DNA from: an uncultured cyanobacterium
GTDB lineage: Bacteria > Cyanobacteriota > Cyanobacteriia > PCC-9006 > JAAUQQ01
Length of the DNA stretch: 64,000 bases
Assembly: GCA_963718615.1 (NCBI GenBank)
Contig: OY970368.1
Coordinates: 6,016,001-6,080,000, forward strand
Reading direction: 5' to 3'
The notes below the pieces were generated by a model that worked only from the letters and a program-made list of their open reading frames with translations, did no database searches and was not told the DNA's origin. Made by a program: the position numbers and the translations under genes. Shown piece after piece: positions 1 through 64,000 of the stretch. Position 1 is the stretch's first letter, and every line of letters starts with the position of its first letter.

Positions 1-2
1 GC

Positions 3-1250
3 TCCCTGGCGGCGTTGCAGGAGGATTATCAGAAGGCGGGGGGCGAACTGCTGATTGTCCAGGGGGCACCGGAGCGGCAGATTTTGGACCTGGCGCGATC
101 GCTCTCGGCCCAAGCGGTCTACTGGAATTGGGATGTGGAACCCTACGCCCAGGAGCGGGATGAGCGGGTGCGTCAAGGGCTCAAGGCCCATGGGATTGCG
201 GTGTATGGCGGTTGGGATCAGCTCCTCCATGCACCGGGGGAAGTGCGAACGGGCAAGGGCGATCCCTACACGGTGTATAGTCCCTTTTGGAAAAACTGGA
301 TTACGCAGGAAAAGGCCGCCCCAGTGGCAACATTGGTGGGGCTTGAAGGCTTGTCTAAGGCGGAGGAGGAGCGGGCCGCTGGCACGATTGCCTTGCCAAC
401 GCTCAAGGATCTGGGCTTCTCCTGGGAGGCTGAGTTGCTTTTGGCACCGGGCTCTGAGGCCGCCGCTGAGCAGTTAGATTATTTTTGTAATGAGGATCGG
501 GCGATCGCCACCTACGACGAACAGCGCAACTTCCCCGCAGTTGAGGGTACATCAATGCTGAGTGCGGCGCTCAAGTTTGGCACGATCGGCATTCGCCAGG
601 TTTGGCAAACGGCATCCGATGCCTACAACCGCTGTCGCAGCGACGAAACCCGCCAAGGCATTCGGACTTGGCAGCAAGAGCTGGCTTGGCGGGAGTTTTA
701 TCAGCACGCCCTGTATTTTTTCCCAGACTTGGCGGCGGGTCCCTATCGGCAGCAGTGGCAGGCATTCCCCTGGGAAAATAACGAAGACTATTTCCAGGCT
801 TGGTGTGAGGGCAACACGGGCTATCCGATTGTGGATGCGGCGATGCGTCAGCTCAATGAAACGGGTTGGATGCACAACCGCTGCCGAATGATTGTTGCTA
901 GTTTTCTGACGAAAGATTTGATCGTCGATTGGCGTTGGGGTGAGAAATATTTTATGCAGAAGCTGGTGGATGGGGATTTGTCTGCGAATAATGGCGGCTG
1001 GCAGTGGAGTGCGTCGAGTGGCATGGACCCAAAGCCGTTGCGCATTTTTAATCCCTATACCCAGGCGCAAAAGTTTGACCCGGAGGGGGAGTATATTCGC
1101 CAGTGGGTGCCGGAGTTGCGATCGGCGGATACGGGGTCGATTTTGACGGGGAAGTTGGGGGCTTTGGAACGGGGGGATTATCCGGGGGCGATCGTGGACC
1201 ACAAGGAGCGGCAGCAGCGGTTTAAGGCGCTGTATGCTTCGGTAAAGTAA
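3..1250 (+). CDS. phrA: CPD DNA photolyase (5' end outside window)
   Basis: Frame open from window edge; FAD-binding motifs [11 protein letters not shown], [58 protein letters not shown]. Confidence 0.93.
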
Positions 1251-1569
1251 CGCTTTTTCAAGACAGCCTAGGCCACTGCTATAACGCAAATTTCTCTGGA
1301 CTCATATCGATGATGGCTTGTCATGAAAGAACGTTTGTGCTGTCCATGCTGGTCCTAGATTCAAGGGATTAGACGGAAATCTGTGCAAAGATTTTTGAAG
1401 CAACAACCTTCTGGCATCGTCATATCCAGGGAATTTGGGATATTATACACGATGGTTTTCTATCTAATAATTGCTCAAAACGTGGTACGAGAATACAGTC
1501 GAGTGTCAGGTTGTGGTTAAATCTTAATGAGGGCTGTTAGTTATATTCCGAGCTGTTGAAAGTGTCATC

Positions 1570-2613
1570 ATGAACCATACAAAAGCAAAGTCTGACGATA
1601 CTTGGATTCAGCAAGTGAACGAATCCCTTCGTATGCCACAAAATACAAGGAAGGAAAGGGTTATTGACCTTTTTGCTGGCTGTGGTGGGTTGGCCCTTGG
1701 CTTTGAAGCAATGGGATTCATGACTCACGGCTTTGAAGCAAATCCAGACTGTGTAGAAACATACAATCTCAACCTTGCTGGTGAATGTGTACGCGAATAT
1801 TTGACACCAAAGACTCGATATCCTGAGGCAGAAATTGTGATTGGTGGACCTCCATGTCAACCATTTAGTGTGGGAGGTAATCAAAAAGGGCTAGAAGATT
1901 CTAGAGACGGATTTCCTGCTTGTATTGCCGCTGTCGAGCAGCTAAGTCCATGCGTTTTCTTATTCGAGAACGTTCGGGGGCTTCTCTATCGCAATAAGTG
2001 TTATTTTCAGCAGATCAGGAATAAGTTAGAGAACCTCGGCTACATCGTCGAAGCACAACTGCTCAATGCAAAACATCATAGTGTTCCTCAGAACAGAGAG
2101 CGTGTGATTGTAGTTGGTCATCGTGGAGGCTTCAAGTTTCCAGCTCCTCACACCCAAATTATCTCAGCCGGGACTGCCCTAGGCTCTATGTTTGAGCAAG
2201 TACCTGATAATGCTAAGTGGTTAACCCCAAGTATGGATGCATACATTGCCAAATATGAAAAGGCAAGTTGTTGTAAAACCCCCCGTGATCTGCACTATGA
2301 CCGACCAGCCAGGACAGTGACTTGTCGAAACCTTGCTGGTGCGACAGGAGACATGCACCGTATACGCTTACCTGATGGGCGTCGCAGACGTATTACTATC
2401 AGAGAAGCGGCTCGGCTTCAGTCTTTCCCAGACTGGTTTGAGTTTACTGGTAGCGAAACTGACCAGTATTATCAGGTGGGAAATGCTGTCGCCCCTTTAT
2501 TTGCGAAAGCCCTTGCTCGGTCTGTCATAGACTACCTGGATAGAGGTGCAAAATATACTCACCAGGAAGTGATGGAAGGCAAGGGAGCAATCAAGCAATT
2601 GGCTCTTTTTTAG
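1570..2613 (+). CDS. DNA (cytosine-5)-methyltransferase
   Basis: Motif I DLFAGCGG, motif IV GGPPCQPFS, motif VI FENVRGL, motif VIII PQNRERV, motifs IX/X REAARLQSFPD...QVGNAV. Confidence 0.95.
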   Translation: MNHTKAKSDDTWIQQVNESLRMPQNTRKERVIDLFAGCGGLALGFEAMGFMTHGFEANPDCVETYNLNLAGECVREYLTPKTRYPEAEIVIGGPPCQPFSVGGNQKGLEDSRDGFPACIAAVEQLSPCVFLFENVRGLLYRNKCYFQQIRNKLENLGYIVEAQLLNAKHHSVPQNRERVIVVGHRGGFKFPAPHTQIISAGTALGSMFEQVPDNAKWLTPSMDAYIAKYEKASCCKTPRDLHYDRPARTVTCRNLAGATGDMHRIRLPDGRRRRITIREAARLQSFPDWFEFTGSETDQYYQVGNAVAPLFAKALARSVIDYLDRGAKYTHQEVMEGKGAIKQLALF

Positions 2614-2620
2614 CAACGAC

Positions 2621-3643
2621 ATGGCTTCTTACAGTTTGATTCGTTTCACTGGCTCCAAAACAGAGCCGCAACAAAGAAAAATATTAGAGGCAGTTGAAAT
2701 TCTTAGTCGATTAGGTATCCCCCTTGAGAAATTGTTTACATCCAAGCAATGGCGGAGAGTGGAGAGGCTAGCACTTGTCCTGCTTAGTCTTGGTGATGTA
2801 CGCCCTGATACACCTTGGTTATCGGTCAAAAGTAGGGACGATGGTATTTCTATAACTACAAGAAACATAATTGATTTCATCAATGAGCATTACTCAGAAT
2901 CCATAAGTAAAGGCTCTTATGATGATTTCAAGCGGAAGGAGATAGATCTACTCCTTCCCGACTCAATCGTTATTCCTGGATTTGTTGAGCGATCTGCCGT
3001 TAATGATAGCAGAAGCGGGTATGCCGTTTGTCCTACTCACGTTGAAGCTATTCGTAAATTTGGTACCCCTGACTGGGATGCTGCTGTTGAAAGCCTTCTT
3101 GCAGGAAAAGTGTCATTGCGACAGCGGCTAGATGCTAGGCGAGATCTTTCCATGATCTCGATTACTCTACCAGGAGGATTAGATCTATCTTTCACTCCTG
3201 GCAAGCATAATGAATTACAAAAAGCAATCATTGAGCAATTTCTCCCCAGGTATGGTTATGGTTGTGAAGTTCTCTACATAGGGGACAGTTCTGATAAATA
3301 CCTACACCTTGATCGTGAGAAGCTATTAGAACTCAGCTTTTCTGAGCTTAGTCATGAGGAATTGCCTGATATAATTGCCTTCTCTAAGCAAAAGGCTTGG
3401 ATTTACTTGATTGAGTCGGTTACCAGTTTTGGAGAAATTTCTCAGATTAGGAAACTCGAGCTTGAAAGAATTACGGAGAATTGTGTCAATCCTGTAGTTT
3501 TTGTGACTGCTTTTCCTGATCGTGCTACTTACAGAAAACACTGTGCTAACTTAGCATGGGAAACTGAAGTTTGGATTGCGAGTGATCCTGATCATCTTAT
3601 TCACCTAAATGGTCCTAAATTTCTTGGTCCCTATGTAGGGTGA
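2621..3643 (+). CDS. BsuBI/PstI-family type II restriction endonuclease
   Basis: C-terminal signature PGKHNELQKAIIEQFLPRY...YIGD...LPDII...LIESVTSFG...FVTAFPDR...LAWETEVWIASDPDHLIHLNG; starts 7 bp after the MTase. Confidence 0.88.
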   Translation: MASYSLIRFTGSKTEPQQRKILEAVEILSRLGIPLEKLFTSKQWRRVERLALVLLSLGDVRPDTPWLSVKSRDDGISITTRNIIDFINEHYSESISKGSYDDFKRKEIDLLLPDSIVIPGFVERSAVNDSRSGYAVCPTHVEAIRKFGTPDWDAAVESLLAGKVSLRQRLDARRDLSMISITLPGGLDLSFTPGKHNELQKAIIEQFLPRYGYGCEVLYIGDSSDKYLHLDREKLLELSFSELSHEELPDIIAFSKQKAWIYLIESVTSFGEISQIRKLELERITENCVNPVVFVTAFPDRATYRKHCANLAWETEVWIASDPDHLIHLNGPKFLGPYVG

Positions 3644-4061
3644 GAGATTATTGTTTTTCGATGAGCAAAATTTAAGAAAACACCTTCGTTTACAAAGCCA
3701 CCCAATACTGTGCTGCAATGGACGGAAAAAAGACGTGGATTTATATCTGTTTTTTATTCTGATCTTGGCGATAAAGGTTATTAATACTAGCCCAATCGAG
3801 ATGCTCGGATTGTGGGCCAAGGGCATGATTGCCTTTGATCCAGCGCTGGTGCTCCATTGCCGATGCGGTTTGATGGACGCTATCTGATTCGGGGCGATCG
3901 CAACGAAAGTGCGCCCCCAGCGACCATTTCTAAATAGCCAAGCGCCATCTATAGTTTACGCAAATTGTTGGCCAGGGCTTGACTGGAGTCCTGGTGCCCT
4001 TATAGGATAGGGACGGAATGTAAACTGAAATTGGCAAAACTTGCAAACGTGGAGCCCGGTT

Positions 4062-5051
4062 ATGAGCCAAGCCTCGAAGGACAGTAAAGCCAGGATTATG
4101 CAGGCATTTGGGCAAATCCTGGCGGAGCGTCAACCGCTGGATGCCAAAATTGCGACCAAGGAAGAAGAGGCTGAACAGGCCCAAAATACCGAAATCCTTG
4201 CCCGTGCCTTGCAATACACCGCCGACAACATCGTCCGAGGACTCGCGGACTTACAGCTTGAGTTTGGCGAGACGGTTGGGGGAATGGTGACTTGTCTAGA
4301 GGGCGAAACCGAGAAGCTGGATGAGTTGCAGCGGGCGATCGCCACAGAAACGGATCGCCTCGACACCCTACGTAAAGTTCGCACCGTTGCTGATGCACTC
4401 CATTTGCTGACTCAGGAGCACCAGGAACATCTACGACAACTGGAGTCTGCTTTTTCGCAGGATGGCCAAGCCCTCGAAAAAGCCCGAGCAGAGGTCCATC
4501 AGCAGTGGGAGCGGGAGCAGGTAGAGCACAGGGTTCAACAGGAAGAACGTCAATCCTTGCAACAACAACTCCGAGCCACCCAGGAGGCGGACTATGGGTA
4601 TGAAACGGCGCGATCGCGTCAGATTGCCCTCGACAACTACGAAACCATGCAGCGGCAGCGATTGCGGCAGCTAGAAGAGCACCGCCAATCCCTAGAGCGC
4701 GACTGGACGGAACGAGAACAGGAATGGACTCGTCAGGAGGCGCTGAGGTTGGATTATCAACAACGGGCAGAGGCCTTTCCTGAGGAACTCGAAGCCGCGA
4801 TTCGGGAAGCGCGGGAAGAGGCAATTCGCGAGGTCTCTCAAGAGGCTCGGATCAAGGTGGAACTGGCGACCAAAGACTACGAATCGGCCCAACAACGCCA
4901 CGGATTCCAGATCGAATCCCTGGAGGCCAAAATTGCTCAGCAGTCTGCTCAGATTGAGGATTTATCCCAGCAGTTGCAACAGGCCATGCAGCAGTCCCAA
5001 GCCTTGGCTTTGCGGGCTTTTGAATCCTCCGCTGAACGGCTCAATCGTTAA
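4062..5051 (+). CDS. Coiled-coil-rich protein (first of a tandem pair, putative filament-forming)
   Basis: ATG at 4062 preferred over TTG 4041; Glu/Gln/Arg-rich heptads throughout; C-terminus similar to downstream partner (QSQALALRAFE vs QVQDLAVKAID). Confidence 0.8.
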   Translation: MSQASKDSKARIMQAFGQILAERQPLDAKIATKEEEAEQAQNTEILARALQYTADNIVRGLADLQLEFGETVGGMVTCLEGETEKLDELQRAIATETDRLDTLRKVRTVADALHLLTQEHQEHLRQLESAFSQDGQALEKARAEVHQQWEREQVEHRVQQEERQSLQQQLRATQEADYGYETARSRQIALDNYETMQRQRLRQLEEHRQSLERDWTEREQEWTRQEALRLDYQQRAEAFPEELEAAIREAREEAIREVSQEARIKVELATKDYESAQQRHGFQIESLEAKIAQQSAQIEDLSQQLQQAMQQSQALALRAFESSAERLNR

Positions 5052-5103
5052 TTAAAATCAATCGTTGAAATCAATCGTTAATTCAAACTAGGGACGATCG
5101 ATC

Positions 5104-6243
5104 ATGACAACCAAACGGGTTTCTCCGAAAAATACAAAAACCGAAATTCTGGAGGCCTACGAGCAGGTTCTTAAGGAAAAACGTGACCTTGAAAAGCAAT
5201 TGAAAACGGGAGCTAGTGTAGATACGATCGCCAACGATCGCACCTCTCTCGAAACCCAACCCCATCTCGAAACCCAACCCCATCTTGAAACAAAGGTCGA
5301 GGCGGTCGAAGCGATCGCCCCCATCATTCCCTTCGGTATTATGCCCCATAATCCTAGCCTTGACCTGATTATTCATACCCTCAACCAGCTTCAAGGGCAT
5401 GTGGGCGGTGCCATCAGTGGTCTTTCTGAACAACTGGTTTCTAGAGCCTTGGCCCTGCAATCGCTGCAAACCGACTTGACGGAGGAGACTGAACAATTAC
5501 AGCGGTTGCACGACCTAGCGGTTGATGACGTTGACTTGGATGAGCTGATTCAGCGCTATGATGAAACCTCAAAGGCGCTTCATGAGACCTTTGAAGGCCG
5601 TCAAAAGACGCTAGAACAAGAATTTAACGATAGTCGAATCGCCTGGGAAAAAGAGCAGGAAGACTATCGACGGCAGCTCAAAATCCGCAATGAAACCTTA
5701 GCTAAATTAGGGCAGCGGGACGAACAAGAATATCGCTATGGCTTAACGTTACACCGTCAGGTCTCTGATGAAGAATTTGACCAAATCCAGCAGCAGCGCT
5801 ATCAGGAACTGGCCGATCTTGAGGCGCAGCAGGAAAAGGCATGGGATGTGCGGGAGCAGGCGATCGCCCAGCGCGAGCAGGAACTGGCAGAGCTCAAAGC
5901 CAAGGTGGACAGCTTCGAGCAAACGAGGGAAACCTCGCTCAAAAAAGCCAAGGAAGAAGGTCGCGGCATTGCACACCATCAAGCGAAGGTTCGTGCCGAT
6001 TTAGCAGCGAAGGATTTTGAAGCTGAGGAACGTAGTGCCCAACTCCGGATCACGGCGTTGCAAGAAACCATCGCTAGCCAAACCACCCGCATTGAAATCC
6101 TCACGACCCAGCTATCAAAGGCATTACAGCAGGTTCAAGACCTAGCGGTTAAGGCCATCGACGGTGCCGCCAATGCCAACTCGCTCCAAGCCATGAAGGA
6201 AATCGCTTTGGAACAGGCCAAGGGGCAAAATAAGCCGAAATAA
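5104..6243 (+). CDS. Coiled-coil-rich protein (second of pair)
   Basis: 379 aa, N-terminal KNTKTEILEAYEQVLKE, long coiled coil, paralogous to the upstream gene. Confidence 0.8.
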   Translation: MTTKRVSPKNTKTEILEAYEQVLKEKRDLEKQLKTGASVDTIANDRTSLETQPHLETQPHLETKVEAVEAIAPIIPFGIMPHNPSLDLIIHTLNQLQGHVGGAISGLSEQLVSRALALQSLQTDLTEETEQLQRLHDLAVDDVDLDELIQRYDETSKALHETFEGRQKTLEQEFNDSRIAWEKEQEDYRRQLKIRNETLAKLGQRDEQEYRYGLTLHRQVSDEEFDQIQQQRYQELADLEAQQEKAWDVREQAIAQREQELAELKAKVDSFEQTRETSLKKAKEEGRGIAHHQAKVRADLAAKDFEAEERSAQLRITALQETIASQTTRIEILTTQLSKALQQVQDLAVKAIDGAANANSLQAMKEIALEQAKGQNKPK

Positions 6244-6245
6244 CG

Positions 6246-6857
6246 TCACCAAACAGGTTGCAAAACCAACGTTCGACGATCAGTGGGAACAGTCGGGCGT
6301 CGGGGGGCTGGGACTTCCACCGCTGTTCTAGAAGCTGCGGGTCTCCAGACGGTCTGGCCTCGATGACGAGGACGGGTAAACCGCGATCGCTGTCGGGTTC
6401 GTGCAGTCGGGGCTTGGTACTCCGGCCAACGGGGAGTTTCCGCCCAGCGGGATTGCATCAGCCATAGGCGTTGCAACAGCAAGGGGAGAGAGGCACCAAA
6501 CCAAACCGTCAGAAATAGGAGCACATAGAACTGCGCGTTGGCTTGGGGGTGGGGGGCCGATGGTTGTCGGCGATTGCCACTCCATTCTGGTGCAAAATCA
6601 GTCGCCAGAGGCGGGATGACCGTGGCCCACTGGGCAGTGGCCGCCAAATTGACTCCACCCCTAACTCCACCCCTGACTCCACCAAGGCCAAGGGCCGCAA
6701 CCTGGGTAGGGGCGGGTTGCACAGCCATCGCAGCGGTCCGATGCGGCTGCGCTGCCGTTGTTCCTATCAAAGTGCCTGCTGCGGAGCCAACGGTGGCCCC
6801 TACCATCGCAGCCGTTACAGTTAGAGTTCGCAAGGCTATCTCGATCCCTTCATTCAA
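6246..6857 (-). CDS. Hypothetical membrane-associated protein
   Basis: 203 aa, hydrophobic Ala/Gly N-terminus, one TM segment (FYVLLFLTVWFGASLPLLL), basic tail; no family recognised. Confidence 0.45.
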   Translation of the reverse strand: MNEGIEIALRTLTVTAAMVGATVGSAAGTLIGTTAAQPHRTAAMAVQPAPTQVAALGLGGVRGGVRGGVNLAATAQWATVIPPLATDFAPEWSGNRRQPSAPHPQANAQFYVLLFLTVWFGASLPLLLQRLWLMQSRWAETPRWPEYQAPTARTRQRSRFTRPRHRGQTVWRPAASRTAVEVPAPRRPTVPTDRRTLVLQPVW

Positions 6858-7074
6858 CAGAGTTCAACAGAGTATGGACGCTGCACCGAGACCCGATCTC
6901 CAACGGCTCTGAATAAAAAGCTACCGTCGAATTAAAATATATCACTGAGTTTTCCCGCCGAGGTGCTCTTTTTGGCATCCTTGCAAAAAATTTATTTAGT
7001 CTGGGAAATTGGGCAATCTGATATAGAGACGGGTTATCTTTGCATTTCCTGCGCCACCTAGCGTAACAGCAGCC

Positions 7075-10000
7075 ATGCCCACGCGGATTTGGAAGTTTTT
7101 GACCACCGACATTAAGGGCCTCGTTGCAGGAGAGACAGGCTCCGTTGGCCTTGAAGCGGCGAATGGGGTATTACGGTTAGCAGCGAAGCTTCAAAGCGAA
7201 GGCCCCCAGTCCCAGGAGTTGGGACCCATGGTAGGGCAGATCACGTCACTATTAGATATTTTTAACTTACCCCTGGGGAAATTTATTTCCGTTCATTTGC
7301 CCTATGAGGCGATCGCCGGGGATTTGCTCCAGTTCTACCGCGACAAAACCCAAAAAGAGCCCAGCCTCGGCCATTGTGTCTGTCTGATCAGCCAAGCTGC
7401 CTACCTCGAAAGCATCACCACGCTACTGGGCAGTCCCAAACTTCGCCCTTGGATTCAGCAAGTTGGTCAAGAGCCCGTTTCGCCTCGGGTGGCGGAGGGG
7501 CTGCACCAGTTGGGCAAGCTGATTCTGTCTGAAGAAGATGTACGGATTGCCATTATTGATTTTGGCAACTGTCGGTTGGCGCGGGCTTTTACCCAATTAT
7601 TTTTGACAAGATTGACGCAATTGGGGCTGAAGGCAGATTCGGCTCGGGCGATCGCCCAGCGGGCCACCCAGCTCACCGAGCAGCGCATGCGGGCTCCCCT
7701 CAAAAACTCCGGGGAGCGGGTGCAGCGGTTGATCGAGTGGTATCGCATTGGGGGACGGGCGGCGCTGCGCACCTACCTCAGCATCGATGCCTATTTGCAT
7801 GAGATGATCCGTCCGATGGGTGACGAAAATCCCGAGAGCTTTTCGATTCAGGAACTGTATGTGCCCCCCCAGGCCCAGCTTCTGGCTCGGGATGGCAAGC
7901 CGCGATCGGAGCAGATGACGCTGTCCTTGCAGCAATGGGTTCAAGATTGGCTCGACAATCCCCGGCGGCTGGAGCAAGTTCTCTTTATTGAAGGCGAGGC
8001 GGGACGAGGCAAAACCACGTTTTGCCAAATGTTTGCCGATTGGGCCAGAATTCACCTGCATCCTAACTGGACGCCGATCTTGGTCCAGGTTCGTGATGTG
8101 CCGCCCCCTGGAAAACCATTGGAAAGCTGGCGATTTGACGATTGGCTCAGTCAGGCGATCGGTCGTGATTTTACCCAAGATGATCCCAACTGGTTAGCTG
8201 CTGCCAATGTTCGATTTTTGTTCATTATAGATGGTGTGGATACCCTGGGGCTCAGCCAGCAGCCGGGGGCGACGCTGGAGCAATTTTTGGAGCAGGTCGG
8301 CCAATTTCAGAAAAACTGTGCCAGTTATTTGGAGCGAGAGCATCGGGTTTTGTTGACGGGGCGATCGCTCTCCCTGCTCGATCGTCAGCTCAGTGTTCCG
8401 GACAATATTGAGCGGCTGGAAATCCTGCCCATGGACGATGCCTTACAACGGGGGTGGCTGCAGCAACTGGCCAAGCGGGCGGGGTTTCGTCCGGAGCAAC
8501 TGAAGGAGTTTTTGACTGATCCACTCCTGCCCCAAAGCATCCGCGACCTTAGCCAAGAGCCACTGTTTTTGGGATTTTTGGCGGCGATGTTTTATGGGGG
8601 CGTCTTGGACGCCAGCAGTTTTGAAGCGGTGAGTGAGGCGGGGGCCAAGGTTAAGTTTTTTACACAACTGATGGATTGGGTGATTGCCCAATCGGAAATT
8701 TCGCCTCTGGGTCTGACACCGGAGCAGCTACGGCTGATGTTGCGGGAGGCGGGGTTGTGTAGCGTTCAGCTCGGGACCGAGACGGTGCCGCTGCGGGTCA
8801 TTGAAAAGCGATTGGCCGGGGGCGATGATGGCGCGATGCCGGAAATTTCAACCCTAGAGACTGAACCTGAGGAACTCTCTGCACCGTTGCCGGGGACACT
8901 GGTGATTCGACCGGCGATGATGCCCCTGCCCATCGCCACGATTCAGGCCGATCTCAAGACGCAGCATGTGGCGGCACTGACCCTCAGCCATCGCAGCTTT
9001 AGCCAGTTTCTCTTCGCTGAACAACTCTGCATTGGCCTGGAACAATGGTCGAGGTTGCGAAATCCCGGCACTGAAACGGCGGATGTGGATTGGGAAATTT
9101 ATGATCTCTTGGGCTACGGCGGTTTGACCCAGGAGATTGTCCAGGGTTTATTGGTGTTGCTCGATCGCAGCCCCACGTTTGAACCGGAAGCGCTGTTCCA
9201 TCGACTTCAGGATTTTTATTTGCGGTGGGCGAATGGCAGCATTATTGATGAACATCCACCGACCTTGCCCCAGCGTAAGATGCAGCAATTGCGCCGTCAA
9301 CAGCAGTACCGAGAGCAACCCTTAGGACAGCGGCAGGTGGATGCCTATACGGGGTTTAATGTGATGGTGTTGCTGCTAGAACTCAATCGCTATGGGCGGG
9401 TGCGAGACGAACTCAAACAAAAGATCATTTTTTATCCCACAGGACGAGCCACCAAGGCTCCGGAACGATTACTGAATATTATTCAGTATGGCCAATGTGT
9501 TGGGCCTCAATCCTTTGGGCGTATTGTGGGTCCATTTCTGAGTGGTGTTCACCTCAGCGGAGCCAATCTCAGCGGGACGGATTTGCGAGGCGTTAATCTG
9601 AGTGGTGCGGACCTGAGCGGTACCAATCTCAGCGGGACGGATTTACGGCAAGCGGATTTGCGCGGTGCGGATTTGAGTGGGGCCAATCTGAGTGGGGCCA
9701 ATCTCGATGGGGCCAATCTGCGGCGGGTATCCCTCAGTCGGGCCATGCTTGCCGGTGCAACCTTAATTCGGGCATTGCTGAGCAATGCGGATATGATTGG
9801 TGCCCTGTTCCATGGTGCGGATTTGAGCGGTGCGGATTTGAGTTTGGCAGATTTGAGTTTGGCAGATTTGCGAGGTGCGGTTTTGAATCAGGCGGATTTG
9901 AGCTTAGCGGATTTGCGCAGTGCCAGTCTCAACTGTGCGTCGCTCCAAAAGGCATTACTCAACCGAGCCTCGTTTAACAGTGCGGATCTTCGCTGTGCAG

Positions 10001-10284
10001 AACTTTGTGGGGCAAATTTGAGCTTGGCGGATCTGAGCCAAGCCAACTTGAGCTTGGCGGATCTGAGCCAAGCCAACTTGAGCTTGGCGGATCTGAGTCA
10101 AGCCAACCTTACGAGTGCAGTTGTGCGAGGAACTGATTTAAGCGGGGCGGACTTAACGCGGGCGCAATTGCAATCAATTGTCTCCGATGAACATACCCAG
10201 TGGGAAGGGGTGCGGGGGGTGGAGCGATCGCTCCTGATCGCCGACGATTGGTTAGCGGATTCCAATCTTCCCCTGCTGAGCTAG
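7075..10284 (+). CDS. NACHT/STAND NTPase with C-terminal pentapeptide repeats
   Basis: Walker A GEAGRGKTTF, Walker B LFIIDGVD, LLTGR sensor motif, then ~40 A(D/N)LxX pentapeptides. Confidence 0.88.
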   Translation: MPTRIWKFLTTDIKGLVAGETGSVGLEAANGVLRLAAKLQSEGPQSQELGPMVGQITSLLDIFNLPLGKFISVHLPYEAIAGDLLQFYRDKTQKEPSLGHCVCLISQAAYLESITTLLGSPKLRPWIQQVGQEPVSPRVAEGLHQLGKLILSEEDVRIAIIDFGNCRLARAFTQLFLTRLTQLGLKADSARAIAQRATQLTEQRMRAPLKNSGERVQRLIEWYRIGGRAALRTYLSIDAYLHEMIRPMGDENPESFSIQELYVPPQAQLLARDGKPRSEQMTLSLQQWVQDWLDNPRRLEQVLFIEGEAGRGKTTFCQMFADWARIHLHPNWTPILVQVRDVPPPGKPLESWRFDDWLSQAIGRDFTQDDPNWLAAANVRFLFIIDGVDTLGLSQQPGATLEQFLEQVGQFQKNCASYLEREHRVLLTGRSLSLLDRQLSVPDNIERLEILPMDDALQRGWLQQLAKRAGFRPEQLKEFLTDPLLPQSIRDLSQEPLFLGFLAAMFYGGVLDASSFEAVSEAGAKVKFFTQLMDWVIAQSEISPLGLTPEQLRLMLREAGLCSVQLGTETVPLRVIEKRLAGGDDGAMPEISTLETEPEELSAPLPGTLVIRPAMMPLPIATIQADLKTQHVAALTLSHRSFSQFLFAEQLCIGLEQWSRLRNPGTETADVDWEIYDLLGYGGLTQEIVQGLLVLLDRSPTFEPEALFHRLQDFYLRWANGSIIDEHPPTLPQRKMQQLRRQQQYREQPLGQRQVDAYTGFNVMVLLLELNRYGRVRDELKQKIIFYPTGRATKAPERLLNIIQYGQCVGPQSFGRIVGPFLSGVHLSGANLSGTDLRGVNLSGADLSGTNLSGTDLRQADLRGADLSGANLSGANLDGANLRRVSLSRAMLAGATLIRALLSNADMIGALFHGADLSGADLSLADLSLADLRGAVLNQADLSLADLRSASLNCASLQKALLNRASFNSADLRCAELCGANLSLADLSQANLSLADLSQANLSLADLSQANLTSAVVRGTDLSGADLTRAQLQSIVSDEHTQWEGVRGVERSLLIADDWLADSNLPLLS
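10021..10109 (+). repeat. 30-bp in-frame tandem triplication in pentapeptide region
   Basis: AGCTTGGCGGATCTGAG(C/T)CAAGCCAAC(T/C)T x3 (SLADLSQANL). Confidence 0.85.
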
Positions 10285-10502
10285 GGCATGAGGATAAACA
10301 GTTTCATCATGACCTCGCATTGTCCCTAGAAAATTTTCTAACTTTACCCAAGATGGGCAAACGCCTAAAGATTGCGTGAAGTCCAAGAAGAGTCCCAGAA
10401 AATTTATGTATAAAAAGGCATTATCAGTCGAATAAAGTTTCGGTAATCACCACTAGGCTAAATCCGGCTCTTCCTCCGCTCTCCCTTTATCTCCATTTCT
10501 CT

Positions 10503-11423
10503 ATGTTGCGACTCTTCAAGGAGTCTGGCGATCGCGCGTTAACTGACGCGCCAGCCCCACATGGGCACATCAGCTCGCCTGCTCTAGTACCGCCACCCAA
10601 GCCAACGGAGTTTTCTCGCCTTTCCTGGGGCGATCGCGATTTTCTCAGGATCATCCAGCACCAAGGCGTGGCGGAAACTCACCTAGACCAGCTCCAGATT
10701 CCTGGCACCGCTGCCATGGTCGCTGCGGCCCAAACCCTGGCGGCGGGTTTGCCCAGTACCCAGGGGCTACGGGCGGAAACGGAAGATGATTTTGGGGGGC
10801 ATTGTGTCCATGCGGATTCGGCGGAGATTGCGACAAACTATCCGGAAATTATTGCTTGGGCGTTGAATGAGCGGCTTCTGGATTTGGCTGAGCAACAGAT
10901 TGGCTGTGCGCCTGCATTTATTGGGGTGGCGCTGCGGAAAGACAGTCCCAATGGTCAGCAGGTGGGGACTCGGCTTTGGCATGTAGATGGTGAGGATAAA
11001 CAGGTTTTTAAGATCCTGGTTTATCTCAATGATGTGGATGCGAATAATGGTCCGTTTGAGTATGTGCCGAAGAATTGCTTTAATGCGCGCTATCGGCGGT
11101 TGAGTCTCAAATATCATCGCCATTGGCAGTATTACTGCAAAAACGAGGATCTGGCGAAGATGGTGCCTGTTTCCCAGTGGCGAGCGGCAACGGGGCCTGC
11201 GGGGACGGTGTTGTTGGCGGATACGACGAGTGTGTTTCACCATGGGGCGATCGCGCAGTCTGGTGAACGGTTGGCGTTGATTTTTGCTTATACCTCTCAG
11301 CGTCCTCGGGATCGATCGCTGTGTGAGAGGTTTTTCCCTCGGGCGGATTTGTTGGCGGCGATCGCGCCTCGGTTTTCCCCCCGTCAGCAGGATTGTTTGT
11401 TGAATTGGCGGCGATCGCGGTAA
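10503..11423 (+). CDS. 2OG-Fe(II) oxygenase / PhyH-like protein
   Basis: WHVD (HxD), KILVYLNDV..NGPFEYVP, GPAGTVLLADT..FHHG, distal Arg. Confidence 0.75.
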   Translation: MLRLFKESGDRALTDAPAPHGHISSPALVPPPKPTEFSRLSWGDRDFLRIIQHQGVAETHLDQLQIPGTAAMVAAAQTLAAGLPSTQGLRAETEDDFGGHCVHADSAEIATNYPEIIAWALNERLLDLAEQQIGCAPAFIGVALRKDSPNGQQVGTRLWHVDGEDKQVFKILVYLNDVDANNGPFEYVPKNCFNARYRRLSLKYHRHWQYYCKNEDLAKMVPVSQWRAATGPAGTVLLADTTSVFHHGAIAQSGERLALIFAYTSQRPRDRSLCERFFPRADLLAAIAPRFSPRQQDCLLNWRRSR

Positions 11424-11448
11424 TCTCTTGACGGTATTCATTGATTCC

Positions 11449-12153
11449 TCACTCGTAAATTGCCAATACTGTGGCGATCGCTTCCTGTCGTCGTTTCTGG
11501 TCGGCCCAAATCAGCTCCTCCCGATTACCCAACCCCGGAGCATCCCAGCGATTCAGATCTGGATCCCAATAAGCCCAGGTGCGAGCCCAGATAATGGCTT
11601 CCTGCTGATCCATAAAACGAGTACGTGTTTCTGATAACCGGTCCAAATAGCCTCCCGGTAAGAGGGCTGCGCCTGGAGATTGATTGGCTAGGTCCAAAGC
11701 ATTTAGCCATTCTTCTTTGGAGAGGATTAAGCCCCGCTGCTTGGCTTGCTCCTGCAACTGTTCTTGCTGCTGTCGTAGGCGGGCAAGCTGTTTGTTATCG
11801 GCATCTTCTGGAGAAGCAGCAGGATGTTGATACGAGAAAAGGCCTATATTCCAGCGCTTATTGCCGGGATCCAAATGACGTTTATAGGCCCAGGTCGGTT
11901 GCCCGTTGCGATCTAAGGTTCCTTCTGCATAGCCAATGGTTCGTTTGATCAAATCATCAGACAAAATATCGCTATTGCGGTTGCTTGTGCTACAGGAATT
12001 CTGGCATAGAGGGTAACCTGTGGGCAGGATGAAAGGGGGGTCTGGTTGCTGGGCAGGCGGATAGGCTATAAGAGAGGTGCTGACCAATAGCCCCAAAGTA
12101 ACCGGAGCGAAGAGGCGCTGAAGGGGGCGGCGATTCTGCTGGTTCTTTTTCAT
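11449..12153 (-). CDS. Secreted protein, possible lysozyme-like peptidoglycan hydrolase
   Basis: Signal-peptide-like N-terminus, Pro linker, IGYAEGT (candidate catalytic Glu) and DPGNxxWNIGLFSYQ; fold is inferred. Confidence 0.55.
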   Translation of the reverse strand: MKKNQQNRRPLQRLFAPVTLGLLVSTSLIAYPPAQQPDPPFILPTGYPLCQNSCSTSNRNSDILSDDLIKRTIGYAEGTLDRNGQPTWAYKRHLDPGNKRWNIGLFSYQHPAASPEDADNKQLARLRQQQEQLQEQAKQRGLILSKEEWLNALDLANQSPGAALLPGGYLDRLSETRTRFMDQQEAIIWARTWAYWDPDLNRWDAPGLGNREELIWADQKRRQEAIATVLAIYE

Positions 12154-12305
12154 GGCTGATACAACTAAATGGAAGATTGTGGTGCAGATTTACGTTTTTT
12201 TGCCAAGGGAAAGCTGAGCCTCTGGCTGTAACCAAGGCGGAAGGGGGAGAGGAGGGCTGGTGCTAGCTGCCCTCGCTCAAGGACTGCAATGGGGAAAAGT
12301 GGGTC

Positions 12306-13049
12306 TTAGGGGTGCAGTTGCTGTTCGACCACGTTGGGGCTAACGCCGATGATTTGACCGTCTACGACGATCCACGTGAAGAAATCGACGTGTTCTCCAT
12401 AGTCGCCACCTGTCTTGCCCATGATGCCGATGGGCTCACCTTGGGCAATGTGCTGACCGGGTTCGACGGAGAAGCTTTCGGCATGGGCATAGGCTCCGTA
12501 GAGGGGATAGTCCTGGCCTTGAAATCGAACAGTGATGTCGAAGTCGATATGGCAGCGGTTGCCGTAGCCTGGTTCCTGCTGAACTGCATAGACTGTTCCA
12601 GGCCAGGAGGTGCGGATAGCCTTGGGATGGGCGAATGGATCGCCGTTTTGAGCATTTTTGACCACATAATCAATGCCCTTGTTGTAATGCCCTGCATGCA
12701 AGACCTTGGGCTGGTCTGAATCGGCTAGCAGTGCGAGAGTTTTGTGGTTTTTCCAGCCATGGCCTTCTGGCTCAAACGCGCCTCCGGTTTGGATGATTTC
12801 ACCCAAGATTTTAGACTTGAAGGTCGGATAACCTTTATATCGCCAGAGCTGTTCTTCGGAGAACTTTTCTCCTTTGGGGAGAATGGGCTGCAGTTTGGAT
12901 TCGGCGGGTGGGGTGGGAGGCACCTGGATGGTGGATGGGGGTGGAGGGTCGTTGGGCTTGAGGAGCAATGCGCCGCAGAGGAGGGGAGAGACCAAAAGCA
13001 GAAGGACTTTGACCCAGCGTTGAGAATTTTTGGTGATTTGTTTGTTCAC
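12306..13049 (-). CDS. Secreted M23-family (LytM-like) peptidase domain protein, degenerate metal ligands
   Basis: N-terminal TM, GID motif, GYGN, YAH, V.PGQ.I.QGEPIGIMGKTG, HVDF. Confidence 0.75.
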   Translation of the reverse strand: MNKQITKNSQRWVKVLLLLVSPLLCGALLLKPNDPPPPSTIQVPPTPPAESKLQPILPKGEKFSEEQLWRYKGYPTFKSKILGEIIQTGGAFEPEGHGWKNHKTLALLADSDQPKVLHAGHYNKGIDYVVKNAQNGDPFAHPKAIRTSWPGTVYAVQQEPGYGNRCHIDFDITVRFQGQDYPLYGAYAHAESFSVEPGQHIAQGEPIGIMGKTGGDYGEHVDFFTWIVVDGQIIGVSPNVVEQQLHP

Positions 13050-13195
13050 GGGGGAACTCTCCAGACAGATATTTCTAACTGTTTTATTTCCTGGAGCCGA
13101 AAGTCTGTGTGAATCATTGGCATTGGCAGCAAAAGTTTTTTCTTCAGTGCCGGAAAGCCAGTCCTAGAGACAATTGAGAGCGAAGAAACTAAAAT

Positions 13196-13243
13196 GGGCC
13201 GGGTCTGTCAATAATTTGCAGGGCCGACTGTCAATAATTGACA
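13196..13243. promoter_or_regulatory. Candidate operator between divergent genes
   Basis: Direct repeat GGGCCG-N1-3-CTGTCAATAATT x2; second copy extends into palindrome TGTCAAT-A-ATTGACA (13229-13243). Confidence 0.45.
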
Positions 13244-14383
13244 AAATTTGCGGAGCAGTGGGAACGGGTGAACGAAAAGCAATGCCGACTAACGTCGAGG
13301 GGGATGCAGGATCTTAAATCGCTGATCTCAGGTGTTTTTCTCAAAAAGCCCACGCACATAGAGATGGGAGTTTTGTGTGGTGTGAATCGAAACACTATAA
13401 GTCTGATTCGGCGGGAATGCCCTCAGGCTCACCATGCTCAGATTTTTGAGAGGATTTTTAACGCACTCAACGCGAACCTTAGAGAGGATTATTCGGGCAA
13501 GCCTTGTCCCTTTGATATTGAAAAGCACTGTGAGGAATTCCAGGATGTTTCAGGGCGATCGCCCCAAACCCCCCCTGCAAGCACTTCTGTAACCCTGAAT
13601 CCAGAGCAGCAAATTGCGGATCTGTTGTGGGAGTTGGATTGTGTTGCCCAAAAGGCTTGTTTTGACGAACGTTGGGTGGGGTGCGATCGCGCCGCCATCA
13701 TCTCCATCCGCGCCAAGGGCATCGATACCCAAAAATGGCTGGTAAAACGCTTTGCCAGAAAGGTCCCTAGGTTTTCAACAGCACGACCCTTCCCTATCGA
13801 AGTGCGTTCCCATGATATGCGGTGGAATTTTGAGGCATTCTGGGAGGAACTGGCGAGACCGCTGGAAATCGCAGCGGAGCCGGAGGATGTTATCCAAAGG
13901 CTCTGTGATTGTTACCAAACCCAGTCAGTGGTGATTGCGCTGTATGGCTTGGACGGTGGGAAACGTTTTGCCAAGGAGCGACAGCAGGTGATGGAGGAGT
14001 TTTGGCAGCCGCTTTATGAAAAAGTTTGTGCATTGCCGCGATCGCCCAGCTCCCGCCTCGTCCTCTTTTTAACAGGAGAGGTAGCCCAATCTGACGATGT
14101 AGCGGAGAATTTGACTGATGAGCCCCTGAGTTCGGTATACTCCCTACGCCTGCCAGATTTGGCAACTATCAGCCAGCGGGACGTTGAGCTGTGGTTAACC
14201 CAAGATGATGTTTACAACGCGCTTTGTGGCCTTCGCCAAAACTTGGATTTTGATACCCTTCTCAGGGATGATCTACCCAACTGGACAGATTACCCTGGGG
14301 AGGTTTTTCAAGAGATTCGATCGCTGTTTGACAATTTGGATTTCAATTTGGATTTACGGAGTCACTGGGAGCTAGCCGGGTAA
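13238..14383 (+). CDS. N-terminal HTH-like + inactive-STAND (iSTAND)-like protein of a MoxR-vWA system (start may be GTG 13268 or ATG 13304)
   Basis: THIEMGVLCGVNRNTISLIRR resembles an Xre HTH; C-terminal LLWELDC..Q, QKWLVKR, FWQPLY, RLVLFL pattern without a Walker A; stop abuts the MoxR ATG. Confidence 0.65.
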   Translation: MTKFAEQWERVNEKQCRLTSRGMQDLKSLISGVFLKKPTHIEMGVLCGVNRNTISLIRRECPQAHHAQIFERIFNALNANLREDYSGKPCPFDIEKHCEEFQDVSGRSPQTPPASTSVTLNPEQQIADLLWELDCVAQKACFDERWVGCDRAAIISIRAKGIDTQKWLVKRFARKVPRFSTARPFPIEVRSHDMRWNFEAFWEELARPLEIAAEPEDVIQRLCDCYQTQSVVIALYGLDGGKRFAKERQQVMEEFWQPLYEKVCALPRSPSSRLVLFLTGEVAQSDDVAENLTDEPLSSVYSLRLPDLATISQRDVELWLTQDDVYNALCGLRQNLDFDTLLRDDLPNWTDYPGEVFQEIRSLFDNLDFNLDLRSHWELAG

Positions 14384-15436
14384 ATGAGTACAGAATCTGA
14401 GCGTACAAAATTTGACTACAGCTACAGCGGCACAATCCAGCCTCCCCAGAACGGTACGAAAGACTCGGTAGGCCGGACTTACCATCCCTACATCCCCAGC
14501 GATGACCTGCGGGAGGTGGTGAACCTGGCGCTCAAGCTTCAGCGTCCGCTGTTGCTGGAGGGGGATCCGGGGTGTGGGAAGACGAAATTGGCGGGGGCGA
14601 TCGCCTACGAACTCACCCAAAGATACCTCGCTGGCAAAACAGACAAAGACAGCAACCCCCTCTGGTGGCCCTACTACATCTGGAACGTCAAATCCGTTAG
14701 CCAAGCCCAAGACGGTCTGTATCGCTATGATGCGGTGGCTCGGTTGCGGGATGCTCAGCTCGTGGGTTCCGATCCGCAGCGGTTGGCGGGGTATTTGGGG
14801 GAAGAGGAAAGCAAAAAGCTGATCGATCGCCTCAAGGACCGCAGGCGCTACCGAGAGTTTGGCCCCCTGGGCAAAGCCCTACGGCATCGGGATCAGCGAC
14901 CAATTTTGCTGATCGACGAAATCGACAAAGCCGACAGCGACTTTCCCAACGATCTCTTGCTGGAACTGGACGAACTGCGGTTTGAGATTCCCCAAACGGG
15001 CGAGGAAATCCCCACGCCGGATCAGAAGCCGATTATTTTAATTACCAGCAACCGCGAGAAACCGCTGCCGGAGCCGTTTTTGCGGCGATGCCTCTATTTT
15101 TATGTGGATTTCCCCGACGAGGAGCGACTGCTCACCATCATTCAGCAGCGGTTTGGTGCGCCCAAGCGGGGACAGACGGCGGTAATCAAAGCAGCAGTGA
15201 AGCGGTTTTACGAGATTCGGGAGCTGCTGGCCGATGAGCCAGGAAGCCGGGAGCCGGGGACGAGTGAGTTTTTGGAGTTTTTGTCGGTGTTGTTGCAGAA
15301 GTCGAGCAAAGAGGCCCAGGAAGATCTAGAAAACCTAGCGGAGCGGTTGCCGTTGTTGGGGACGTTGCTCAAGAATCGGGCCGATCAACAAAGGTTCCAA
15401 GCGAGTGAGGGAAGGAAAAATAAGGAACAAAAATGA
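14384..15436 (+). CDS. MoxR-family AAA+ ATPase
   Basis: RPLLLEGDPGCGKT, YDAVARLRDAQL, LLIDEIDKADSDFPNDLL, ITSNREKPLPEPFLRRC. Confidence 0.93.
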   Translation: MSTESERTKFDYSYSGTIQPPQNGTKDSVGRTYHPYIPSDDLREVVNLALKLQRPLLLEGDPGCGKTKLAGAIAYELTQRYLAGKTDKDSNPLWWPYYIWNVKSVSQAQDGLYRYDAVARLRDAQLVGSDPQRLAGYLGEEESKKLIDRLKDRRRYREFGPLGKALRHRDQRPILLIDEIDKADSDFPNDLLLELDELRFEIPQTGEEIPTPDQKPIILITSNREKPLPEPFLRRCLYFYVDFPDEERLLTIIQQRFGAPKRGQTAVIKAAVKRFYEIRELLADEPGSREPGTSEFLEFLSVLLQKSSKEAQEDLENLAERLPLLGTLLKNRADQQRFQASEGRKNKEQK

Positions 15437-15469
15437 TGATTAATCTCCGGCAAAACCACAGGTTGATAC

Positions 15470-15643
15470 GTAGGTTGGCGTTGAGCGAAGCGAAACCCAA
15501 CAGCCATAGCCAAGATTGGGCTGGGGTTTCGGCTGGGGTTTCGACTGGGGTTTCGGCTGGGGTTTCGGCTGGGGTTTCGGCTGGGGTTTCGGCTGGGGTT
15601 TCGGCTGGGGTGATGTTGGGTTTCGTGCCTCAACCCAACCTAC
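15470..15643. mobile_element. REP doublet (REPIN-like) 1 containing a 12-bp tandem array
   Basis: Left REP GTAG-GTTGGCGTT...AACCCAAC 15470-15501; inverted right REP GTTGGGTTTCGTGCCTCAACCCAACCTAC 15615-15643. Confidence 0.85.
15519..15611 (+). repeat. Tandem repeat (GGCTGGGGTTTC) x7 plus partial
   Basis: Read directly; third unit is GACTGGGGTTTC. Confidence 0.95.
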
Positions 15644-15656
15644 GGTTGCATGACTT

Positions 15657-16736
15657 ATGGCAATAGACTCCGCCCCCTTTCTGGATTTGTTTTTGCGGCT
15701 GCGGGCTGCGGGGATGCCGCTGTCGCCGGAGCAGTATGACCTGTTGCGGCAGTCCTTGGACCAGGGCATTGGCCTCGGGGGCTGGGACGATTTGCAGCGA
15801 ATCTGCCGCTGCCTGTGGCTAAAGCAGCCGCCCCACAGCCCAGAAGCCAAAACCTTTGATCGGGTTTTCAACGAATACCGCCAACAATCCCTCCCAACCC
15901 CATCCCGTAGGGACGAACAGCCGTTCGTCCCACCCCCGCCACAGCCACAGCCTCCACCAATCCCACAGCCCACCCCCTGGCCACCCCCCATCCCCCCGCG
16001 CAAAAAAACGCCGGATTCCCAAGCCCAGCCAGACCCAAAAGCCCATGAAAAAGCTCCGGTCGCGGTACGGGCCGAGGCAAAACCTGAGGCAATGTCCAAT
16101 CTGCATCCATTTCGGCTGGAGCCAAGGGATCTACCCGTTTCCCTGGAGCAGGTGCAAATGAGCTGGCGCATGTTGCGGCGTCCGGTGGCGGAGGGGCCAG
16201 CGCGGGAGTTGGATTTGGAGGCGACCCTTCGACGAATTGGCAGCGAGGGCCTGTTTGGCGATGTGGTCTTGCGTCCGGTGCGGCGACGGCGGGCGGAGCT
16301 GTTGCTGCTGGTGGATGAGGCCGGGGCGATGGTGCCATTTCGGCCTGCCTTGGGGCCGCTGCGGCGGGCCATGCAGGAAAGGCGGGTTTCCCCTGGGGTG
16401 GAATATCGCTTTACGGCCTATCCCGAGGAGTATGTTTATGACCCGCAAAACCGAGGACAGGCGCTGCCGCTGCGGCAGGTGGTGTCTCGGTTGCACGAAA
16501 AGCGGACAGTGGTGATGATCTGGAGTGATGGGGGCGCGGCGACAAGGCGCTATAGCGAGGAACGGGTGCGGCAAACCATCGCGTTTTTGGGTCGGCTGTT
16601 GCCCTGTGTGCGCCAGGTGATTTGGCTGAATCCGTTGCCGAGGGAGCGCTGGGCAGAAAGTTCTGCCGCTGCCATTGACCAATATTTAGCCGCCACCCCA
16701 ACCGGCCAAATGATTCCGTTTTCCGAGTTCAAATGA
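15657..16736 (+). CDS. vWA (CoxE-like) domain protein of the MoxR system
   Basis: LFLRLRAAGMPL N-terminus, Pro-rich linker, ELDLEATL, LLLVDEAGAMVPF (degenerate MIDAS), IWSDGGAA, WLNPLPRERW. Confidence 0.85.
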   Translation: MAIDSAPFLDLFLRLRAAGMPLSPEQYDLLRQSLDQGIGLGGWDDLQRICRCLWLKQPPHSPEAKTFDRVFNEYRQQSLPTPSRRDEQPFVPPPPQPQPPPIPQPTPWPPPIPPRKKTPDSQAQPDPKAHEKAPVAVRAEAKPEAMSNLHPFRLEPRDLPVSLEQVQMSWRMLRRPVAEGPARELDLEATLRRIGSEGLFGDVVLRPVRRRRAELLLLVDEAGAMVPFRPALGPLRRAMQERRVSPGVEYRFTAYPEEYVYDPQNRGQALPLRQVVSRLHEKRTVVMIWSDGGAATRRYSEERVRQTIAFLGRLLPCVRQVIWLNPLPRERWAESSAAAIDQYLAATPTGQMIPFSEFK

Positions 16737-16760
16737 CCCATCGAACATAACCCGCCAAAT

Positions 16761-18341
16761 ATGACCAGCCGGACCAGCCAACAAATCCAAGCCTTTGAAC
16801 GGCGCTATGGGACAGCGACGCTGGATTTGGCCTGCCATGGAGCGTTTCCGCTGACGCTGACGACGGAGTTGCTCTATTGTTTGCGGGAGCAGTTTAATTT
16901 GGATTGCGACTGGTATGGGGCGGCGGATGTGTTGCTGTCGGGGTTGTGTCGGTCGGTGGGGCACGACCTGTATGAGATGGATGGCCCTTTGCGCAATGCG
17001 CTGTTGTGGCGGCTGGCGCAGCGGCTGGAGCAGCGGTTTCCGGAGCGTTTGGAAGAGTTAGAAGCATTCATGGTGGCCTATATTCGCCATCGTTTGCAGG
17101 TGGAGGAAAATCGGCGGGCGCTGGTGCTGGGGGATCCGGAGCGGATGCACTGGACGGCGTTGGCCTGTTTGCGGTCTGAGGAAGCGATCGAAGCGATTCG
17201 TCAGGATTTGCAGCGGCTGACGGCGGCGGATGTGAACCCGGAGGAGCGGTTTCGGTTGGCGGCGTTGGTGGAGAGTTATGGGGATTTTTTGGCGGAGCAG
17301 GATTATCGACCTGTGCTGCTGGACTGGGCAGAGAAGCTGGCGGAGGGGGAGCCGATTGATGGGCGGGCGGCGGCAGTAGCGACGGCGGCAGCAGCGGCAG
17401 CGCGGGCGGGGTTTCCGGCGTTGAAGACGTTGGAGTTTGAGCTGGCGGAGATGGTGTTGGGCGAGGATGGGCCGGATTTGCCGATTGAGCAGTTGGGAAA
17501 ATTTCGGTTTGAGACAGTGACAGTGGATCGGCGGGGACGGATCAAGAAGCGGGAGGAGAAGGAGGCGTTTTATTTTGTGGAGCCTTTGGGGGAGGCGGGG
17601 CCGTTTTTGGAGATGGTGGCGGTGCAGGGCGGCAGGTTCATGATGGGATCGCCAAAAGATGAGCCGGGACGGTGGGATTCTGAGGGGCCGCAGCATGAGG
17701 TGGTGGTACCGAGTTTTTTTATGGGGCGGTATCCGGTGACCCAGGCACAGTGGCAGGCGATTGCCCAAACCTCGAAGGTGAAGCACGATCTGGAACTAAA
17801 CCCATCTCACTTCAAAGGGAAAGACCGTCCCGTGGAGCGGGCGTATTGGCAGGATGCGGTGGAATTTTGTGCGCGGCTGAGCCGGGAAACGGGGCGGGAA
17901 TATCGCTTGCCGAGCGAGGCGGAGTGGGAATATGCCTGCCGAGCGGGGACGACGACGCCGTTTCATTTTGGGGAGATGATTACCCCTGGGCTGGCGAACT
18001 ACAACGTTAGCTCTGCCTATAACAAGGGGCCAAAGGGTCAATATCGAAAAGAAACGACCCCGGTGGGAAGTTTTCCGGCCAATGGGTTTGGGCTCTGTGA
18101 CATGCATGGGAATGTCTGGGAATGGTGTGCAGATCACTGGCATGAGAACTATGAGGGAGCACCGACAGATGGAAGTGCTTGGCTAGAAAAAGACTCTAAG
18201 TTGCATGTACAACGCGGCGGCTTCTGGAAACGTCGTCCCAAGAGTTGCCGCTCCGCGTCCCGCTACTTCAGCCACTTTCTCGCGCCCCGCCACTTCAGTT
18301 TCGGTTTTCGAGTGATGTGTGTTTTGCCGAGGACTCCCTAG
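16761..18341 (+). CDS. Helical N-terminal domain + FGE-sulfatase (SUMF1/CLec-fold) protein; putative DGR target
   Basis: FERRYG..LACHGAFPLTLT N-terminus; [51 protein letters not shown]. Confidence 0.9.
   Translation: MTSRTSQQIQAFERRYGTATLDLACHGAFPLTLTTELLYCLREQFNLDCDWYGAADVLLSGLCRSVGHDLYEMDGPLRNALLWRLAQRLEQRFPERLEELEAFMVAYIRHRLQVEENRRALVLGDPERMHWTALACLRSEEAIEAIRQDLQRLTAADVNPEERFRLAALVESYGDFLAEQDYRPVLLDWAEKLAEGEPIDGRAAAVATAAAAAARAGFPALKTLEFELAEMVLGEDGPDLPIEQLGKFRFETVTVDRRGRIKKREEKEAFYFVEPLGEAGPFLEMVAVQGGRFMMGSPKDEPGRWDSEGPQHEVVVPSFFMGRYPVTQAQWQAIAQTSKVKHDLELNPSHFKGKDRPVERAYWQDAVEFCARLSRETGREYRLPSEAEWEYACRAGTTTPFHFGEMITPGLANYNVSSAYNKGPKGQYRKETTPVGSFPANGFGLCDMHGNVWEWCADHWHENYEGAPTDGSAWLEKDSKLHVQRGGFWKRRPKSCRSASRYFSHFLAPRHFSFGFRVMCVLPRTP
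18207..18341 (+). other. DGR-like variable region VR1 with invariant 3' (IMH-like) end
   Basis: Pairs with 20808-20939; differences cluster at codon positions 1-2 of NNC/NNT codons; the terminal TCGGTTTTCGAGTG...ACTCCCTAG stretch is identical. Confidence 0.8.
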
Positions 18342-18386
18342 CCCTCTGCTCTTTTGCCCTCTTGCCCTTTGGGCTGTTGGGTTGCT

Positions 18387-18401
18387 TCGCGCGGAGCGCG
18401 A
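18387..18401 (+). other. GC hairpin downstream of VR1
   Basis: TCGCGC-GGA-GCGCGA; same stem at 20984-20998 with loop GCA. Confidence 0.65.
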
Positions 18402-18488
18402 TCAAAATTTTTGGGGGTTTGGGGTGTTCGGTGGGGGTGATTCCTCTCGGTGGAACGGCAGGTGATCGAAAATGTCGCGGCGGAGACG

Positions 18489-19067
18489 GTAGGTTGGCGT
18501 TGAACGAACGTGAAACCCAACATGCTCCAACCATGGCTTTGCCCGTTATCCACCAACCATGGCTTTGCCCGTTATCCACCAACCATGGCTTTGCCCGTTA
18601 TCCACCAACCATGGCTTTGCCCGTTATCCACCAACCATGGCTTTGCCCGTTATCCACCAACCATGGCTTTGCCCGTTATCCACCAACCATGGCTTTGCCC
18701 GTTATCCACCAACCATGGCTTTGCCCGTTATCCACCAACCATGGCTTTGCCCGTTATCCACCAACCATAGCTTTGCCCGTTATCCACCAACCATGGCTTT
18801 GCCCGTTATCCACCAACCATGGCTTTGCCCGTTATCCACCAACCATGGCTTTGCCCGTTATCCACCAACCATGGCTTTGCCCGTTATCCACCAACCATGG
18901 CTTTGCCCGTTATCCACCAACCACGGCTTTGCCCGTTATCCACCAACCATGGCTTTGCCCGTTATCCACCAACCATGGCTTTGCCCGTTATCCACCAACC
19001 ACGGCTTTGCCCGTTATCCACCAACCATGGCTTTGCCCGTTGGGTTTCGTGCCTCAACCCAACCTAC
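18489..19067. mobile_element. REP doublet 2 containing a 26-bp tandem array
   Basis: Left REP 18489-18521 (GTAGGTTGGCGTTGAACGAACGTGAAACCCAAC), inverted right REP 19039-19067. Confidence 0.85.
18527..19041 (+). repeat. Tandem repeat (CCATGGCTTTGCCCGTTATCCACCAA) ~19.8 copies
   Basis: Unit starts every 26 bp from 18531 to 19025; three single-base variants; no spacers. Confidence 0.95.
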
Positions 19068-19089
19068 GGGTAATTGTTTTGGCCCAATT

Positions 19090-19234
19090 GTAGGTTGGTG
19101 TTGGACGAACGTGAAACCCAACAGCCTGAGGGAGGGCGATCGCAAAGGATCATGGATGACTCAATCATGATTTTCGTACGGGCGATTTCCCCCTTGCTTA
19201 AGCTTGTTGGGTTTCGTGCCTCAACCCAACCTAC
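19090..19234. mobile_element. REP doublet 3 (no internal array)
   Basis: Left REP 19090-19122, inverted right REP 19206-19234. Confidence 0.8.
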
Positions 19235-19270
19235 GAGGGTTGATGTGTGGGTTAATTCATTATGATTTTC

Positions 19271-19813
19271 CTAGGGACGATCGCCTATGGGTGGCTCGAA
19301 ATGATGCGCAGGGGCAGCCCAACTGTGAGGATAATACCCTTGGTTGACATAGCGATGAAAACTAGAATAAGGCCAATCTTTAGGAGCCTTGACCCATCCA
19401 TGTTTGACCGGATTGTAATGAATGTAGTCTAGGTGATTTGCCAGATCCAATTCATCGCGAATACAATGCTCCCAAAAGCGCCGTTGCCATACATTTCGTT
19501 CTTGTTTACTCTGCCGAGACAGGGAAATCACTTCTGTAGACTCACGGGGATAATGGCGGCTGAAATGGCCTTTAATTAATCTCCAGCGAGTTGAAAAATT
19601 AGCATCACCCTCCGGTAACGTCCAAATGCAATGAAGATGATCAGGCAAAATGACAGCCGCATCAATGATGAAGGGATGCTTGGTGCGCACAGACCTAAAG
19701 GACTGACGGAGAATAGCAATATGCTCTGGATCTTGGAAAAGGGGGCGGCGATCGCTCGTTACCACCGTAAAAAAATAGGTTCCTCCAGAGACTTTGGCGC
19801 GACGGTATTGCAT
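19271..19813 (-). CDS. rayT: REP-associated tyrosine transposase (RAYT / TnpA-REP, HUH Y1 family)
   Basis: YRR...GGTYFFTVVT, VILPDHLHCIW (HUH), WQRRFWEHCIRD, DYIHYNPVKHG (catalytic Tyr), DWPYSSF; GTAG REP doublets on both sides. Confidence 0.93.
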   Translation of the reverse strand: MQYRRAKVSGGTYFFTVVTSDRRPLFQDPEHIAILRQSFRSVRTKHPFIIDAAVILPDHLHCIWTLPEGDANFSTRWRLIKGHFSRHYPRESTEVISLSRQSKQERNVWQRRFWEHCIRDELDLANHLDYIHYNPVKHGWVKAPKDWPYSSFHRYVNQGYYPHSWAAPAHHFEPPIGDRP

Positions 19814-19867
19814 AAAGGCGATCGCAAAGGACTGCTCCTAAAATTCCCATTCAAAACCCCATAACCC

Positions 19868-20097
19868 GTAGGTTGGCGTTGAGCGTAGCGAAACCCAACG
19901 GTTTTGGGGGCGATCGCCGGGGTTGTTGGGTTTCATTATGGGGGTTTTTGGGGAGGGGCGATCGCAAGGGCTGTTGGGTTTCATTATGGGGGTTTTTGGG
20001 GAGGGGCGATCGCAAGGGCTGTTGGGTTTCATTATGGGGGTTTTTGGGGAGGGGCGATCGCAAGGGCTGTTGGGTTTCATTCTTCAACCCAACCTAC
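19868..20097. mobile_element. REP doublet 4 containing a 48-bp tandem array
   Basis: Left REP 19868-19899; right REP 20069-20097. Confidence 0.85.
19924..20081 (+). repeat. 48-bp tandem repeat x3 plus partial, each unit with a HIP1 site and a REP half-site
   Basis: GTTGGGTTTCATTATGGGGGTTTTTGGGGAGGGGCGATCGCAAGGGCT starting at 19925, 19973, 20021; fourth start 20069 runs into the right REP. Confidence 0.95.
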
Positions 20098-20135
20098 AAT
20101 TGAGCTGTTGGTTTTTGTTTTTGGGGATCATCATC

Positions 20136-20939
20136 ATGGCGGAACTGACGATCAAACGCAGCATCAGAACGGCCCAATATTTCACCGAAGACTTAGGAAA
20201 CGGGGTTGGACTGGATATGGTGCTAATTCCCGGTGGAACCTTCCTGATGGGCTCCCCAGAAGACGAGCCAGAACGGTGGGACGATGAAGGTCCGCAGCAT
20301 GAGGTGACGGTGCCGAGCTTTTTCATGGGACGCTACCCGGTGACCCAAGCCCAATGGACAGCAATTGCCCAGAAGCGGAAGAGCAACCGCAAACTGGAAC
20401 TGGATCCATCAGGTTTCAAAGGGGCAGATCGCCCGGTCGAAAACATTGAGTGGGACGACGCCATGGAGTTTTGCGCTCGATTAAGCCGAGAGACGGGACG
20501 GGAATATCGTTTGCCGAGCGAAGCGGAATGGGAGTACGCCTGCCGAGCGGGGACGACAACACCGTTTCATTTTGGCGAAATGATCACGACCGAGCTAGCT
20601 AATTACAACGGTAGTGGCTACAACGGTGGCCCCGAAGGAGAATCTCGACAGGAGACAACCCCAGTGGGTAGCTTCCCAGCCAATGGATTTGGGCTCTGTG
20701 ACATGCATGGGAATGTCTGGGAATGGTGTGCAGATAACTGGCATAAAAACTATGAGAGAGCACCGGCGGATGGAAATGCTTGGTTAGACAAAGACTCTGG
20801 AATGTATGTACAACGCGGCGGCTCTTGGTTCTTCGCTCCCAGGATTTGCCGCTCCGCGTCCCGCGACGACTTCAGTCTCGCGCTCCGCAACAACGGTCTC
20901 GGTTTTCGAGTGATGTGTGTTTTGCCGAGGACTCCCTAG
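20136..20939 (+). CDS. Stand-alone FGE-sulfatase (SUMF1/CLec-fold) protein; putative DGR target
   Basis: ATG 20136 (upstream ORF extension is repeat-derived); [16 protein letters not shown]...[16 protein letters not shown]...RGGSW...CRSASR...GFRV. Confidence 0.9.
20808..20939 (+). other. DGR-like variable region VR2 with invariant 3' end
   Basis: Retains AAC AAC codons where VR1 has CAC TTC; shared 3' end and ~65-bp downstream segment with hairpin 20984-20998. Confidence 0.8.
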
Positions 20940-20998
20940 CCCTCTGCTCTTTTGCCCTCTTGCCCTTTTGGCTGCTGGCTGTTTCGCGCGCAGCGCGA

Positions 20999-21850
20999 TC
21001 AAATTTTCTGCCCCCCCAACACCCCATACACAATCGTCTTTTCCCGAAACCCCTGCTGCATCAACCGCACCGCAAACGCCCCCCGAACCGTCATCCAACC
21101 ACTCGTCAACACCCCCAAAATCGCCTGGGGACTCAGCGCCGACTCCAACACCACATCCCAAAACGGGGCCACCGCCTCCGACCAATCCGCCGTTTGCAAA
21201 TTTTCCAGGGGTAAGGTCTTGGCCATACTGGCATAATCCCCCAAGGAAACCACAAAAGGCAGATGATACAACTCATAGATTTCCTGCAACAGCCTCGTCT
21301 CCGCCGTTGTCAGCGCCGGTGGGAGCTCCCGATGACACCAGGTCGCCACGATCAGTTTCCCCCCCGGCCTCAGCACCCGACAACATTCCGCCAAAAACTG
21401 CTGCTTATCCGGCATGTGCTCCCCACTTTCCAGCGACCACACCAGATCAAAACTGGCATCGGCAAACGGCATTTCCAAGGCATTCTCCACCTGAAAATTG
21501 ACCCGGTGGGCAATCCCCGCCTCCGCCGCCCTGGCGCGCGCCCGCTGAGCTTGGGTCGGGCTCAGCGTAATGCCTGTGCCATCGGCCCCAAAGCGGCGAG
21601 CCAAATAGAGCGTGCTGCCCCCAATGCCACAGCCCACATCCAAAATCTCTTGCGCCTCCGTCACCCCCGCCCAACGGAGCAACGCTTCAATTAGGTCAAT
21701 TTGGGCCTGCCGCCGCTCCTTCGGCTCCTGGCCATCCGGGCCATAGTAGCCATGGTGCATGTGCTCACCCCAAACCTGCTCCCAGAGCCCCGAAGAGGCA
21801 TCATAAAACGCTTGGATGCGGCGGTAGAGTGCAGTCGTCGTTGCGGTCAT
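20999..21850 (-). CDS. vte4: Gamma-tocopherol methyltransferase-like SAM methyltransferase
   Basis: IQAFYDASSGLWEQVWGEHMHHGYY, ILDVGCGIGGS, FDLVWSLESGEHMPDK, ATWCHR. Confidence 0.85.
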   Translation of the reverse strand: MTATTTALYRRIQAFYDASSGLWEQVWGEHMHHGYYGPDGQEPKERRQAQIDLIEALLRWAGVTEAQEILDVGCGIGGSTLYLARRFGADGTGITLSPTQAQRARARAAEAGIAHRVNFQVENALEMPFADASFDLVWSLESGEHMPDKQQFLAECCRVLRPGGKLIVATWCHRELPPALTTAETRLLQEIYELYHLPFVVSLGDYASMAKTLPLENLQTADWSEAVAPFWDVVLESALSPQAILGVLTSGWMTVRGAFAVRLMQQGFREKTIVYGVLGGQKI

Positions 21851-21947
21851 TGAGAGCCCCTTTAGATTGCCATGTTGTCCAGTATGCGCTACATCTCATC
21901 ATGGAAGATCTATCCGATGACGCTTGAAAGCGGGAATTGTGAGCGTT

Positions 21948-22433
21948 ATGGAGTTTCATGGCAAAGTGATTTTGGGGATTGATCCGGCGATCGCCTCCAT
22001 CGGTTACGCCGCCATTTGCGATGCCACCGTGATCGACTACGGCGTGATCAAAACCCCCGCCTCAGCCAATCTGTACGATCGCCTCAAACAAATTCATCTG
22101 GATATCTGCGAACTCTGTACGATCGTCAAACCCGAAATCGTCGCCCTAGAAATGCCCTTCTTTAGCCGCGAAAACACCAACGCCAACAAGGTTTTGCGAG
22201 CGCTAGGGGTGATTCAAATGGCCCTAGGGGATTCTGGATTGCCGGATCCGATTTTTCTGCACCAATCCCAGGTGAAATCCGCCGTGGCTCAGTATGGAGC
22301 CGATAAGGGGGAAATTCAACTGGCGGTGGCATTTTTGTTTAATTTGTCGTCTCCGCCCAGACCGGACGATGCGGCGGATGCTTTGGCGATCGCCTACGCC
22401 GCCCAGATCGGAATGCGGGCGAATGTGCGATAG
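21948..22433 (+). CDS. ruvC: Crossover junction endodeoxyribonuclease RuvC
   Basis: ILGIDP, VALEMPFF, QVKSAV...ADK, PDDAADALAIA. Confidence 0.85.
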   Translation: MEFHGKVILGIDPAIASIGYAAICDATVIDYGVIKTPASANLYDRLKQIHLDICELCTIVKPEIVALEMPFFSRENTNANKVLRALGVIQMALGDSGLPDPIFLHQSQVKSAVAQYGADKGEIQLAVAFLFNLSSPPRPDDAADALAIAYAAQIGMRANVR

Positions 22434-22464
22434 GGAAATCCGGTCATGGGACCCGAGGAGAAGC

Positions 22465-23391
22465 ATGAATCAAGGCTGGACCTACGAAGAACGCATTGAC
22501 CGAACCGCAGCAGGGCAAACGGTGCTGGCCTACTATGTTCAGCGCTATCGACATTCTGGGGAGGGGGAATGGCGATCGCGCATCGAGTCCCAGCAGGTTT
22601 TTCTAGACGGATTGCCCACGACCCCAGACCACCCCCTCCAGCGGGGTCAGGTGTTGACCTATCATCGTCCCCCCTGGCAAGAACCCGAGGTGCCGCTGGA
22701 CTTTGATCAGGTCTATGCAGATGAGGACCTATGGGTGATCAACAAACCCTCTGGACTTCCCGTTATGCCGGGAGGCGGGTTCTTGGAGAATACCTTGCTA
22801 GGACAACTGCAACGACAGTATCCCACGGATACACCCGTGCCGATTCATCGCTTGGGTCGAGGGACCTCGGGGTTGGTGTTGTTGGGGCGATCGCCCTTGG
22901 CAAAATCTGAATTGACGCGGCAAATGCGCGATCGCCAAATCCGCAAATTTTATCGAGCCCTCATACCAAGCTACAACGCAGCGGGTGAATTGTTTCCTCC
23001 ACAGCTGACGATTCAAACTCCCATCGGTAAAGTGCCCCATCCGACCTTAGGCGAGATCTTTGCCGCCACCCCAGCGGGTCGCTTTGCCCAGAGCGATTGC
23101 CAGGTGCTTCGGCAAGATGCGCAAACAACTCTGCTTGAAGTTGAAATTTTCACAGGACGCCCCCACCAAATTCGGATTCATCTCGCTGCTGTGGGCTATC
23201 CTCTCCTCGGGGATCCGCTCTACCAACCGGGCGGACAACCTCGACTCGTGGCGAATGCTCAAGGAAAACTCCCGACACCGGGTGATTGTGGCTATAAACT
23301 CCATGCCTTCCGACTCGTATTTCGCCATCCGCGCTCCCAACAGCCCTTGACCCTCGAATGCTTACCCCCCAGCTTGGAGTTGTTGTCGTAG
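22465..23391 (+). CDS. RluA-family RNA pseudouridine synthase
   Basis: INKPSGLPV, IHRLGRGTSGLVL, TGRPHQIRIHLA..GYPLLGDPLY; ATG 22465 after GAGGAG. The usual HRLD Asp reads G here. Confidence 0.85.
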   Translation: MNQGWTYEERIDRTAAGQTVLAYYVQRYRHSGEGEWRSRIESQQVFLDGLPTTPDHPLQRGQVLTYHRPPWQEPEVPLDFDQVYADEDLWVINKPSGLPVMPGGGFLENTLLGQLQRQYPTDTPVPIHRLGRGTSGLVLLGRSPLAKSELTRQMRDRQIRKFYRALIPSYNAAGELFPPQLTIQTPIGKVPHPTLGEIFAATPAGRFAQSDCQVLRQDAQTTLLEVEIFTGRPHQIRIHLAAVGYPLLGDPLYQPGGQPRLVANAQGKLPTPGDCGYKLHAFRLVFRHPRSQQPLTLECLPPSLELLS

Positions 23392-24000
23392 GGCTCGCAG
23401 GGCACTGCTGGTATTTTGTTCACTGGCCCGTTGCATGGTTTCATGGATTAGAGTTTCTAGGAGAATTCCTGGGAAAAAACGACTATATTCCACGACCTGA
23501 TAGCCATCATTTTGAAATTGATAAATCTTAAGCTGTTTCCGTTCATAAAGCCAAACCTCAGGCACACCGTAGGGCACATAATCTTCGATGTCGGTGTAGC
23601 TAGTAACATCAATTTCAATGACTAAGTCTGGTGGTGGTTCAGTCTCCCAATCAATGCGTTCTTTCCCCGCAACCGCAACCCAATGGTCAATATAAAAACA
23701 ATAGTCCGGTTCCACACCTCGCACTTCCGGCAAATCCATCGTGATGGGCGTAAAAGCTTCGTAGTCTTGACCTTGGTTGTCTAGCAGGGCGATCGCAACC
23801 ATCGCAATTACATGAGCATCCCGGCCATGAACGGGTAACGGCGACATAAACAGAATTTCTCCGGGACGATATTTGATGCGGGGAAGTTGGCGATCGCCTA
23901 ACCGGTGAACCAGCTCCTGATAGTCCTGCCAAGTTCCAGGGGTACGCAGGACCGTGCCTGGGGGTAAGTGAATCTGCTCGGGTGTGACAACTGCATACAT
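23362..24000 (-). CDS. Uma2 (DUF820) family endonuclease-like protein
   Basis: TWQDY, MSPLPVH, EPDYCFYI, PPPDLVIEIDVTS, YGVPEVWLY. Confidence 0.9.
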   Translation of the reverse strand: MYAVVTPEQIHLPPGTVLRTPGTWQDYQELVHRLGDRQLPRIKYRPGEILFMSPLPVHGRDAHVIAMVAIALLDNQGQDYEAFTPITMDLPEVRGVEPDYCFYIDHWVAVAGKERIDWETEPPPDLVIEIDVTSYTDIEDYVPYGVPEVWLYERKQLKIYQFQNDGYQVVEYSRFFPGILLETLIHETMQRASEQNTSSALRALRQQLQAGG

Positions 24001-24062
24001 GGGCCGGATCCTCTTCGCACAAATAGCCTTGTGGGTTGTTCTGTTGTCTGTATTTTACAGTC

Positions 24063-25709
24063 CTATTTTAACGTTGCAGCGGCAAGGCGACAGGCGCGGG
24101 TCGTGATTGCCATCATGGTCAGTGTGGGACTTTGCCAACCGGAAGAAACCCAGCAAGCGCCATCGGTCACGAGCAAATTGGGTGCAGCCCAGCATTGATT
24201 TTGAGCATTCAGCACTGAGTTGCTAGGGGAACTCCCCATGGGGGCACCCCCCACCTCATGGATATAAAATCCTGGGGGGGCTGCAAAGGCCATGGTCTCT
24301 TCCATCCGATGAATATAACTGCCTAAAACAGGCACATGATAGAGGTCTGTGAGGGCCATGGATTCTCCGCCTGCGCGCTTGATAATTTCCTCAATTTGTT
24401 GATTCATATGCTTGAGCATGCGCTGTTCATTGTCGGACCAAGCACAGCTAATATGAGGGGTTGGAATGCCCCAAGCATCGGTGAGATGGGGATTGAGGTG
24501 CATGTAGTTTTCATAACGCGGCAAAACTTCTCCATGGGCGATCAAAAAGCCGATTGCTCCTTTGCCAACCTTGCGCAAAAAACCAGGCAAATCCGATCGC
24601 TGAATCCCGCCCCAGATGCCATAGCCCCGCAGAAACTCCTGATCTTGCTGTTTCAAATTACAAAAATTGGGAATAAAGAAACTTTCACTACCTGACAAAT
24701 TAAAGGCTTGCTCTGGGGGTTCGACGCCGGGGATAAAAAAGAATCGGCAGGTGGAAACATGGTCCATCAAATTGTGCCCCAGTAATCCTGATTCATCGAC
24801 CCACCCTTCTGCTTGAAACGGCTGGGTGGAATGCAGAAGAATCCTGACGGATTCCAAGGTCGAGGCACAAAGAATCACTAGTTTTCCGAGGACTTCGTGA
24901 CGCTGTTTCGTCTGGCGATCGACAAAACAGACCCCCTGCGCTTTTTTATGATTGGGGTCATACAGGACATGACTCACGACGGCATTCGATTGCAGCGTAA
25001 CCTGACCAGTGGCCAATGCAACTTTGAGCGCAGCCCCCTGGCTGGAGGAAGCGGGCCAAGGTTTCTCCGCCGTGGCTTGATGGAGCGGAAAGCCTCGGGA
25101 AGGAATGAGTTTGCGATCGGGCCACCGTTGCTCAACCCTCTGTTTGAGCTGCTGTTCCGCCGGAGTTAAGGGAGCCGCCGTACGGTAGTGGCCATCGGGA
25201 AGTTGGGGAAGGCCGTTGCGATCGCCCTGCACCCCCAAAAACTGCTCCAATTCGCTGTAGTAAGGCGCTAGATCGGCATAGCCAATCGGCCAGTCCTGAC
25301 CCTGGCGATCGCGACTCGCCGCCTTAAATTCATAGTCTGATAAACGCAGCGTAATTCCTCCCCAGGTCAGACTTTTCCCCCCCACTTGTCGACCCCGCAT
25401 CCAGCAGTAGGGTTTGTCCGCAGGGGTGGTATAGGGATTCTCAATTTCGTCAGTAAACAGGTTAGGATTGGCCTTCCAGTAGCCGGGGTGGGCCGCCTGA
25501 ATCGATTGCCGCTGGGTGACAAAAAGGTTAGACAGTCGCTGGGCCATGGCAACTGGACCGTTACGCAAATCGTTAGGCGTTACATCCCGTCCGGCTTCGA
25601 GTACCAAGACCATTAATCCCTCTTCGGCTAGGGTCTTAGCGGCAATCCCGCCCGTTGCGCCGGAGCCCACAATAATAGCGTCGTAAACTTGATTGATGGT
25701 CGAGTTCAT
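24063..25709 (-). CDS. GMC-family oxidoreductase
   Basis: DAIIVGSGATGG..A, VGGKSLTWGG, GHNLMDH, HEVGGAPMG, NLLVTDGA, SPTLTMMA. Confidence 0.9.
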   Translation of the reverse strand: MNSTINQVYDAIIVGSGATGGIAAKTLAEEGLMVLVLEAGRDVTPNDLRNGPVAMAQRLSNLFVTQRQSIQAAHPGYWKANPNLFTDEIENPYTTPADKPYCWMRGRQVGGKSLTWGGITLRLSDYEFKAASRDRQGQDWPIGYADLAPYYSELEQFLGVQGDRNGLPQLPDGHYRTAAPLTPAEQQLKQRVEQRWPDRKLIPSRGFPLHQATAEKPWPASSSQGAALKVALATGQVTLQSNAVVSHVLYDPNHKKAQGVCFVDRQTKQRHEVLGKLVILCASTLESVRILLHSTQPFQAEGWVDESGLLGHNLMDHVSTCRFFFIPGVEPPEQAFNLSGSESFFIPNFCNLKQQDQEFLRGYGIWGGIQRSDLPGFLRKVGKGAIGFLIAHGEVLPRYENYMHLNPHLTDAWGIPTPHISCAWSDNEQRMLKHMNQQIEEIIKRAGGESMALTDLYHVPVLGSYIHRMEETMAFAAPPGFYIHEVGGAPMGSSPSNSVLNAQNQCWAAPNLLVTDGACWVSSGWQSPTLTMMAITTRACRLAAATLK

Positions 25710-26317
25710 GGTTTGACTAGTCTAGTGTGGGTGTCATTGGGGGTGTGAATTGGGTGTGAATTGTGCAGTCGAATCAGGAAGCTATCCCGTCGATGAAAAT
25801 CTGCTTCCGGACCTCGATGGTTTAAGGCCCAATAACTTAGATTCTCCTGGGAATCTTGAATAATAGTTGTAATTCCGACTGTAATTACATCACTGGGCTG
25901 AATGATGGGGTCGAGGTCAAGATCAATCGAGAGTGTGAATGAGGTAGAGTCTACCCGTTGCACAGCAAAGGGTAAGCGAATCCAAGCCTTTTCTTCCTCC
26001 ATACCCTGTCGATAGTCTTCAAATCGGTAGATGTTCCAATGGCCAGCTGGTGAAAAGTTAAATTCCCAATAGCAAGGCCGATCTTCTAAACCGATAAAGA
26101 GCTCAAAACAAGTGCTTTGCCAAAGTTCATGGCGACGTTCGGGTGTTTTTGCCAGTGGTGGGATGGCGATCGCCCCTTGGAGATCATCTAAGTGATAGAT
26201 AAGCGATACTCCCTGTTGCGTTCGTTCGATCCTGCCCTCTAGGGAAATTGCAGGAGCTGTCGCCGGGGCAAACGGCTTGAGGTCAAACGACTTGAGGTCA
26301 AACGTGTACGCATTCAT
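25706..26317 (-). CDS. DOMON-like domain protein
   Basis: ELWQSTCFELFIG, YWEFNFSPAGHWNIYRFEDYR, SYWALNH...ADFH; 4-bp overlap with GMC gene. Confidence 0.8.
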   Translation of the reverse strand: MNAYTFDLKSFDLKPFAPATAPAISLEGRIERTQQGVSLIYHLDDLQGAIAIPPLAKTPERRHELWQSTCFELFIGLEDRPCYWEFNFSPAGHWNIYRFEDYRQGMEEEKAWIRLPFAVQRVDSTSFTLSIDLDLDPIIQPSDVITVGITTIIQDSQENLSYWALNHRGPEADFHRRDSFLIRLHNSHPIHTPNDTHTRLVKP

Positions 26318-26325
26318 AGAATGGT

Positions 26326-27483
26326 TTAGACTAGCACCGGTTGGAGACTTTGAATTAATCGCTGAAGGGTTTGAGCCTGAGCTTCAATACTCTGCACGAG
26401 CTGAAACTGAACCATCGCCCTTGCTAAGTTATGCTCAGGATACTTAACCTTAAAATAACGATTTCCTGCTAAATAGTCAGTCAAAAATCGTAATCCTAAC
26501 TCAAAGGTAATGAGCCGAATTGAATCAAACAAATAATCGTAATCTCCAGGGGTCAAAAAGTTTTGTGCAACGGACAAGTATCCTCGCAAAATAGCCTCGG
26601 CTAAATCCAGTTCAAATCGAACCGCATCCAATGCGTCGGTTTCTTCCCCCAGGGGATTGCAGCCCGATCGCAAACAATCGCCAATGTCATAATGCACTAA
26701 TCCTGGCTTCACCGTATCCAAATCAATCATGCTAACGGCTTGACCTGTGGTTTTATCCAGCATGACGTTATTAATTTTGGGGTCACCATGCATCAATCGG
26801 AGCGGTAATGCGCCCGCTTCTTTGGCGATTTCTAAGAGAGGGGCGATCGCCCGCCGCTTTTCCACAAATTTCAAACAACTTTTCACTTCTGCCGTTTGTT
26901 TAACCTGACTTTGTTCAACCTGACTTTGGGCCAATACCCGATCAAATTGGGCGAGATAGATCGGCGTAATATGAAATCCTGGCAGCGTATCGACTAAACG
27001 ACTAGCCGGTAAATCGCTAATCAAATTGTGAAACATGCCCAAACCGTAGCCGATTTCCTGGGCATGGTGAGTATCTTGAATTGTGTCTAAGGTGTGGGAC
27101 TGATCAATAAAGCTAAGGGCTCGCCAAAAGGACTGGTGAGTATCTTGATAATGATCCTGGTGCTGGCGGGTGAGCAACACTTGGGGGACTTCCCAGCGGC
27201 GGTTGTCGCTGAGCGGAGTGTAGGCGAGGCGATCGCGGACATGTTCAGTAAACACCCGCATATTTTGCATCACGCCTTGGGGATACTGAAAAATTTGAGT
27301 ATTGATGCGCTGTAAAATGAAATAGGGGTCTGGCGCACCATTGAGCAAGACCAAAAAAGTATCATTAATATTGCCGCTACCAAAGGGCTTAACCTGGGCA
27401 ACAGAGCCTTGGGTTGCGAATTGGTTGGCGATCGCCTCTAGGGATTCTGGACATGATTCTGACCTTAATGCTGACTCGCTCAT
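26326..27483 (-). CDS. Aminoglycoside-phosphotransferase-fold kinase (N-acetylhexosamine-1-kinase-like)
   Basis: GSGNINDTFLV, ILQRIN, HGDPKINNV, IDLDTVKPG, ELGLRFLTDYL..NRYFK; ATG 27483 avoids overlap with upstream gene. Confidence 0.82.
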   Translation of the reverse strand: MSESALRSESCPESLEAIANQFATQGSVAQVKPFGSGNINDTFLVLLNGAPDPYFILQRINTQIFQYPQGVMQNMRVFTEHVRDRLAYTPLSDNRRWEVPQVLLTRQHQDHYQDTHQSFWRALSFIDQSHTLDTIQDTHHAQEIGYGLGMFHNLISDLPASRLVDTLPGFHITPIYLAQFDRVLAQSQVEQSQVKQTAEVKSCLKFVEKRRAIAPLLEIAKEAGALPLRLMHGDPKINNVMLDKTTGQAVSMIDLDTVKPGLVHYDIGDCLRSGCNPLGEETDALDAVRFELDLAEAILRGYLSVAQNFLTPGDYDYLFDSIRLITFELGLRFLTDYLAGNRYFKVKYPEHNLARAMVQFQLVQSIEAQAQTLQRLIQSLQPVLV

Positions 27484-27487
27484 AAAA

Positions 27488-27796
27488 CTATTGAAGGGCT
27501 CCCGACTGCCCGTACAGTTCATCCATTTTTTCCGCTAGGGCAACATCTAAATTACTGATGACATGCCCTAGGTCATAGGTGAGTAGCTCGACAGAAACCG
27601 TATCGTAGATATTTTGCCAAATGGGATGATGGCCCAGTTTCTCGGCTTCAATCCCGACTCGTACCATCCAGCCCATGGCTTCCACAAAATTGGCAAACTT
27701 AAATTGCTTGTGTAGTTTCCCTGCTTCAACAGTCCAGCCTGAAAGGCGAGCTAGGGCTGTTTGAATTTCTACAGAACTGAGTTGATATCCAGACAT
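27488..27796 (-). CDS. phhB: Pterin-4a-carbinolamine dehydratase
   Basis: LSGW...LHKQFKFANFVEA, AEKLGHHP.W, DVALAEKMD. Confidence 0.85.
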   Translation of the reverse strand: MSGYQLSSVEIQTALARLSGWTVEAGKLHKQFKFANFVEAMGWMVRVGIEAEKLGHHPIWQNIYDTVSVELLTYDLGHVISNLDVALAEKMDELYGQSGALQ

Positions 27797-27855
27797 TTCT
27801 GTTTCTCCAAGCGTAAGTCAACCGATGAGTTAGAGCCTTTTTGAGTTAGAGCCTT

Positions 27856-28617
27856 TTAGTTAGAGCCTTGATTAGGGCGATCGCCTTCTTGCCAAGTCAA
27901 GCAAAAAACATATCGCTCGGTGGCAATTTCGGGAAAGGCCTCCTCGGCAATTCTTTCGATCTTAAAGGTGTCTGGAATCTGGTCTAACAACTTCATGTCC
28001 CCCAAGGTGGAATAGGCTAAATAGGCTTCTCCATGGGTAGGCAAAAACCGAGATAAGTCTTGGATAAATCGCTGGAAAAGTTGCCCCCCTGGATCATTGG
28101 TTGTCTGCTCAACCCGATCGCCAATGGGTTGTTGCAAAAGGGGGATATTAAATGTGATTAAGTCAAACTGCTGCTGAGGCACATGTTCAAACAAATCCGA
28201 TTGAAAACAGTTTGGAAAAAAGCCATTGAGTAAAGCATTCACTCGGGCACACCAGACCGCTCCTCCATCAATATCGGAAAGCAACAGCCGTTTTGCATAA
28301 CGGCCTAGCCCAATGCCAACAACGCCTGAGCCACAGCCAAGATCCAAAATGACCGGCTTGGTCGAGCCATTGGATAAGGGATTGAGTAACCGACTGTGCT
28401 TGAGCACAGCATCGAGCAAGAATAAACTGCTTGACCCTGGATCCGGGTGAAAAACCCCCGGCAACGCCAGCAAATTAAGGCCATGGGTTCGATAAAACGC
28501 AAAGGTTTTTTGCTTAGCCAGAAAGGCTTCGTGCATCTGCGCAAAATTCCCTGGCACCTGAGCAGGGGGCGTAGAGAGGTCTGCGGAGGAGGTCTCCTGG
28601 GGTTGAGAGCTATGCAC
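27856..28617 (-). CDS. Class I SAM methyltransferase (HemK/MTS-like)
   Basis: PGVFHP, ILDLGCGSGVVG, SDLF, FDLITFNIP. Confidence 0.75.
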   Translation of the reverse strand: MHSSQPQETSSADLSTPPAQVPGNFAQMHEAFLAKQKTFAFYRTHGLNLLALPGVFHPDPGSSSLFLLDAVLKHSRLLNPLSNGSTKPVILDLGCGSGVVGIGLGRYAKRLLLSDIDGGAVWCARVNALLNGFFPNCFQSDLFEHVPQQQFDLITFNIPLLQQPIGDRVEQTTNDPGGQLFQRFIQDLSRFLPTHGEAYLAYSTLGDMKLLDQIPDTFKIERIAEEAFPEIATERYVFCLTWQEGDRPNQGSN

Positions 28618-29007
28618 CTGAGTAAGGCCCTAAAACGGTCGCTCCCTACGATACCACGCGATCGCCCCCTGATTCTAGTTGTACTTAGGGCTGCACGGAT
28701 AGTACTGCCCAAAGACTCAATCAAGAGGCTTGAAGTTTCTGTTGAAATTCCTGTTGAATTTAATCGAAGTTTAAATAGGTATTGCGGGACTAATGATTCT
28801 GAACTTGTTCTGAACTTGCTTCTAGGTTGTTTTAATTTCGAAACATATAGTCTCAGAATTATTTGAAATTTGCAAGGAGTCCATCAAATTTAATTTTTCC
28901 TTTGTCTGTAAACCATTACTTAAGGCATAAAAAGTAAGCTATGAACAGTTTCCTCAGGCTTGGCTCAACATCATATCTAATAGGTTAGAAACGCTATTAA
29001 GGTGTGA

Positions 29008-30561
29008 GTGAGTACTGTGAATTATCTGAGATGGAAATTGCTGAGCGCACTTCCCTCGCTGCTTGGCCTGCTTGTTTTTCCTGTGGTGACCCAGGCCCAG
29101 GAACTAGATTCTTTGTCCCAAATCAACCGCTATGCCCAAGAGGGGGCGGTTCAGGGACAGGTGACCTCGGTGTCTCAGCTTCGGGATGTTCAGCCAACTG
29201 ATTGGGCCTTTCAGGCACTCCAGTCTTTGGTGGAGCGCTATGGCTGTATTGCGGGATATCCCGATGGTACCTATCGGGGCAACCGGGCCATGACTCGCTA
29301 CGAGTTTGCAGCGGGGCTGAATGCCTGTCTCGATCGGGTCAATGAACTGATCGCCTCTGCAACTGCCGATTTGGTCACAGCGGAAGACTTAGCCGTCCTA
29401 CAACGCTTACAAGAGGAGTTTCAAGCAGAACTGGCAACCTTGCGGGGGCGTGTGGATGCCCTGGAAGCCCGCACCGCTGAATTAGAAGCCAACCAGTTTT
29501 CAACGACAACAAAACTAAGAGGAACGGTATTCTTTGATCTGGGTTCGGTCTTTGATGGCAAAGTTAATGGCGTTGATTCAGACGATGAAGTGACTCTGGG
29601 TGGGCGGGTCAATCTTGACCTTAATACCAGCTTTACGGGTGAAGACCTGTTGACCATGCGACTCAAAGCTGCCAATATTCAGGGCTATAACAGTCGGTTT
29701 GGTGGCGTAGATGTTCCGGAAGCCGCCGTCGATTATCAAGCGGATACATCTAATACGTTTGTCTTGGATAACCTCTACTACAAGTTTCCCTTGGGCAAGG
29801 CTCAGATCTATGTTGGAGTCATTGACTTAGAAGCGGATGAGATCGCCCCCACGACGGGCAATTTGATGGGGGATGCAATTGGGGACTATTTCGGGACAAG
29901 CAATCCCATGTCCTATAACTTGGTAGCAGGCGCTGGAGCCGGGTTTAACTATCAGTTAACCGACGCGTTTAATGTGGCAGCCGCTTACTTGGCGAGCGAG
30001 GCCAATACGGCGGGTAAGGATGCCGGTTTGACCAGTGGCGACAATACGGTTTTTGGTCAGTTGACCTTTACCCCAGGCGATAAGCTGATTGTTGCTGCAA
30101 CCTATAACCACGCTTACTACTCTGATACGGTCTCATTCGCCGCCACAAGTATCACGGGTGGCGAAGCTGGGGTGATTGATGTAGTGGGTCTGAATGCGGC
30201 CTATGCCCTCAGCTCCAAGCTGACGCTTTCGGGCTGGGTGAGCTGGGGTTGGGCGGAATCCAAAAACAGCGACGCCGACGGCGAATTATTTAACTGGGCA
30301 GTCCTAGCAGGTTTCCCAGACCTATTTCGCCAGGGCAACTATGGCGGTTTATCGGTTGGCAGCTATAGCCATGTTTCCGACGGGACTGGCATTTTTGTCG
30401 AGGCGGACGATGCCCCGCTGTTGGCCCAAGCTTTCTATCGCTTCAAAATGAGCGATAACATTTCCGTCCAGCCGGGTCTATTTTATATCGCTAACCCTTT
30501 GGGGTCTGACCAAAACGACAACATCTGGATTGGTTCTTTACGGGGCCAATTCAGCTTCTAG
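29008..30561 (+). CDS. SLH-domain cyanobacterial porin (OprB/SomA/iron-uptake porin family)
   Basis: QVTSVSQLRDVQPTDWAFQALQSLVERYGCIAGYPDGTYRGNRAMTRYEFAAGLNAC, QFSTTTKL, terminal Phe. Confidence 0.93.
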   Translation: MSTVNYLRWKLLSALPSLLGLLVFPVVTQAQELDSLSQINRYAQEGAVQGQVTSVSQLRDVQPTDWAFQALQSLVERYGCIAGYPDGTYRGNRAMTRYEFAAGLNACLDRVNELIASATADLVTAEDLAVLQRLQEEFQAELATLRGRVDALEARTAELEANQFSTTTKLRGTVFFDLGSVFDGKVNGVDSDDEVTLGGRVNLDLNTSFTGEDLLTMRLKAANIQGYNSRFGGVDVPEAAVDYQADTSNTFVLDNLYYKFPLGKAQIYVGVIDLEADEIAPTTGNLMGDAIGDYFGTSNPMSYNLVAGAGAGFNYQLTDAFNVAAAYLASEANTAGKDAGLTSGDNTVFGQLTFTPGDKLIVAATYNHAYYSDTVSFAATSITGGEAGVIDVVGLNAAYALSSKLTLSGWVSWGWAESKNSDADGELFNWAVLAGFPDLFRQGNYGGLSVGSYSHVSDGTGIFVEADDAPLLAQAFYRFKMSDNISVQPGLFYIANPLGSDQNDNIWIGSLRGQFSF

Positions 30562-30606
30562 GCGATCGCTTTCCAAAACACCTTGAAAAAGGAACACACA
30601 CCTCTA

Positions 30607-30633
30607 GGGAGCATCTCAATGCTCCCATTTTTT
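30607..30633 (+). terminator. Intrinsic terminator after porin
   Basis: GGGAGCAT-CTCA-ATGCTCCC followed by ATTTTTT. Confidence 0.8.
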
Positions 30634-30888
30634 ATGAAAAACTTTATGAAAAACACTTTATGAAAAACTGAGCTGCATCCAAAAACTCAGGTCTACGGGC
30701 GCTGGGACCATGGGTCCCCGAGAATCGAGAAATTGGACTAAAAGGAGATAGGCGATCGCCAACCCCAGGGAAATCGCACCGGTCACAATCGCGACAATTT
30801 TAGATCGATCCACTGATTTTCTTCCCGTCCTGCTAAAGTGCCTATCGTGATCTAAATCTATCGTTCTTACTTTAGTGGTTTTCGGCGA

Positions 30889-31875
30889 ATGGACGTGACC
30901 CCATCAGCTCCATCTCCCATCCCTCAGCCCGCGTCTGATTCCCCGATCGTGGTCCAGGTGAATGGGCTAGGTAAAGTCTACCGCACCGGTTTTTGGATGA
31001 ACCGCCGGATCGAATCGCTCAAGGGGGTGAACCTGACGATCCACCAAGGCGAAACCTTCGGGCTCTTGGGACCCAATGGGGCGGGCAAGACGACGTTGCT
31101 CAAGCTGCTGCTGGGGATCTTGCGGCCCACCGCCGGTCAAGGACAGCTGCTAGGGGCTCGGCTGGGCGATCGCGCCACCCGAGAGCGCATCGGCTATCTG
31201 CCGGAAAATGCCTATTTCTACGATTACCTGACGGGCTGGGAGTTTTTGCAATTCACGGCGGGGCTCTTCCGGATTCCAGCCAAGGTTCAACGCCAGCGGA
31301 TTGTTCAGCTCTTAGACTTGGTAGGACTGGCCCAGTCTGCCGCCCGCAAAAAGCAAATGCGCCAGTATTCCAAGGGCATGCTCCAGCGGGTGGGGATGGC
31401 CCAGGCGTTGATTAATGATCCGGACTTGGTCTTCCTGGATGAACCGATGTCTGGCTTGGATCCCTTGGGTCGAGTGCAGATTCGCGAAATCATTCAGGCA
31501 CTCAAGGCCCAGGGGAAAACGATTTTTTTCAATAGCCATGTGTTGGCGGATGTGGAGCAGATTTGCGATCGCGTCGCCATCCTCGCCCAGGGCGAACTGC
31601 TCTGCTTGGGCTCCCTCGACAGCCTACTAGGAACAACCAACACCTACCAGGTGCGCGGACGCGGCGGCAATCTAGAGCTCCTAAGCCAATGGGTCGTCAA
31701 CCTGGAAGTCGAAGAAGACTACTGGCAAGGCCATCTGGAGAAAAAGCCCCAGGATTTTCTGGCTAGTCTGCAACTCATGGGCGGACAGTTGATTGCCATG
31801 CAGTTAGCTCGTCCCTCCCTCGAAGAATTTTTTGTCGAGCAGCTGCGTCAGCGCAATATTCATCACAGTACCTAG
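30889..31875 (+). CDS. ABC transporter ATP-binding protein
   Basis: GPNGAGKTT, YSKGMLQR, VFLDEPMSGLD, NSH. Confidence 0.92.
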   Translation: MDVTPSAPSPIPQPASDSPIVVQVNGLGKVYRTGFWMNRRIESLKGVNLTIHQGETFGLLGPNGAGKTTLLKLLLGILRPTAGQGQLLGARLGDRATRERIGYLPENAYFYDYLTGWEFLQFTAGLFRIPAKVQRQRIVQLLDLVGLAQSAARKKQMRQYSKGMLQRVGMAQALINDPDLVFLDEPMSGLDPLGRVQIREIIQALKAQGKTIFFNSHVLADVEQICDRVAILAQGELLCLGSLDSLLGTTNTYQVRGRGGNLELLSQWVVNLEVEEDYWQGHLEKKPQDFLASLQLMGGQLIAMQLARPSLEEFFVEQLRQRNIHHST

Positions 31876-32030
31876 GGTGCCCAGGGCTAATTCCCTACCG
31901 TGTCAAGGCTCCCCTATGATTGCCATAGACAAACACCAAGGTTTAGCATTACATTTTACTGTGTCAGCCTATAGGTTTAGCCGATCCCCCTGCGCCCATT
32001 CCCTAGAGCCTATCCCCCAGGAGGTCATCC

Positions 32031-32966
32031 TTGAAACCCGTTACACTCCACCAGTTAAGGGTTTTTGAAGCGGCTGCTCGACACAACAGTTTTACCCGAG
32101 CAGCGGAAGAGTTGTACCTCACCCAGCCGACGGTTTCCATCCAGGTGAAGCAACTCACCAAAGCCATTGGGTTACCCTTGTTTGAACAGGTGGGCAAAAA
32201 GCTGTTTCTCACCGATGCCGGCAAGGAGCTTTATAGCGCCAGCAAAGACGTCTTTGAGCGACTGGCCCAGCTTGAAATGACGGTGGCAGATCTCAAGGGC
32301 ATGAAGCAAGGCCACCTGCGTCTGGCAGTGATCACCACCGCAAAATACTTTGTGCCCCGTCTCCTCGGACCCTTTTGTCGGCAGTACCCCGGCATCAACG
32401 TGTCACTACAGGTGACCAACCATGAGGGTCTCTTGGAACGACTGAGTTCTAACTCCGATGATTTGTATATTTTGAGCCGTCCCCCCAGTGACCATGACTT
32501 TAAAGTTCAGGCCTTTCTAGATAATCCCCTCGTGGTGGTTGCGCCGATGGATCATCCTCTGGTGGGGAAAAAGGCGATCGCCCTCCAAGACCTCGCCCAC
32601 GAACCCTTCATCATGCGTGAACTGGGATCCGGCACCCGCGAAGCCGCAGAAAAGCTGTTTTCCACGGCTGGCGTCCAAATGGAGGTCAAACTCGACCTGG
32701 GCAGCAACGAAGCCATCAAACAGGCCATTCTCGGTGGTCTAGGACTCTCTGTTCTGTCCTACCACACCCTCACCTCCCTAGGCGAAACACCCCAGCTCAC
32801 GGTTCTAGACGTCGAAGGCTTCCCGATTCATCGACAATGGCACCTCGTCCATCCCCAGGGCAAACAGCTCTCCGTCGTCGCCAAAACCTTCCGAGACTAC
32901 CTGCTCTCCCAAAGCAAACAGCTCGCAGAAGAAATTAACCTTCCCACCGCCAAAACCAAAATTTAG
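32031..32966 (+). CDS. cmpR: CbbR-type LysR regulator (CmpR/NdhR-like)
   Basis: TLHQLRVFEAAARHNSFTRAAEELYLTQPTVS, TTAKYFVPRLLGPFC, LGSNEAIKQA; TTG start; CmpR vs NdhR not certain. Confidence 0.8.
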   Translation: MKPVTLHQLRVFEAAARHNSFTRAAEELYLTQPTVSIQVKQLTKAIGLPLFEQVGKKLFLTDAGKELYSASKDVFERLAQLEMTVADLKGMKQGHLRLAVITTAKYFVPRLLGPFCRQYPGINVSLQVTNHEGLLERLSSNSDDLYILSRPPSDHDFKVQAFLDNPLVVVAPMDHPLVGKKAIALQDLAHEPFIMRELGSGTREAAEKLFSTAGVQMEVKLDLGSNEAIKQAILGGLGLSVLSYHTLTSLGETPQLTVLDVEGFPIHRQWHLVHPQGKQLSVVAKTFRDYLLSQSKQLAEEINLPTAKTKI

Positions 32967-33008
32967 CGCCAGCCCCAAAACTCTAAAACTCCATCATCCC
33001 ATTACCCA

Positions 33009-33956
33009 TCACCCCATTATCAACCGATCCGTCGCCTCAATCAACGCACTCTGAATCCCCGGCTCCGTCATCGAATGTCCTGCATCGGGCACCACCACTA
33101 ACTCAGCCTCAGGCCAAGCCCGATGCAGATCCCAGGCCGATCGCATCGGACAGACGACATCATAACGGCCCTGAACAATCACACCAGGCAGATGACGAAT
33201 ACGATTGACATTGCGCAAGAGCTGGTCATCGGACTCAAAAAATCCGCCATTGATAAAGTAATGGCACTCGATCCGGGCAAAGGCGGTGGCAAATTCATCC
33301 TCGCCAAAGACTTTCATCAGCTTCGGATCGGGAATCAACTTGCTCGTGCTACCCTCCCACACCGACCAGGCCCGTGCCGCTTCCTGGCGAATTTTGGGGT
33401 CGGGGCTGGTGAGGCGTTTATAATAGGCCGCGACGAGATTATCCCGCTCGCCGGGTGGAATGGGCTTGAGATAGGCTTCCCAGGCGTCGGGGAAAAGGTA
33501 GCTGGCTCCCTTTTGGTAGAACCACTGAATCTCCTCCCGACGCAGCAAAAAAATGCCTCGCAGAATCAGCCCCAAGCAATGCTTAGGATGGGCTTGGCTA
33601 TAGGCCAGCGAGAGCGTACTCCCCCAACTGCCCCCAAAAACGACCCAGCGCTCAATGTCGAGGTGCTCGCGCAGCACCTCAATGTCGCTGACTAAATGCC
33701 AGGTGCTATTGTCCCGCAGCTCCGCATGGGGAAGGCTGCGCCCACAGCCCCGTTGGTCAAACTGAATGATCCGCCAGTGATGGGGGTTGAAATACTGCCG
33801 ATAGGAAGGCTGCGAGCCTCCCCCCGGTCCCCCATGGAGAACAATGACCGGTTGCCCATCTGGGTTGCCTGATTCCTCAAAGTAAATGGTATGCAGGTCC
33901 GAGACCTGGAGCATGCCACGACCATAGGGTTCGATGGGAGGGTAGAGGTGGCGCAT
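33009..33956 (-). CDS. pip: Proline iminopeptidase
   Basis: LYPPIEPY, LHGGPGGG, FDQRGCGRS, FGGSWGSTL, VQGRYDVVCP, AGHS. Confidence 0.95.
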   Translation of the reverse strand: MRHLYPPIEPYGRGMLQVSDLHTIYFEESGNPDGQPVIVLHGGPGGGSQPSYRQYFNPHHWRIIQFDQRGCGRSLPHAELRDNSTWHLVSDIEVLREHLDIERWVVFGGSWGSTLSLAYSQAHPKHCLGLILRGIFLLRREEIQWFYQKGASYLFPDAWEAYLKPIPPGERDNLVAAYYKRLTSPDPKIRQEAARAWSVWEGSTSKLIPDPKLMKVFGEDEFATAFARIECHYFINGGFFESDDQLLRNVNRIRHLPGVIVQGRYDVVCPMRSAWDLHRAWPEAELVVVPDAGHSMTEPGIQSALIEATDRLIMG

Positions 33957-34067
33957 AGTTCTCTAGGAGCGGGGCTGTGCATAGTCTCAATGGATACCTG
34001 TCAGCCTGTCAACACCCCTATCGTTTAAGCTAAGGCAGGTAACGTTTCTAGAATTTGCAGATTTCCT

Positions 34068-34628
34068 ATGCTGAAACTTTACGGCGGTGCTCGGAGCCGT
34101 GCTTCCATTGTGCATTGGTATCTCGAAGAATTGGGCTTGCCCTACGAATTCGTCTTGCTCGATCTACAGACCGGTGAGAATCGCCAAGCCCCTTTTACAG
34201 ACATTAACCCCTTTGGTAAAGTCCCTGGCTTGGTGGATGGAGCGGTCAAATTGTTTGAGTCTGGAGCCATTTTGCTTTATTTGGCGGACCAGTATGGAGA
34301 GCTCAAGGAAAGCAACGCTGCGGAGCGGGCGATCGCCAGCCAGTGGGTCCTGTTTGCCAATGCAACCCTGGGTCCCGGCATCTTTATGGAGTCGACGCGG
34401 GAACGGGAGCTGCCCCGGCTGATGGAGCCGCTCAACGCTCTTTTTGCGAAGCAGTCCTTTATCGTGGGCGAGCAGTTTAGCGTTGCAGATGCTGCCGTGG
34501 GATCCATGCTCAACTATATTCCCATGCTGCTGAAGCTGGACCTCAGCGAGTATCCGGCGGTGGTGGACTATATGCAGCGTATTGCGGCCCGTCCGGCCTT
34601 TGTTAAAACGATTCTGAACCGGGGCTAG
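34068..34628 (+). CDS. Glutathione S-transferase family protein
   Basis: SRASIVHWYLEEL, INPFGKVP, LFESGAILLYLAD, FSVAD. Confidence 0.92.
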   Translation: MLKLYGGARSRASIVHWYLEELGLPYEFVLLDLQTGENRQAPFTDINPFGKVPGLVDGAVKLFESGAILLYLADQYGELKESNAAERAIASQWVLFANATLGPGIFMESTRERELPRLMEPLNALFAKQSFIVGEQFSVADAAVGSMLNYIPMLLKLDLSEYPAVVDYMQRIAARPAFVKTILNRG

Positions 34629-34633
34629 ACTCG

Positions 34634-35536
34634 ATGCAGGATTGGCGCGATCTCGCCCGCCCAGGGCAAAACCAAGTCTGGCGCTATGGGCTGGGCATTA
34701 CGCTGTTTCTGCTGGTTTTTGGGCTGCTGGGAAGTTTGAGCTTAGGGGTATTTTCCCTGGTTTGGTTGATCTTCCAGGGCGTCCCGCCGGAGCAGATGGG
34801 GACCTCGCTGCTGCTCTTTTTGCAAACCCCTTCCGTAGCGGGTTTTATCGCCAATAATCTGCCGTTTGTCTGGGGTTTGGGGGCGCTCTTTCTGATTGTT
34901 CAGAGGCTGCATCGACGGCCTTTTAGATCGCTGTTGGGGGGCGATCGCCAGCTCCATGGCAAACGGTTGGGCGCGGCCTTTGGCCTTTGGTTTTTGCTTT
35001 TGTCCTTCAGCACTGCAATCACCGCCCTATTGGCTCCGGGGGATTTTCATCTCACCTTTAAGCCCTTAACCTGGCTGGGTCTTGTGCTCGTTGCTGTGCC
35101 TTTAACGACGTTGCAGGTGAGTTGTGAGGAGCTGTTTTTTCGCGGCTATTTGCTCCAGGGATTGGGGTTGCGGTTGCGATCGCACCTAGTCCTATCGGTG
35201 CTAACAGCGGTTCTGTTTGCGTTGGTCCATTTGGCCAATCCCGAAGTCCAGCGAGGGGCCGGTTGGATTGTGTTTTACTATTTTTCCTTTGGTCTTTTAG
35301 CGGCTTGGCTAACGCTCAAGGAAAACCGGCTAGAGCTAGCCCTAGGGTTGCATTTAGCGACGAATTTATTTGGAATTTTAATCGTCAGTAGCAGCGATTC
35401 TGTGTTACCTGCACCAGCCCTGTTTCAAGTGAATGCAGTGGGAAATCCCGCTTGGTCGGTGGTGGTGTTTTTGCTAGATGCTGCGATTTTCTATGGGATT
35501 CTCAGAGGCCGTCCTGCCCGTAAGCCTTCAGATTGA
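34634..35536 (+). CDS. CPBP (CAAX/Abi) intramembrane metalloprotease
   Basis: EELFFRGYL, FALVH, LGLHLATN; multiple TM segments. Confidence 0.88.
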   Translation: MQDWRDLARPGQNQVWRYGLGITLFLLVFGLLGSLSLGVFSLVWLIFQGVPPEQMGTSLLLFLQTPSVAGFIANNLPFVWGLGALFLIVQRLHRRPFRSLLGGDRQLHGKRLGAAFGLWFLLLSFSTAITALLAPGDFHLTFKPLTWLGLVLVAVPLTTLQVSCEELFFRGYLLQGLGLRLRSHLVLSVLTAVLFALVHLANPEVQRGAGWIVFYYFSFGLLAAWLTLKENRLELALGLHLATNLFGILIVSSSDSVLPAPALFQVNAVGNPAWSVVVFLLDAAIFYGILRGRPARKPSD

Positions 35537-35802
35537 ACCGCCTGAACTATTCATTGATCAGCAGCGTCGCTCCATCTGAATCTGTTGAATCTGTTAATCG
35601 TTAAAGGTGAATGGGCTAAGGTGAATGGGTCAAGGGCGATCGCAAAAGATACCCATTCAACCCAATTGTTCCCCAATCCGAAAGGCTTTACCCTAAGCCT
35701 TATCTACCTTCAGGGATCTGCTGGAATCCTGGAGTGTAGTGTTGAGGTTATGGCCCTCAGATGGCTCTGGGGGCTTTTCTTAAACGGATCCTTTGCTTCG
35801 GC

Positions 35803-37641
35803 TTACAAATAGCTGCTGGCCTGCCGGGTAAACATATCGCAGTAGGCTCCTCCTTGGCTCATCAAGGTTTCATGATTTCCAGATTCAATAATTTGCCCCT
35901 GTTCTAAGACCACAATGCGATCGGCCAGTTTTGCCAGGGCCAATCGGTGACTCACAACCACAGCCATTCGCCCCTGGGTAATCGAACGGAAAATATCGTA
36001 GATTTCCTGCTCATTTTTCGGGTCTAGGGCGGCGGTGGGTTCATCAAAGATCAAAAGCTCAGCACTGCCTAATCGCAGAAGGGCACGGGCGATCGCCACC
36101 CGCTGCCACTGTCCCCCCGACAAATCCACCCCATGTTCTAATTCCTTGCCCAGGGGCGTCTCCAAGCCCTCCGAGAGAGTCTGGGCCAGTTGGCCCATAC
36201 CGGCTTCTTCGAGGACTCGCTGGATGGCACTATCCTCCCCATGTTTGGGTTGATAGCCCCAGCCGACGTTGTCCCGCAAACTGGTGGGGAAGCGGGCATA
36301 GTCCTGCATGACGACGGCGATGCGATCGCGCAAGGCCCTCAGGTCCAACTCCCGAAAATCTCGCTGATTCCAGTAGATTGAACCTTGTGTTGGATCATAC
36401 AGTCGGCAGAGCAACTTACTGAGCGTTGTTTTTCCCGCGCCATTTTCACCCACCAAGGCAACCATTTCGTTTGGGCGGATCTGAAAGTTAATGCCCTGCA
36501 AAACCGGTTTGTCGCTGCCAGGATAGTGAAACACCAAATCTTCCACCTGAATCCCCGTGGGAGCCATAGTGGGTTTCCAGACATCAACGGCGAGCTGGGA
36601 TGGCGGCGAAATGATCTCGGGCTGTAGATCCAGTAATTGAAAAATGGGTTTAGTTGCTAGGGTAACATCATAAAGATTGCCGAGGTTCCCAATCATTGCA
36701 TAGAGCCCCCCTTGCATCTGGGCAATAATGCCGGTGTAAAGTGCGATGTCTCCCAGAGTATAGTTGCCTTGAACCACGCCCAAAATGACGTACAGATAGG
36801 GAAATGAAGCGCCAAGATTGCCAAATAATGACCATAGGCCCATGGCGATCGCCCCCTGTTTGCGGACATTGGCCATGGCTCCAAAAACTTGTTCAAAGAG
36901 CGATCGCCAGCGCTGAATCATCACCGTTTGCAACGAAAAGAGGCGAATTTCCTTGGCAAATTCTTCGCCTCGGATCAGGCGAGCATAAATGTCCATCTCC
37001 CGCGAGGTTGCGGCCTGGGTTTCTTCAACACGCCAACTTTTGCGCCGCTGTCGCATCTCCACATAAATGGCGGGGGCCGTGACGGTCACGAGCAACAGCG
37101 GAATCCACCAAGCTAGGGAGACGGAAAGCAAAATGGCTGGCCCTAAAATGAATAGACCCCGCAAGGTTGCTGTCAGCATAAACGAGAGCTGCTGCAATCG
37201 TTGCACACCAGCTTGTGTCAGTTGAACAATGTTAAGGAGATCGGGACTTTCAAAGAGGGCGATGTCATTAAAGGTCGCGATTTTTTCGAGGACTTGACCC
37301 TGGACAATGCCTTGAACGCGATCGCGCAAGGCCGCAAATAGAACAATATCAACAGTTGAAGCCGCCTCGGTGAGCAAGCGCAAAACGACTGTTCCCCCGA
37401 TTGCCCAGACCAACACCGTATCGGTGGAAAGGATGGTCCGCCAGTTCTCGACCGGTCCAGTTTGAAGCAGCCGCGCAATTTCATCGATAACCACTTTGCT
37501 AAGGAACAGAGCTGCGGCTGGCCCGACTCCCGTAAAAATATTAAACAGTGCCAGTTGAGCTAACTGCCGAGGTGCGGCTTGCGCAATCAGCAGAAGACTG
37601 CGACGCAACGCCTGGGTTGGCTTGAGATCAGCAATTTGCAT
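35803..37641 (-). CDS. ABC exporter, fused permease/ATPase
   Basis: TM domain with AKEIRLF; GENGAGKTT, LSGGQWQRVAIAR, FDEPTAALD, SHR. Confidence 0.9.
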   Translation of the reverse strand: MQIADLKPTQALRRSLLLIAQAAPRQLAQLALFNIFTGVGPAAALFLSKVVIDEIARLLQTGPVENWRTILSTDTVLVWAIGGTVVLRLLTEAASTVDIVLFAALRDRVQGIVQGQVLEKIATFNDIALFESPDLLNIVQLTQAGVQRLQQLSFMLTATLRGLFILGPAILLSVSLAWWIPLLLVTVTAPAIYVEMRQRRKSWRVEETQAATSREMDIYARLIRGEEFAKEIRLFSLQTVMIQRWRSLFEQVFGAMANVRKQGAIAMGLWSLFGNLGASFPYLYVILGVVQGNYTLGDIALYTGIIAQMQGGLYAMIGNLGNLYDVTLATKPIFQLLDLQPEIISPPSQLAVDVWKPTMAPTGIQVEDLVFHYPGSDKPVLQGINFQIRPNEMVALVGENGAGKTTLSKLLCRLYDPTQGSIYWNQRDFRELDLRALRDRIAVVMQDYARFPTSLRDNVGWGYQPKHGEDSAIQRVLEEAGMGQLAQTLSEGLETPLGKELEHGVDLSGGQWQRVAIARALLRLGSAELLIFDEPTAALDPKNEQEIYDIFRSITQGRMAVVVSHRLALAKLADRIVVLEQGQIIESGNHETLMSQGGAYCDMFTRQASSYL

Positions 37642-37757
37642 GGGTAAATGCAGAGGAAAGGATACCCTAACGGGAGGTTGGACCGGAGCGGCTCAGGCCA
37701 GTTCACCAGTCCGTTCGCCTTTCCCATTCTGCCAAGAGATACTCGAAATGGGGGAAT

Positions 37758-38060
37758 TTATTGCTCTTGGATTAACCGCATATAGTTTTGCTTAAGTTGA
37801 ATATTGGCCTGAGCAATGTGATCGCTCATGGCCTTCTCAGCCTCGCTAATCTCCTCCCAAAAAGCAGCCGATCGCTGGGCCGAAATGAATTCTTGCCAGA
37901 GTTGCTGAAGCAGCAGTGCAGCCGTTTCGCTCTCAGGTTGAAGCTGGGTGTAGAGGACTTCAAACTGGGCATTGGCCTGGGGATGATGTTTGATGTTTTT
38001 GGCGGCAGCGATCGCCGCTTCCAGGGTGGTAGATAGACTGGAAATCGATGGGTTTGTCAT
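37758..38060 (-). CDS. Small helical hypothetical protein
   Basis: 100 aa ATG ORF ending LWQE..SAQRSAAFWEE...LKQNYMRLIQEQ; co-oriented with neighbours. Confidence 0.6.
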   Translation of the reverse strand: MTNPSISSLSTTLEAAIAAAKNIKHHPQANAQFEVLYTQLQPESETAALLLQQLWQEFISAQRSAAFWEEISEAEKAMSDHIAQANIQLKQNYMRLIQEQ

Positions 38061-38121
38061 AATGCTGAAAGCTTGGCTGAAAGGTTACCGGAAAGATCTC
38101 TTGAAAATCTAATGCTGAAAT

Positions 38122-38409
38122 CTAAGCCGAGATAGGACGAGTCACAGGCTGAGCTAACCTCTGGACTTTCTTAAATTCTTGACGATTTTCTTCGCCAGTT
38201 CCATAGCAATCCGCTGGCATAATCCGCTGCGGATCGCAATTCCGATTTAGACAACCCTTGGCTTGAGTATGCTGGCAAACACGGGCAAAAAGACGCTCTC
38301 GGCTGCCAGTTGGACCAAAGGCAAAATGCACTCGATCTTCATGATCAATAGTGACATTGCAAACAGTACAGGTTTGGCAAGGAGAAGTAGCTGGGTCAAT
38401 TGAATTCAT
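38122..38409 (-). CDS. Small Cys-rich hypothetical protein
   Basis: CQTCTVC...FGPTGSRERLFARVCQH...GCLN; possible metal binding. Confidence 0.6.
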   Translation of the reverse strand: MNSIDPATSPCQTCTVCNVTIDHEDRVHFAFGPTGSRERLFARVCQHTQAKGCLNRNCDPQRIMPADCYGTGEENRQEFKKVQRLAQPVTRPISA

Positions 38410-38758
38410 AGGAAATCGCCTTTTTGCGTTGGCCTAGGGAAGTCGATTTGAGCAAATATGCTGCGTACACCGATAGACAAAACGTGGTGATAGGAAAACT
38501 TTAACAGGCCATAAAGTGAGACGCCCTGTACCTTGGGTTAGAGGTTGAATGACTAGGAATTTTGGAATTTTGGGCAAGTTTTGGTGTGTCCACAACTGGG
38601 TGATTTTGATAGTTTAAAATAGTTTGGAATGGGGCTAATTGGAATAGATCTAGCTGGAATGGATCTGGCTGAAATAGGTCTAGGGACTGTGTCGGGAGGT
38701 GGGGAGCCACGTTTTTGCTGGCGTTTTTCCGTGTGCTCCCCCCAACTTAGCTTGAGAA

Positions 38759-40045
38759 TTAAGCCTGCTCTTCTAGCTCGGCGGTTCGGACCGTAATCGT
38801 TTGCGTTTGATTGCGGCGGTGGACTTCAAACTGGAGCGATCGCCCCACACCACTATCCTCCACAATCTTCTGCAACTGATCCGCCGTCATGATCCCCCTG
38901 CCATCAATTCGAGTAATTACATCGCCTCGACGTAAGCCTGCTGACGCTGCCGGTGTATTCGGCAGAACTCGGACCACCAAAACGCCATCCACTTCCGGAA
39001 CGAGGAAATCTGAATTGGGATCCTGATTGTTCTTATGGGCGTCGTCCTGGGTCAAGCTCACCATCTGAATCCCCACATAGGGATGGGCCACCCGACCTGT
39101 CTTCAGCAACTGTGCCTCGATTTCCTTGGCTTTGTTAATCGGAATCGCAAAACCGATGCCCATGGCGTCTGCCCGGATAGCAGTGTTGATACCAATGACT
39201 TGCCCCATGGAATTGACCAGCGGTCCCCCAGAGTTGCCGGGGTTAATGGCCGCGTCGGTTTGGATAAACTCCAGGCGTTTGTCCGGGATCCCGACTTCGG
39301 AGCTAGAGCGGCCCAGCGTACTGACGATTCCTAGGGTAACGGTGTTGTTGAGACCCACGGGGTTGCCGACGGCGATCGCCCAGTCCCCCACGCTGATCTC
39401 TCCCGAGTTACCCAGACCTGCCACGGGCAGCGCTTCACCCTTAGTATTGATCTGAACCACGGCCAGATCCGTCACTTTGTCGGCTCCCCGCACCTTGCCT
39501 TCGAACTCACGCCCGTCGGTCAGCGTCACCGTCACACGATCTGCCTGGGCGACCACATGGGCATTGGTCAAAATAATGCCTTGACCATCGACGATAAAGC
39601 CCGAACCCTGTCCCCGCTGAAGCTGCTCACGGGGTATCTGGGCCGAAAATTCATCGCCAAAAAAACGACGGAAAAAGGGATCCTCAAAAATTGGATCCGG
39701 GGCGCGGGTGACTTTGCGCTCGGTGTCGATCCGCACAACGGCTGGACCAATCTTGCGCACCGCGTCTGCCACAAAGCTGTGACCGCTGGGGGGAAGTGCC
39801 GCGATTAGCGGTTTCGTCGGTGCGGGGGGACTGGAGGGGGCGCTGGGTATGGTTTGGGGAATGGGGGACTGGGCGATCGCCGCAGCGCTTGTGTCTGGCA
39901 AAATCGGACTCGCAAAGGAAGGCAGCGCTCGTAGGCTCCCCATCGTCATCAACATTCCCATCACCAGCGCCGCAAGATGGCTTGCCAATTGACGCCAAGA
40001 GCGGCGGCGGAAGGGTTTACGTGCAGAACCGTTCAAAAGTCTCAT
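38759..40045 (-). CDS. hhoA: HtrA/DegP-family serine protease with PDZ domain (HhoA-like)
   Basis: [34 protein letters not shown]-terminal PDZ. Confidence 0.88.
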
Positions 40046-40235
40046 GGGAAATTGACCGATCGCTGGATTAAGTTTGAATTGAGTTAAGGCTAGTATTGTT
40101 TAGTGTAAACAAGCCTTAGATGGGGTGACGAGAGAAGCTAGGGGCGGGTTTCCTCCCTCGCTAACCCCTGATTTTCCCGAGGTCCGAGGTCAGCGTTTAA
40201 GATCAGGGCACTGGTTTATGCGATTTTTCGACTGA

Positions 40236-40619
40236 ATGAACGGTTCTGAGTCCACCTTCCTTTCTTCCTGTCCTGACCCTCAGGATATTTCCGCTACCAA
40301 TCTTCACGGGGATAATCCCGAGCATCGCCATAGCCACGACAAAGCTCACGTACACGACGCAGACTCGATCCGCAAGATTGTCAATCGCCTCTCTCGCATC
40401 GAAGGCCATATTCGAGGAATCAAACGCATGGTGCAGGAGCAGGAGTCCTGTCCGGATGTCCTGATTCAGGTGGCGGCGGTGCGTAGTGCGCTGGATAAGG
40501 CGGCGCGGCTGATTTTGGATGAACACTTGACCCAATGCGTGGTGCGGGCGGCGAAGGAGGGCAATATCGAGGCGGAAATTGCGGAATTGCAGGCAGCTTT
40601 AAATCGTTTTTTGCCCTAG
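40236..40619 (+). CDS. inrS: CsoR/RcnR-family metal-sensing repressor (InrS-like)
   Basis: His-rich N-terminus, NRLSRIEGHIRGI, CPDVLIQVAAVR, DEHLTQC. Confidence 0.8.
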   Translation: MNGSESTFLSSCPDPQDISATNLHGDNPEHRHSHDKAHVHDADSIRKIVNRLSRIEGHIRGIKRMVQEQESCPDVLIQVAAVRSALDKAARLILDEHLTQCVVRAAKEGNIEAEIAELQAALNRFLP

Positions 40620-40688
40620 GGGGTCTCTGTCAGGTTTTGGGGTGATGGTCTGTTAGGTTTTGGGGTGATGGGGTGATGGGGATTTACT

Positions 40689-42173
40689 GTGAATCTGTCT
40701 CATAGTTCGTCTAGTGCTGCGGCTGAGGCTCGAAGGCGGGCATTCTCGCTGGGCAAAAAAGCTTGGGCGGCGGCCCAGGCGAATCCGGCTGAGGCGTTTG
40801 GGCCGGTGGAGTTGGAGGTGATTGCGGGGAAAATTCCGCCGGACCTGTGCGGCTGTTTTTATCAAAATGGTCCGGGTCGACTGGAGCGCAATGGTCAGCG
40901 GGTGGGCCATTGGTTTGATGGGGATGGCGGGATTCTGGCGGTGCGGATTGAGGGGGGCAAGGCCCGAGGGCGCTATCGCTATGTTCAGACTGCGGGGTAT
41001 CAAGCGGAGGAAAAAGCGGGTCGTTATTGCTTCAAAAACTACGGCATGTTGGCCCCTGGACCTTGGCCGCTGCGGATGTTGCCTCCGTTTAAGAATGCGG
41101 CGAATACATCGGTATTGGCTTTGGGCGATCGCCTCCTCGCCCTCTGGGAAGGGGGGTTACCTCACCGTCTCGATTTAGAAACACTCGAAACCTTGGGCCT
41201 CGAAACCTTGGGACTCGAACCTTTTGACCCATTGCGCAGTCGCGAGACCTATTCTGCCCATCCTAAGATTGATCCCCACAGTGGCGAAATCTTTAACTTT
41301 GGCGTCGAACCCGGTCCAAGGACAAAGCTCAATCTTTACCGCAGCAACGCCGCTGGTCAATTGCTGCAACGGGCCAGTTTTCCCCTTTCCGGTGTTCCCC
41401 TCATTCACGATATGGCATTGGCCGGTCCCTATCTGGTGGTGTTGATTCCACCCGTGCGGCTACGGTTAGGGCCTGCACTTTTGAACCTTAAGAGCCTGAG
41501 TGATTCCTTTGCTTGGCAACCCCACCGGGGTACGGAAATCTGGGTGTTCGATCGCGCCACGCTCCAGCGGGTTAGTCGTAGCAAAGCCCCTGCCTGGTTT
41601 CAGTGGCATATCAGCAATGGTTATGTTGATCCCCAGGGACATTTGGTCATTGACCTCGTGCGCTATCCTGATTTTCGCACCAATGAATATCTCAAAACCT
41701 GGCCCTTGGGCTGGGTGGGCGAGGATGCCGGGGGGCAATTTTGGCGACTGCGCCTTGATCCCGCCACGGCTCAGCTGCAAGCAGAGCACCTGCTCTTTGA
41801 CCAACCCTGTGAGTTTCCGGTTGTGGCTCCCAGCCAAGTGGGCCAGCTCGCTAAAGAGGTTTTATTTGTCACTCACCGTCCAGGGGGACAGGTTCCGGGG
41901 GAGATCGCGGGGGCGATCGCCCGTTTCCAGCCCGACACCCAGACCCTCCGCCTGCTCGATTTTGGCCCCAATGCCTATCCCTTCGCTCCCGTCTATGCTG
42001 AGACAGGCGGCGGTACAAGCTATGTTTTCGTGCTGATGTTTGATGGCACCTTACAGCGCACAGAACTTTGGATTCTGAATTTGGAAACCTGGGGTGATCC
42101 TCCCGCTTGCCGCCTTGCGATCCCAACCGTTGTCCCTTTCGGTTTTCACGGTACTTGGGCTAAATTCGGCTAA
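40689..42173 (+). CDS. Carotenoid cleavage oxygenase family protein
   Basis: NGPG, HWFDGDG, NAANT, ALWEGG, SAHPK, IHD, QWH, EFP, GFHG (four His ligands). Confidence 0.9.
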   Translation: MNLSHSSSSAAAEARRRAFSLGKKAWAAAQANPAEAFGPVELEVIAGKIPPDLCGCFYQNGPGRLERNGQRVGHWFDGDGGILAVRIEGGKARGRYRYVQTAGYQAEEKAGRYCFKNYGMLAPGPWPLRMLPPFKNAANTSVLALGDRLLALWEGGLPHRLDLETLETLGLETLGLEPFDPLRSRETYSAHPKIDPHSGEIFNFGVEPGPRTKLNLYRSNAAGQLLQRASFPLSGVPLIHDMALAGPYLVVLIPPVRLRLGPALLNLKSLSDSFAWQPHRGTEIWVFDRATLQRVSRSKAPAWFQWHISNGYVDPQGHLVIDLVRYPDFRTNEYLKTWPLGWVGEDAGGQFWRLRLDPATAQLQAEHLLFDQPCEFPVVAPSQVGQLAKEVLFVTHRPGGQVPGEIAGAIARFQPDTQTLRLLDFGPNAYPFAPVYAETGGGTSYVFVLMFDGTLQRTELWILNLETWGDPPACRLAIPTVVPFGFHGTWAKFG

Positions 42174-42385
42174 ATCTTGTCCATATATTTACAGAAAATT
42201 TAGGACTGTTCCTTGAAAATATGAGAGAGCTACGAAACTCTGGTGATGAGTGGTGAATGTTAAGAGGGGATTGGTCCGTGCTCTGGATTGACACCAAATC
42301 TTTCTGCACCAGTCCATATCTCTATGGGTAATTTGAGCTCAGGTATAGGAAATCCCATCAGTCCTTTGAATACAGCTAAATCTTT

Positions 42386-43420
42386 ATGGGTCTTCTGAAG
42401 CCGCAACACACAACACTCATCGCCAACCAGGCCATGGTCCGTGATATCCCCCCTCGGAATCTCCAGATGGTTGAGGACTCTGCTGTGCTGCTTGTTCCCT
42501 CTTTACTCAGTGTGCCTCAGTCGATGGAGTTAAAGGCAGCAGTCCAGGAGCACTGCGAACAACGGTCTGGTTTGAAAACCCTGGTCCTGGATTTTTCGCA
42601 AACCAGCTTTATGGACAGTAGCGGCATTGGTGCCCTGATCTCCTGCCGCAAAATGGCCATGGCGCATCAAGTGGAGTTACGTTTGCGACAGCTGACGCCC
42701 CAGGTCCGCATGGTGTTGTCGATGACCGAGCTAGACCAGGTTTTTCCCATTGATGACGCAGAAGCTGACTCAGTGAATCAGCGTATGGTTCAGCCCAACG
42801 AGATTGTGACCCATCCATCGGTTCATTCTCGGGCCAAGCGGGCCTTAGATATTTTGGGGGCTGTGGTGGGGCTCTTGTTAACGGTTTTAGTGGCGATTCC
42901 GGTGGCGATCGCCATCAAGCTCGAAGACGGTGGACCGATTTTCTTTAGCCAGATCCGCTGCTCCTGGATGGGGCGTCCGTTTCGGATTTGGAAATTTCGG
43001 TCCATGGTCGTCGATGCGGAAGCCCGCAAAGCTGAGGTGAAAAATCAGATCGAAGGGGCGTTGTTCAAGAGCGCTACGGATCACCGCATTACCCGCATTG
43101 GCCAGTTCCTGCGCCGCACCAGCCTGGACGAACTGCCCCAGTTTTGGAATGTCCTGCGGGGAGAAATGAGTTTGGTGGGAACCCGCCCGCCGACGCTGGA
43201 TGAAACCGAACAGTACGAAATCCCCCAGTGGCGCAGGCTGGATATCAAGCCGGGGATGACCGGTGAATGGCAAGTCAACGGACGCTCCCAAGTCAAAAAC
43301 TTTGAGGACGTGGTTCAGCTCGATTTGCAATACCAGCGGAATTGGAGCCTAGGCTACGATATCCAGCTCATCCTTAAAACCATTCTGATTGTATTCAATA
43401 AAAATTCGGGGGCGTACTAA
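42386..43420 (+). CDS. STAS domain fused to priming sugar transferase
   Basis: LDFSQTSFMDSSGIGAL (STAS); KRALDI, KFRSM, RRTSLDELPQFWNVLRGEMSLVGTRP, KPGMTGEWQV. Confidence 0.9.
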   Translation: MGLLKPQHTTLIANQAMVRDIPPRNLQMVEDSAVLLVPSLLSVPQSMELKAAVQEHCEQRSGLKTLVLDFSQTSFMDSSGIGALISCRKMAMAHQVELRLRQLTPQVRMVLSMTELDQVFPIDDAEADSVNQRMVQPNEIVTHPSVHSRAKRALDILGAVVGLLLTVLVAIPVAIAIKLEDGGPIFFSQIRCSWMGRPFRIWKFRSMVVDAEARKAEVKNQIEGALFKSATDHRITRIGQFLRRTSLDELPQFWNVLRGEMSLVGTRPPTLDETEQYEIPQWRRLDIKPGMTGEWQVNGRSQVKNFEDVVQLDLQYQRNWSLGYDIQLILKTILIVFNKNSGAY

Positions 43421-43475
43421 ACGGAGGAGGCCCACCTGCGGGATAGGATAGGTCCAGGTTGTTCTTCGCAATGCC

Positions 43476-44048
43476 ATGGCCCTAACGCCTTCCACGATGC
43501 TTGAGCTGGGGACTCCGGCTCCGGATTTTTCGCTCCCGGATGTAGTCACAGGTTCATTGATTTCCCTGCAGACCTTTCAGGGCAAAACAGGTCTGTTGGT
43601 TCTGTTTATCTGTGCGCACTGCCCCTTTGTGAAGCATCTGGAGGGGGCGATCGCCCAGCTCGGCCAAGATTATCAGACACAATCCCTCGGCATCGTTGCC
43701 ATCAGCGCCAATAGTCTCCAGACCCATCCCCAGGATGGGCCGGACCACCTCAAGGCCCAAGCACAGACCTGTGGGTTTACGTTTCCCTATTGTTTTGATG
43801 CCACTCAGGCGATCGCCAAGGCTTATAGTGCCGCCTGTACCCCTGACTTTTTTCTGTTTGATGGCGAACGGCGGCTGGTCTATCGCGGGCAGTTTGACGA
43901 TAGCCGTCCCGGCAATGGCCAACCGGTGACCGGTCAAGATCTGCGGCGGGCGATCGACCAGCTCTTGCAGGGTCAGCCCATTCCTATCGATCAGAAGCCC
44001 AGCATCGGTTGCAATATTAAATGGACCCCTGGGCAGGAACCGTCCTAG
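43476..44048 (+). CDS. Thioredoxin-fold (AhpC/TSA-like) protein
   Basis: APDFSLPD, FICAHCPFV, AACTPDFFLFD, YRGQFDDSRP, PSIGCNIKW. Confidence 0.9.
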   Translation: MALTPSTMLELGTPAPDFSLPDVVTGSLISLQTFQGKTGLLVLFICAHCPFVKHLEGAIAQLGQDYQTQSLGIVAISANSLQTHPQDGPDHLKAQAQTCGFTFPYCFDATQAIAKAYSAACTPDFFLFDGERRLVYRGQFDDSRPGNGQPVTGQDLRRAIDQLLQGQPIPIDQKPSIGCNIKWTPGQEPS

Positions 44049-44112
44049 CGAACTGAAGCCCCTTATCTTTACAATCCCTTATCTTTGTCCTTTGCTCTAC
44101 CCCTCGACCCGC

Positions 44113-45252
44113 GTGAATACGATTCCCCCTCTGGACCTGACGCAACAGTACGAAACCCTGCGCGAAGCTATTGAAACAACAGTCCTGGGGATTCTGGCCT
44201 CTGGGCGCTACATCGGGGGAGAGTTTGTCTCGGGGTTTGAACAGTCCTTTGCGCAATACATCGGCACGGCAGAGGCCGTGAGCTGCAACTCAGGAACCGA
44301 TGCGCTCTTTTTGGCGCTGCGGGCCTTGGGGATTGGCCCTGGGGATGAGGTGATCACGACTCCGTTTACCTTTTTTGCCACGGCGGAGGTGATCAGCGCC
44401 GTTGGGGCCAAGCCGGTTTTTGTGGATATTGATCTTCAGACCTTCAACCTGGATTTAGAGCGGCTTGAGGCGGCCATTTCGCCTCAGACTAAGGCCGTGA
44501 TCCCGGTGCATTTATTTGGGCAGCCCGTAGACATGACGCGACTGCTGGCGATCGCCCGTCACCACCGCCTCTGGGTGGTCGAAGACTGTGCCCAAGCTGC
44601 GGGGGCCGAATGGGCGGGCCAAAAGGTGGGCAGCATGGGCGATCTGGGCTGTTTTAGCTTTTTTCCTACCAAAAACCTGGGGGCCTGTGGTGACGGCGGG
44701 GCGGTCACGACCTCCGATCCTGAGCTGGCTGCTAAGGTCCGCATGTTGCGCGAACATGGGATGCCTCAGCGCTACTACCACGAAGAGATCGGCGTCACCA
44801 GTCGCTTAGATGCGATTCAGGCCGCGATTCTGTCCATTAAGCTTCCCTATCTAGACCAGTGGAACCAGCAACGTCAGGCGATCGCCCAACGCTATACCCA
44901 ATTGATTCAACCCCTCATGGGTTTGATCCCCCCCCATCCCATCCCCGGTGGCACCAGCGTTTGGCACCAATACACCCTGCGCGTCTCGGATGGCTCAGTT
45001 GAGGGACTTAGACTCGATCGCGATCGCCTGCGGGATCAGCTCCAAACCCAAGGCGTCAACACGATGATCTATTACCCTGTGCCCCTACATCGGCAAAATG
45101 TCTATGCTCATTTGGGCTACGGGCTGGGCTCGTTTCCCCAGGCGGAGCGCGCCGCCCAGAACGTCTTATCCCTGCCCATGTTCCCAGAGCTCACCGAAGC
45201 GCAGCAGGATCAAGTGGTCTATGGTCTCAAAAACTGCCTTGCTGAATTCTAA
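44113..45252 (+). CDS. DegT/DnrJ/EryC1/StrS aminotransferase
   Basis: IPPLDL, CNSGTDAL, PVHLFGQ, EDCAQA, FSFFPTKNLG (PLP Lys), SRLDAIQAA, SLPMFP; GTG start. Confidence 0.92.
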   Translation: MNTIPPLDLTQQYETLREAIETTVLGILASGRYIGGEFVSGFEQSFAQYIGTAEAVSCNSGTDALFLALRALGIGPGDEVITTPFTFFATAEVISAVGAKPVFVDIDLQTFNLDLERLEAAISPQTKAVIPVHLFGQPVDMTRLLAIARHHRLWVVEDCAQAAGAEWAGQKVGSMGDLGCFSFFPTKNLGACGDGGAVTTSDPELAAKVRMLREHGMPQRYYHEEIGVTSRLDAIQAAILSIKLPYLDQWNQQRQAIAQRYTQLIQPLMGLIPPHPIPGGTSVWHQYTLRVSDGSVEGLRLDRDRLRDQLQTQGVNTMIYYPVPLHRQNVYAHLGYGLGSFPQAERAAQNVLSLPMFPELTEAQQDQVVYGLKNCLAEF

Positions 45253-45841
45253 CTTGGCCCCTTGGCGATCGCCCCTCGCCCATGCCCTTCACCGCAACCG
45301 CGCCCGACCTGACTCTCGCTATCTCCAGTGGGCTACGGTGCGTCCCGATGGCCGTCCGGCTAATCGAACCGTTGTGTTTCGTGGTTTTGTGGAGGATAGC
45401 GATCAACTGATTGTGGTCTCTGATGGCCGGAGCCAAAAAAATCAGGATTTGTCTCATTATCCCTGGGCCGAGGTGTGTTGGTATTTTCCCAAAACCCGTG
45501 AGCAGTTTCGCTTGCTAGGGAGGGTTGAGATCATTGACCCAGCATCGGTAGGCGATCGCCAAGGGCTCCGTCACCAGATTTGGCGATCGCTTTCGGAAGC
45601 TGCACGTCAACAGTTTGCTTGGCCCGAACCGGCTGCTCCTCGGGCGATCGATGCTGCCTTTCAAGCCAGCAGCGTCAATCCTGACTCTCCGCTTCTGCCT
45701 TTTACCCTGTTATTACTTGATCCCCAATCGGTCGACCATTTAGAACTTCAAGGTGAGCCCCAAAATCGTAGGCGTTATCAACAGCAATCTGGCCCAGATA
45801 GCGCTCTGTCAGAATGGTGTTGTGAGATTGTGAATCCTTAA
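45221..45841 (+). CDS. Pyridoxamine-5'-phosphate-oxidase-like FMN-binding protein (start uncertain, 45221 or 45239)
   Basis: LAPWRSPLAHALHRNR, ATV..DGRPANRTVVFRGF, EVCWYFPKTREQFR, VDHLEL. Confidence 0.82.
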   Translation: MVSKTALLNSNLAPWRSPLAHALHRNRARPDSRYLQWATVRPDGRPANRTVVFRGFVEDSDQLIVVSDGRSQKNQDLSHYPWAEVCWYFPKTREQFRLLGRVEIIDPASVGDRQGLRHQIWRSLSEAARQQFAWPEPAAPRAIDAAFQASSVNPDSPLLPFTLLLLDPQSVDHLELQGEPQNRRRYQQQSGPDSALSEWCCEIVNP

Positions 45842-46056
45842 TGGCTCACATTAGACGGATCTGTAACCCGTTAGCAGTCAGACAATCCTTGTTCCTCAAT
45901 CTCTGTAATTTTGCGTAATCTAGAGAAAAACATCATGGTTGATTTCCAGTTACCCAGTGGGTTTTCTAAGCCTTATGTCGCAAGAGTCTCTGGTCGTTGT
46001 ATGACCAAAGACTGGTGATGTTATCAAGCTTAGATAAATTGGCTTAATATTGTCCT

Positions 46057-46076
46057 TATGTATCTAGGATTACATA
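46057..46076. promoter_or_regulatory. NtcA-like palindrome
   Basis: TATGTA-TCTAGGAT-TACATA contains GTA-N8-TAC (46060-46073); TAGAGT lies 24 nt downstream. Confidence 0.45.
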
Positions 46077-46346
46077 CTTGAGGGACGCGGTTCCTGGTAG
46101 AGTAGAACCCAAGCAGCCTAACTCTCATCATTCAGTCACTTCTGCGCTCGTTCTTTCTGTCCAGTTTTGGGCAAGGCTATTTCTATGAATTGAATTAAGA
46201 TGCATCGCAATCCGGTTCGTGCGGATTGAAGTCAATTGCCAAGGCAATTGGATGCAAAGATATAGTCAAGGCGAGACGCAGCGTTTCTGTTTCTCGAAGC
46301 ACTGTTGTTATCCCTAAATCTTTCATTTTGATGTGAGGTTATTTCT

Positions 46347-46634
46347 ATGAAGCCTACCTTGTCGATGAACGTTCGTCTGTTTGCCTTTGGTGCTGTCATG
46401 TCCACACTCGTTGGCGCTGGCATCCTGGCACCTTCCATCAAGGGCAATACGGCGGCTGAGCCCATGGTGAGCGCTGTTCCGTCAACGGTTGTTGTCTCTG
46501 GCGTTCAACCTGCTGCGATCTCTGCACAGCCTGCAACGGAAGTGGCTCAAGCTTCTCTGGTTCCTCAAAAAGCCAGCGCGGATATTCTGGAACTCATTTT
46601 TAACTTTATCCTGGCTTTGTTGGGTCTAGCTTAG
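46347..46634 (+). CDS. Small secreted/membrane hypothetical protein
   Basis: GAGG RBS, signal-like N-terminus, Ala/Pro/Val spacer, hydrophobic C-terminal helix. Confidence 0.6.
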   Translation: MKPTLSMNVRLFAFGAVMSTLVGAGILAPSIKGNTAAEPMVSAVPSTVVVSGVQPAAISAQPATEVAQASLVPQKASADILELIFNFILALLGLA

Positions 46635-46667
46635 GCTTTATTGGGCCGATGAGTTGAATTGAAACTG

Positions 46668-46719
46668 AGTCAATGCCTGGTTAAGGAAAGTCTTTTCTCC
46701 TTTCTAGGCATTGACTTTT
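46668..46719. terminator. Hairpin between convergent genes, probable terminator
   Basis: AGTCAATGCCT...AGGCATTGACT followed by TTT. Confidence 0.65.
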
Positions 46720-46735
46720 GTCATGGCTTTTGAGG

Positions 46736-48748
46736 TTAAGCAACTTCAATTTCCAGAGCAAAACTGCGCAAGGTTCCCTGGTCCCAACGGGCGGAATCGG
46801 TGACTTCAAGGGTCCAAGTCCCTTGAGGATTTTGTCCTTCAAGTTGGGTTAGGGCCGGTAGGGCGATCGCATCATAGGTTTTCTGGATATTATCCATGCC
46901 GCCTCCCGTGCGATCGTGCAGTTTAATCGGTGCAAGACCGAGGGCCTCCGGTGCTTTCAAAACGACCGTTAAATCCCCAATATAGGTGTGCTCCAAATTG
47001 ACTTTGACCTTGAGGGTCTTGATGGGCTGGCTCTCCGGTACCGTCAGCCTTAGCGTGGCTGTGCGTAGATCGCGAATCGGCACCTCTTGAACCGCTTGAT
47101 AAATCACTAGGGGATTGGGTTGGGCTGGGGTTGCTAGCTCAACTGCTTTGCGCGCATTGACGCGGCCATAGCCGTAAAACGGGCTGTGGCCCTTGGCGTC
47201 GTATTGGCCTTTAGCTTCGTCGATGCGATCGCAACTCTGCTTCAGAATTTCCCGCACTTGCTCCCAGCGCAGCTCTGGATTCTTCGACAGAATTAGCGCT
47301 ACAACTCCAGCGACCCCCGGACAAGCACTGGAGGTTCCGCCAAAAGAATTGGTATATTTCCCAGCGGCATCGCCCAACCGTTCATCTCCCCAATTGTAGC
47401 CATCGGAACCCGTGCGATCGGTGGTCCAAATGCCTTCGGTTTGGGAGGGATCGCCATTGTTACTGGGGAAGGCACACCAAACGGATGCCCCATAATCGCT
47501 GTAGGCACTACGGGTGTCCAGGTCATTACAGGCGGCAACGGCAATCACCGAATCAAAGCTGGCATAGCCGTCGTTCTCAACACTTTCGTTGCCATTGCCC
47601 GCCGCAAAGCACAGCACACAGCCTTTGCCGTTGCGACCCTGGGTCAGGGCAAATTCCATGGCCAGACGGGTAGAGTCGGGCAAGGGCACCACGCGGTTAT
47701 GCACCGGATCGTTTGGATCAAACCAGGTCCCATCCGGTGGCCCCCAGCTACAGGAAATCACGTCCGCACCATTGCGGGCCGCCCAGGCAAAGGCCTCCGC
47801 CTCGGCTACGGAGCCCAGTCCCGAAGCCAACCGAATCGGCATCAGCTTGGCCCGTGGAGCCACGCCAGCGGCCCCAAAATTACCATCGGCACAGGCAACC
47901 CCAGCGCAGGCGGTGCCATGGTTGTCCTGACGACCGGGCTGAGGGGTGTTGTTATTGCGAGTGGCGTCACGGGGAAAAACTATCTTGCCTGGGGACTGAA
48001 ATTCCTCATGGCTCAGATCAAAGCCATCGTCGATAATCGCGATGGTTGCGCCTTCACCACGGGTTAATTCCCAGGCGGAGACTACATGGGCATGGGCATC
48101 AATGGTTTTGCCGTTAATCATGGTGGCCTGGAGATGCCACTGCTGGGAAAAGGTTTTAGCTGGGGTGATCGGGACTTGCCGGTGGCGATCCTCGCGGACG
48201 AGCTCCGGATGGCAAAATTCGACCCTGGGGTCAGCGAGCAACTGTTCAGCAAGATCAAAGATCGAAAGGCCAATGCCGCTGGGAGCCTCGACGAAAAAGG
48301 CATTGCGGGCAAAATCGAGCGATCGCTTCACCCGTAAACTGGCCTCTGCCAACCGCCGCAAACAAGCCTCGCGAGCTTCCCGCCCCTGGAATTTGACAAA
48401 CAAGTTCTCGGTGTAGAGCACGGGGGTTTGCGACACCGGCTCCACCAACGCCCGCCCCGCAAACTGAATGGCGTCTTCCTGGGTCAGCGCTGCCCTGGCC
48501 TCATCGCGAAAGGCTTGGCCATCTTCCTGGGACTTGGCCCGTAGCACCTCTACGCCTGCCAGGGGAAATTGGGTGACCAGCTCAAACCGAGAGAGCAGAG
48601 TGCGGGATTGGAGCGAAACCGGGGTCGTTTCATAGGGCCGACTGCCCAATAAGGATTTCCGATTACAGGTGCGCACCACCATCAGCTCATCGCTAATGTC
48701 AAGCTCATGGACCGTTCCTTGCAATCCGCCATAACGATATCTCGGCAT
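46736..48748 (-). CDS. S8 subtilisin/kexin-like protease with pro-domain and C-terminal P-domain
   Basis: Triad IAIIDDG, HGTACAGV, FGGTSSACP; P-domain EHTYIGDL...GTWTLEVTD; ATG 48748 after GAGG; no signal peptide seen. Confidence 0.9.
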   Translation of the reverse strand: MPRYRYGGLQGTVHELDISDELMVVRTCNRKSLLGSRPYETTPVSLQSRTLLSRFELVTQFPLAGVEVLRAKSQEDGQAFRDEARAALTQEDAIQFAGRALVEPVSQTPVLYTENLFVKFQGREAREACLRRLAEASLRVKRSLDFARNAFFVEAPSGIGLSIFDLAEQLLADPRVEFCHPELVREDRHRQVPITPAKTFSQQWHLQATMINGKTIDAHAHVVSAWELTRGEGATIAIIDDGFDLSHEEFQSPGKIVFPRDATRNNNTPQPGRQDNHGTACAGVACADGNFGAAGVAPRAKLMPIRLASGLGSVAEAEAFAWAARNGADVISCSWGPPDGTWFDPNDPVHNRVVPLPDSTRLAMEFALTQGRNGKGCVLCFAAGNGNESVENDGYASFDSVIAVAACNDLDTRSAYSDYGASVWCAFPSNNGDPSQTEGIWTTDRTGSDGYNWGDERLGDAAGKYTNSFGGTSSACPGVAGVVALILSKNPELRWEQVREILKQSCDRIDEAKGQYDAKGHSPFYGYGRVNARKAVELATPAQPNPLVIYQAVQEVPIRDLRTATLRLTVPESQPIKTLKVKVNLEHTYIGDLTVVLKAPEALGLAPIKLHDRTGGGMDNIQKTYDAIALPALTQLEGQNPQGTWTLEVTDSARWDQGTLRSFALEIEVA

Positions 48749-48999
48749 ACCTGATCCTCTATCGAAAAATGAGAAGATGATGCAAACTTGGGACTGCCCC
48801 CCAACCTGCCATAGGGAGGGCCATTCGTGGGGATGGGTGTCAACCTTCTTTACATGACATGATTCCAGCGATTCCGCCACCGATGATTCCCCTCTCCCCG
48901 CTGCCGGTGCTAGTGGTTGGGGGGCGCTTAGGCTCGGCCTTGCCGTTGCTGTCGTCTTCGCTGCTTTGCGTCTTTCGCCTTCAGGAGCATCCCCCTGCT

Positions 49000-49545
49000 A
49001 TGTCTGCCTATCCTGACCAAATTCCAGCACAAACCCAAGGGGCGGCAACCCAAGGGGCGGCCCCACGCGACTTGGCGGCGCAACCGGTGATCTATCGCCA
49101 AAAGCCCGGTTATTACGCCGTGCATTATGCCGAGACCGAGATCAATCCGGCGGGGGCAACCCTGGTGTTGGCCAATGATGCAGGGGGGACGATCGCCATC
49201 TTTTCCGGTGACCCCCCTACCTCCAAACGCAGGGCTGGTCCTGAACCCCCTGCCGAGGTTATTACCCCCGTTTACAGTTCCTCGGCGGACGGGATTGCAG
49301 CAGTACCTACGGGTCAGGTGTTTGTGCGGTTCGCCCTGGGGGTGGATGCTCGCGATCGCCAAGCAGATTTCCAGAAAGCCGGATACACCCTGGTCAAAGT
49401 TCTTGATTTTGCTCCCCAAGGGGCTTGGGTCAAGGCCAGCTCGGGCCAGATCGCCGATGGACTGGCTCAACTGCAAACCCTACAAGGTCTAGAACAGCTT
49501 GAAATCATCGAGCCTCAGATGCTGATGGAACGGAGTTTTCGTTAG
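49000..49545 (+). CDS. Stand-alone S8 pro-domain-like protein
   Basis: AGGAG then ATG 49000; C-terminal half aligns by eye with the pro-region of the divergent protease. Confidence 0.65.
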   Translation: MSAYPDQIPAQTQGAATQGAAPRDLAAQPVIYRQKPGYYAVHYAETEINPAGATLVLANDAGGTIAIFSGDPPTSKRRAGPEPPAEVITPVYSSSADGIAAVPTGQVFVRFALGVDARDRQADFQKAGYTLVKVLDFAPQGAWVKASSGQIADGLAQLQTLQGLEQLEIIEPQMLMERSFR

Positions 49546-49588
49546 GGCGATCGCAGTCTAATCGCCCAACCCTTAAATTCCCGAATCC

Positions 49589-50380
49589 TTAAATCCCCGA
49601 ACCATCCAAAAACTTCTCAATTTCACGATCCTTGAGCAGGCATTGGGTTTTGCCCGACGGAGCCTCTGCCAAAACGCCCTCTCCATCCAAACTCCCTAGG
49701 GCTTCGCCACTGACACAGGCCGCCATCACTCGAGAGGTCTGCACCTGATTTTGCTGAAGCTGCTGCATTTGTTCCTCTAGGGCATCAATGCGATCGAGCA
49801 ACATGCGAATCACCTTGGCTTCCGAATCCGGTAGGTTGCCATGCTCCAGCGGATTTACCCGTGTTCCTGCGCGGTAAACAATCCGTCCTGGGATCCCCAC
49901 AACTGTGCAATCGGAAGGCACATCGCGTAGCACCACCGAACCGGCCCCAATGCGCACATTATCGCCCAGGGTCAAATTACCCAGGACCTTAGCCCCGGCC
50001 CCGACCACCACATTGTCGCCTAGGGTTGGGTGGCGTTTACCCGACTGCTTGCCCGTCCCCCCCAGCGTTACTCCTTGATAGATCAGCGCATAGTCCCCCA
50101 CGATCGCCGTTTCCCCAATCACAACCCCCATGCCGTGGTCGATAAAAACCCCTTTACCAATGGTTGCGCCCGGATGGATCTCAATTCCCGTCAAAAAACG
50201 GGCCAGATGGGAAATGAGCCGGGGAATCAGCGGCAGATGCCAGCAATGGAGGCGATGGGCGAGGCGGTGCAAAATCAACGCCTGGAGACCGGGATAGCAG
50301 AAAATAACCTCGATCGCGCTGCGGGCTGCGGGATCGCGTTCGAAGATAATGCGGAAATCGGCAATAACGGTTTTCAGCAC
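49589..50380 (-). CDS. cysE: Serine O-acetyltransferase
   Basis: [45 protein letters not shown]; GTG 50380 likely start. Confidence 0.95.
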
Positions 50381-50774
50381 GGGAAGCAGCCGCTGATGGC
50401 CAAGAAACGCCACTGTCTATGCTGACATGTGGATGGGCAATTGGATCTTGATCTCCCGAGAGTTTTTCAAAATCCTTGAGGAACATCTTCTGAGAAACAT
50501 GGCTGAGGAATATCTCTCAAGCTGCCTCAATGCTCAAAAGTACTGGGGCAAAATTGGGAGGACAACTCTAAGGATGGCTCAATTCTAAAGAAAATCGGAA
50601 GTTTCTGTTTCTGATTGTGTACCCTAAAGGCATTGGACCTATGGGAACTCAATGCTAGTGGTCTTGCGTCTTGGAGGGCGATCGCTCCTTGGCTATCCCT
50701 GAACTTTTCAATCGAAAAATCGGGTGTAGAATATCGCCTGTGTGAGTGAGTAGAAATAACCACGGAACTCTTAT

Positions 50775-50969
50775 ATGTCAATTCAAGCCCCCGCCGCCGC
50801 TGCTTCTCTGACCCAATCTGCTGATCAAAAGGCTTTCGTAGAACAGCTCAAGCGTCTTTACCGTGCCGACCAGCAAGCTGAGTTTTTGTTTATCCAAGCG
50901 GAAGCAGATTCCCTTTTGGTTCAGTTAGAGCAACTCAAAGCCCAGCAAACCCAGGGGCAACAGGGCTAA
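50775..50969 (+). CDS. Small coiled-coil hypothetical protein
   Basis: 64 aa, YRADQQAEFLFIQAEADSLLVQLEQLK; upstream of co-oriented lipoprotein gene. Confidence 0.55.
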   Translation: MSIQAPAAAASLTQSADQKAFVEQLKRLYRADQQAEFLFIQAEADSLLVQLEQLKAQQTQGQQG

Positions 50970-51086
50970 GACACCGTTCTAATCGTCCCAGGGCTCCAGC
51001 GCCAAAATCTTGCCAATGGAAGATAATCTGATAGACTTTGGGCGGTTTACAGCCCCACAAAGGTTCTGGAAGATGAGGAGTTTGGC

Positions 51087-51977
51087 ATGAAACGTTTGGG
51101 ACTGCTGAGCGCGATCGCGATCGCCCTAACCCTGAGCGGCTGTAGCCGTTCATCGGAGACTGCTTTATCCGCCGCAGACCCCGCCACCGGAGCGGATTCT
51201 GCCTTAGCGGGTAATGGCCTGCCAGGTAATGGCTCGCCTCAGCCTGCTACCATGTTTGGCGATTCGCTGCCGCCCGTGCCGCTTCAGTCTTCTGCGCTCC
51301 AAAATTCAAATACCAGTTCCAATAAGAGCTCAAGTAAGAGTTCAAACACCAGTTCAAAACAGACAACTGCCAGCTATTCCACCGTTGCGCCACGCCAAGT
51401 CGTTGCAGGTCGCACCAATCCCTTCTCGTCGGTGAGCTCTCCGCAGGTGGAAGTCAAGTATGTGACGACGGCTCCGGCAGCGCCTAGTACTCAAGCCGCC
51501 CCAGGCCCAAACACCCTCTCCAAGACCATTCCTTCCGTCATCTTGCCCCCGACCTTTGTCCAAGCAACGCTGCCCTCAATGCCTCAGGTCGCCAGTCCCA
51601 GTGGCAGCCCAGCGGTGGCAATGATGCCAACCTCTCTTCCTCCCGTACGCCAGCTTCCGGCCTCCGTGACCCCTCTAGTGGCCCCCCCGACGTCATCATC
51701 ACCTACCCTGTCTCCCGCCGCTGCGCCTCCCGCTCCCGTCCTCTCCCCAACGGCTGTAGCGGAAGCGATCGAAATCAAGGGGGTCGTTCAGGTCGGAAAT
51801 CAGTACAACGTCATTATCAGAGATCCAGATGCCAGCATCAGCCGCACAGTTAAAGTGGGGGATGTGATTGGGGGCGGTCGCGTCAAAGTCAGCCGGATCG
51901 ATAGTCCCGATAGCCAAGAACCCCAGGTGATTCTGGAGCAAAACGGTGTAGAAGTCCGCCGAAGTATTGGCGTCTGA
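51087..51977 (+). CDS. Pro/Ser-rich lipoprotein with C-terminal beta domain (PilP/GspC-like, tentative)
   Basis: GAGGAG RBS, lipobox LSGC, GRTNPF motif, IEIKGVVQVG...VKVGD...VILEQNG. Confidence 0.7.
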   Translation: MKRLGLLSAIAIALTLSGCSRSSETALSAADPATGADSALAGNGLPGNGSPQPATMFGDSLPPVPLQSSALQNSNTSSNKSSSKSSNTSSKQTTASYSTVAPRQVVAGRTNPFSSVSSPQVEVKYVTTAPAAPSTQAAPGPNTLSKTIPSVILPPTFVQATLPSMPQVASPSGSPAVAMMPTSLPPVRQLPASVTPLVAPPTSSSPTLSPAAAPPAPVLSPTAVAEAIEIKGVVQVGNQYNVIIRDPDASISRTVKVGDVIGGGRVKVSRIDSPDSQEPQVILEQNGVEVRRSIGV

Positions 51978-52041
51978 AGGATTGGCGTTTATGGGCGGTT
52001 AGACTCTTGATCAAGGGGGGCAAAAGTCTCCTAGAGGTTAT

Positions 52042-53556
52042 CTAGAGATCATCACCCATACTCGAAATTGGCAGCAGCGCAATATAGCGATAGCCAGACT
52101 CAAGCGAGCTTTGGATAAAGAGCTGGCCGCCTTGGACTTCTGCCAGGTGACGACTCAGGAGTAGGCGGAGATTTTCAGGCCGTTCGGCAGAAGCGGTTTG
52201 CAAGATCTCCGCTAACCCTTTGGCCGTGAGAGGGTCCATCGTTGGGTCCATGTGACGCTTGGCGGTGCTCACTGCAACTCCAGCGGGTTCAAAATCAAAC
52301 CCTTGGTCGAGATGGTCAGAGCTGATGGGCAAAATTCCCAGGCTGTCGCTACCGTCGTTGGGAGGCAGGCCATCGCCCAGCCAAGGGTGAGACACCCAGA
52401 TGGAAAACTGGAGCTGGGACTGTTTTCGGGAAACATGCAGGCGCAGAATACTTTCGGTATTCGCCGATTGAATAATGCTAAAGATGAGGTGATAGAGCAT
52501 TTGGCGGACCTTGTCTTTGTCCAAGTGCCACACACGCTGTCCCGGTTCTACGGAGAAGCGCAGCTCTAGATCCCGCTGATTGCCCATCGGCGTCAGCGTA
52601 TGGATCACCTGCTGACAGAGCAGTTCCACATCCACAGGCGTCAGGTTTAAAGCGTTCTTGCCATCTTCTAGGGCGGCAAGGTCCATGATCTCTTGAATCA
52701 ACGACAGCAACGTCTGACCGCTGCGCTGAATCACCTCTAAATATTCCCGCTGCTTGTCCGTGAGGGGACCATAGATTTCTCGGCTCAGCATCCCGGCCAT
52801 CCCCAAGACTGCCGTGAGGGGAGCCCGCAATTGCTGGGTCAGCTGACCCACGAGCTGGAGCCGGAGGGGATTGGGTTGGGAGGCTTCGAGGTCGTCGCTT
52901 TCGCGGCCCATGTTGGCAACGCCGCTGGATTCCCGGCTGAGGGATGGGGGGACCAGGGTATCTTTGGGGGCAAAGCCTTGGAGGGCGGCACTGTGGCTTT
53001 GGTTGATGGCGCGATCGCGCTCAAACTCGCTCACGCACCAGCGCGCCACCAGTTCTAGGGACTGAATCTGTTTCTCGGAATAGGTTCGGGGCTCTAGATC
53101 CAACACCGCCAAGGTGCCGAGGCATTGGCCTGTGGAAACAATCAGTGGTGTCCCCAAATAAGAGCGAATGCCGTACTGCTGAACCAAAAGACTCTGGGCA
53201 AAGGCCGGGTGCTGGATGGTGTCGGGGATCATCAAGACCTGGTGGCTGTCCACCACGTTGGTGTCAAAAGAATCTTCCCGAGACATGCGCCGGGACTTGG
53301 CGATCGCATTCATCAACCCCAGCTTTGACAACCCCAGGGCTGCCCGGAGCCAAAGGTTATCTCGGTCCAAAATTCCGAGCCAGCAAAGGGGAGCATCTAA
53401 AAATTGAGCCGCAGTCTGGGTCGCCTCTTCAAACACCGGGACACTCTCTGTCTCCAAGAGGCCGAGATCTGCCACGACCAAAAGACGCTGCTGCTCCCGC
53501 GCGGCGGCGCTGAGGCCATCCAGACGGCAGAATAATCGACTTTCAAAACCGCTCAT
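52042..53556 (-). CDS. GAF + HisKA-like sensor protein lacking the phosphoacceptor His
   Basis: GAF (IRSYLGTPL...GTLAVLD..PR); H-box reads TQQLRAPLTAV; HATPase boxes degenerate. Confidence 0.8.
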   Translation of the reverse strand: MSGFESRLFCRLDGLSAAAREQQRLLVVADLGLLETESVPVFEEATQTAAQFLDAPLCWLGILDRDNLWLRAALGLSKLGLMNAIAKSRRMSREDSFDTNVVDSHQVLMIPDTIQHPAFAQSLLVQQYGIRSYLGTPLIVSTGQCLGTLAVLDLEPRTYSEKQIQSLELVARWCVSEFERDRAINQSHSAALQGFAPKDTLVPPSLSRESSGVANMGRESDDLEASQPNPLRLQLVGQLTQQLRAPLTAVLGMAGMLSREIYGPLTDKQREYLEVIQRSGQTLLSLIQEIMDLAALEDGKNALNLTPVDVELLCQQVIHTLTPMGNQRDLELRFSVEPGQRVWHLDKDKVRQMLYHLIFSIIQSANTESILRLHVSRKQSQLQFSIWVSHPWLGDGLPPNDGSDSLGILPISSDHLDQGFDFEPAGVAVSTAKRHMDPTMDPLTAKGLAEILQTASAERPENLRLLLSRHLAEVQGGQLFIQSSLESGYRYIALLPISSMGDDL

Positions 53557-54129
53557 GATACTCCCCTAATGCCAATAACCTGATATTTATACCGGAAGTT
53601 CCGTAGTTTTTCTGGGAAGTCTTACTTCCCTATACCGTATCTCATAGTTCAGCATGCCCTAATTTTCAGCCCTAAGAACACCCCAAGACCTCAAAAAATC
53701 CGCAGAAAATCCGCAAATCCCACGAATTTTATTTTGTCGGTAGAGCAAATGGCGTAGGGAAAAATTCGCCCCTCAATCGGTTCCCGAGAGAACCCCCTCT
53801 GAACTGTGATCGGTCCTATGCAGATACACTCAGATATATATTTCTAACGGATTTTTGAAAAAACCGTAGAAATTCCCAGACTCTTTTCCTTATGCCCATG
53901 GTAATGAATGACGCCCAGGATTCGCAGGTGGGTCAGAGATGGGTGACTGGAGCGATGGCGATCGACGCCGGAAAGTTGTGGCTTTCGCAGGACTTGACGT
54001 TTCAGGGGGGGCCGGTCATTTTGTCTCTAGACGAGGTCGCAGCCCGGTTGGATCTGTCTTGGGCTGAGCTGTTGGCGCGCTTGAATGTATGTCACAATCC
54101 CCGTAACTAGATGGTGCTGGTGTGCAAGT

Positions 54130-55410
54130 ATGACCCCATCCGCTGTAATTCGGCTCGCTCAGGAGGGAGATGCCCAGGCGATTACCCTCTTAATCAATCA
54201 GCAGCTTCAACCCAGAGGGATTACGGCAAAAACCTCCGTTGAGGGGGAATGCCTGCATATTTTGCTAGAAGGGGCGCAAACGCCTCCCCAGCGCCCTTTG
54301 GTGACCTATTTGAGTGATGCCCTGACTCGACTCTCGGCTCGGTCAATTCAATTGGCCCATATTTACGGTCGCCAGCAGGGCCAGGACGCTTTGGCTTGGT
54401 CGGAGACGCTGCCCTTAGGGGAGGGCTCGCCCGTCTGGGAGGATTTGGCCCTGGAGAATGTCTTAGCCTTTGAGCCTGCGGATGGGGCGTTGCCGCGTTT
54501 GTCCCCTGCGCCCGACTCAGGGTCTGCCCCTGGGCCTCGTGCTAACCCGTCCCGTCGATCCCCGAAAAACTCCACCGTCCTGGGACGTTGTTTTCGCCTT
54601 TGGGCCTATTGGCAGTTTGCGAGCCTAGGGGTAAGTTTTGTGCTGGTCTTTTTGCTGGCGGTGGAGTCCTTGGTCTTTGCGGCGATCGCCCCCGACACCT
54701 TTTTCACCAGCCTGCCCGATCTCTCTTGGAAAACCCTACTGCTTGGCAATCTACCGGGATTTAGCCGGGAGCTGGCGTTGGTTTTGTTGGTGAGCTGCTT
54801 TTTCCTGGGGCTGATTCTGGGGGATGCTCAAACGGAGGTGCTGCAACAGCGGTTGCGCCGGGTGGGAGGTTGGAAGTGGGCTACGGCGGTGGGGGTGCCC
54901 TTGGGGTTGATGGCGGCGATCGCCCTGCGGTTCTACGGCTATCACGGGGTGGTGGTGCTGATGGGACTATTGCCTTTTTCGGTCGATGCCAGTGTGTTTT
55001 TCGGTCTGATTATGCCTGCGCTGGCGGGGGGACTAGGGTTTTGGGTGTTGGGGCTGTTGCAGTGGCTCACGCTGTCGCGCAAGGTGCCCCGTGCCTATCG
55101 TTGGCCTCTGAGTACGTTGGTGAGTGGGGTGTTCTGTGGCCTTTTGGGCGGGGCAGCGGGAAAAATTTTTACGGACCTAATTGTCAGAGCTCTGGCCTTG
55201 GGGGATTTTCCCAATTTACAGGTGGCGATCGGCCTTTTACTCTCTAGTTTTATTGCCTGGTTGAGTTTCCATGCAATTACGGGAGTGACGATGGCGCGGC
55301 TGATTCATCGGACGCCGAAGATTAAGATGCGGTTGAGACAGCTCGGTCTCCATCAGGTGCCAGTGGCGCTTTCGCAGTCACATCCGCATCCGCCTTTGGA
55401 ACAAGGATAG
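54130..55410 (+). CDS. Membrane protein with cyanobacterial N-terminal domain
   Basis: LAQEGDAQAI..LINQQLQPRGI...LHILLE...IYGRQ..AW domain followed by ~7 TM segments. Confidence 0.7.
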   Translation: MTPSAVIRLAQEGDAQAITLLINQQLQPRGITAKTSVEGECLHILLEGAQTPPQRPLVTYLSDALTRLSARSIQLAHIYGRQQGQDALAWSETLPLGEGSPVWEDLALENVLAFEPADGALPRLSPAPDSGSAPGPRANPSRRSPKNSTVLGRCFRLWAYWQFASLGVSFVLVFLLAVESLVFAAIAPDTFFTSLPDLSWKTLLLGNLPGFSRELALVLLVSCFFLGLILGDAQTEVLQQRLRRVGGWKWATAVGVPLGLMAAIALRFYGYHGVVVLMGLLPFSVDASVFFGLIMPALAGGLGFWVLGLLQWLTLSRKVPRAYRWPLSTLVSGVFCGLLGGAAGKIFTDLIVRALALGDFPNLQVAIGLLLSSFIAWLSFHAITGVTMARLIHRTPKIKMRLRQLGLHQVPVALSQSHPHPPLEQG

Positions 55411-55511
55411 CCTTCCCCTCCTGAAGGCGTGGGGATTCCCTCATTCCTCACAAAACTCAGCAGAGCCTTTTCTACAACTCTGCTGAGTTCCAGCGTGACC
55501 TGTTTTCTGGG

Positions 55512-56996
55512 CTAAGGCAACTCCGTACTGCCCATGAGATAGCGATCGCACTCCCGCGCCACCCCACGACCCTCATTAATCGCCCAAACCACAAGACTTT
55601 GCCCCCGCCGACAGTCCCCCGCTGCAAAGACACCCGGTAGGCTCGTCGTAAACTGCTCATGCTCAGCCTTAACGTTGCTGCGGCCATCGCGCTCGACGCC
55701 GAGGGACTCGAGTAACGGTTGCTCCGGACCGAGGAAGCCCATGGCCAGCAGCACCAACTGGGCCGGACGGACCTGCTCCGTACCCGGAACAGGCTTGGGA
55801 ATAAACCGGCCCTGCTCATCCCGCTGCCATTCCACAAGGACGGTGTGAACGGCTTTGAGGTGGCCTTGCTCGTCCCCCTCAAACTTCGTCGCCGTGGTGG
55901 TATAGGTCCGGGGGTCCGCACCAAACAGGGCAGCGGCTTCCTCCTGGCCGTAGTCCAGCTTGTAAACCTTGGGCCATTCCGGCCAAGGGTTGTTCGCTGC
56001 GCGGGTTTCCGGCGGTTGGGGCATGATTTCGAGTTGGGTGACGCTGGTGCAACCGTGACGAATCGACGTGCCGACGCAGTCCGTGCCCGTATCGCCGCCG
56101 CCGATGATGATCACATCCTTACCTGCTGCGGAAATGTAGTCGTTTGTAGGTTTGCCATCCAAAACTGTCCGGGTATTGCCCGTCAGAAACTCCATGGCAA
56201 AATGAATGCCCTTCAACTCCCGACCTTCGATGGGTAAATCGCGGGGCTTGGTCGCGCCCGTGCAGAGCACCACCGCATCGAATTCATCCAGCAGTTGCTG
56301 GGCGGAGAGATCCTTGCCAATCTCGGTGTTGCAAACAAACGTCACCCCCTCAGCTTCTAGAACATTCAGCCGCCGCATTACCACCTGTTGTTTATCCAAC
56401 TTCATATTGGGGATGCCGTACATCAACAGTCCACCAGGCCGATCGGCCCGTTCATACACCGTCACCCAATGACCAGCGCTATTGAGTTGAGCAGCTGCCG
56501 ATAATCCCGCAGGACCAGAACCAACGATCGCCACCTTTTTCCCCGTTCGTTGCTTGGGCAGCGTTGGCGTGATCCAGCCCGCTTCCCAGCCCTTTTCGGC
56601 AATGGAATACTCAATGTTTTTGATGGTTACGGGCGGATTAGTAATGCCCAAAACACAGGAGCCTTCGCAGGGCGCGGGGCAAACCCGTCCGGTAAACTCA
56701 GGGAAGTTATTGGTGCGGTGCAAACGGGCCAAGGCTTCTTCCCAGTGGCCGCGATAGATCAGGTCATTCCACTCGGGGATCAAATTGTTGATCGGGCAAC
56801 CGCTGGCCATGCCGCTGACCATCATTCCCGTATGGCAGAAGGGTGTGCCACAATCCATGCAGCGGGCCGCTTGGGTTTGGAGGCGATCGTCGGGCATATG
56901 CAGGTGGAATTCATCCCAATTGCGAATGCGATCGCTCGGCGAAACCTCTGCTGCGACCTCGCGCAGATACTCCATAAATCCAGTTGCTTTTCCCAT
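55512..56996 (-). CDS. gltD: Glutamate synthase (NADH) small subunit
   Basis: [71 protein letters not shown]. Confidence 0.96.
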
Positions 56997-57049
56997 GGGT
57001 CAATTGAGTCAGATAAAGGGATGTTGAAAGCGGGTAGGTTAGGTCGTGT

Positions 57050-57144
57050 GTAGGTTGGGTTGAACGGAGTGAAACCCAACAAGCATTAAGCTAGGCATAA
57101 TCGGGTTTTGCTGTTGGGTTTCGCAAGGGCTCAACCCAACCTAC
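57050..57144. mobile_element. REP doublet 5 between gltB and gltD
   Basis: GTAGGTTGGGTTGAACGGAGTGAAACCCAAC (57050-57080) and inverted GTTGGGTTTCGCAAGGGCTCAACCCAACCTAC (57113-57144). Confidence 0.85.
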
Positions 57145-57164
57145 GGCTCGATGTTTCGGGTGAT

Positions 57165-60100
57165 TTAACCCCCACCAATGCGGGAGACGTCGCGGGCGTT
57201 TTCTTCAAAGGCCGCAGACAGGGCTTCATCGCCGCTAAGGCCGTTGGCCAGGGCGGTTTTGATATGTTGCAAGACCCGTTTGTAATCGCGGGGCATGACC
57301 CGCACAAACTGCGCCACCAGGGTTTCCCAATGGGCTAACACTTGGGCCGCTTTGGTACTGCCGGTATAGTCCGAATGGCGCTGAATGAGGGCCTGTAAAT
57401 CGCGAATTTCTTCGGGATCTTCGAGCTTTTCTAACTCCACCATTTGGGCATTGCAGCGAGTGGCAAAATCGCCGGTTTCATCCAGGATGTAGGCAACGCC
57501 ACCGCTCATCCCCGCCGCAAAGTTTCGCCCGGTTTGGCCCAAAACCACGACCTTGCCACCGGTCATGTATTCGCAACCATGGTCGCCCACGGCTTCGACA
57601 ACGGCTTCCACGCCGGAGTTGCGTACGCAGAACCGTTCACCTGCCATACCGCGAATGTAGGCTTCGCCGCCCGTAGCTCCGTAGAAGGCGACGTTGCCGA
57701 CGATGATGTTTTCCTCGGGAACAAACGTGGACGCCTTGTCCGGGTAGAGAATCAGCTTGCCCCCGCTGAGGCCCTTGCCAAAGTAGTCGTTGGCATCACC
57801 CTCTAGTTCCAGTGTCACGCCACGGGGGACGAAGGCTCCAAAGCTCTGACCGGCGCTGCCTTGGAAATGCAGATGGATGGTATCGTCGGGCAGTCCTTCC
57901 CAATAACGCTTGGTGATTTCGTTGCCGAGGACCGTACCGACGACGCGGTTGATGTTTTGGATGGGGAGCTTGGCGCTGACTTTTTCGCCTCGGGCGATCG
58001 CCGGTTCGCACAGATCCAGCAGCGTGGTCATGTCGAGCGATCGCTCAATGCCATGGTCCTGGGGAATCTGACAATAGCGCCCCACCTCGGGACCCGCTTC
58101 GGGTTGATAGAGAATCTTCGAGACATCAATGCCCTTGGCTTTCCAGTGGTCCACCGCTTGACGGGGTTCCAAAACCTCAGTCCGGCCCACCATCTCGTTA
58201 ATGGTTTGGAAGCCCAACTCAGCCATGATTTCCCGCAACTCCATGGCGATAAAGCGCATGAAATTAACGGTGTGGGCCGGGTCGCCGGTAAACTTGGCCC
58301 GCAGTTCAGGATCCTGGGTTGCTACACCAACAGGACAGGTGTTTTTGTGGCAAACACGCATCATGATGCAGCCGAGGGTGACCAGGGGCGCGGTGGCAAA
58401 ACCGTATTCCTCTGCACCGAGGAGCGTGGCGATCGCCACATCTCGTCCGGTTTTCATCTGTCCATCGGTTTCCACGGCAATGCGGCTGCGCAGATTGTTC
58501 AGCACTAGGGTTTGGTGGGTTTCTGCAAGGCCCAGTTCCCAGGGTAGGCCAGCGTGCTTAATCGAAGTCTGGGGCGAGGCTCCGGTGCCACCGTCGTAGC
58601 CCGAGATGAGGACCACATCGGCGTGGGCTTTTGCAACCCCAGCGGCGATCGTTCCCACCCCCACTTCCGACACCAGCTTGACGCTGACGCGGGCTTCGCG
58701 ATTGGCGTTTTTGAGGTCGTGGATCAGTTCTGCTAAGTCTTCGATCGAGTAGATATCGTGGTGGGGCGGTGGCGAAATCAATCCCACACCGGGGGTAGAG
58801 TGGCGCACCTTGGCAATCCAGGGATAGACCTTTTGCCCCGGCAACTGACCGCCTTCACCGGGTTTTGCGCCCTGGGCCATTTTGATCTGCAACTCCCGCG
58901 CTTGGGAGAGATACAAACTGGTGACGCCAAACCGCCCGGAAGCCACCTGTTTAATGGCGCTATTCTTCGAGTCGCCCTGGTCGTTGGTCCAGGTGTAGCG
59001 TTCCGGGTCCTCGCCGCCTTCCCCTGTGTTCGACTTGCCGCCGATGCGGTTCATGGCGATCGCCAGGGCCTCATGGGCCTCCTTGGAAATTGAGCCGTAG
59101 CTCATCGCCCCGGTTTTAAACCGACTCATGATTGCTTCAATCGGTTCGACTTGATCCAGGGGAATGGGCTCGCGGGCTTTGAATTCCAGCAGGTCCCGAA
59201 TCCGGAAAAACTGCTTACCGTGCTCGTTCACCTTGGCAGAATACTGCTTGTACAACTCGTAGTTATCTTCTCGCACCGCCCGCTGGAGCAGGTGAATGGT
59301 TTCCGGTGAAAACAGGTGAGCTTCGCCATCCTTACGCCACTGGTATTCGCCACCCACTTCCAGGGTAGGATTGAGCGGGTCGCGATCGCTAAACCCTTGG
59401 TGATAGCGCTGAATCGCCTCATCGATAATGGCTTCTAGATCAGCGCCTTCGAGCCGGGATGCGGTCCAGGTAAAGTAGCGATCGACAACGCTGCTCTGCA
59501 AGCCAATCGCCTCAAAAATCTGGGCACCGCGATAGCTCTGGATCGTCGAGATCCCGATCTTCGAGCCAATTTTTACAACCCCTTTGGTCACCGCCTTGAT
59601 AAAGTTTTTGTGGGCTGTTTTTGCATCAACCCCTGTCAGAATTGTCTGGTCAATCAACGCATCAATACTTTCAAAGGCAAGGTAAGGATTGATTGCACCG
59701 CAACCGTAGCCAATTAGCGTGGCAAAGTGATGCACCTCGCGGGGTTCGCCGGATTCGAGGACAAGACCGACGCGGGTACGGCTGCCATTGCGGATCAGAT
59801 GGTGATGCAACCCGGCGACGGCGAGTAAGGCAGGGATAGGCGCTTGGCTAGGGCTGATATTGCGATCGCTCAGGATCACAATACTCGTCCCTTGGGCGAT
59901 CGCTTGATCTGCCTGCTCACACAGGACTGCCATCGCCGCTTCCACTCCAGCGGCCCCCTGGCTCGGGTCAAACAAAATCGGCAACGTCACCGCAGGAAAG
60001 CCGGGAGCCTGTTGTAATTGAGCCAGTTGCTCGTTGGTCAGAATCGGTGTGTTGAGCTTGATCAGCCGGCAGCTTTCCGGTTGCGGATTCAACAAATTGC

Positions 60101-61781
60101 CTTCTGCTCCAATCGTCGTCACGGCTGAGGTGATGATCTCTTCCCGAATCGAATCGATGGGCGGGTTCGTAACCTGGGCGAAAAGTTGCTGAAAATAGTC
60201 GTAGAGCAGTTTGGGTCGATTCGACAACACCGCCAACGGCGTATCCGTTCCCATGGCCCCCACGGCCTCGACCCCGTTTTGAGCCAGGGGGGTCAGCAAC
60301 AATCGTAATTCTTCAAACGTATACCCAAAGGCCCGTTGACGCTGGTGCAATGATGCACCGCCGGACAAATCCGGCAGGGACGAACCGCCGTTCGTTCCTA
60401 CGGCAGGGGGCAAATCGTCTAGGGAAACCAAATTTTGATCTAACCATTCCCGGTAGGGCTGTTGCGTTGCGATCTGTTGCTTGATCTCCGCGTCATCGAC
60501 GATCCGGCCCTGGTCCATATCCACCAGAAACATCCGACCGGGCTCCAGCCGCCCTTTGCGTGCCACCCGCTCCGGTTCGATGGGCAACACCCCTGCCTCC
60601 GAGGCCATGATCACCAAATCGTCCTTGGTGACGTAGTAGCGCGAAGGCCGCAAGCCATTGCGATCCAGAACGGCCCCCATCATCGTGCCATCGGTAAAGG
60701 CAATCGAGGCTGGACCATCCCAGGGTTCCATCAAACAGGAATGATACTCATAAAACGCCTTCTTCGCGGGGTCCATGGACTCGTGGCCCGTCCAGGGTTC
60801 CGGGATCATCATCATCACTGCGTGGGGGAGCGATCGCCCGGACAAAACCATCAACTCCAGCGTATTGTCAAAAATCCCCGAGTCACTGCCCTCAATATTG
60901 ATCACCGGCTGCAGCTTCGCCATGTCCGACCCAAACAGCTCCGAGTCAAACATCGACTGCCGTGCATGCATCCAGTTGATATTGCCCCGTAGGGTGTTGA
61001 TTTCGCCGTTGTGGGCGACGTAGCGGTAGGGGTGCGATCGCTCCCAGCTCGGGAAGGTATTCGTACTAAAGCGGGAGTGAACCAACCCCAAGGCACTCTC
61101 AAAATCGGGATCGCTCAGGTCTGGATAGTAAGCCTTGACCTGGGGGGGCATCAGCATCCCCTTATAGACAATCGTCCGGCAGGAGAGGCTGCTGGGATAC
61201 CAGTAGGGGTCGAGGCCCGTGGTGCGGATGACATTGTGCGATCGCTTGCGAATCACAAAGAGCTTGCGCTCAAAGGCCAGATCATCGCTTAAGCCATCGG
61301 CCAAGTCTCCACTGCGCAGAATAAACACCTGCTGCATAAAGGGCTCACTCGCCTTGGCGGTGTCTCCAAGGCTGCTGTTGTCCGTCGGCACATCCCGCCA
61401 GCCCAGGACCTTCTGGCCTTCCGCCGCAACAATCTGCTCAAAGGCCTCTCGGCCCTGCTGCCGCTGGACAGGATCCGGAGAGCTGTAGACCATGCCCACG
61501 CCATACTGACCCGGATCCGGCAGATCGATCCCCTGGGCCGCTGCGGCTTTCTGCATGAAGCGATGGGGCATCTGGGTGAGGATCCCGGCTCCATCGCCGG
61601 TATTGGGTTCGGCACCCACAGCGCCGCGATGTTCTAGGTTGACAAGGATAGTTAGGGCCTGTTCGACGATGTCATGCGATCGCACTCCCTTCATCTGCAC
61701 AATAAAGCCAACGCCACAGGCGTCATGCTCAAACTGCGGATCGTAAAGGCCCTGTTTGGCGGGGGAAACGGTTCTAATCAT
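57165..61781 (-). CDS. gltB: Glutamate synthase large subunit
   Basis: [70 protein letters not shown] domain; adjacent to gltD. Confidence 0.96.
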
Positions 61782-62208
61782 TGAAGGAAGGTCAGCGATA
61801 GGTCTGGAGGGGAGATGCTTACCAGCGAGCACCTCGGAGAAATGGCTGCAAGGGTCGGACCTGAAATGGCAAGGATTGCGATGACAGGGAATGAGTCAGG
61901 TTATCTAGGTTAGGGTGGTCTGGGAAAGTAAGGGATCCGTATCTCTTAAGAAAATCGTCAGATCCGACTCACGCTATAGGCAATGCTTCTTAGCATTTCT
62001 TTGCGTTCCGCTGTAAGGTATCGAAATACGTCCGGTTTGTGATAAGGAGTCAGGGTAGTCGATCGCGCTTCTTTCATCAAGGCCCTATCGCAGCGTTACA
62101 GGCAACACAGTTACAGGCAACACAACTGTTCTCGGTTGAGCTTGCGGGAGCGTTGAGCATGGGGAGTCAGCGCTACGATATAAAATCCACAAGGTATTCA
62201 ATCCGGAT

Positions 62209-63711
62209 TCAACAGCCTTGGGCCGGAGCAGATTGATATGCATATCTAATCTCCACTCCTGACCATTCACTAAATTCCCTCGCAATCCGCTCGATATCGC
62301 AGGAAGGACAAACAATCTCACATATATCTTGAGACACATTTACGAATGTGAGTTTATAAGGAACTGATTCATGGGTTTTATGGACACAAACACGAAGATT
62401 GTTATATTTTTTCGGTCTGAGGATATTTTTTCGTTCTGTTCCTCGTTTTTCTAGGATTGCCATTCGAAAACTAACTAGGTTTTGTTGTTCAAAAACTTTT
62501 TCCTCAACTTTCTCAATTGTAATCTGATGAATTAGGGGATATTTTATTTTGCCCGTTGTTTGTAAGCGCCAATTTGACCATTTCTCCCAGAGCCCTTGTA
62601 ATCCCCCCAGGACCAACAGTTCTATTAAATAGAGAACAAATATGCTTATAGATACCTTCACAATCAAAACAAGCATAATTGGTAGTAAACAGAGTATCGA
62701 AGCTACCATGAAACATCCGATAAATTGAGCTGATTCACTTGGAGTTTCTGGTGATACTGGCGGATCAAACAGCAGGTTTGAATCTTTCCTTAAGGCTTTT
62801 GTGATAATACGAAAATAAGTCGCGTTCGATTCGATAATGCTAGTTTCGTTGACTCCGAACGTCTCTTGAATGTGAATAGGTATAGCCTTCCTCTCTGCAA
62901 TGAGAGAATCCAAAAACATTTCTGCACTAGCCGCATCTTGTGGACGGTCGTGGGGGGAAGCTGAACAGAGATTTGTCAGCCAAACTTGCAAGCTACCGCT
63001 CAACTCAGGCTGAAGCTGGGTCGTCAATGAACCATCGATAATATCAAGCTCGGCGGGCGATCGCCCCGTCGCCGCATGTAACAATGTTGCCCCCAACGCA
63101 TACAAATCAGAAGCAGGAAATGCATGGCCACCAAACTGCTCCGGTGGCATATAGCCGTAGGTCCCCACAATCGTAATTGTGCTACCTTGGTGAGCCGCTA
63201 ACGTCTGCACCGAGCCGAAATCGACTAGATAAACCTTTCCGGGAGAATGGGCCGAGCGATCGCCCAAGAGAATATTGCTCGGCTTGATATCTCGATGAAT
63301 AACAGGCGGAGACAAACGATGTAGATAGTCCAAAATCCCTAACAAATCTCTGGCAATCCGCTTTAGGTCTTCTTCACTGAAACGACGCCCCAATTGTATG
63401 TGACGTTCTAGGGAGGGCTCCTCAATGTAGCTTTGAACAAGGGCAAAGTATTGACGCTGTTGGATACTGAATTCAAAGAAATCGAGATATTGAGGAATTT
63501 GGGGATGCTGAAGGGATTTTAGTGTCTCAGCTTCCCGCTCAAAGAGTTTGAGATCATCCCAAGTGAACTCGTCGCTGAAGCTGAGGAGTTTGATCACGAC
63601 GTTGGTGTGCGATCGCAAATCCTCCGCCAGCAGCGTTCTTCGCCCAGCTTTTCGTCCCAGTTCAGCAACGATTTGGTAGTGTTCTTGAATGCGATCGCCT
63701 GCCCTCAACAT
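62209..63711 (-). CDS. Ser/Thr protein kinase with C-terminal TM region
   Basis: LGRKAGRRT, VVIK, LFEREAETL, IHRDIKPSNILL, LVDFGSV, GTYGYMPPEQ, SDLYALG; ATG 63711. Confidence 0.9.
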   Translation of the reverse strand: MLRAGDRIQEHYQIVAELGRKAGRRTLLAEDLRSHTNVVIKLLSFSDEFTWDDLKLFEREAETLKSLQHPQIPQYLDFFEFSIQQRQYFALVQSYIEEPSLERHIQLGRRFSEEDLKRIARDLLGILDYLHRLSPPVIHRDIKPSNILLGDRSAHSPGKVYLVDFGSVQTLAAHQGSTITIVGTYGYMPPEQFGGHAFPASDLYALGATLLHAATGRSPAELDIIDGSLTTQLQPELSGSLQVWLTNLCSASPHDRPQDAASAEMFLDSLIAERKAIPIHIQETFGVNETSIIESNATYFRIITKALRKDSNLLFDPPVSPETPSESAQFIGCFMVASILCLLPIMLVLIVKVSISIFVLYLIELLVLGGLQGLWEKWSNWRLQTTGKIKYPLIHQITIEKVEEKVFEQQNLVSFRMAILEKRGTERKNILRPKKYNNLRVCVHKTHESVPYKLTFVNVSQDICEIVCPSCDIERIAREFSEWSGVEIRYAYQSAPAQGC

Positions 63712-63876
63712 CTTAAAGCTCCACTTACTCTCAATGAGCCTGGGGTCTATCTGCAAGGAGCAATGGTTTTATTCATTTGGTGTTGATCTTGGTTTTAGAG
63801 GAGTCGGTCTATCGCGGGTTTGGCCGTTTTCAGGGCAGTGAGTCTACAGCCTATTGGTCCCATCCTATTTTTGAGA

Positions 63877-64000
63877 TCAAGCCGAACTACCGCCATATGA
63901 ATATCTAATCTCCACCCCAGACCATTCACTAAACTCCCTAGCAATCCGCTCGATATCCCAAGAAGAACCAATAATTTCACATATGTCTTGAGATTGATTG
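63877..64000 (-). CDS. 3' end of an upstream paralog of the kinase (partial)
   Basis: Encodes ...SQDICEIIGSSWDIERIAREFSEWSGVEIRYSYGGSSA*, closely matching the kinase C-terminus SQDICEIVCPSCDIERIAREFSEWSGVEIRYAY. Confidence 0.75.
   Translation of the reverse strand, partial: NQSQDICEIIGSSWDIERIAREFSEWSGVEIRYSYGGSSA

What the first reader, a model, noticed from the sequence alone, without database searches (positions are those of the whole stretch)
18207..21010. Two DGR-type hypervariable targets with no RT or template in the window
Seen, VR1 vs VR2 codons: aag/agg, agt/att, tac/gac, ttc/gac, ccc/ctc, cac/aac, ttc/aac, agt/ggt, ttc/ctc. Changes fall at positions 1-2 with third-position bases fixed, while scaffold codons (CGC GGC GGC, TGC CGC TCC GCG TCC CGC) are identical. 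The gene ends and ~65 bp beyond the stops are near-identical and include a TCGCGC-GNA-GCGCGA hairpin. Known: DGRs mutate template adenines (AAC/AAT codons) in CLec/FGE domains and need an IMH and a downstream hairpin; remote targets occur in cyanobacteria. Inference: both sensors are diversified in trans by a distant DGR.
Basis: partly seen in the sequence, partly recalled or inferred. Interest (0 to 1): 0.8.

Follow-up and report, generated by a model that had tools for sequence, protein, structure and literature searches.

The report
Frozen DGR targets, retroelement core deleted
Two lectin-fold sensor genes of a cyanobacterium carry hypervariable tips that were once rewritten by a reverse-transcriptase system, but that system has been cut out of this genome, so the tips are frozen relics of a known mechanism.

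Summary
Genes A (16761-18341) and B (20133-20939) end in FGE-sulfatase/C-lectin domains. Their last ~120 nt differ mainly at codon positions 1-2, inside an identical scaffold and 3' flank with a G-N-A hairpin.

They are genuine DGR variable regions. Against the template repeat (TR) of the closest relative found (G003), VR2 differs at 18 of 30 TR adenines and 3 of 87 other sites. VR1 differs at 18 of 30 and 8 of 87, plus one extra codon.

The closed 6.1-Mb genome has no reverse transcriptase, no Avd and no intact TR.

In relative G007 the same operon (iSTAND, MoxR-AAA, vWA, gene A) is followed by RT, Avd, TR and the gene B orthologue. Here that 1.8-kb slot holds a RAYT-type transposase gene and REP-bounded tandem arrays.

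About 22 codons of the RT C-terminus survive next to gene A's hairpin (genome-wide E 3.7e-6). A second dead DGR locus with a truncated TR lies at 5.13 Mb.

Verdict: relic targets of a known cyanobacterial DGR type. This scan has reported similar frozen VRs on other DNA.

The parts
13238..14383 (+). iSTAND-domain protein, first gene of the conserved operon
   Evidence: Pfam PF19995 iSTAND, E 3.6e-10. The equivalent gene in relative G007 (L035:7998-9200) also hits iSTAND.
14384..15436 (+). MoxR-like AAA ATPase
   Evidence: Pfam AAA_5 and AAA. 67% aa identity to L035:6958-8016 of G007.
15657..16736 (+). vWA (CoxE-like) protein
   Evidence: Pfam VWA_CoxE, E 6.2e-10. 54% aa identity to L035:5876-6958.
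16761..18341 (+). Gene A: 526-aa protein with an N-terminal domain of no known family and a C-terminal FGE-sulfatase/C-lectin domain
   Evidence: Pfam FGE-sulfatase, E 3.9e-56, residues 284-518. The N-terminal 280 aa have no Pfam hit. 56% full-length identity to L035:4308-5876.
18211..18331 (+). VR1, the former DGR variable region of gene A
   Evidence: Against the TR of G003: 18 of 30 adenine sites changed, 8 of 87 other sites changed, plus a 3-nt insertion. Coordinates.
18387..18401 (+). Hairpin 1: 6-bp GC-rich stem with a GGA loop, followed by a T-run; the conserved DGR target-recognition-type element
   Evidence: The same element with a G-N-A loop follows VRs of relatives.
18402..18494 (-). 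Relic of the C-terminal ~22-30 codons of the DGR reverse transcriptase gene; its stop codon abuts hairpin 1
   Evidence: A profile of 15 RT tails was searched against 222,221 six-frame pieces of the genome. The top hit is this frame, E 3.7e-6 and 30 bits; the next is E 1.1. Position and strand match the RT of G007.
18488..19068 (.). REP-like inverted elements bounding a 26-nt tandem array, which replaces the body of the RT gene
   Evidence: the repeat finder families D1, D8 and D9.
19271..19813 (-). RAYT-like Y1 (IS200-like) transposase gene, flanked by REP-like elements (19089-19235 and 19867-20098)
   Evidence: Pfam Y1_Tnp, E 1e-6 and 29.8 bits. Repeats.
20133..20939 (+). Gene B: 268-aa FGE-sulfatase/C-lectin protein
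   Evidence: Pfam E 2e-63. 71% aa identity to L035:1458-2270. 89.5% DNA identity over 877 nt to L039:3744-4620.
20812..20929 (+). VR2, the former DGR variable region of gene B
   Evidence: Against the TR of G003: 18 of 30 adenine sites changed and 3 of 87 other sites changed, none of those 3 in the variable part.
20984..20998 (+). Hairpin 2: same stem as hairpin 1, with a GCA loop

Best explanation
Genes A and B are former targets of a cyanobacterial diversity-generating retroelement (DGR). Its core (reverse transcriptase, Avd, template repeat) once lay between them and has been deleted. In relatives, TR RNA is copied by the RT with Avd into cDNA with random bases opposite template adenines. 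That cDNA replaces the last ~120 nt of each target gene, guided by the 3' end of the VR and a downstream GC-rich G-N-A hairpin, and so rewrites the ligand-binding face of the C-lectin/FGE fold. Gene A belongs to an iSTAND / MoxR-AAA / vWA sensor operon. In this genome the RT-Avd-TR segment was replaced by a RAYT-type transposase gene with REP-bounded tandem arrays, leaving only the last ~22 codons of the RT. No RT, Avd or usable TR remains in the assembled genome, so VR1 and VR2 are frozen. Shown here: homology to the relatives' VRs, synteny, mapping of the differences to TR adenines, the RT relic, and the absence of RT, Avd and TR from the assembly. Inferred: that the deletion happened in situ through or alongside the RAYT/REP insertion, that no diversification occurs now, and the biochemical mechanism (from published work on BPP-1, not tested here).
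For: (1) Adenine-specific pattern. Against the TR of relative G003 (L039:3433-3577), VR2 is changed at 18 of 30 A sites against 3 of 87 non-A sites (p 1.2e-10). VR1 is changed at 18 of 30 against 8 of 87 (p 7.4e-8). VR1 and VR2 differ from each other at 20 of 30 against 5 of 87. Positive controls: the VRs of G007 and G002 differ from their own TRs at 11-15 A sites and at 0 of 85 or 0 of 91 non-A sites. (2) Synteny. G007 has iSTAND, AAA (67%), vWA (54%), the gene A orthologue (56%), then RT (RVT_1, 70 bits), bAvd (71 bits), TR and the gene B orthologue (71%). (3) RT relic. It lies at 18402-18494 (-), is the only significant hit in the genome to a profile of 15 RT tails (E 3.7e-6, next E 1.1), and sits where and on the strand that synteny predicts. 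(4) Absence of the core. RVT_1 gave 0 candidates. Six RT queries gave a best E of 0.46. Six Avd queries gave a best E of 0.021. No cognate TR was found by blastn with the VRs or with the relative's TR. The genome is one contig with no N and is rated 100% complete. (5) Drift. VR1 has 5 non-A changes in its variable part and an extra codon, so VR1 and VR2 cannot both be fresh copies of one TR. (6) Loss of the core at this kind of locus recurs in other cyanobacteria. Of 16 fetched loci with AAA+vWA+gene A, 3 have an RT within the flank, 4 have only an Avd match and 9 have neither. (7) A second locus in this genome (5.13 Mb) holds three tandem VR genes and a truncated TR without an RT.
Against: Both genes are intact. 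The 3' cis elements (the TR-homology end, the spacer and the hairpin) are identical or nearly so between VR1 and VR2 and are conserved with relatives. That is what one would expect of targets still in use, or of a very recent loss. VR2 has no non-adenine change in its variable part relative to a relative's TR. A plasmid or phage that is not in the one-contig assembly could carry an RT-Avd-TR core, and this cannot be excluded here. In G003 the Avd-TR-gene B locus also lacks an adjacent RT while DGR-type RTs lie on other contigs, so trans arrangements exist in this family. No population data on VR heterogeneity could be obtained.
Confidence: 0.85

Rival explanations
1. One reading: both VRs are currently diversified in trans by a DGR located elsewhere, either in the genome or on an unassembled plasmid or phage of the strain.
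For: The cis elements (VR 3' end, hairpin) are intact and identical at both targets. VR2 fits a relative's TR perfectly at non-A sites of the variable part. Remote targets are documented in cyanobacteria (PMC7517822, passages read). Relative G003 has an Avd-TR-target locus without an adjacent RT while RTs sit on other contigs.
Against: No RT, no Avd and no cognate TR in a closed, N-free genome. The RT that once served these genes is visibly truncated in place. VR1 carries 5 non-A changes and an indel, whereas 0 of 85-91 non-A sites are changed in the four VRs of relatives with a complete DGR.
Confidence: 0.07
2. The two gene ends are ordinary paralogues whose ligand-binding codons diverged by point mutation under positive selection. 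The resemblance to DGR products is coincidental.
For: The variable codons sit in the binding face of a lectin fold, where positive selection is plausible. A few differences are not of the adenine type.
Against: The differences map to TR adenines of relatives with p about 1e-10. Orthologous genes in G007 flank a complete DGR. An RT relic lies beside gene A. The post-VR element and G-N-A hairpin are shared with VRs next to DGR cores: 20 of 60 VR-like flanks carry such a hairpin, against 0 of 12 TR flanks and 0% of shuffles.
Confidence: 0.02
3. The VRs are still exchanged or homogenised without an RT, by gene conversion among the roughly nine VR-bearing paralogues of the genome, a cassette-like variation system built on former DGR targets.
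For: Identity between A and B rises towards the 3' end: 72%, 80%, 82% and 92% in successive blocks, then 100% after the VR. That pattern suits conversion tracts. The genome holds at least 8 further VR-like ends with related flanks.
Against: Conversion would homogenise the VRs themselves, yet they are the most different part. Flank conservation also extends to other genomes, which fits selection on a cis element or a recent loss. There is no direct evidence of mosaic VRs.
Confidence: 0.04

Closest known systems
[quoted passage not shown] 2018, PMC5758913, passages read; Vallota-Eastman et al. 2020, PMC7517822, passages read)
   Same: Same target fold and the same AAC/AAT-rich TR design in relatives. 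Same operon partners (MoxR-AAA, vWA, plus iSTAND). More than one target per element. The VR lies at the 3' end of the gene.
   Different: Here the RT, Avd and TR are missing from the whole assembled genome. Only about 22 codons of the RT and, at another locus, a truncated TR remain.
[quoted passage not shown] 90 (PMC7517822, passages read)
   Same: VR-type gene ends without a nearby RT. IS200/IS605-family transposase genes are reported there as the commonest transposases near variable-protein genes.
   Different: The passage read notes only that no RT gene or pseudogene lies near all3226. Here the deletion scar can be read in place by synteny, and the whole genome is RT-free while keeping about nine VR-type ends.
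Bordetella phage BPP-1 DGR target recognition (Guo et al. 2011, PMC3240598, passages read)
   Same: A GC-rich inverted repeat downstream of the VR, beyond the end of TR/VR homology. The stem sequence varies while the loop is conserved.
   Different: BPP-1-like phage elements have 7-10-bp stems and 4-nt GRNA loops, 4-34 bp from the VR. Here the stems are 5-6 bp with 3-nt G-N-A loops, about 55 nt from the end of TR homology, followed by a T-run.
REP-associated tyrosine transposases (RAYT) with REP/REPIN clusters (name recalled; the Pfam Y1_Tnp hit is)
   Same: A weakly scoring Y1_Tnp gene flanked by short inverted repeat elements.
   Different: The REP-like elements here bound internal tandem arrays of 12, 26 and 48 nt, and they occupy the slot of a deleted DGR core. 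Whether the transposase caused the deletion is unknown.

Membership tests
Active diversity-generating retroelement (complete system) | DGR-type reverse transcriptase gene in the genome | tested here: not met
   RVT_1: 0 candidates in the own genome, while the controls ring. tblastn with 6 RTs of relatives: best E 0.46. Only a C-terminal relic of about 22 codons remains.
Active diversity-generating retroelement (complete system) | Template repeat matching the VR at non-adenine positions | tested here: not met
   blastn of VR1, VR2 and the relative's TR against the whole genome finds only coding paralogues and one truncated TR of another VR subfamily at G000:C1:5133887-5133990.
Active diversity-generating retroelement (complete system) | Accessory protein (Avd) | tested here: not met
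   tblastn with 6 bAvd sequences from relatives: best E 0.021, none near a VR gene.
DGR variable region (product of mutagenic retrohoming) | VR/TR mismatches confined to template adenines, mostly at codon positions 1-2 | tested here: met
   Tested against the TR of relative G003. VR2: 18 of 30 A sites against 3 of 87 non-A sites. VR1: 18 of 30 against 8 of 87, plus one extra codon. Indels opposite AAC are described in PMC5758913 (figure legend read).
DGR variable region (product of mutagenic retrohoming) | VR at the 3' end of the target gene, followed by a GC-rich inverted repeat | tested here: met
   The VRs end 8 nt before the stop codons. Hairpins lie at 18387-18401 and 20984-20998. G-N-A hairpins occur in 20 of 60 VR-like flanks, 0 of 12 TR flanks and 0% of shuffled flanks.
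DGR variable region (product of mutagenic retrohoming) | Target domain of the C-type lectin / FGE-sulfatase fold | tested here: met
   Pfam PF03781, E 3.9e-56 and 2e-63. The fold itself was not modelled.
DGR variable region (product of mutagenic retrohoming) | Ongoing variation within a population | not testable with these tools
   Only two metagenome runs with small shares were found, kept as contigs. No reads of the strain were available.
MoxR-vWA 'ternary' conflict/sensor system (Kaur et al. 2020, PMC7159879, search listing only; described in passages of 10.1101/2023.09.22.558884) | MoxR-like AAA ATPase and a vWA protein encoded together | tested here: met
   AAA_5/AAA at 14384-15436 and VWA_CoxE at 15657-16736. 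The iSTAND gene lies upstream.
MoxR-vWA 'ternary' conflict/sensor system (Kaur et al. 2020, PMC7159879, search listing only; described in passages of 10.1101/2023.09.22.558884) | VMAP (vWA-MoxR-associated protein) domain | tested here: inconclusive
   The N-terminal 280 aa of gene A have no Pfam hit at E 0.01. No VMAP family appeared in any Pfam scan of the operon.

The most novel reading that the evidence does not exclude
The intact, near-identical cis elements (VR 3' end, spacer, G-N-A hairpin) at the window's two targets in an RT-free genome, with perfect G-N-A hairpins at six of its nine VR-like ends, may not be mere leftovers. They could act as standing landing pads that an incoming DGR core (phage- or plasmid-borne RT-Avd-TR of the same lineage) can re-arm. 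The RAYT-type Y1 transposases found beside VR genes may recognise these DNA hairpins and drive excision and reshuffling of DGR cores. That would be a switch between 'diversify' and 'freeze' states.
Probability: 0.08. Interest if true: 0.6.

Novelty: new member of a known kind. Interest (0 to 1): 0.3.

Why it matters
This is a clean, datable example of how a DGR dies. The two targets and their recognition elements are kept, and the core is replaced by a transposase and repeat cluster. A short RT stump marks the scar, in a closed genome that has no reverse transcriptase at all yet keeps about nine VR-type sensor genes.

It cautions against counting VR-like gene ends as active hypervariable loci. 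It also offers a natural recipient in which the cis requirements of cyanobacterial DGR targets could be tested by supplying a core in trans. It does not reveal a new mechanism.

Tried and rejected
1. Public reads for VR heterogeneity. Only two metagenome runs held small shares of the stretch (0.10 and 0.08 of sampled words). Laying 19150-21900 gave only short contigs. X1 has a few near-identical pieces but no cover over VR2. X2 holds more distant relatives. Nothing can be concluded about variation or habitat.

2. Rfam. There were 0 matches at gathering score in the window, the 5.13-Mb locus and three relatives' DGR loci, so no curated DGR RNA family helped.

3. TR relic upstream of gene B. blastn of G007 and G003 loci against 12000-24000 shows homology starting only at gene B's start codon, so no TR or Avd trace is left there.

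4. The ORF L035:2634-3026(-) was first considered as Avd. It was rejected as low-complexity; the bAvd hit is on the + strand.

5. The first 8 residues of the tblastn RT-tail match are coded by a REP-like element and were discounted. The profile search aligns only the 22 residues beyond it.

6. A literature search with loose terms returned nothing relevant. One search was the useful one.

7. The group-2 VRs compared with the truncated TR gave a weaker adenine bias (9-16 of 22 A sites against 7-10 of 59 non-A sites). This was not used as evidence for the window's VRs.
Full report
**What is at the coordinates.** Two + strand genes end in FGE-sulfatase domains. Gene A (16761-18341, 526 aa) hits Pfam PF03781 at E 3.9e-56. 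Gene B (20133-20939, 268 aa) hits it at E 2e-63. Their 3' ends align. About 130 nt upstream of the variable part are roughly 93% identical. Then comes a ~120-nt stretch in which identical scaffold codons alternate with codons that differ mostly at positions 1 and 2. After that, the sequence is identical from the GGT TTT CGA codons through both stop codons into the 3' flank. The flank ends in a 6-bp GC-rich stem with a 3-nt loop, GGA at 18387-18401 and GCA at 20984-20998, followed by a T-run.

**Are these DGR variable regions?** Yes, by homology and by the adenine rule.

- A search of 30 relatives for RVT_1 led to DGR-type RTs in genomes of the same family.
- The contigs of G007 (L035) and G002 (L034) each hold an RT, a non-coding AAC/AAT-rich template repeat and two VR-bearing FGE genes. 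The post-VR spacer and hairpin of those genes align with those of the window.
- In these relatives the VRs differ from their own TR at 11-15 adenine sites and at 0 of 85 or 0 of 91 other sites. This is the positive control.
- The closest relative found, G003 (L039, a MAG titled Synechococcales cyanobacterium CRU_2_2), has a gene B orthologue 89.5% identical in DNA.
- On that TR, VR2 is changed at 18 of 30 adenines and at 3 of 87 other sites. The three are two lineage differences in the invariant tail and the TR/VR marker at the end of homology.
- VR1 is changed at 18 of 30 adenines and 8 of 87 other sites, and has one extra codon inside the AAC run.
- VR1 and VR2 differ from each other at 20 of 30 adenine columns and 5 of 87 others (p 5.6e-11).
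- Indels opposite AAC codons are a described DGR feature (PMC5758913, figure legend read).

**Is there a DGR to drive them?** No, not in the assembly.

- The window lies in a single 6,095,823-bp contig without N, rated 100% complete.
- RVT_1 gave no candidate, although the control genomes ring.
- tblastn with six DGR RTs of relatives gave nothing better than E 0.46.
- Six bAvd queries gave nothing better than E 0.021.
- blastn with VR1, VR2 and the G003 TR found only coding FGE paralogues (62-70% identity), a 5'-truncated VR fragment at 944,510-944,666, and one TR-like non-coding piece at 5,133,887-5,133,990.
- That piece carries the TR-specific upstream motif shared with the TRs of G007, G002 and G003. 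It breaks off after about 80 nt and belongs to a different VR subfamily.

**The scar.** G007's contig is colinear with the window:

- iSTAND protein;
- MoxR-like AAA (67% aa identity);
- vWA (54%);
- gene A orthologue (56% over the full length);
- RT, convergent on gene A, with its stop codon next to the hairpin;
- bAvd (PF22296, 71 bits);
- TR, in the orientation of the targets;
- gene B orthologue (71%).

In the window the 1.8 kb between genes A and B holds other things instead:

- a 26-nt tandem array bounded by REP-like inverted elements (18488-19068);
- a further REP pair (19089-19235);
- a weakly scoring Y1_Tnp (RAYT-like) gene (19271-19813, minus strand);
- a REP-bounded 48-nt array (19867-20098).

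A profile built from the C-terminal tails of 15 cyanobacterial DGR RTs was searched against all 222,221 six-frame pieces of the genome. It has one significant hit: the frame at window 18405-18545 on the minus strand, E 3.7e-6 and 30 bits, with the next hit at E 1.1. The aligned 22 residues (TYRLRRDIFDHLPFHREE...) run from 18494 to 18429. The frame's stop codon at 18402-18404 abuts hairpin 1, as in G007. The 5' break coincides with the first REP-like element. No trace of Avd or TR is left upstream of gene B.

**Wider context in this genome and in others.**

- The genome has 12 FGE-sulfatase matches.
- Besides A and B, five genes share a second VR scaffold with a conserved post-VR element. They end near 5,132,580, 5,133,520, 5,134,870, 5,504,300 and 3,707,840.
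- Another gene at 3,273,042 and the fragment at 944,5xx are also VR-like.
- The three tandem genes at 5.13 Mb surround the truncated TR, so this is a second dead DGR locus.
- Among 74 loci fetched with gene A as query, 16 have the AAA+vWA+gene A arrangement. Of these, 3 have an RT in the fetched flank, 4 have only an Avd match and 9 have neither. One of the 9 has under 0.5 kb of downstream sequence.
- Over all 74 loci, 11 have an RT match and 23 an Avd match, so 12 have Avd without RT.
- Core loss at such loci is therefore common.
- A scaffold-based survey found 60 VR-like and 12 TR-like sites. A perfect GC-rich hairpin follows 24 of the 60 VR-like sites, and 20 of those have a G-N-A triloop. 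Only 1 of the 12 TR sites has a hairpin, and it is not G-N-A. Of shuffled flanks, 1.3% have a hairpin and none has a G-N-A loop.
- The hairpin is therefore a VR-specific element, as in BPP-1, where structure and loop matter (PMC3240598, passages read). It differs in form, with a shorter stem, a 3-nt loop and a greater distance from the VR.

**Mechanism and state.** The working model for relatives is the published DGR cycle. TR RNA is reverse-transcribed, with random bases placed opposite adenines. The cDNA then replaces the VR, guided by the VR's 3' end and the hairpin. This model was not tested here. It rewrites the binding face of a lectin-fold sensor. Gene A sits in an iSTAND / MoxR / vWA operon, a kind of locus already linked to cyanobacterial DGRs (10.1101/2023.09.22.558884, passages read; PMC7517822, passages read). 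In this genome the cycle cannot run, so the VRs are frozen.

VR1 has begun to drift, with 5 non-adenine changes in the variable part. VR2 has none there, both genes are intact, and the cis elements are still identical. This points to a fairly recent loss or to continued selection on these sequences. An RT-Avd-TR core on an unassembled replicon cannot be excluded (about 7%).

**Comparison with what is known.** Remnant VRs without a nearby RT (all3226) and IS200/IS605-family transposases near variable-protein genes are already noted for cyanobacteria, with the suggestion that diversification components may be removed once a good variant is fixed (PMC7517822, passages read). I found no paper describing this particular locus. 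The searches were made, and supplements were not consulted. This scan has reported similar frozen VRs on other DNA.

**Verdict.** This is a well-resolved new example of a known kind. Interest is low to moderate.

Noticed in passing
G000:C1:5131862-5134870 (outside the window; locus L017 5829-8878), TR piece at G000:C1:5133887-5133990: A second dead DGR locus. Three tandem FGE genes have VR-like ends of a second scaffold type, and a non-coding, AAC-rich TR copy lies between them. The copy keeps the TR-specific upstream motif but breaks off after about 80 nt into a unique 14-bp inverted repeat. No RT or Avd is present.
   Followed up: partly
G000:C1 near 5504300(-), 3707840(-), 3273042(-), 944510-944666(-): Further VR-type FGE gene ends with a conserved post-VR spacer and G-N-A hairpins. 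These are a 707-aa open frame, a kinase-FGE protein, a 672-aa open frame, and a 5'-truncated VR fragment. The RT-free genome holds about nine VR-like ends in all.
   Followed up: partly
window 15469-15644, 18488-19068, 19089-19235, 19867-20098: MITE-like units. Pairs of ~31-nt REP-like inverted elements enclose tandem arrays of 12, 26 or 48 nt. Only 8-13 copies of the element core exist in the genome, and eight element copies lie in this 5-kb stretch around the RAYT-like gene.
   Followed up: partly
window 19271-19813(-); G000:C1:3277158-3277436(-); G000:C1:3706708-3707382(-): The genome's divergent (RAYT-like, 26-33 bit) Y1_Tnp genes all lie within a few kb of VR-bearing FGE genes. The seven canonical IS200-type copies (135-149 bits) do not. 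This fits the remark in PMC7517822 that IS200/IS605 transposases are the commonest near variable-protein genes.
   Followed up: partly
L035 (G007) 2448-4230 and L034 (G002) 1096-2800, compared with L048, L052, L062, L078, L082, L103, L106, L108, L111: In the two same-family relatives the avd-RT block is inverted relative to the TR and the target genes. The TR is transcribed divergently from avd-RT, and the RT converges on gene A. In nine other cyanobacterial loci the order is target, avd, RT, TR on one strand.
   Followed up: no
L039 (G003) 1952-4545: The closest relative has bAvd, TR and the gene B orthologue with a perfect VR (1 of 87 non-A changes), but a Fic-domain gene where the RT should be. 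Two DGR-type RTs lie on other contigs of that MAG. This may be a trans arrangement or an intermediate stage of decay.
   Followed up: partly
window 7075-10284 (+): A 1069-aa protein with NNH3, NACHT and pentapeptide repeats lies 3 kb upstream of the iSTAND-MoxR-vWA operon. It is another STAND-type sensor in the neighbourhood.
   Followed up: no
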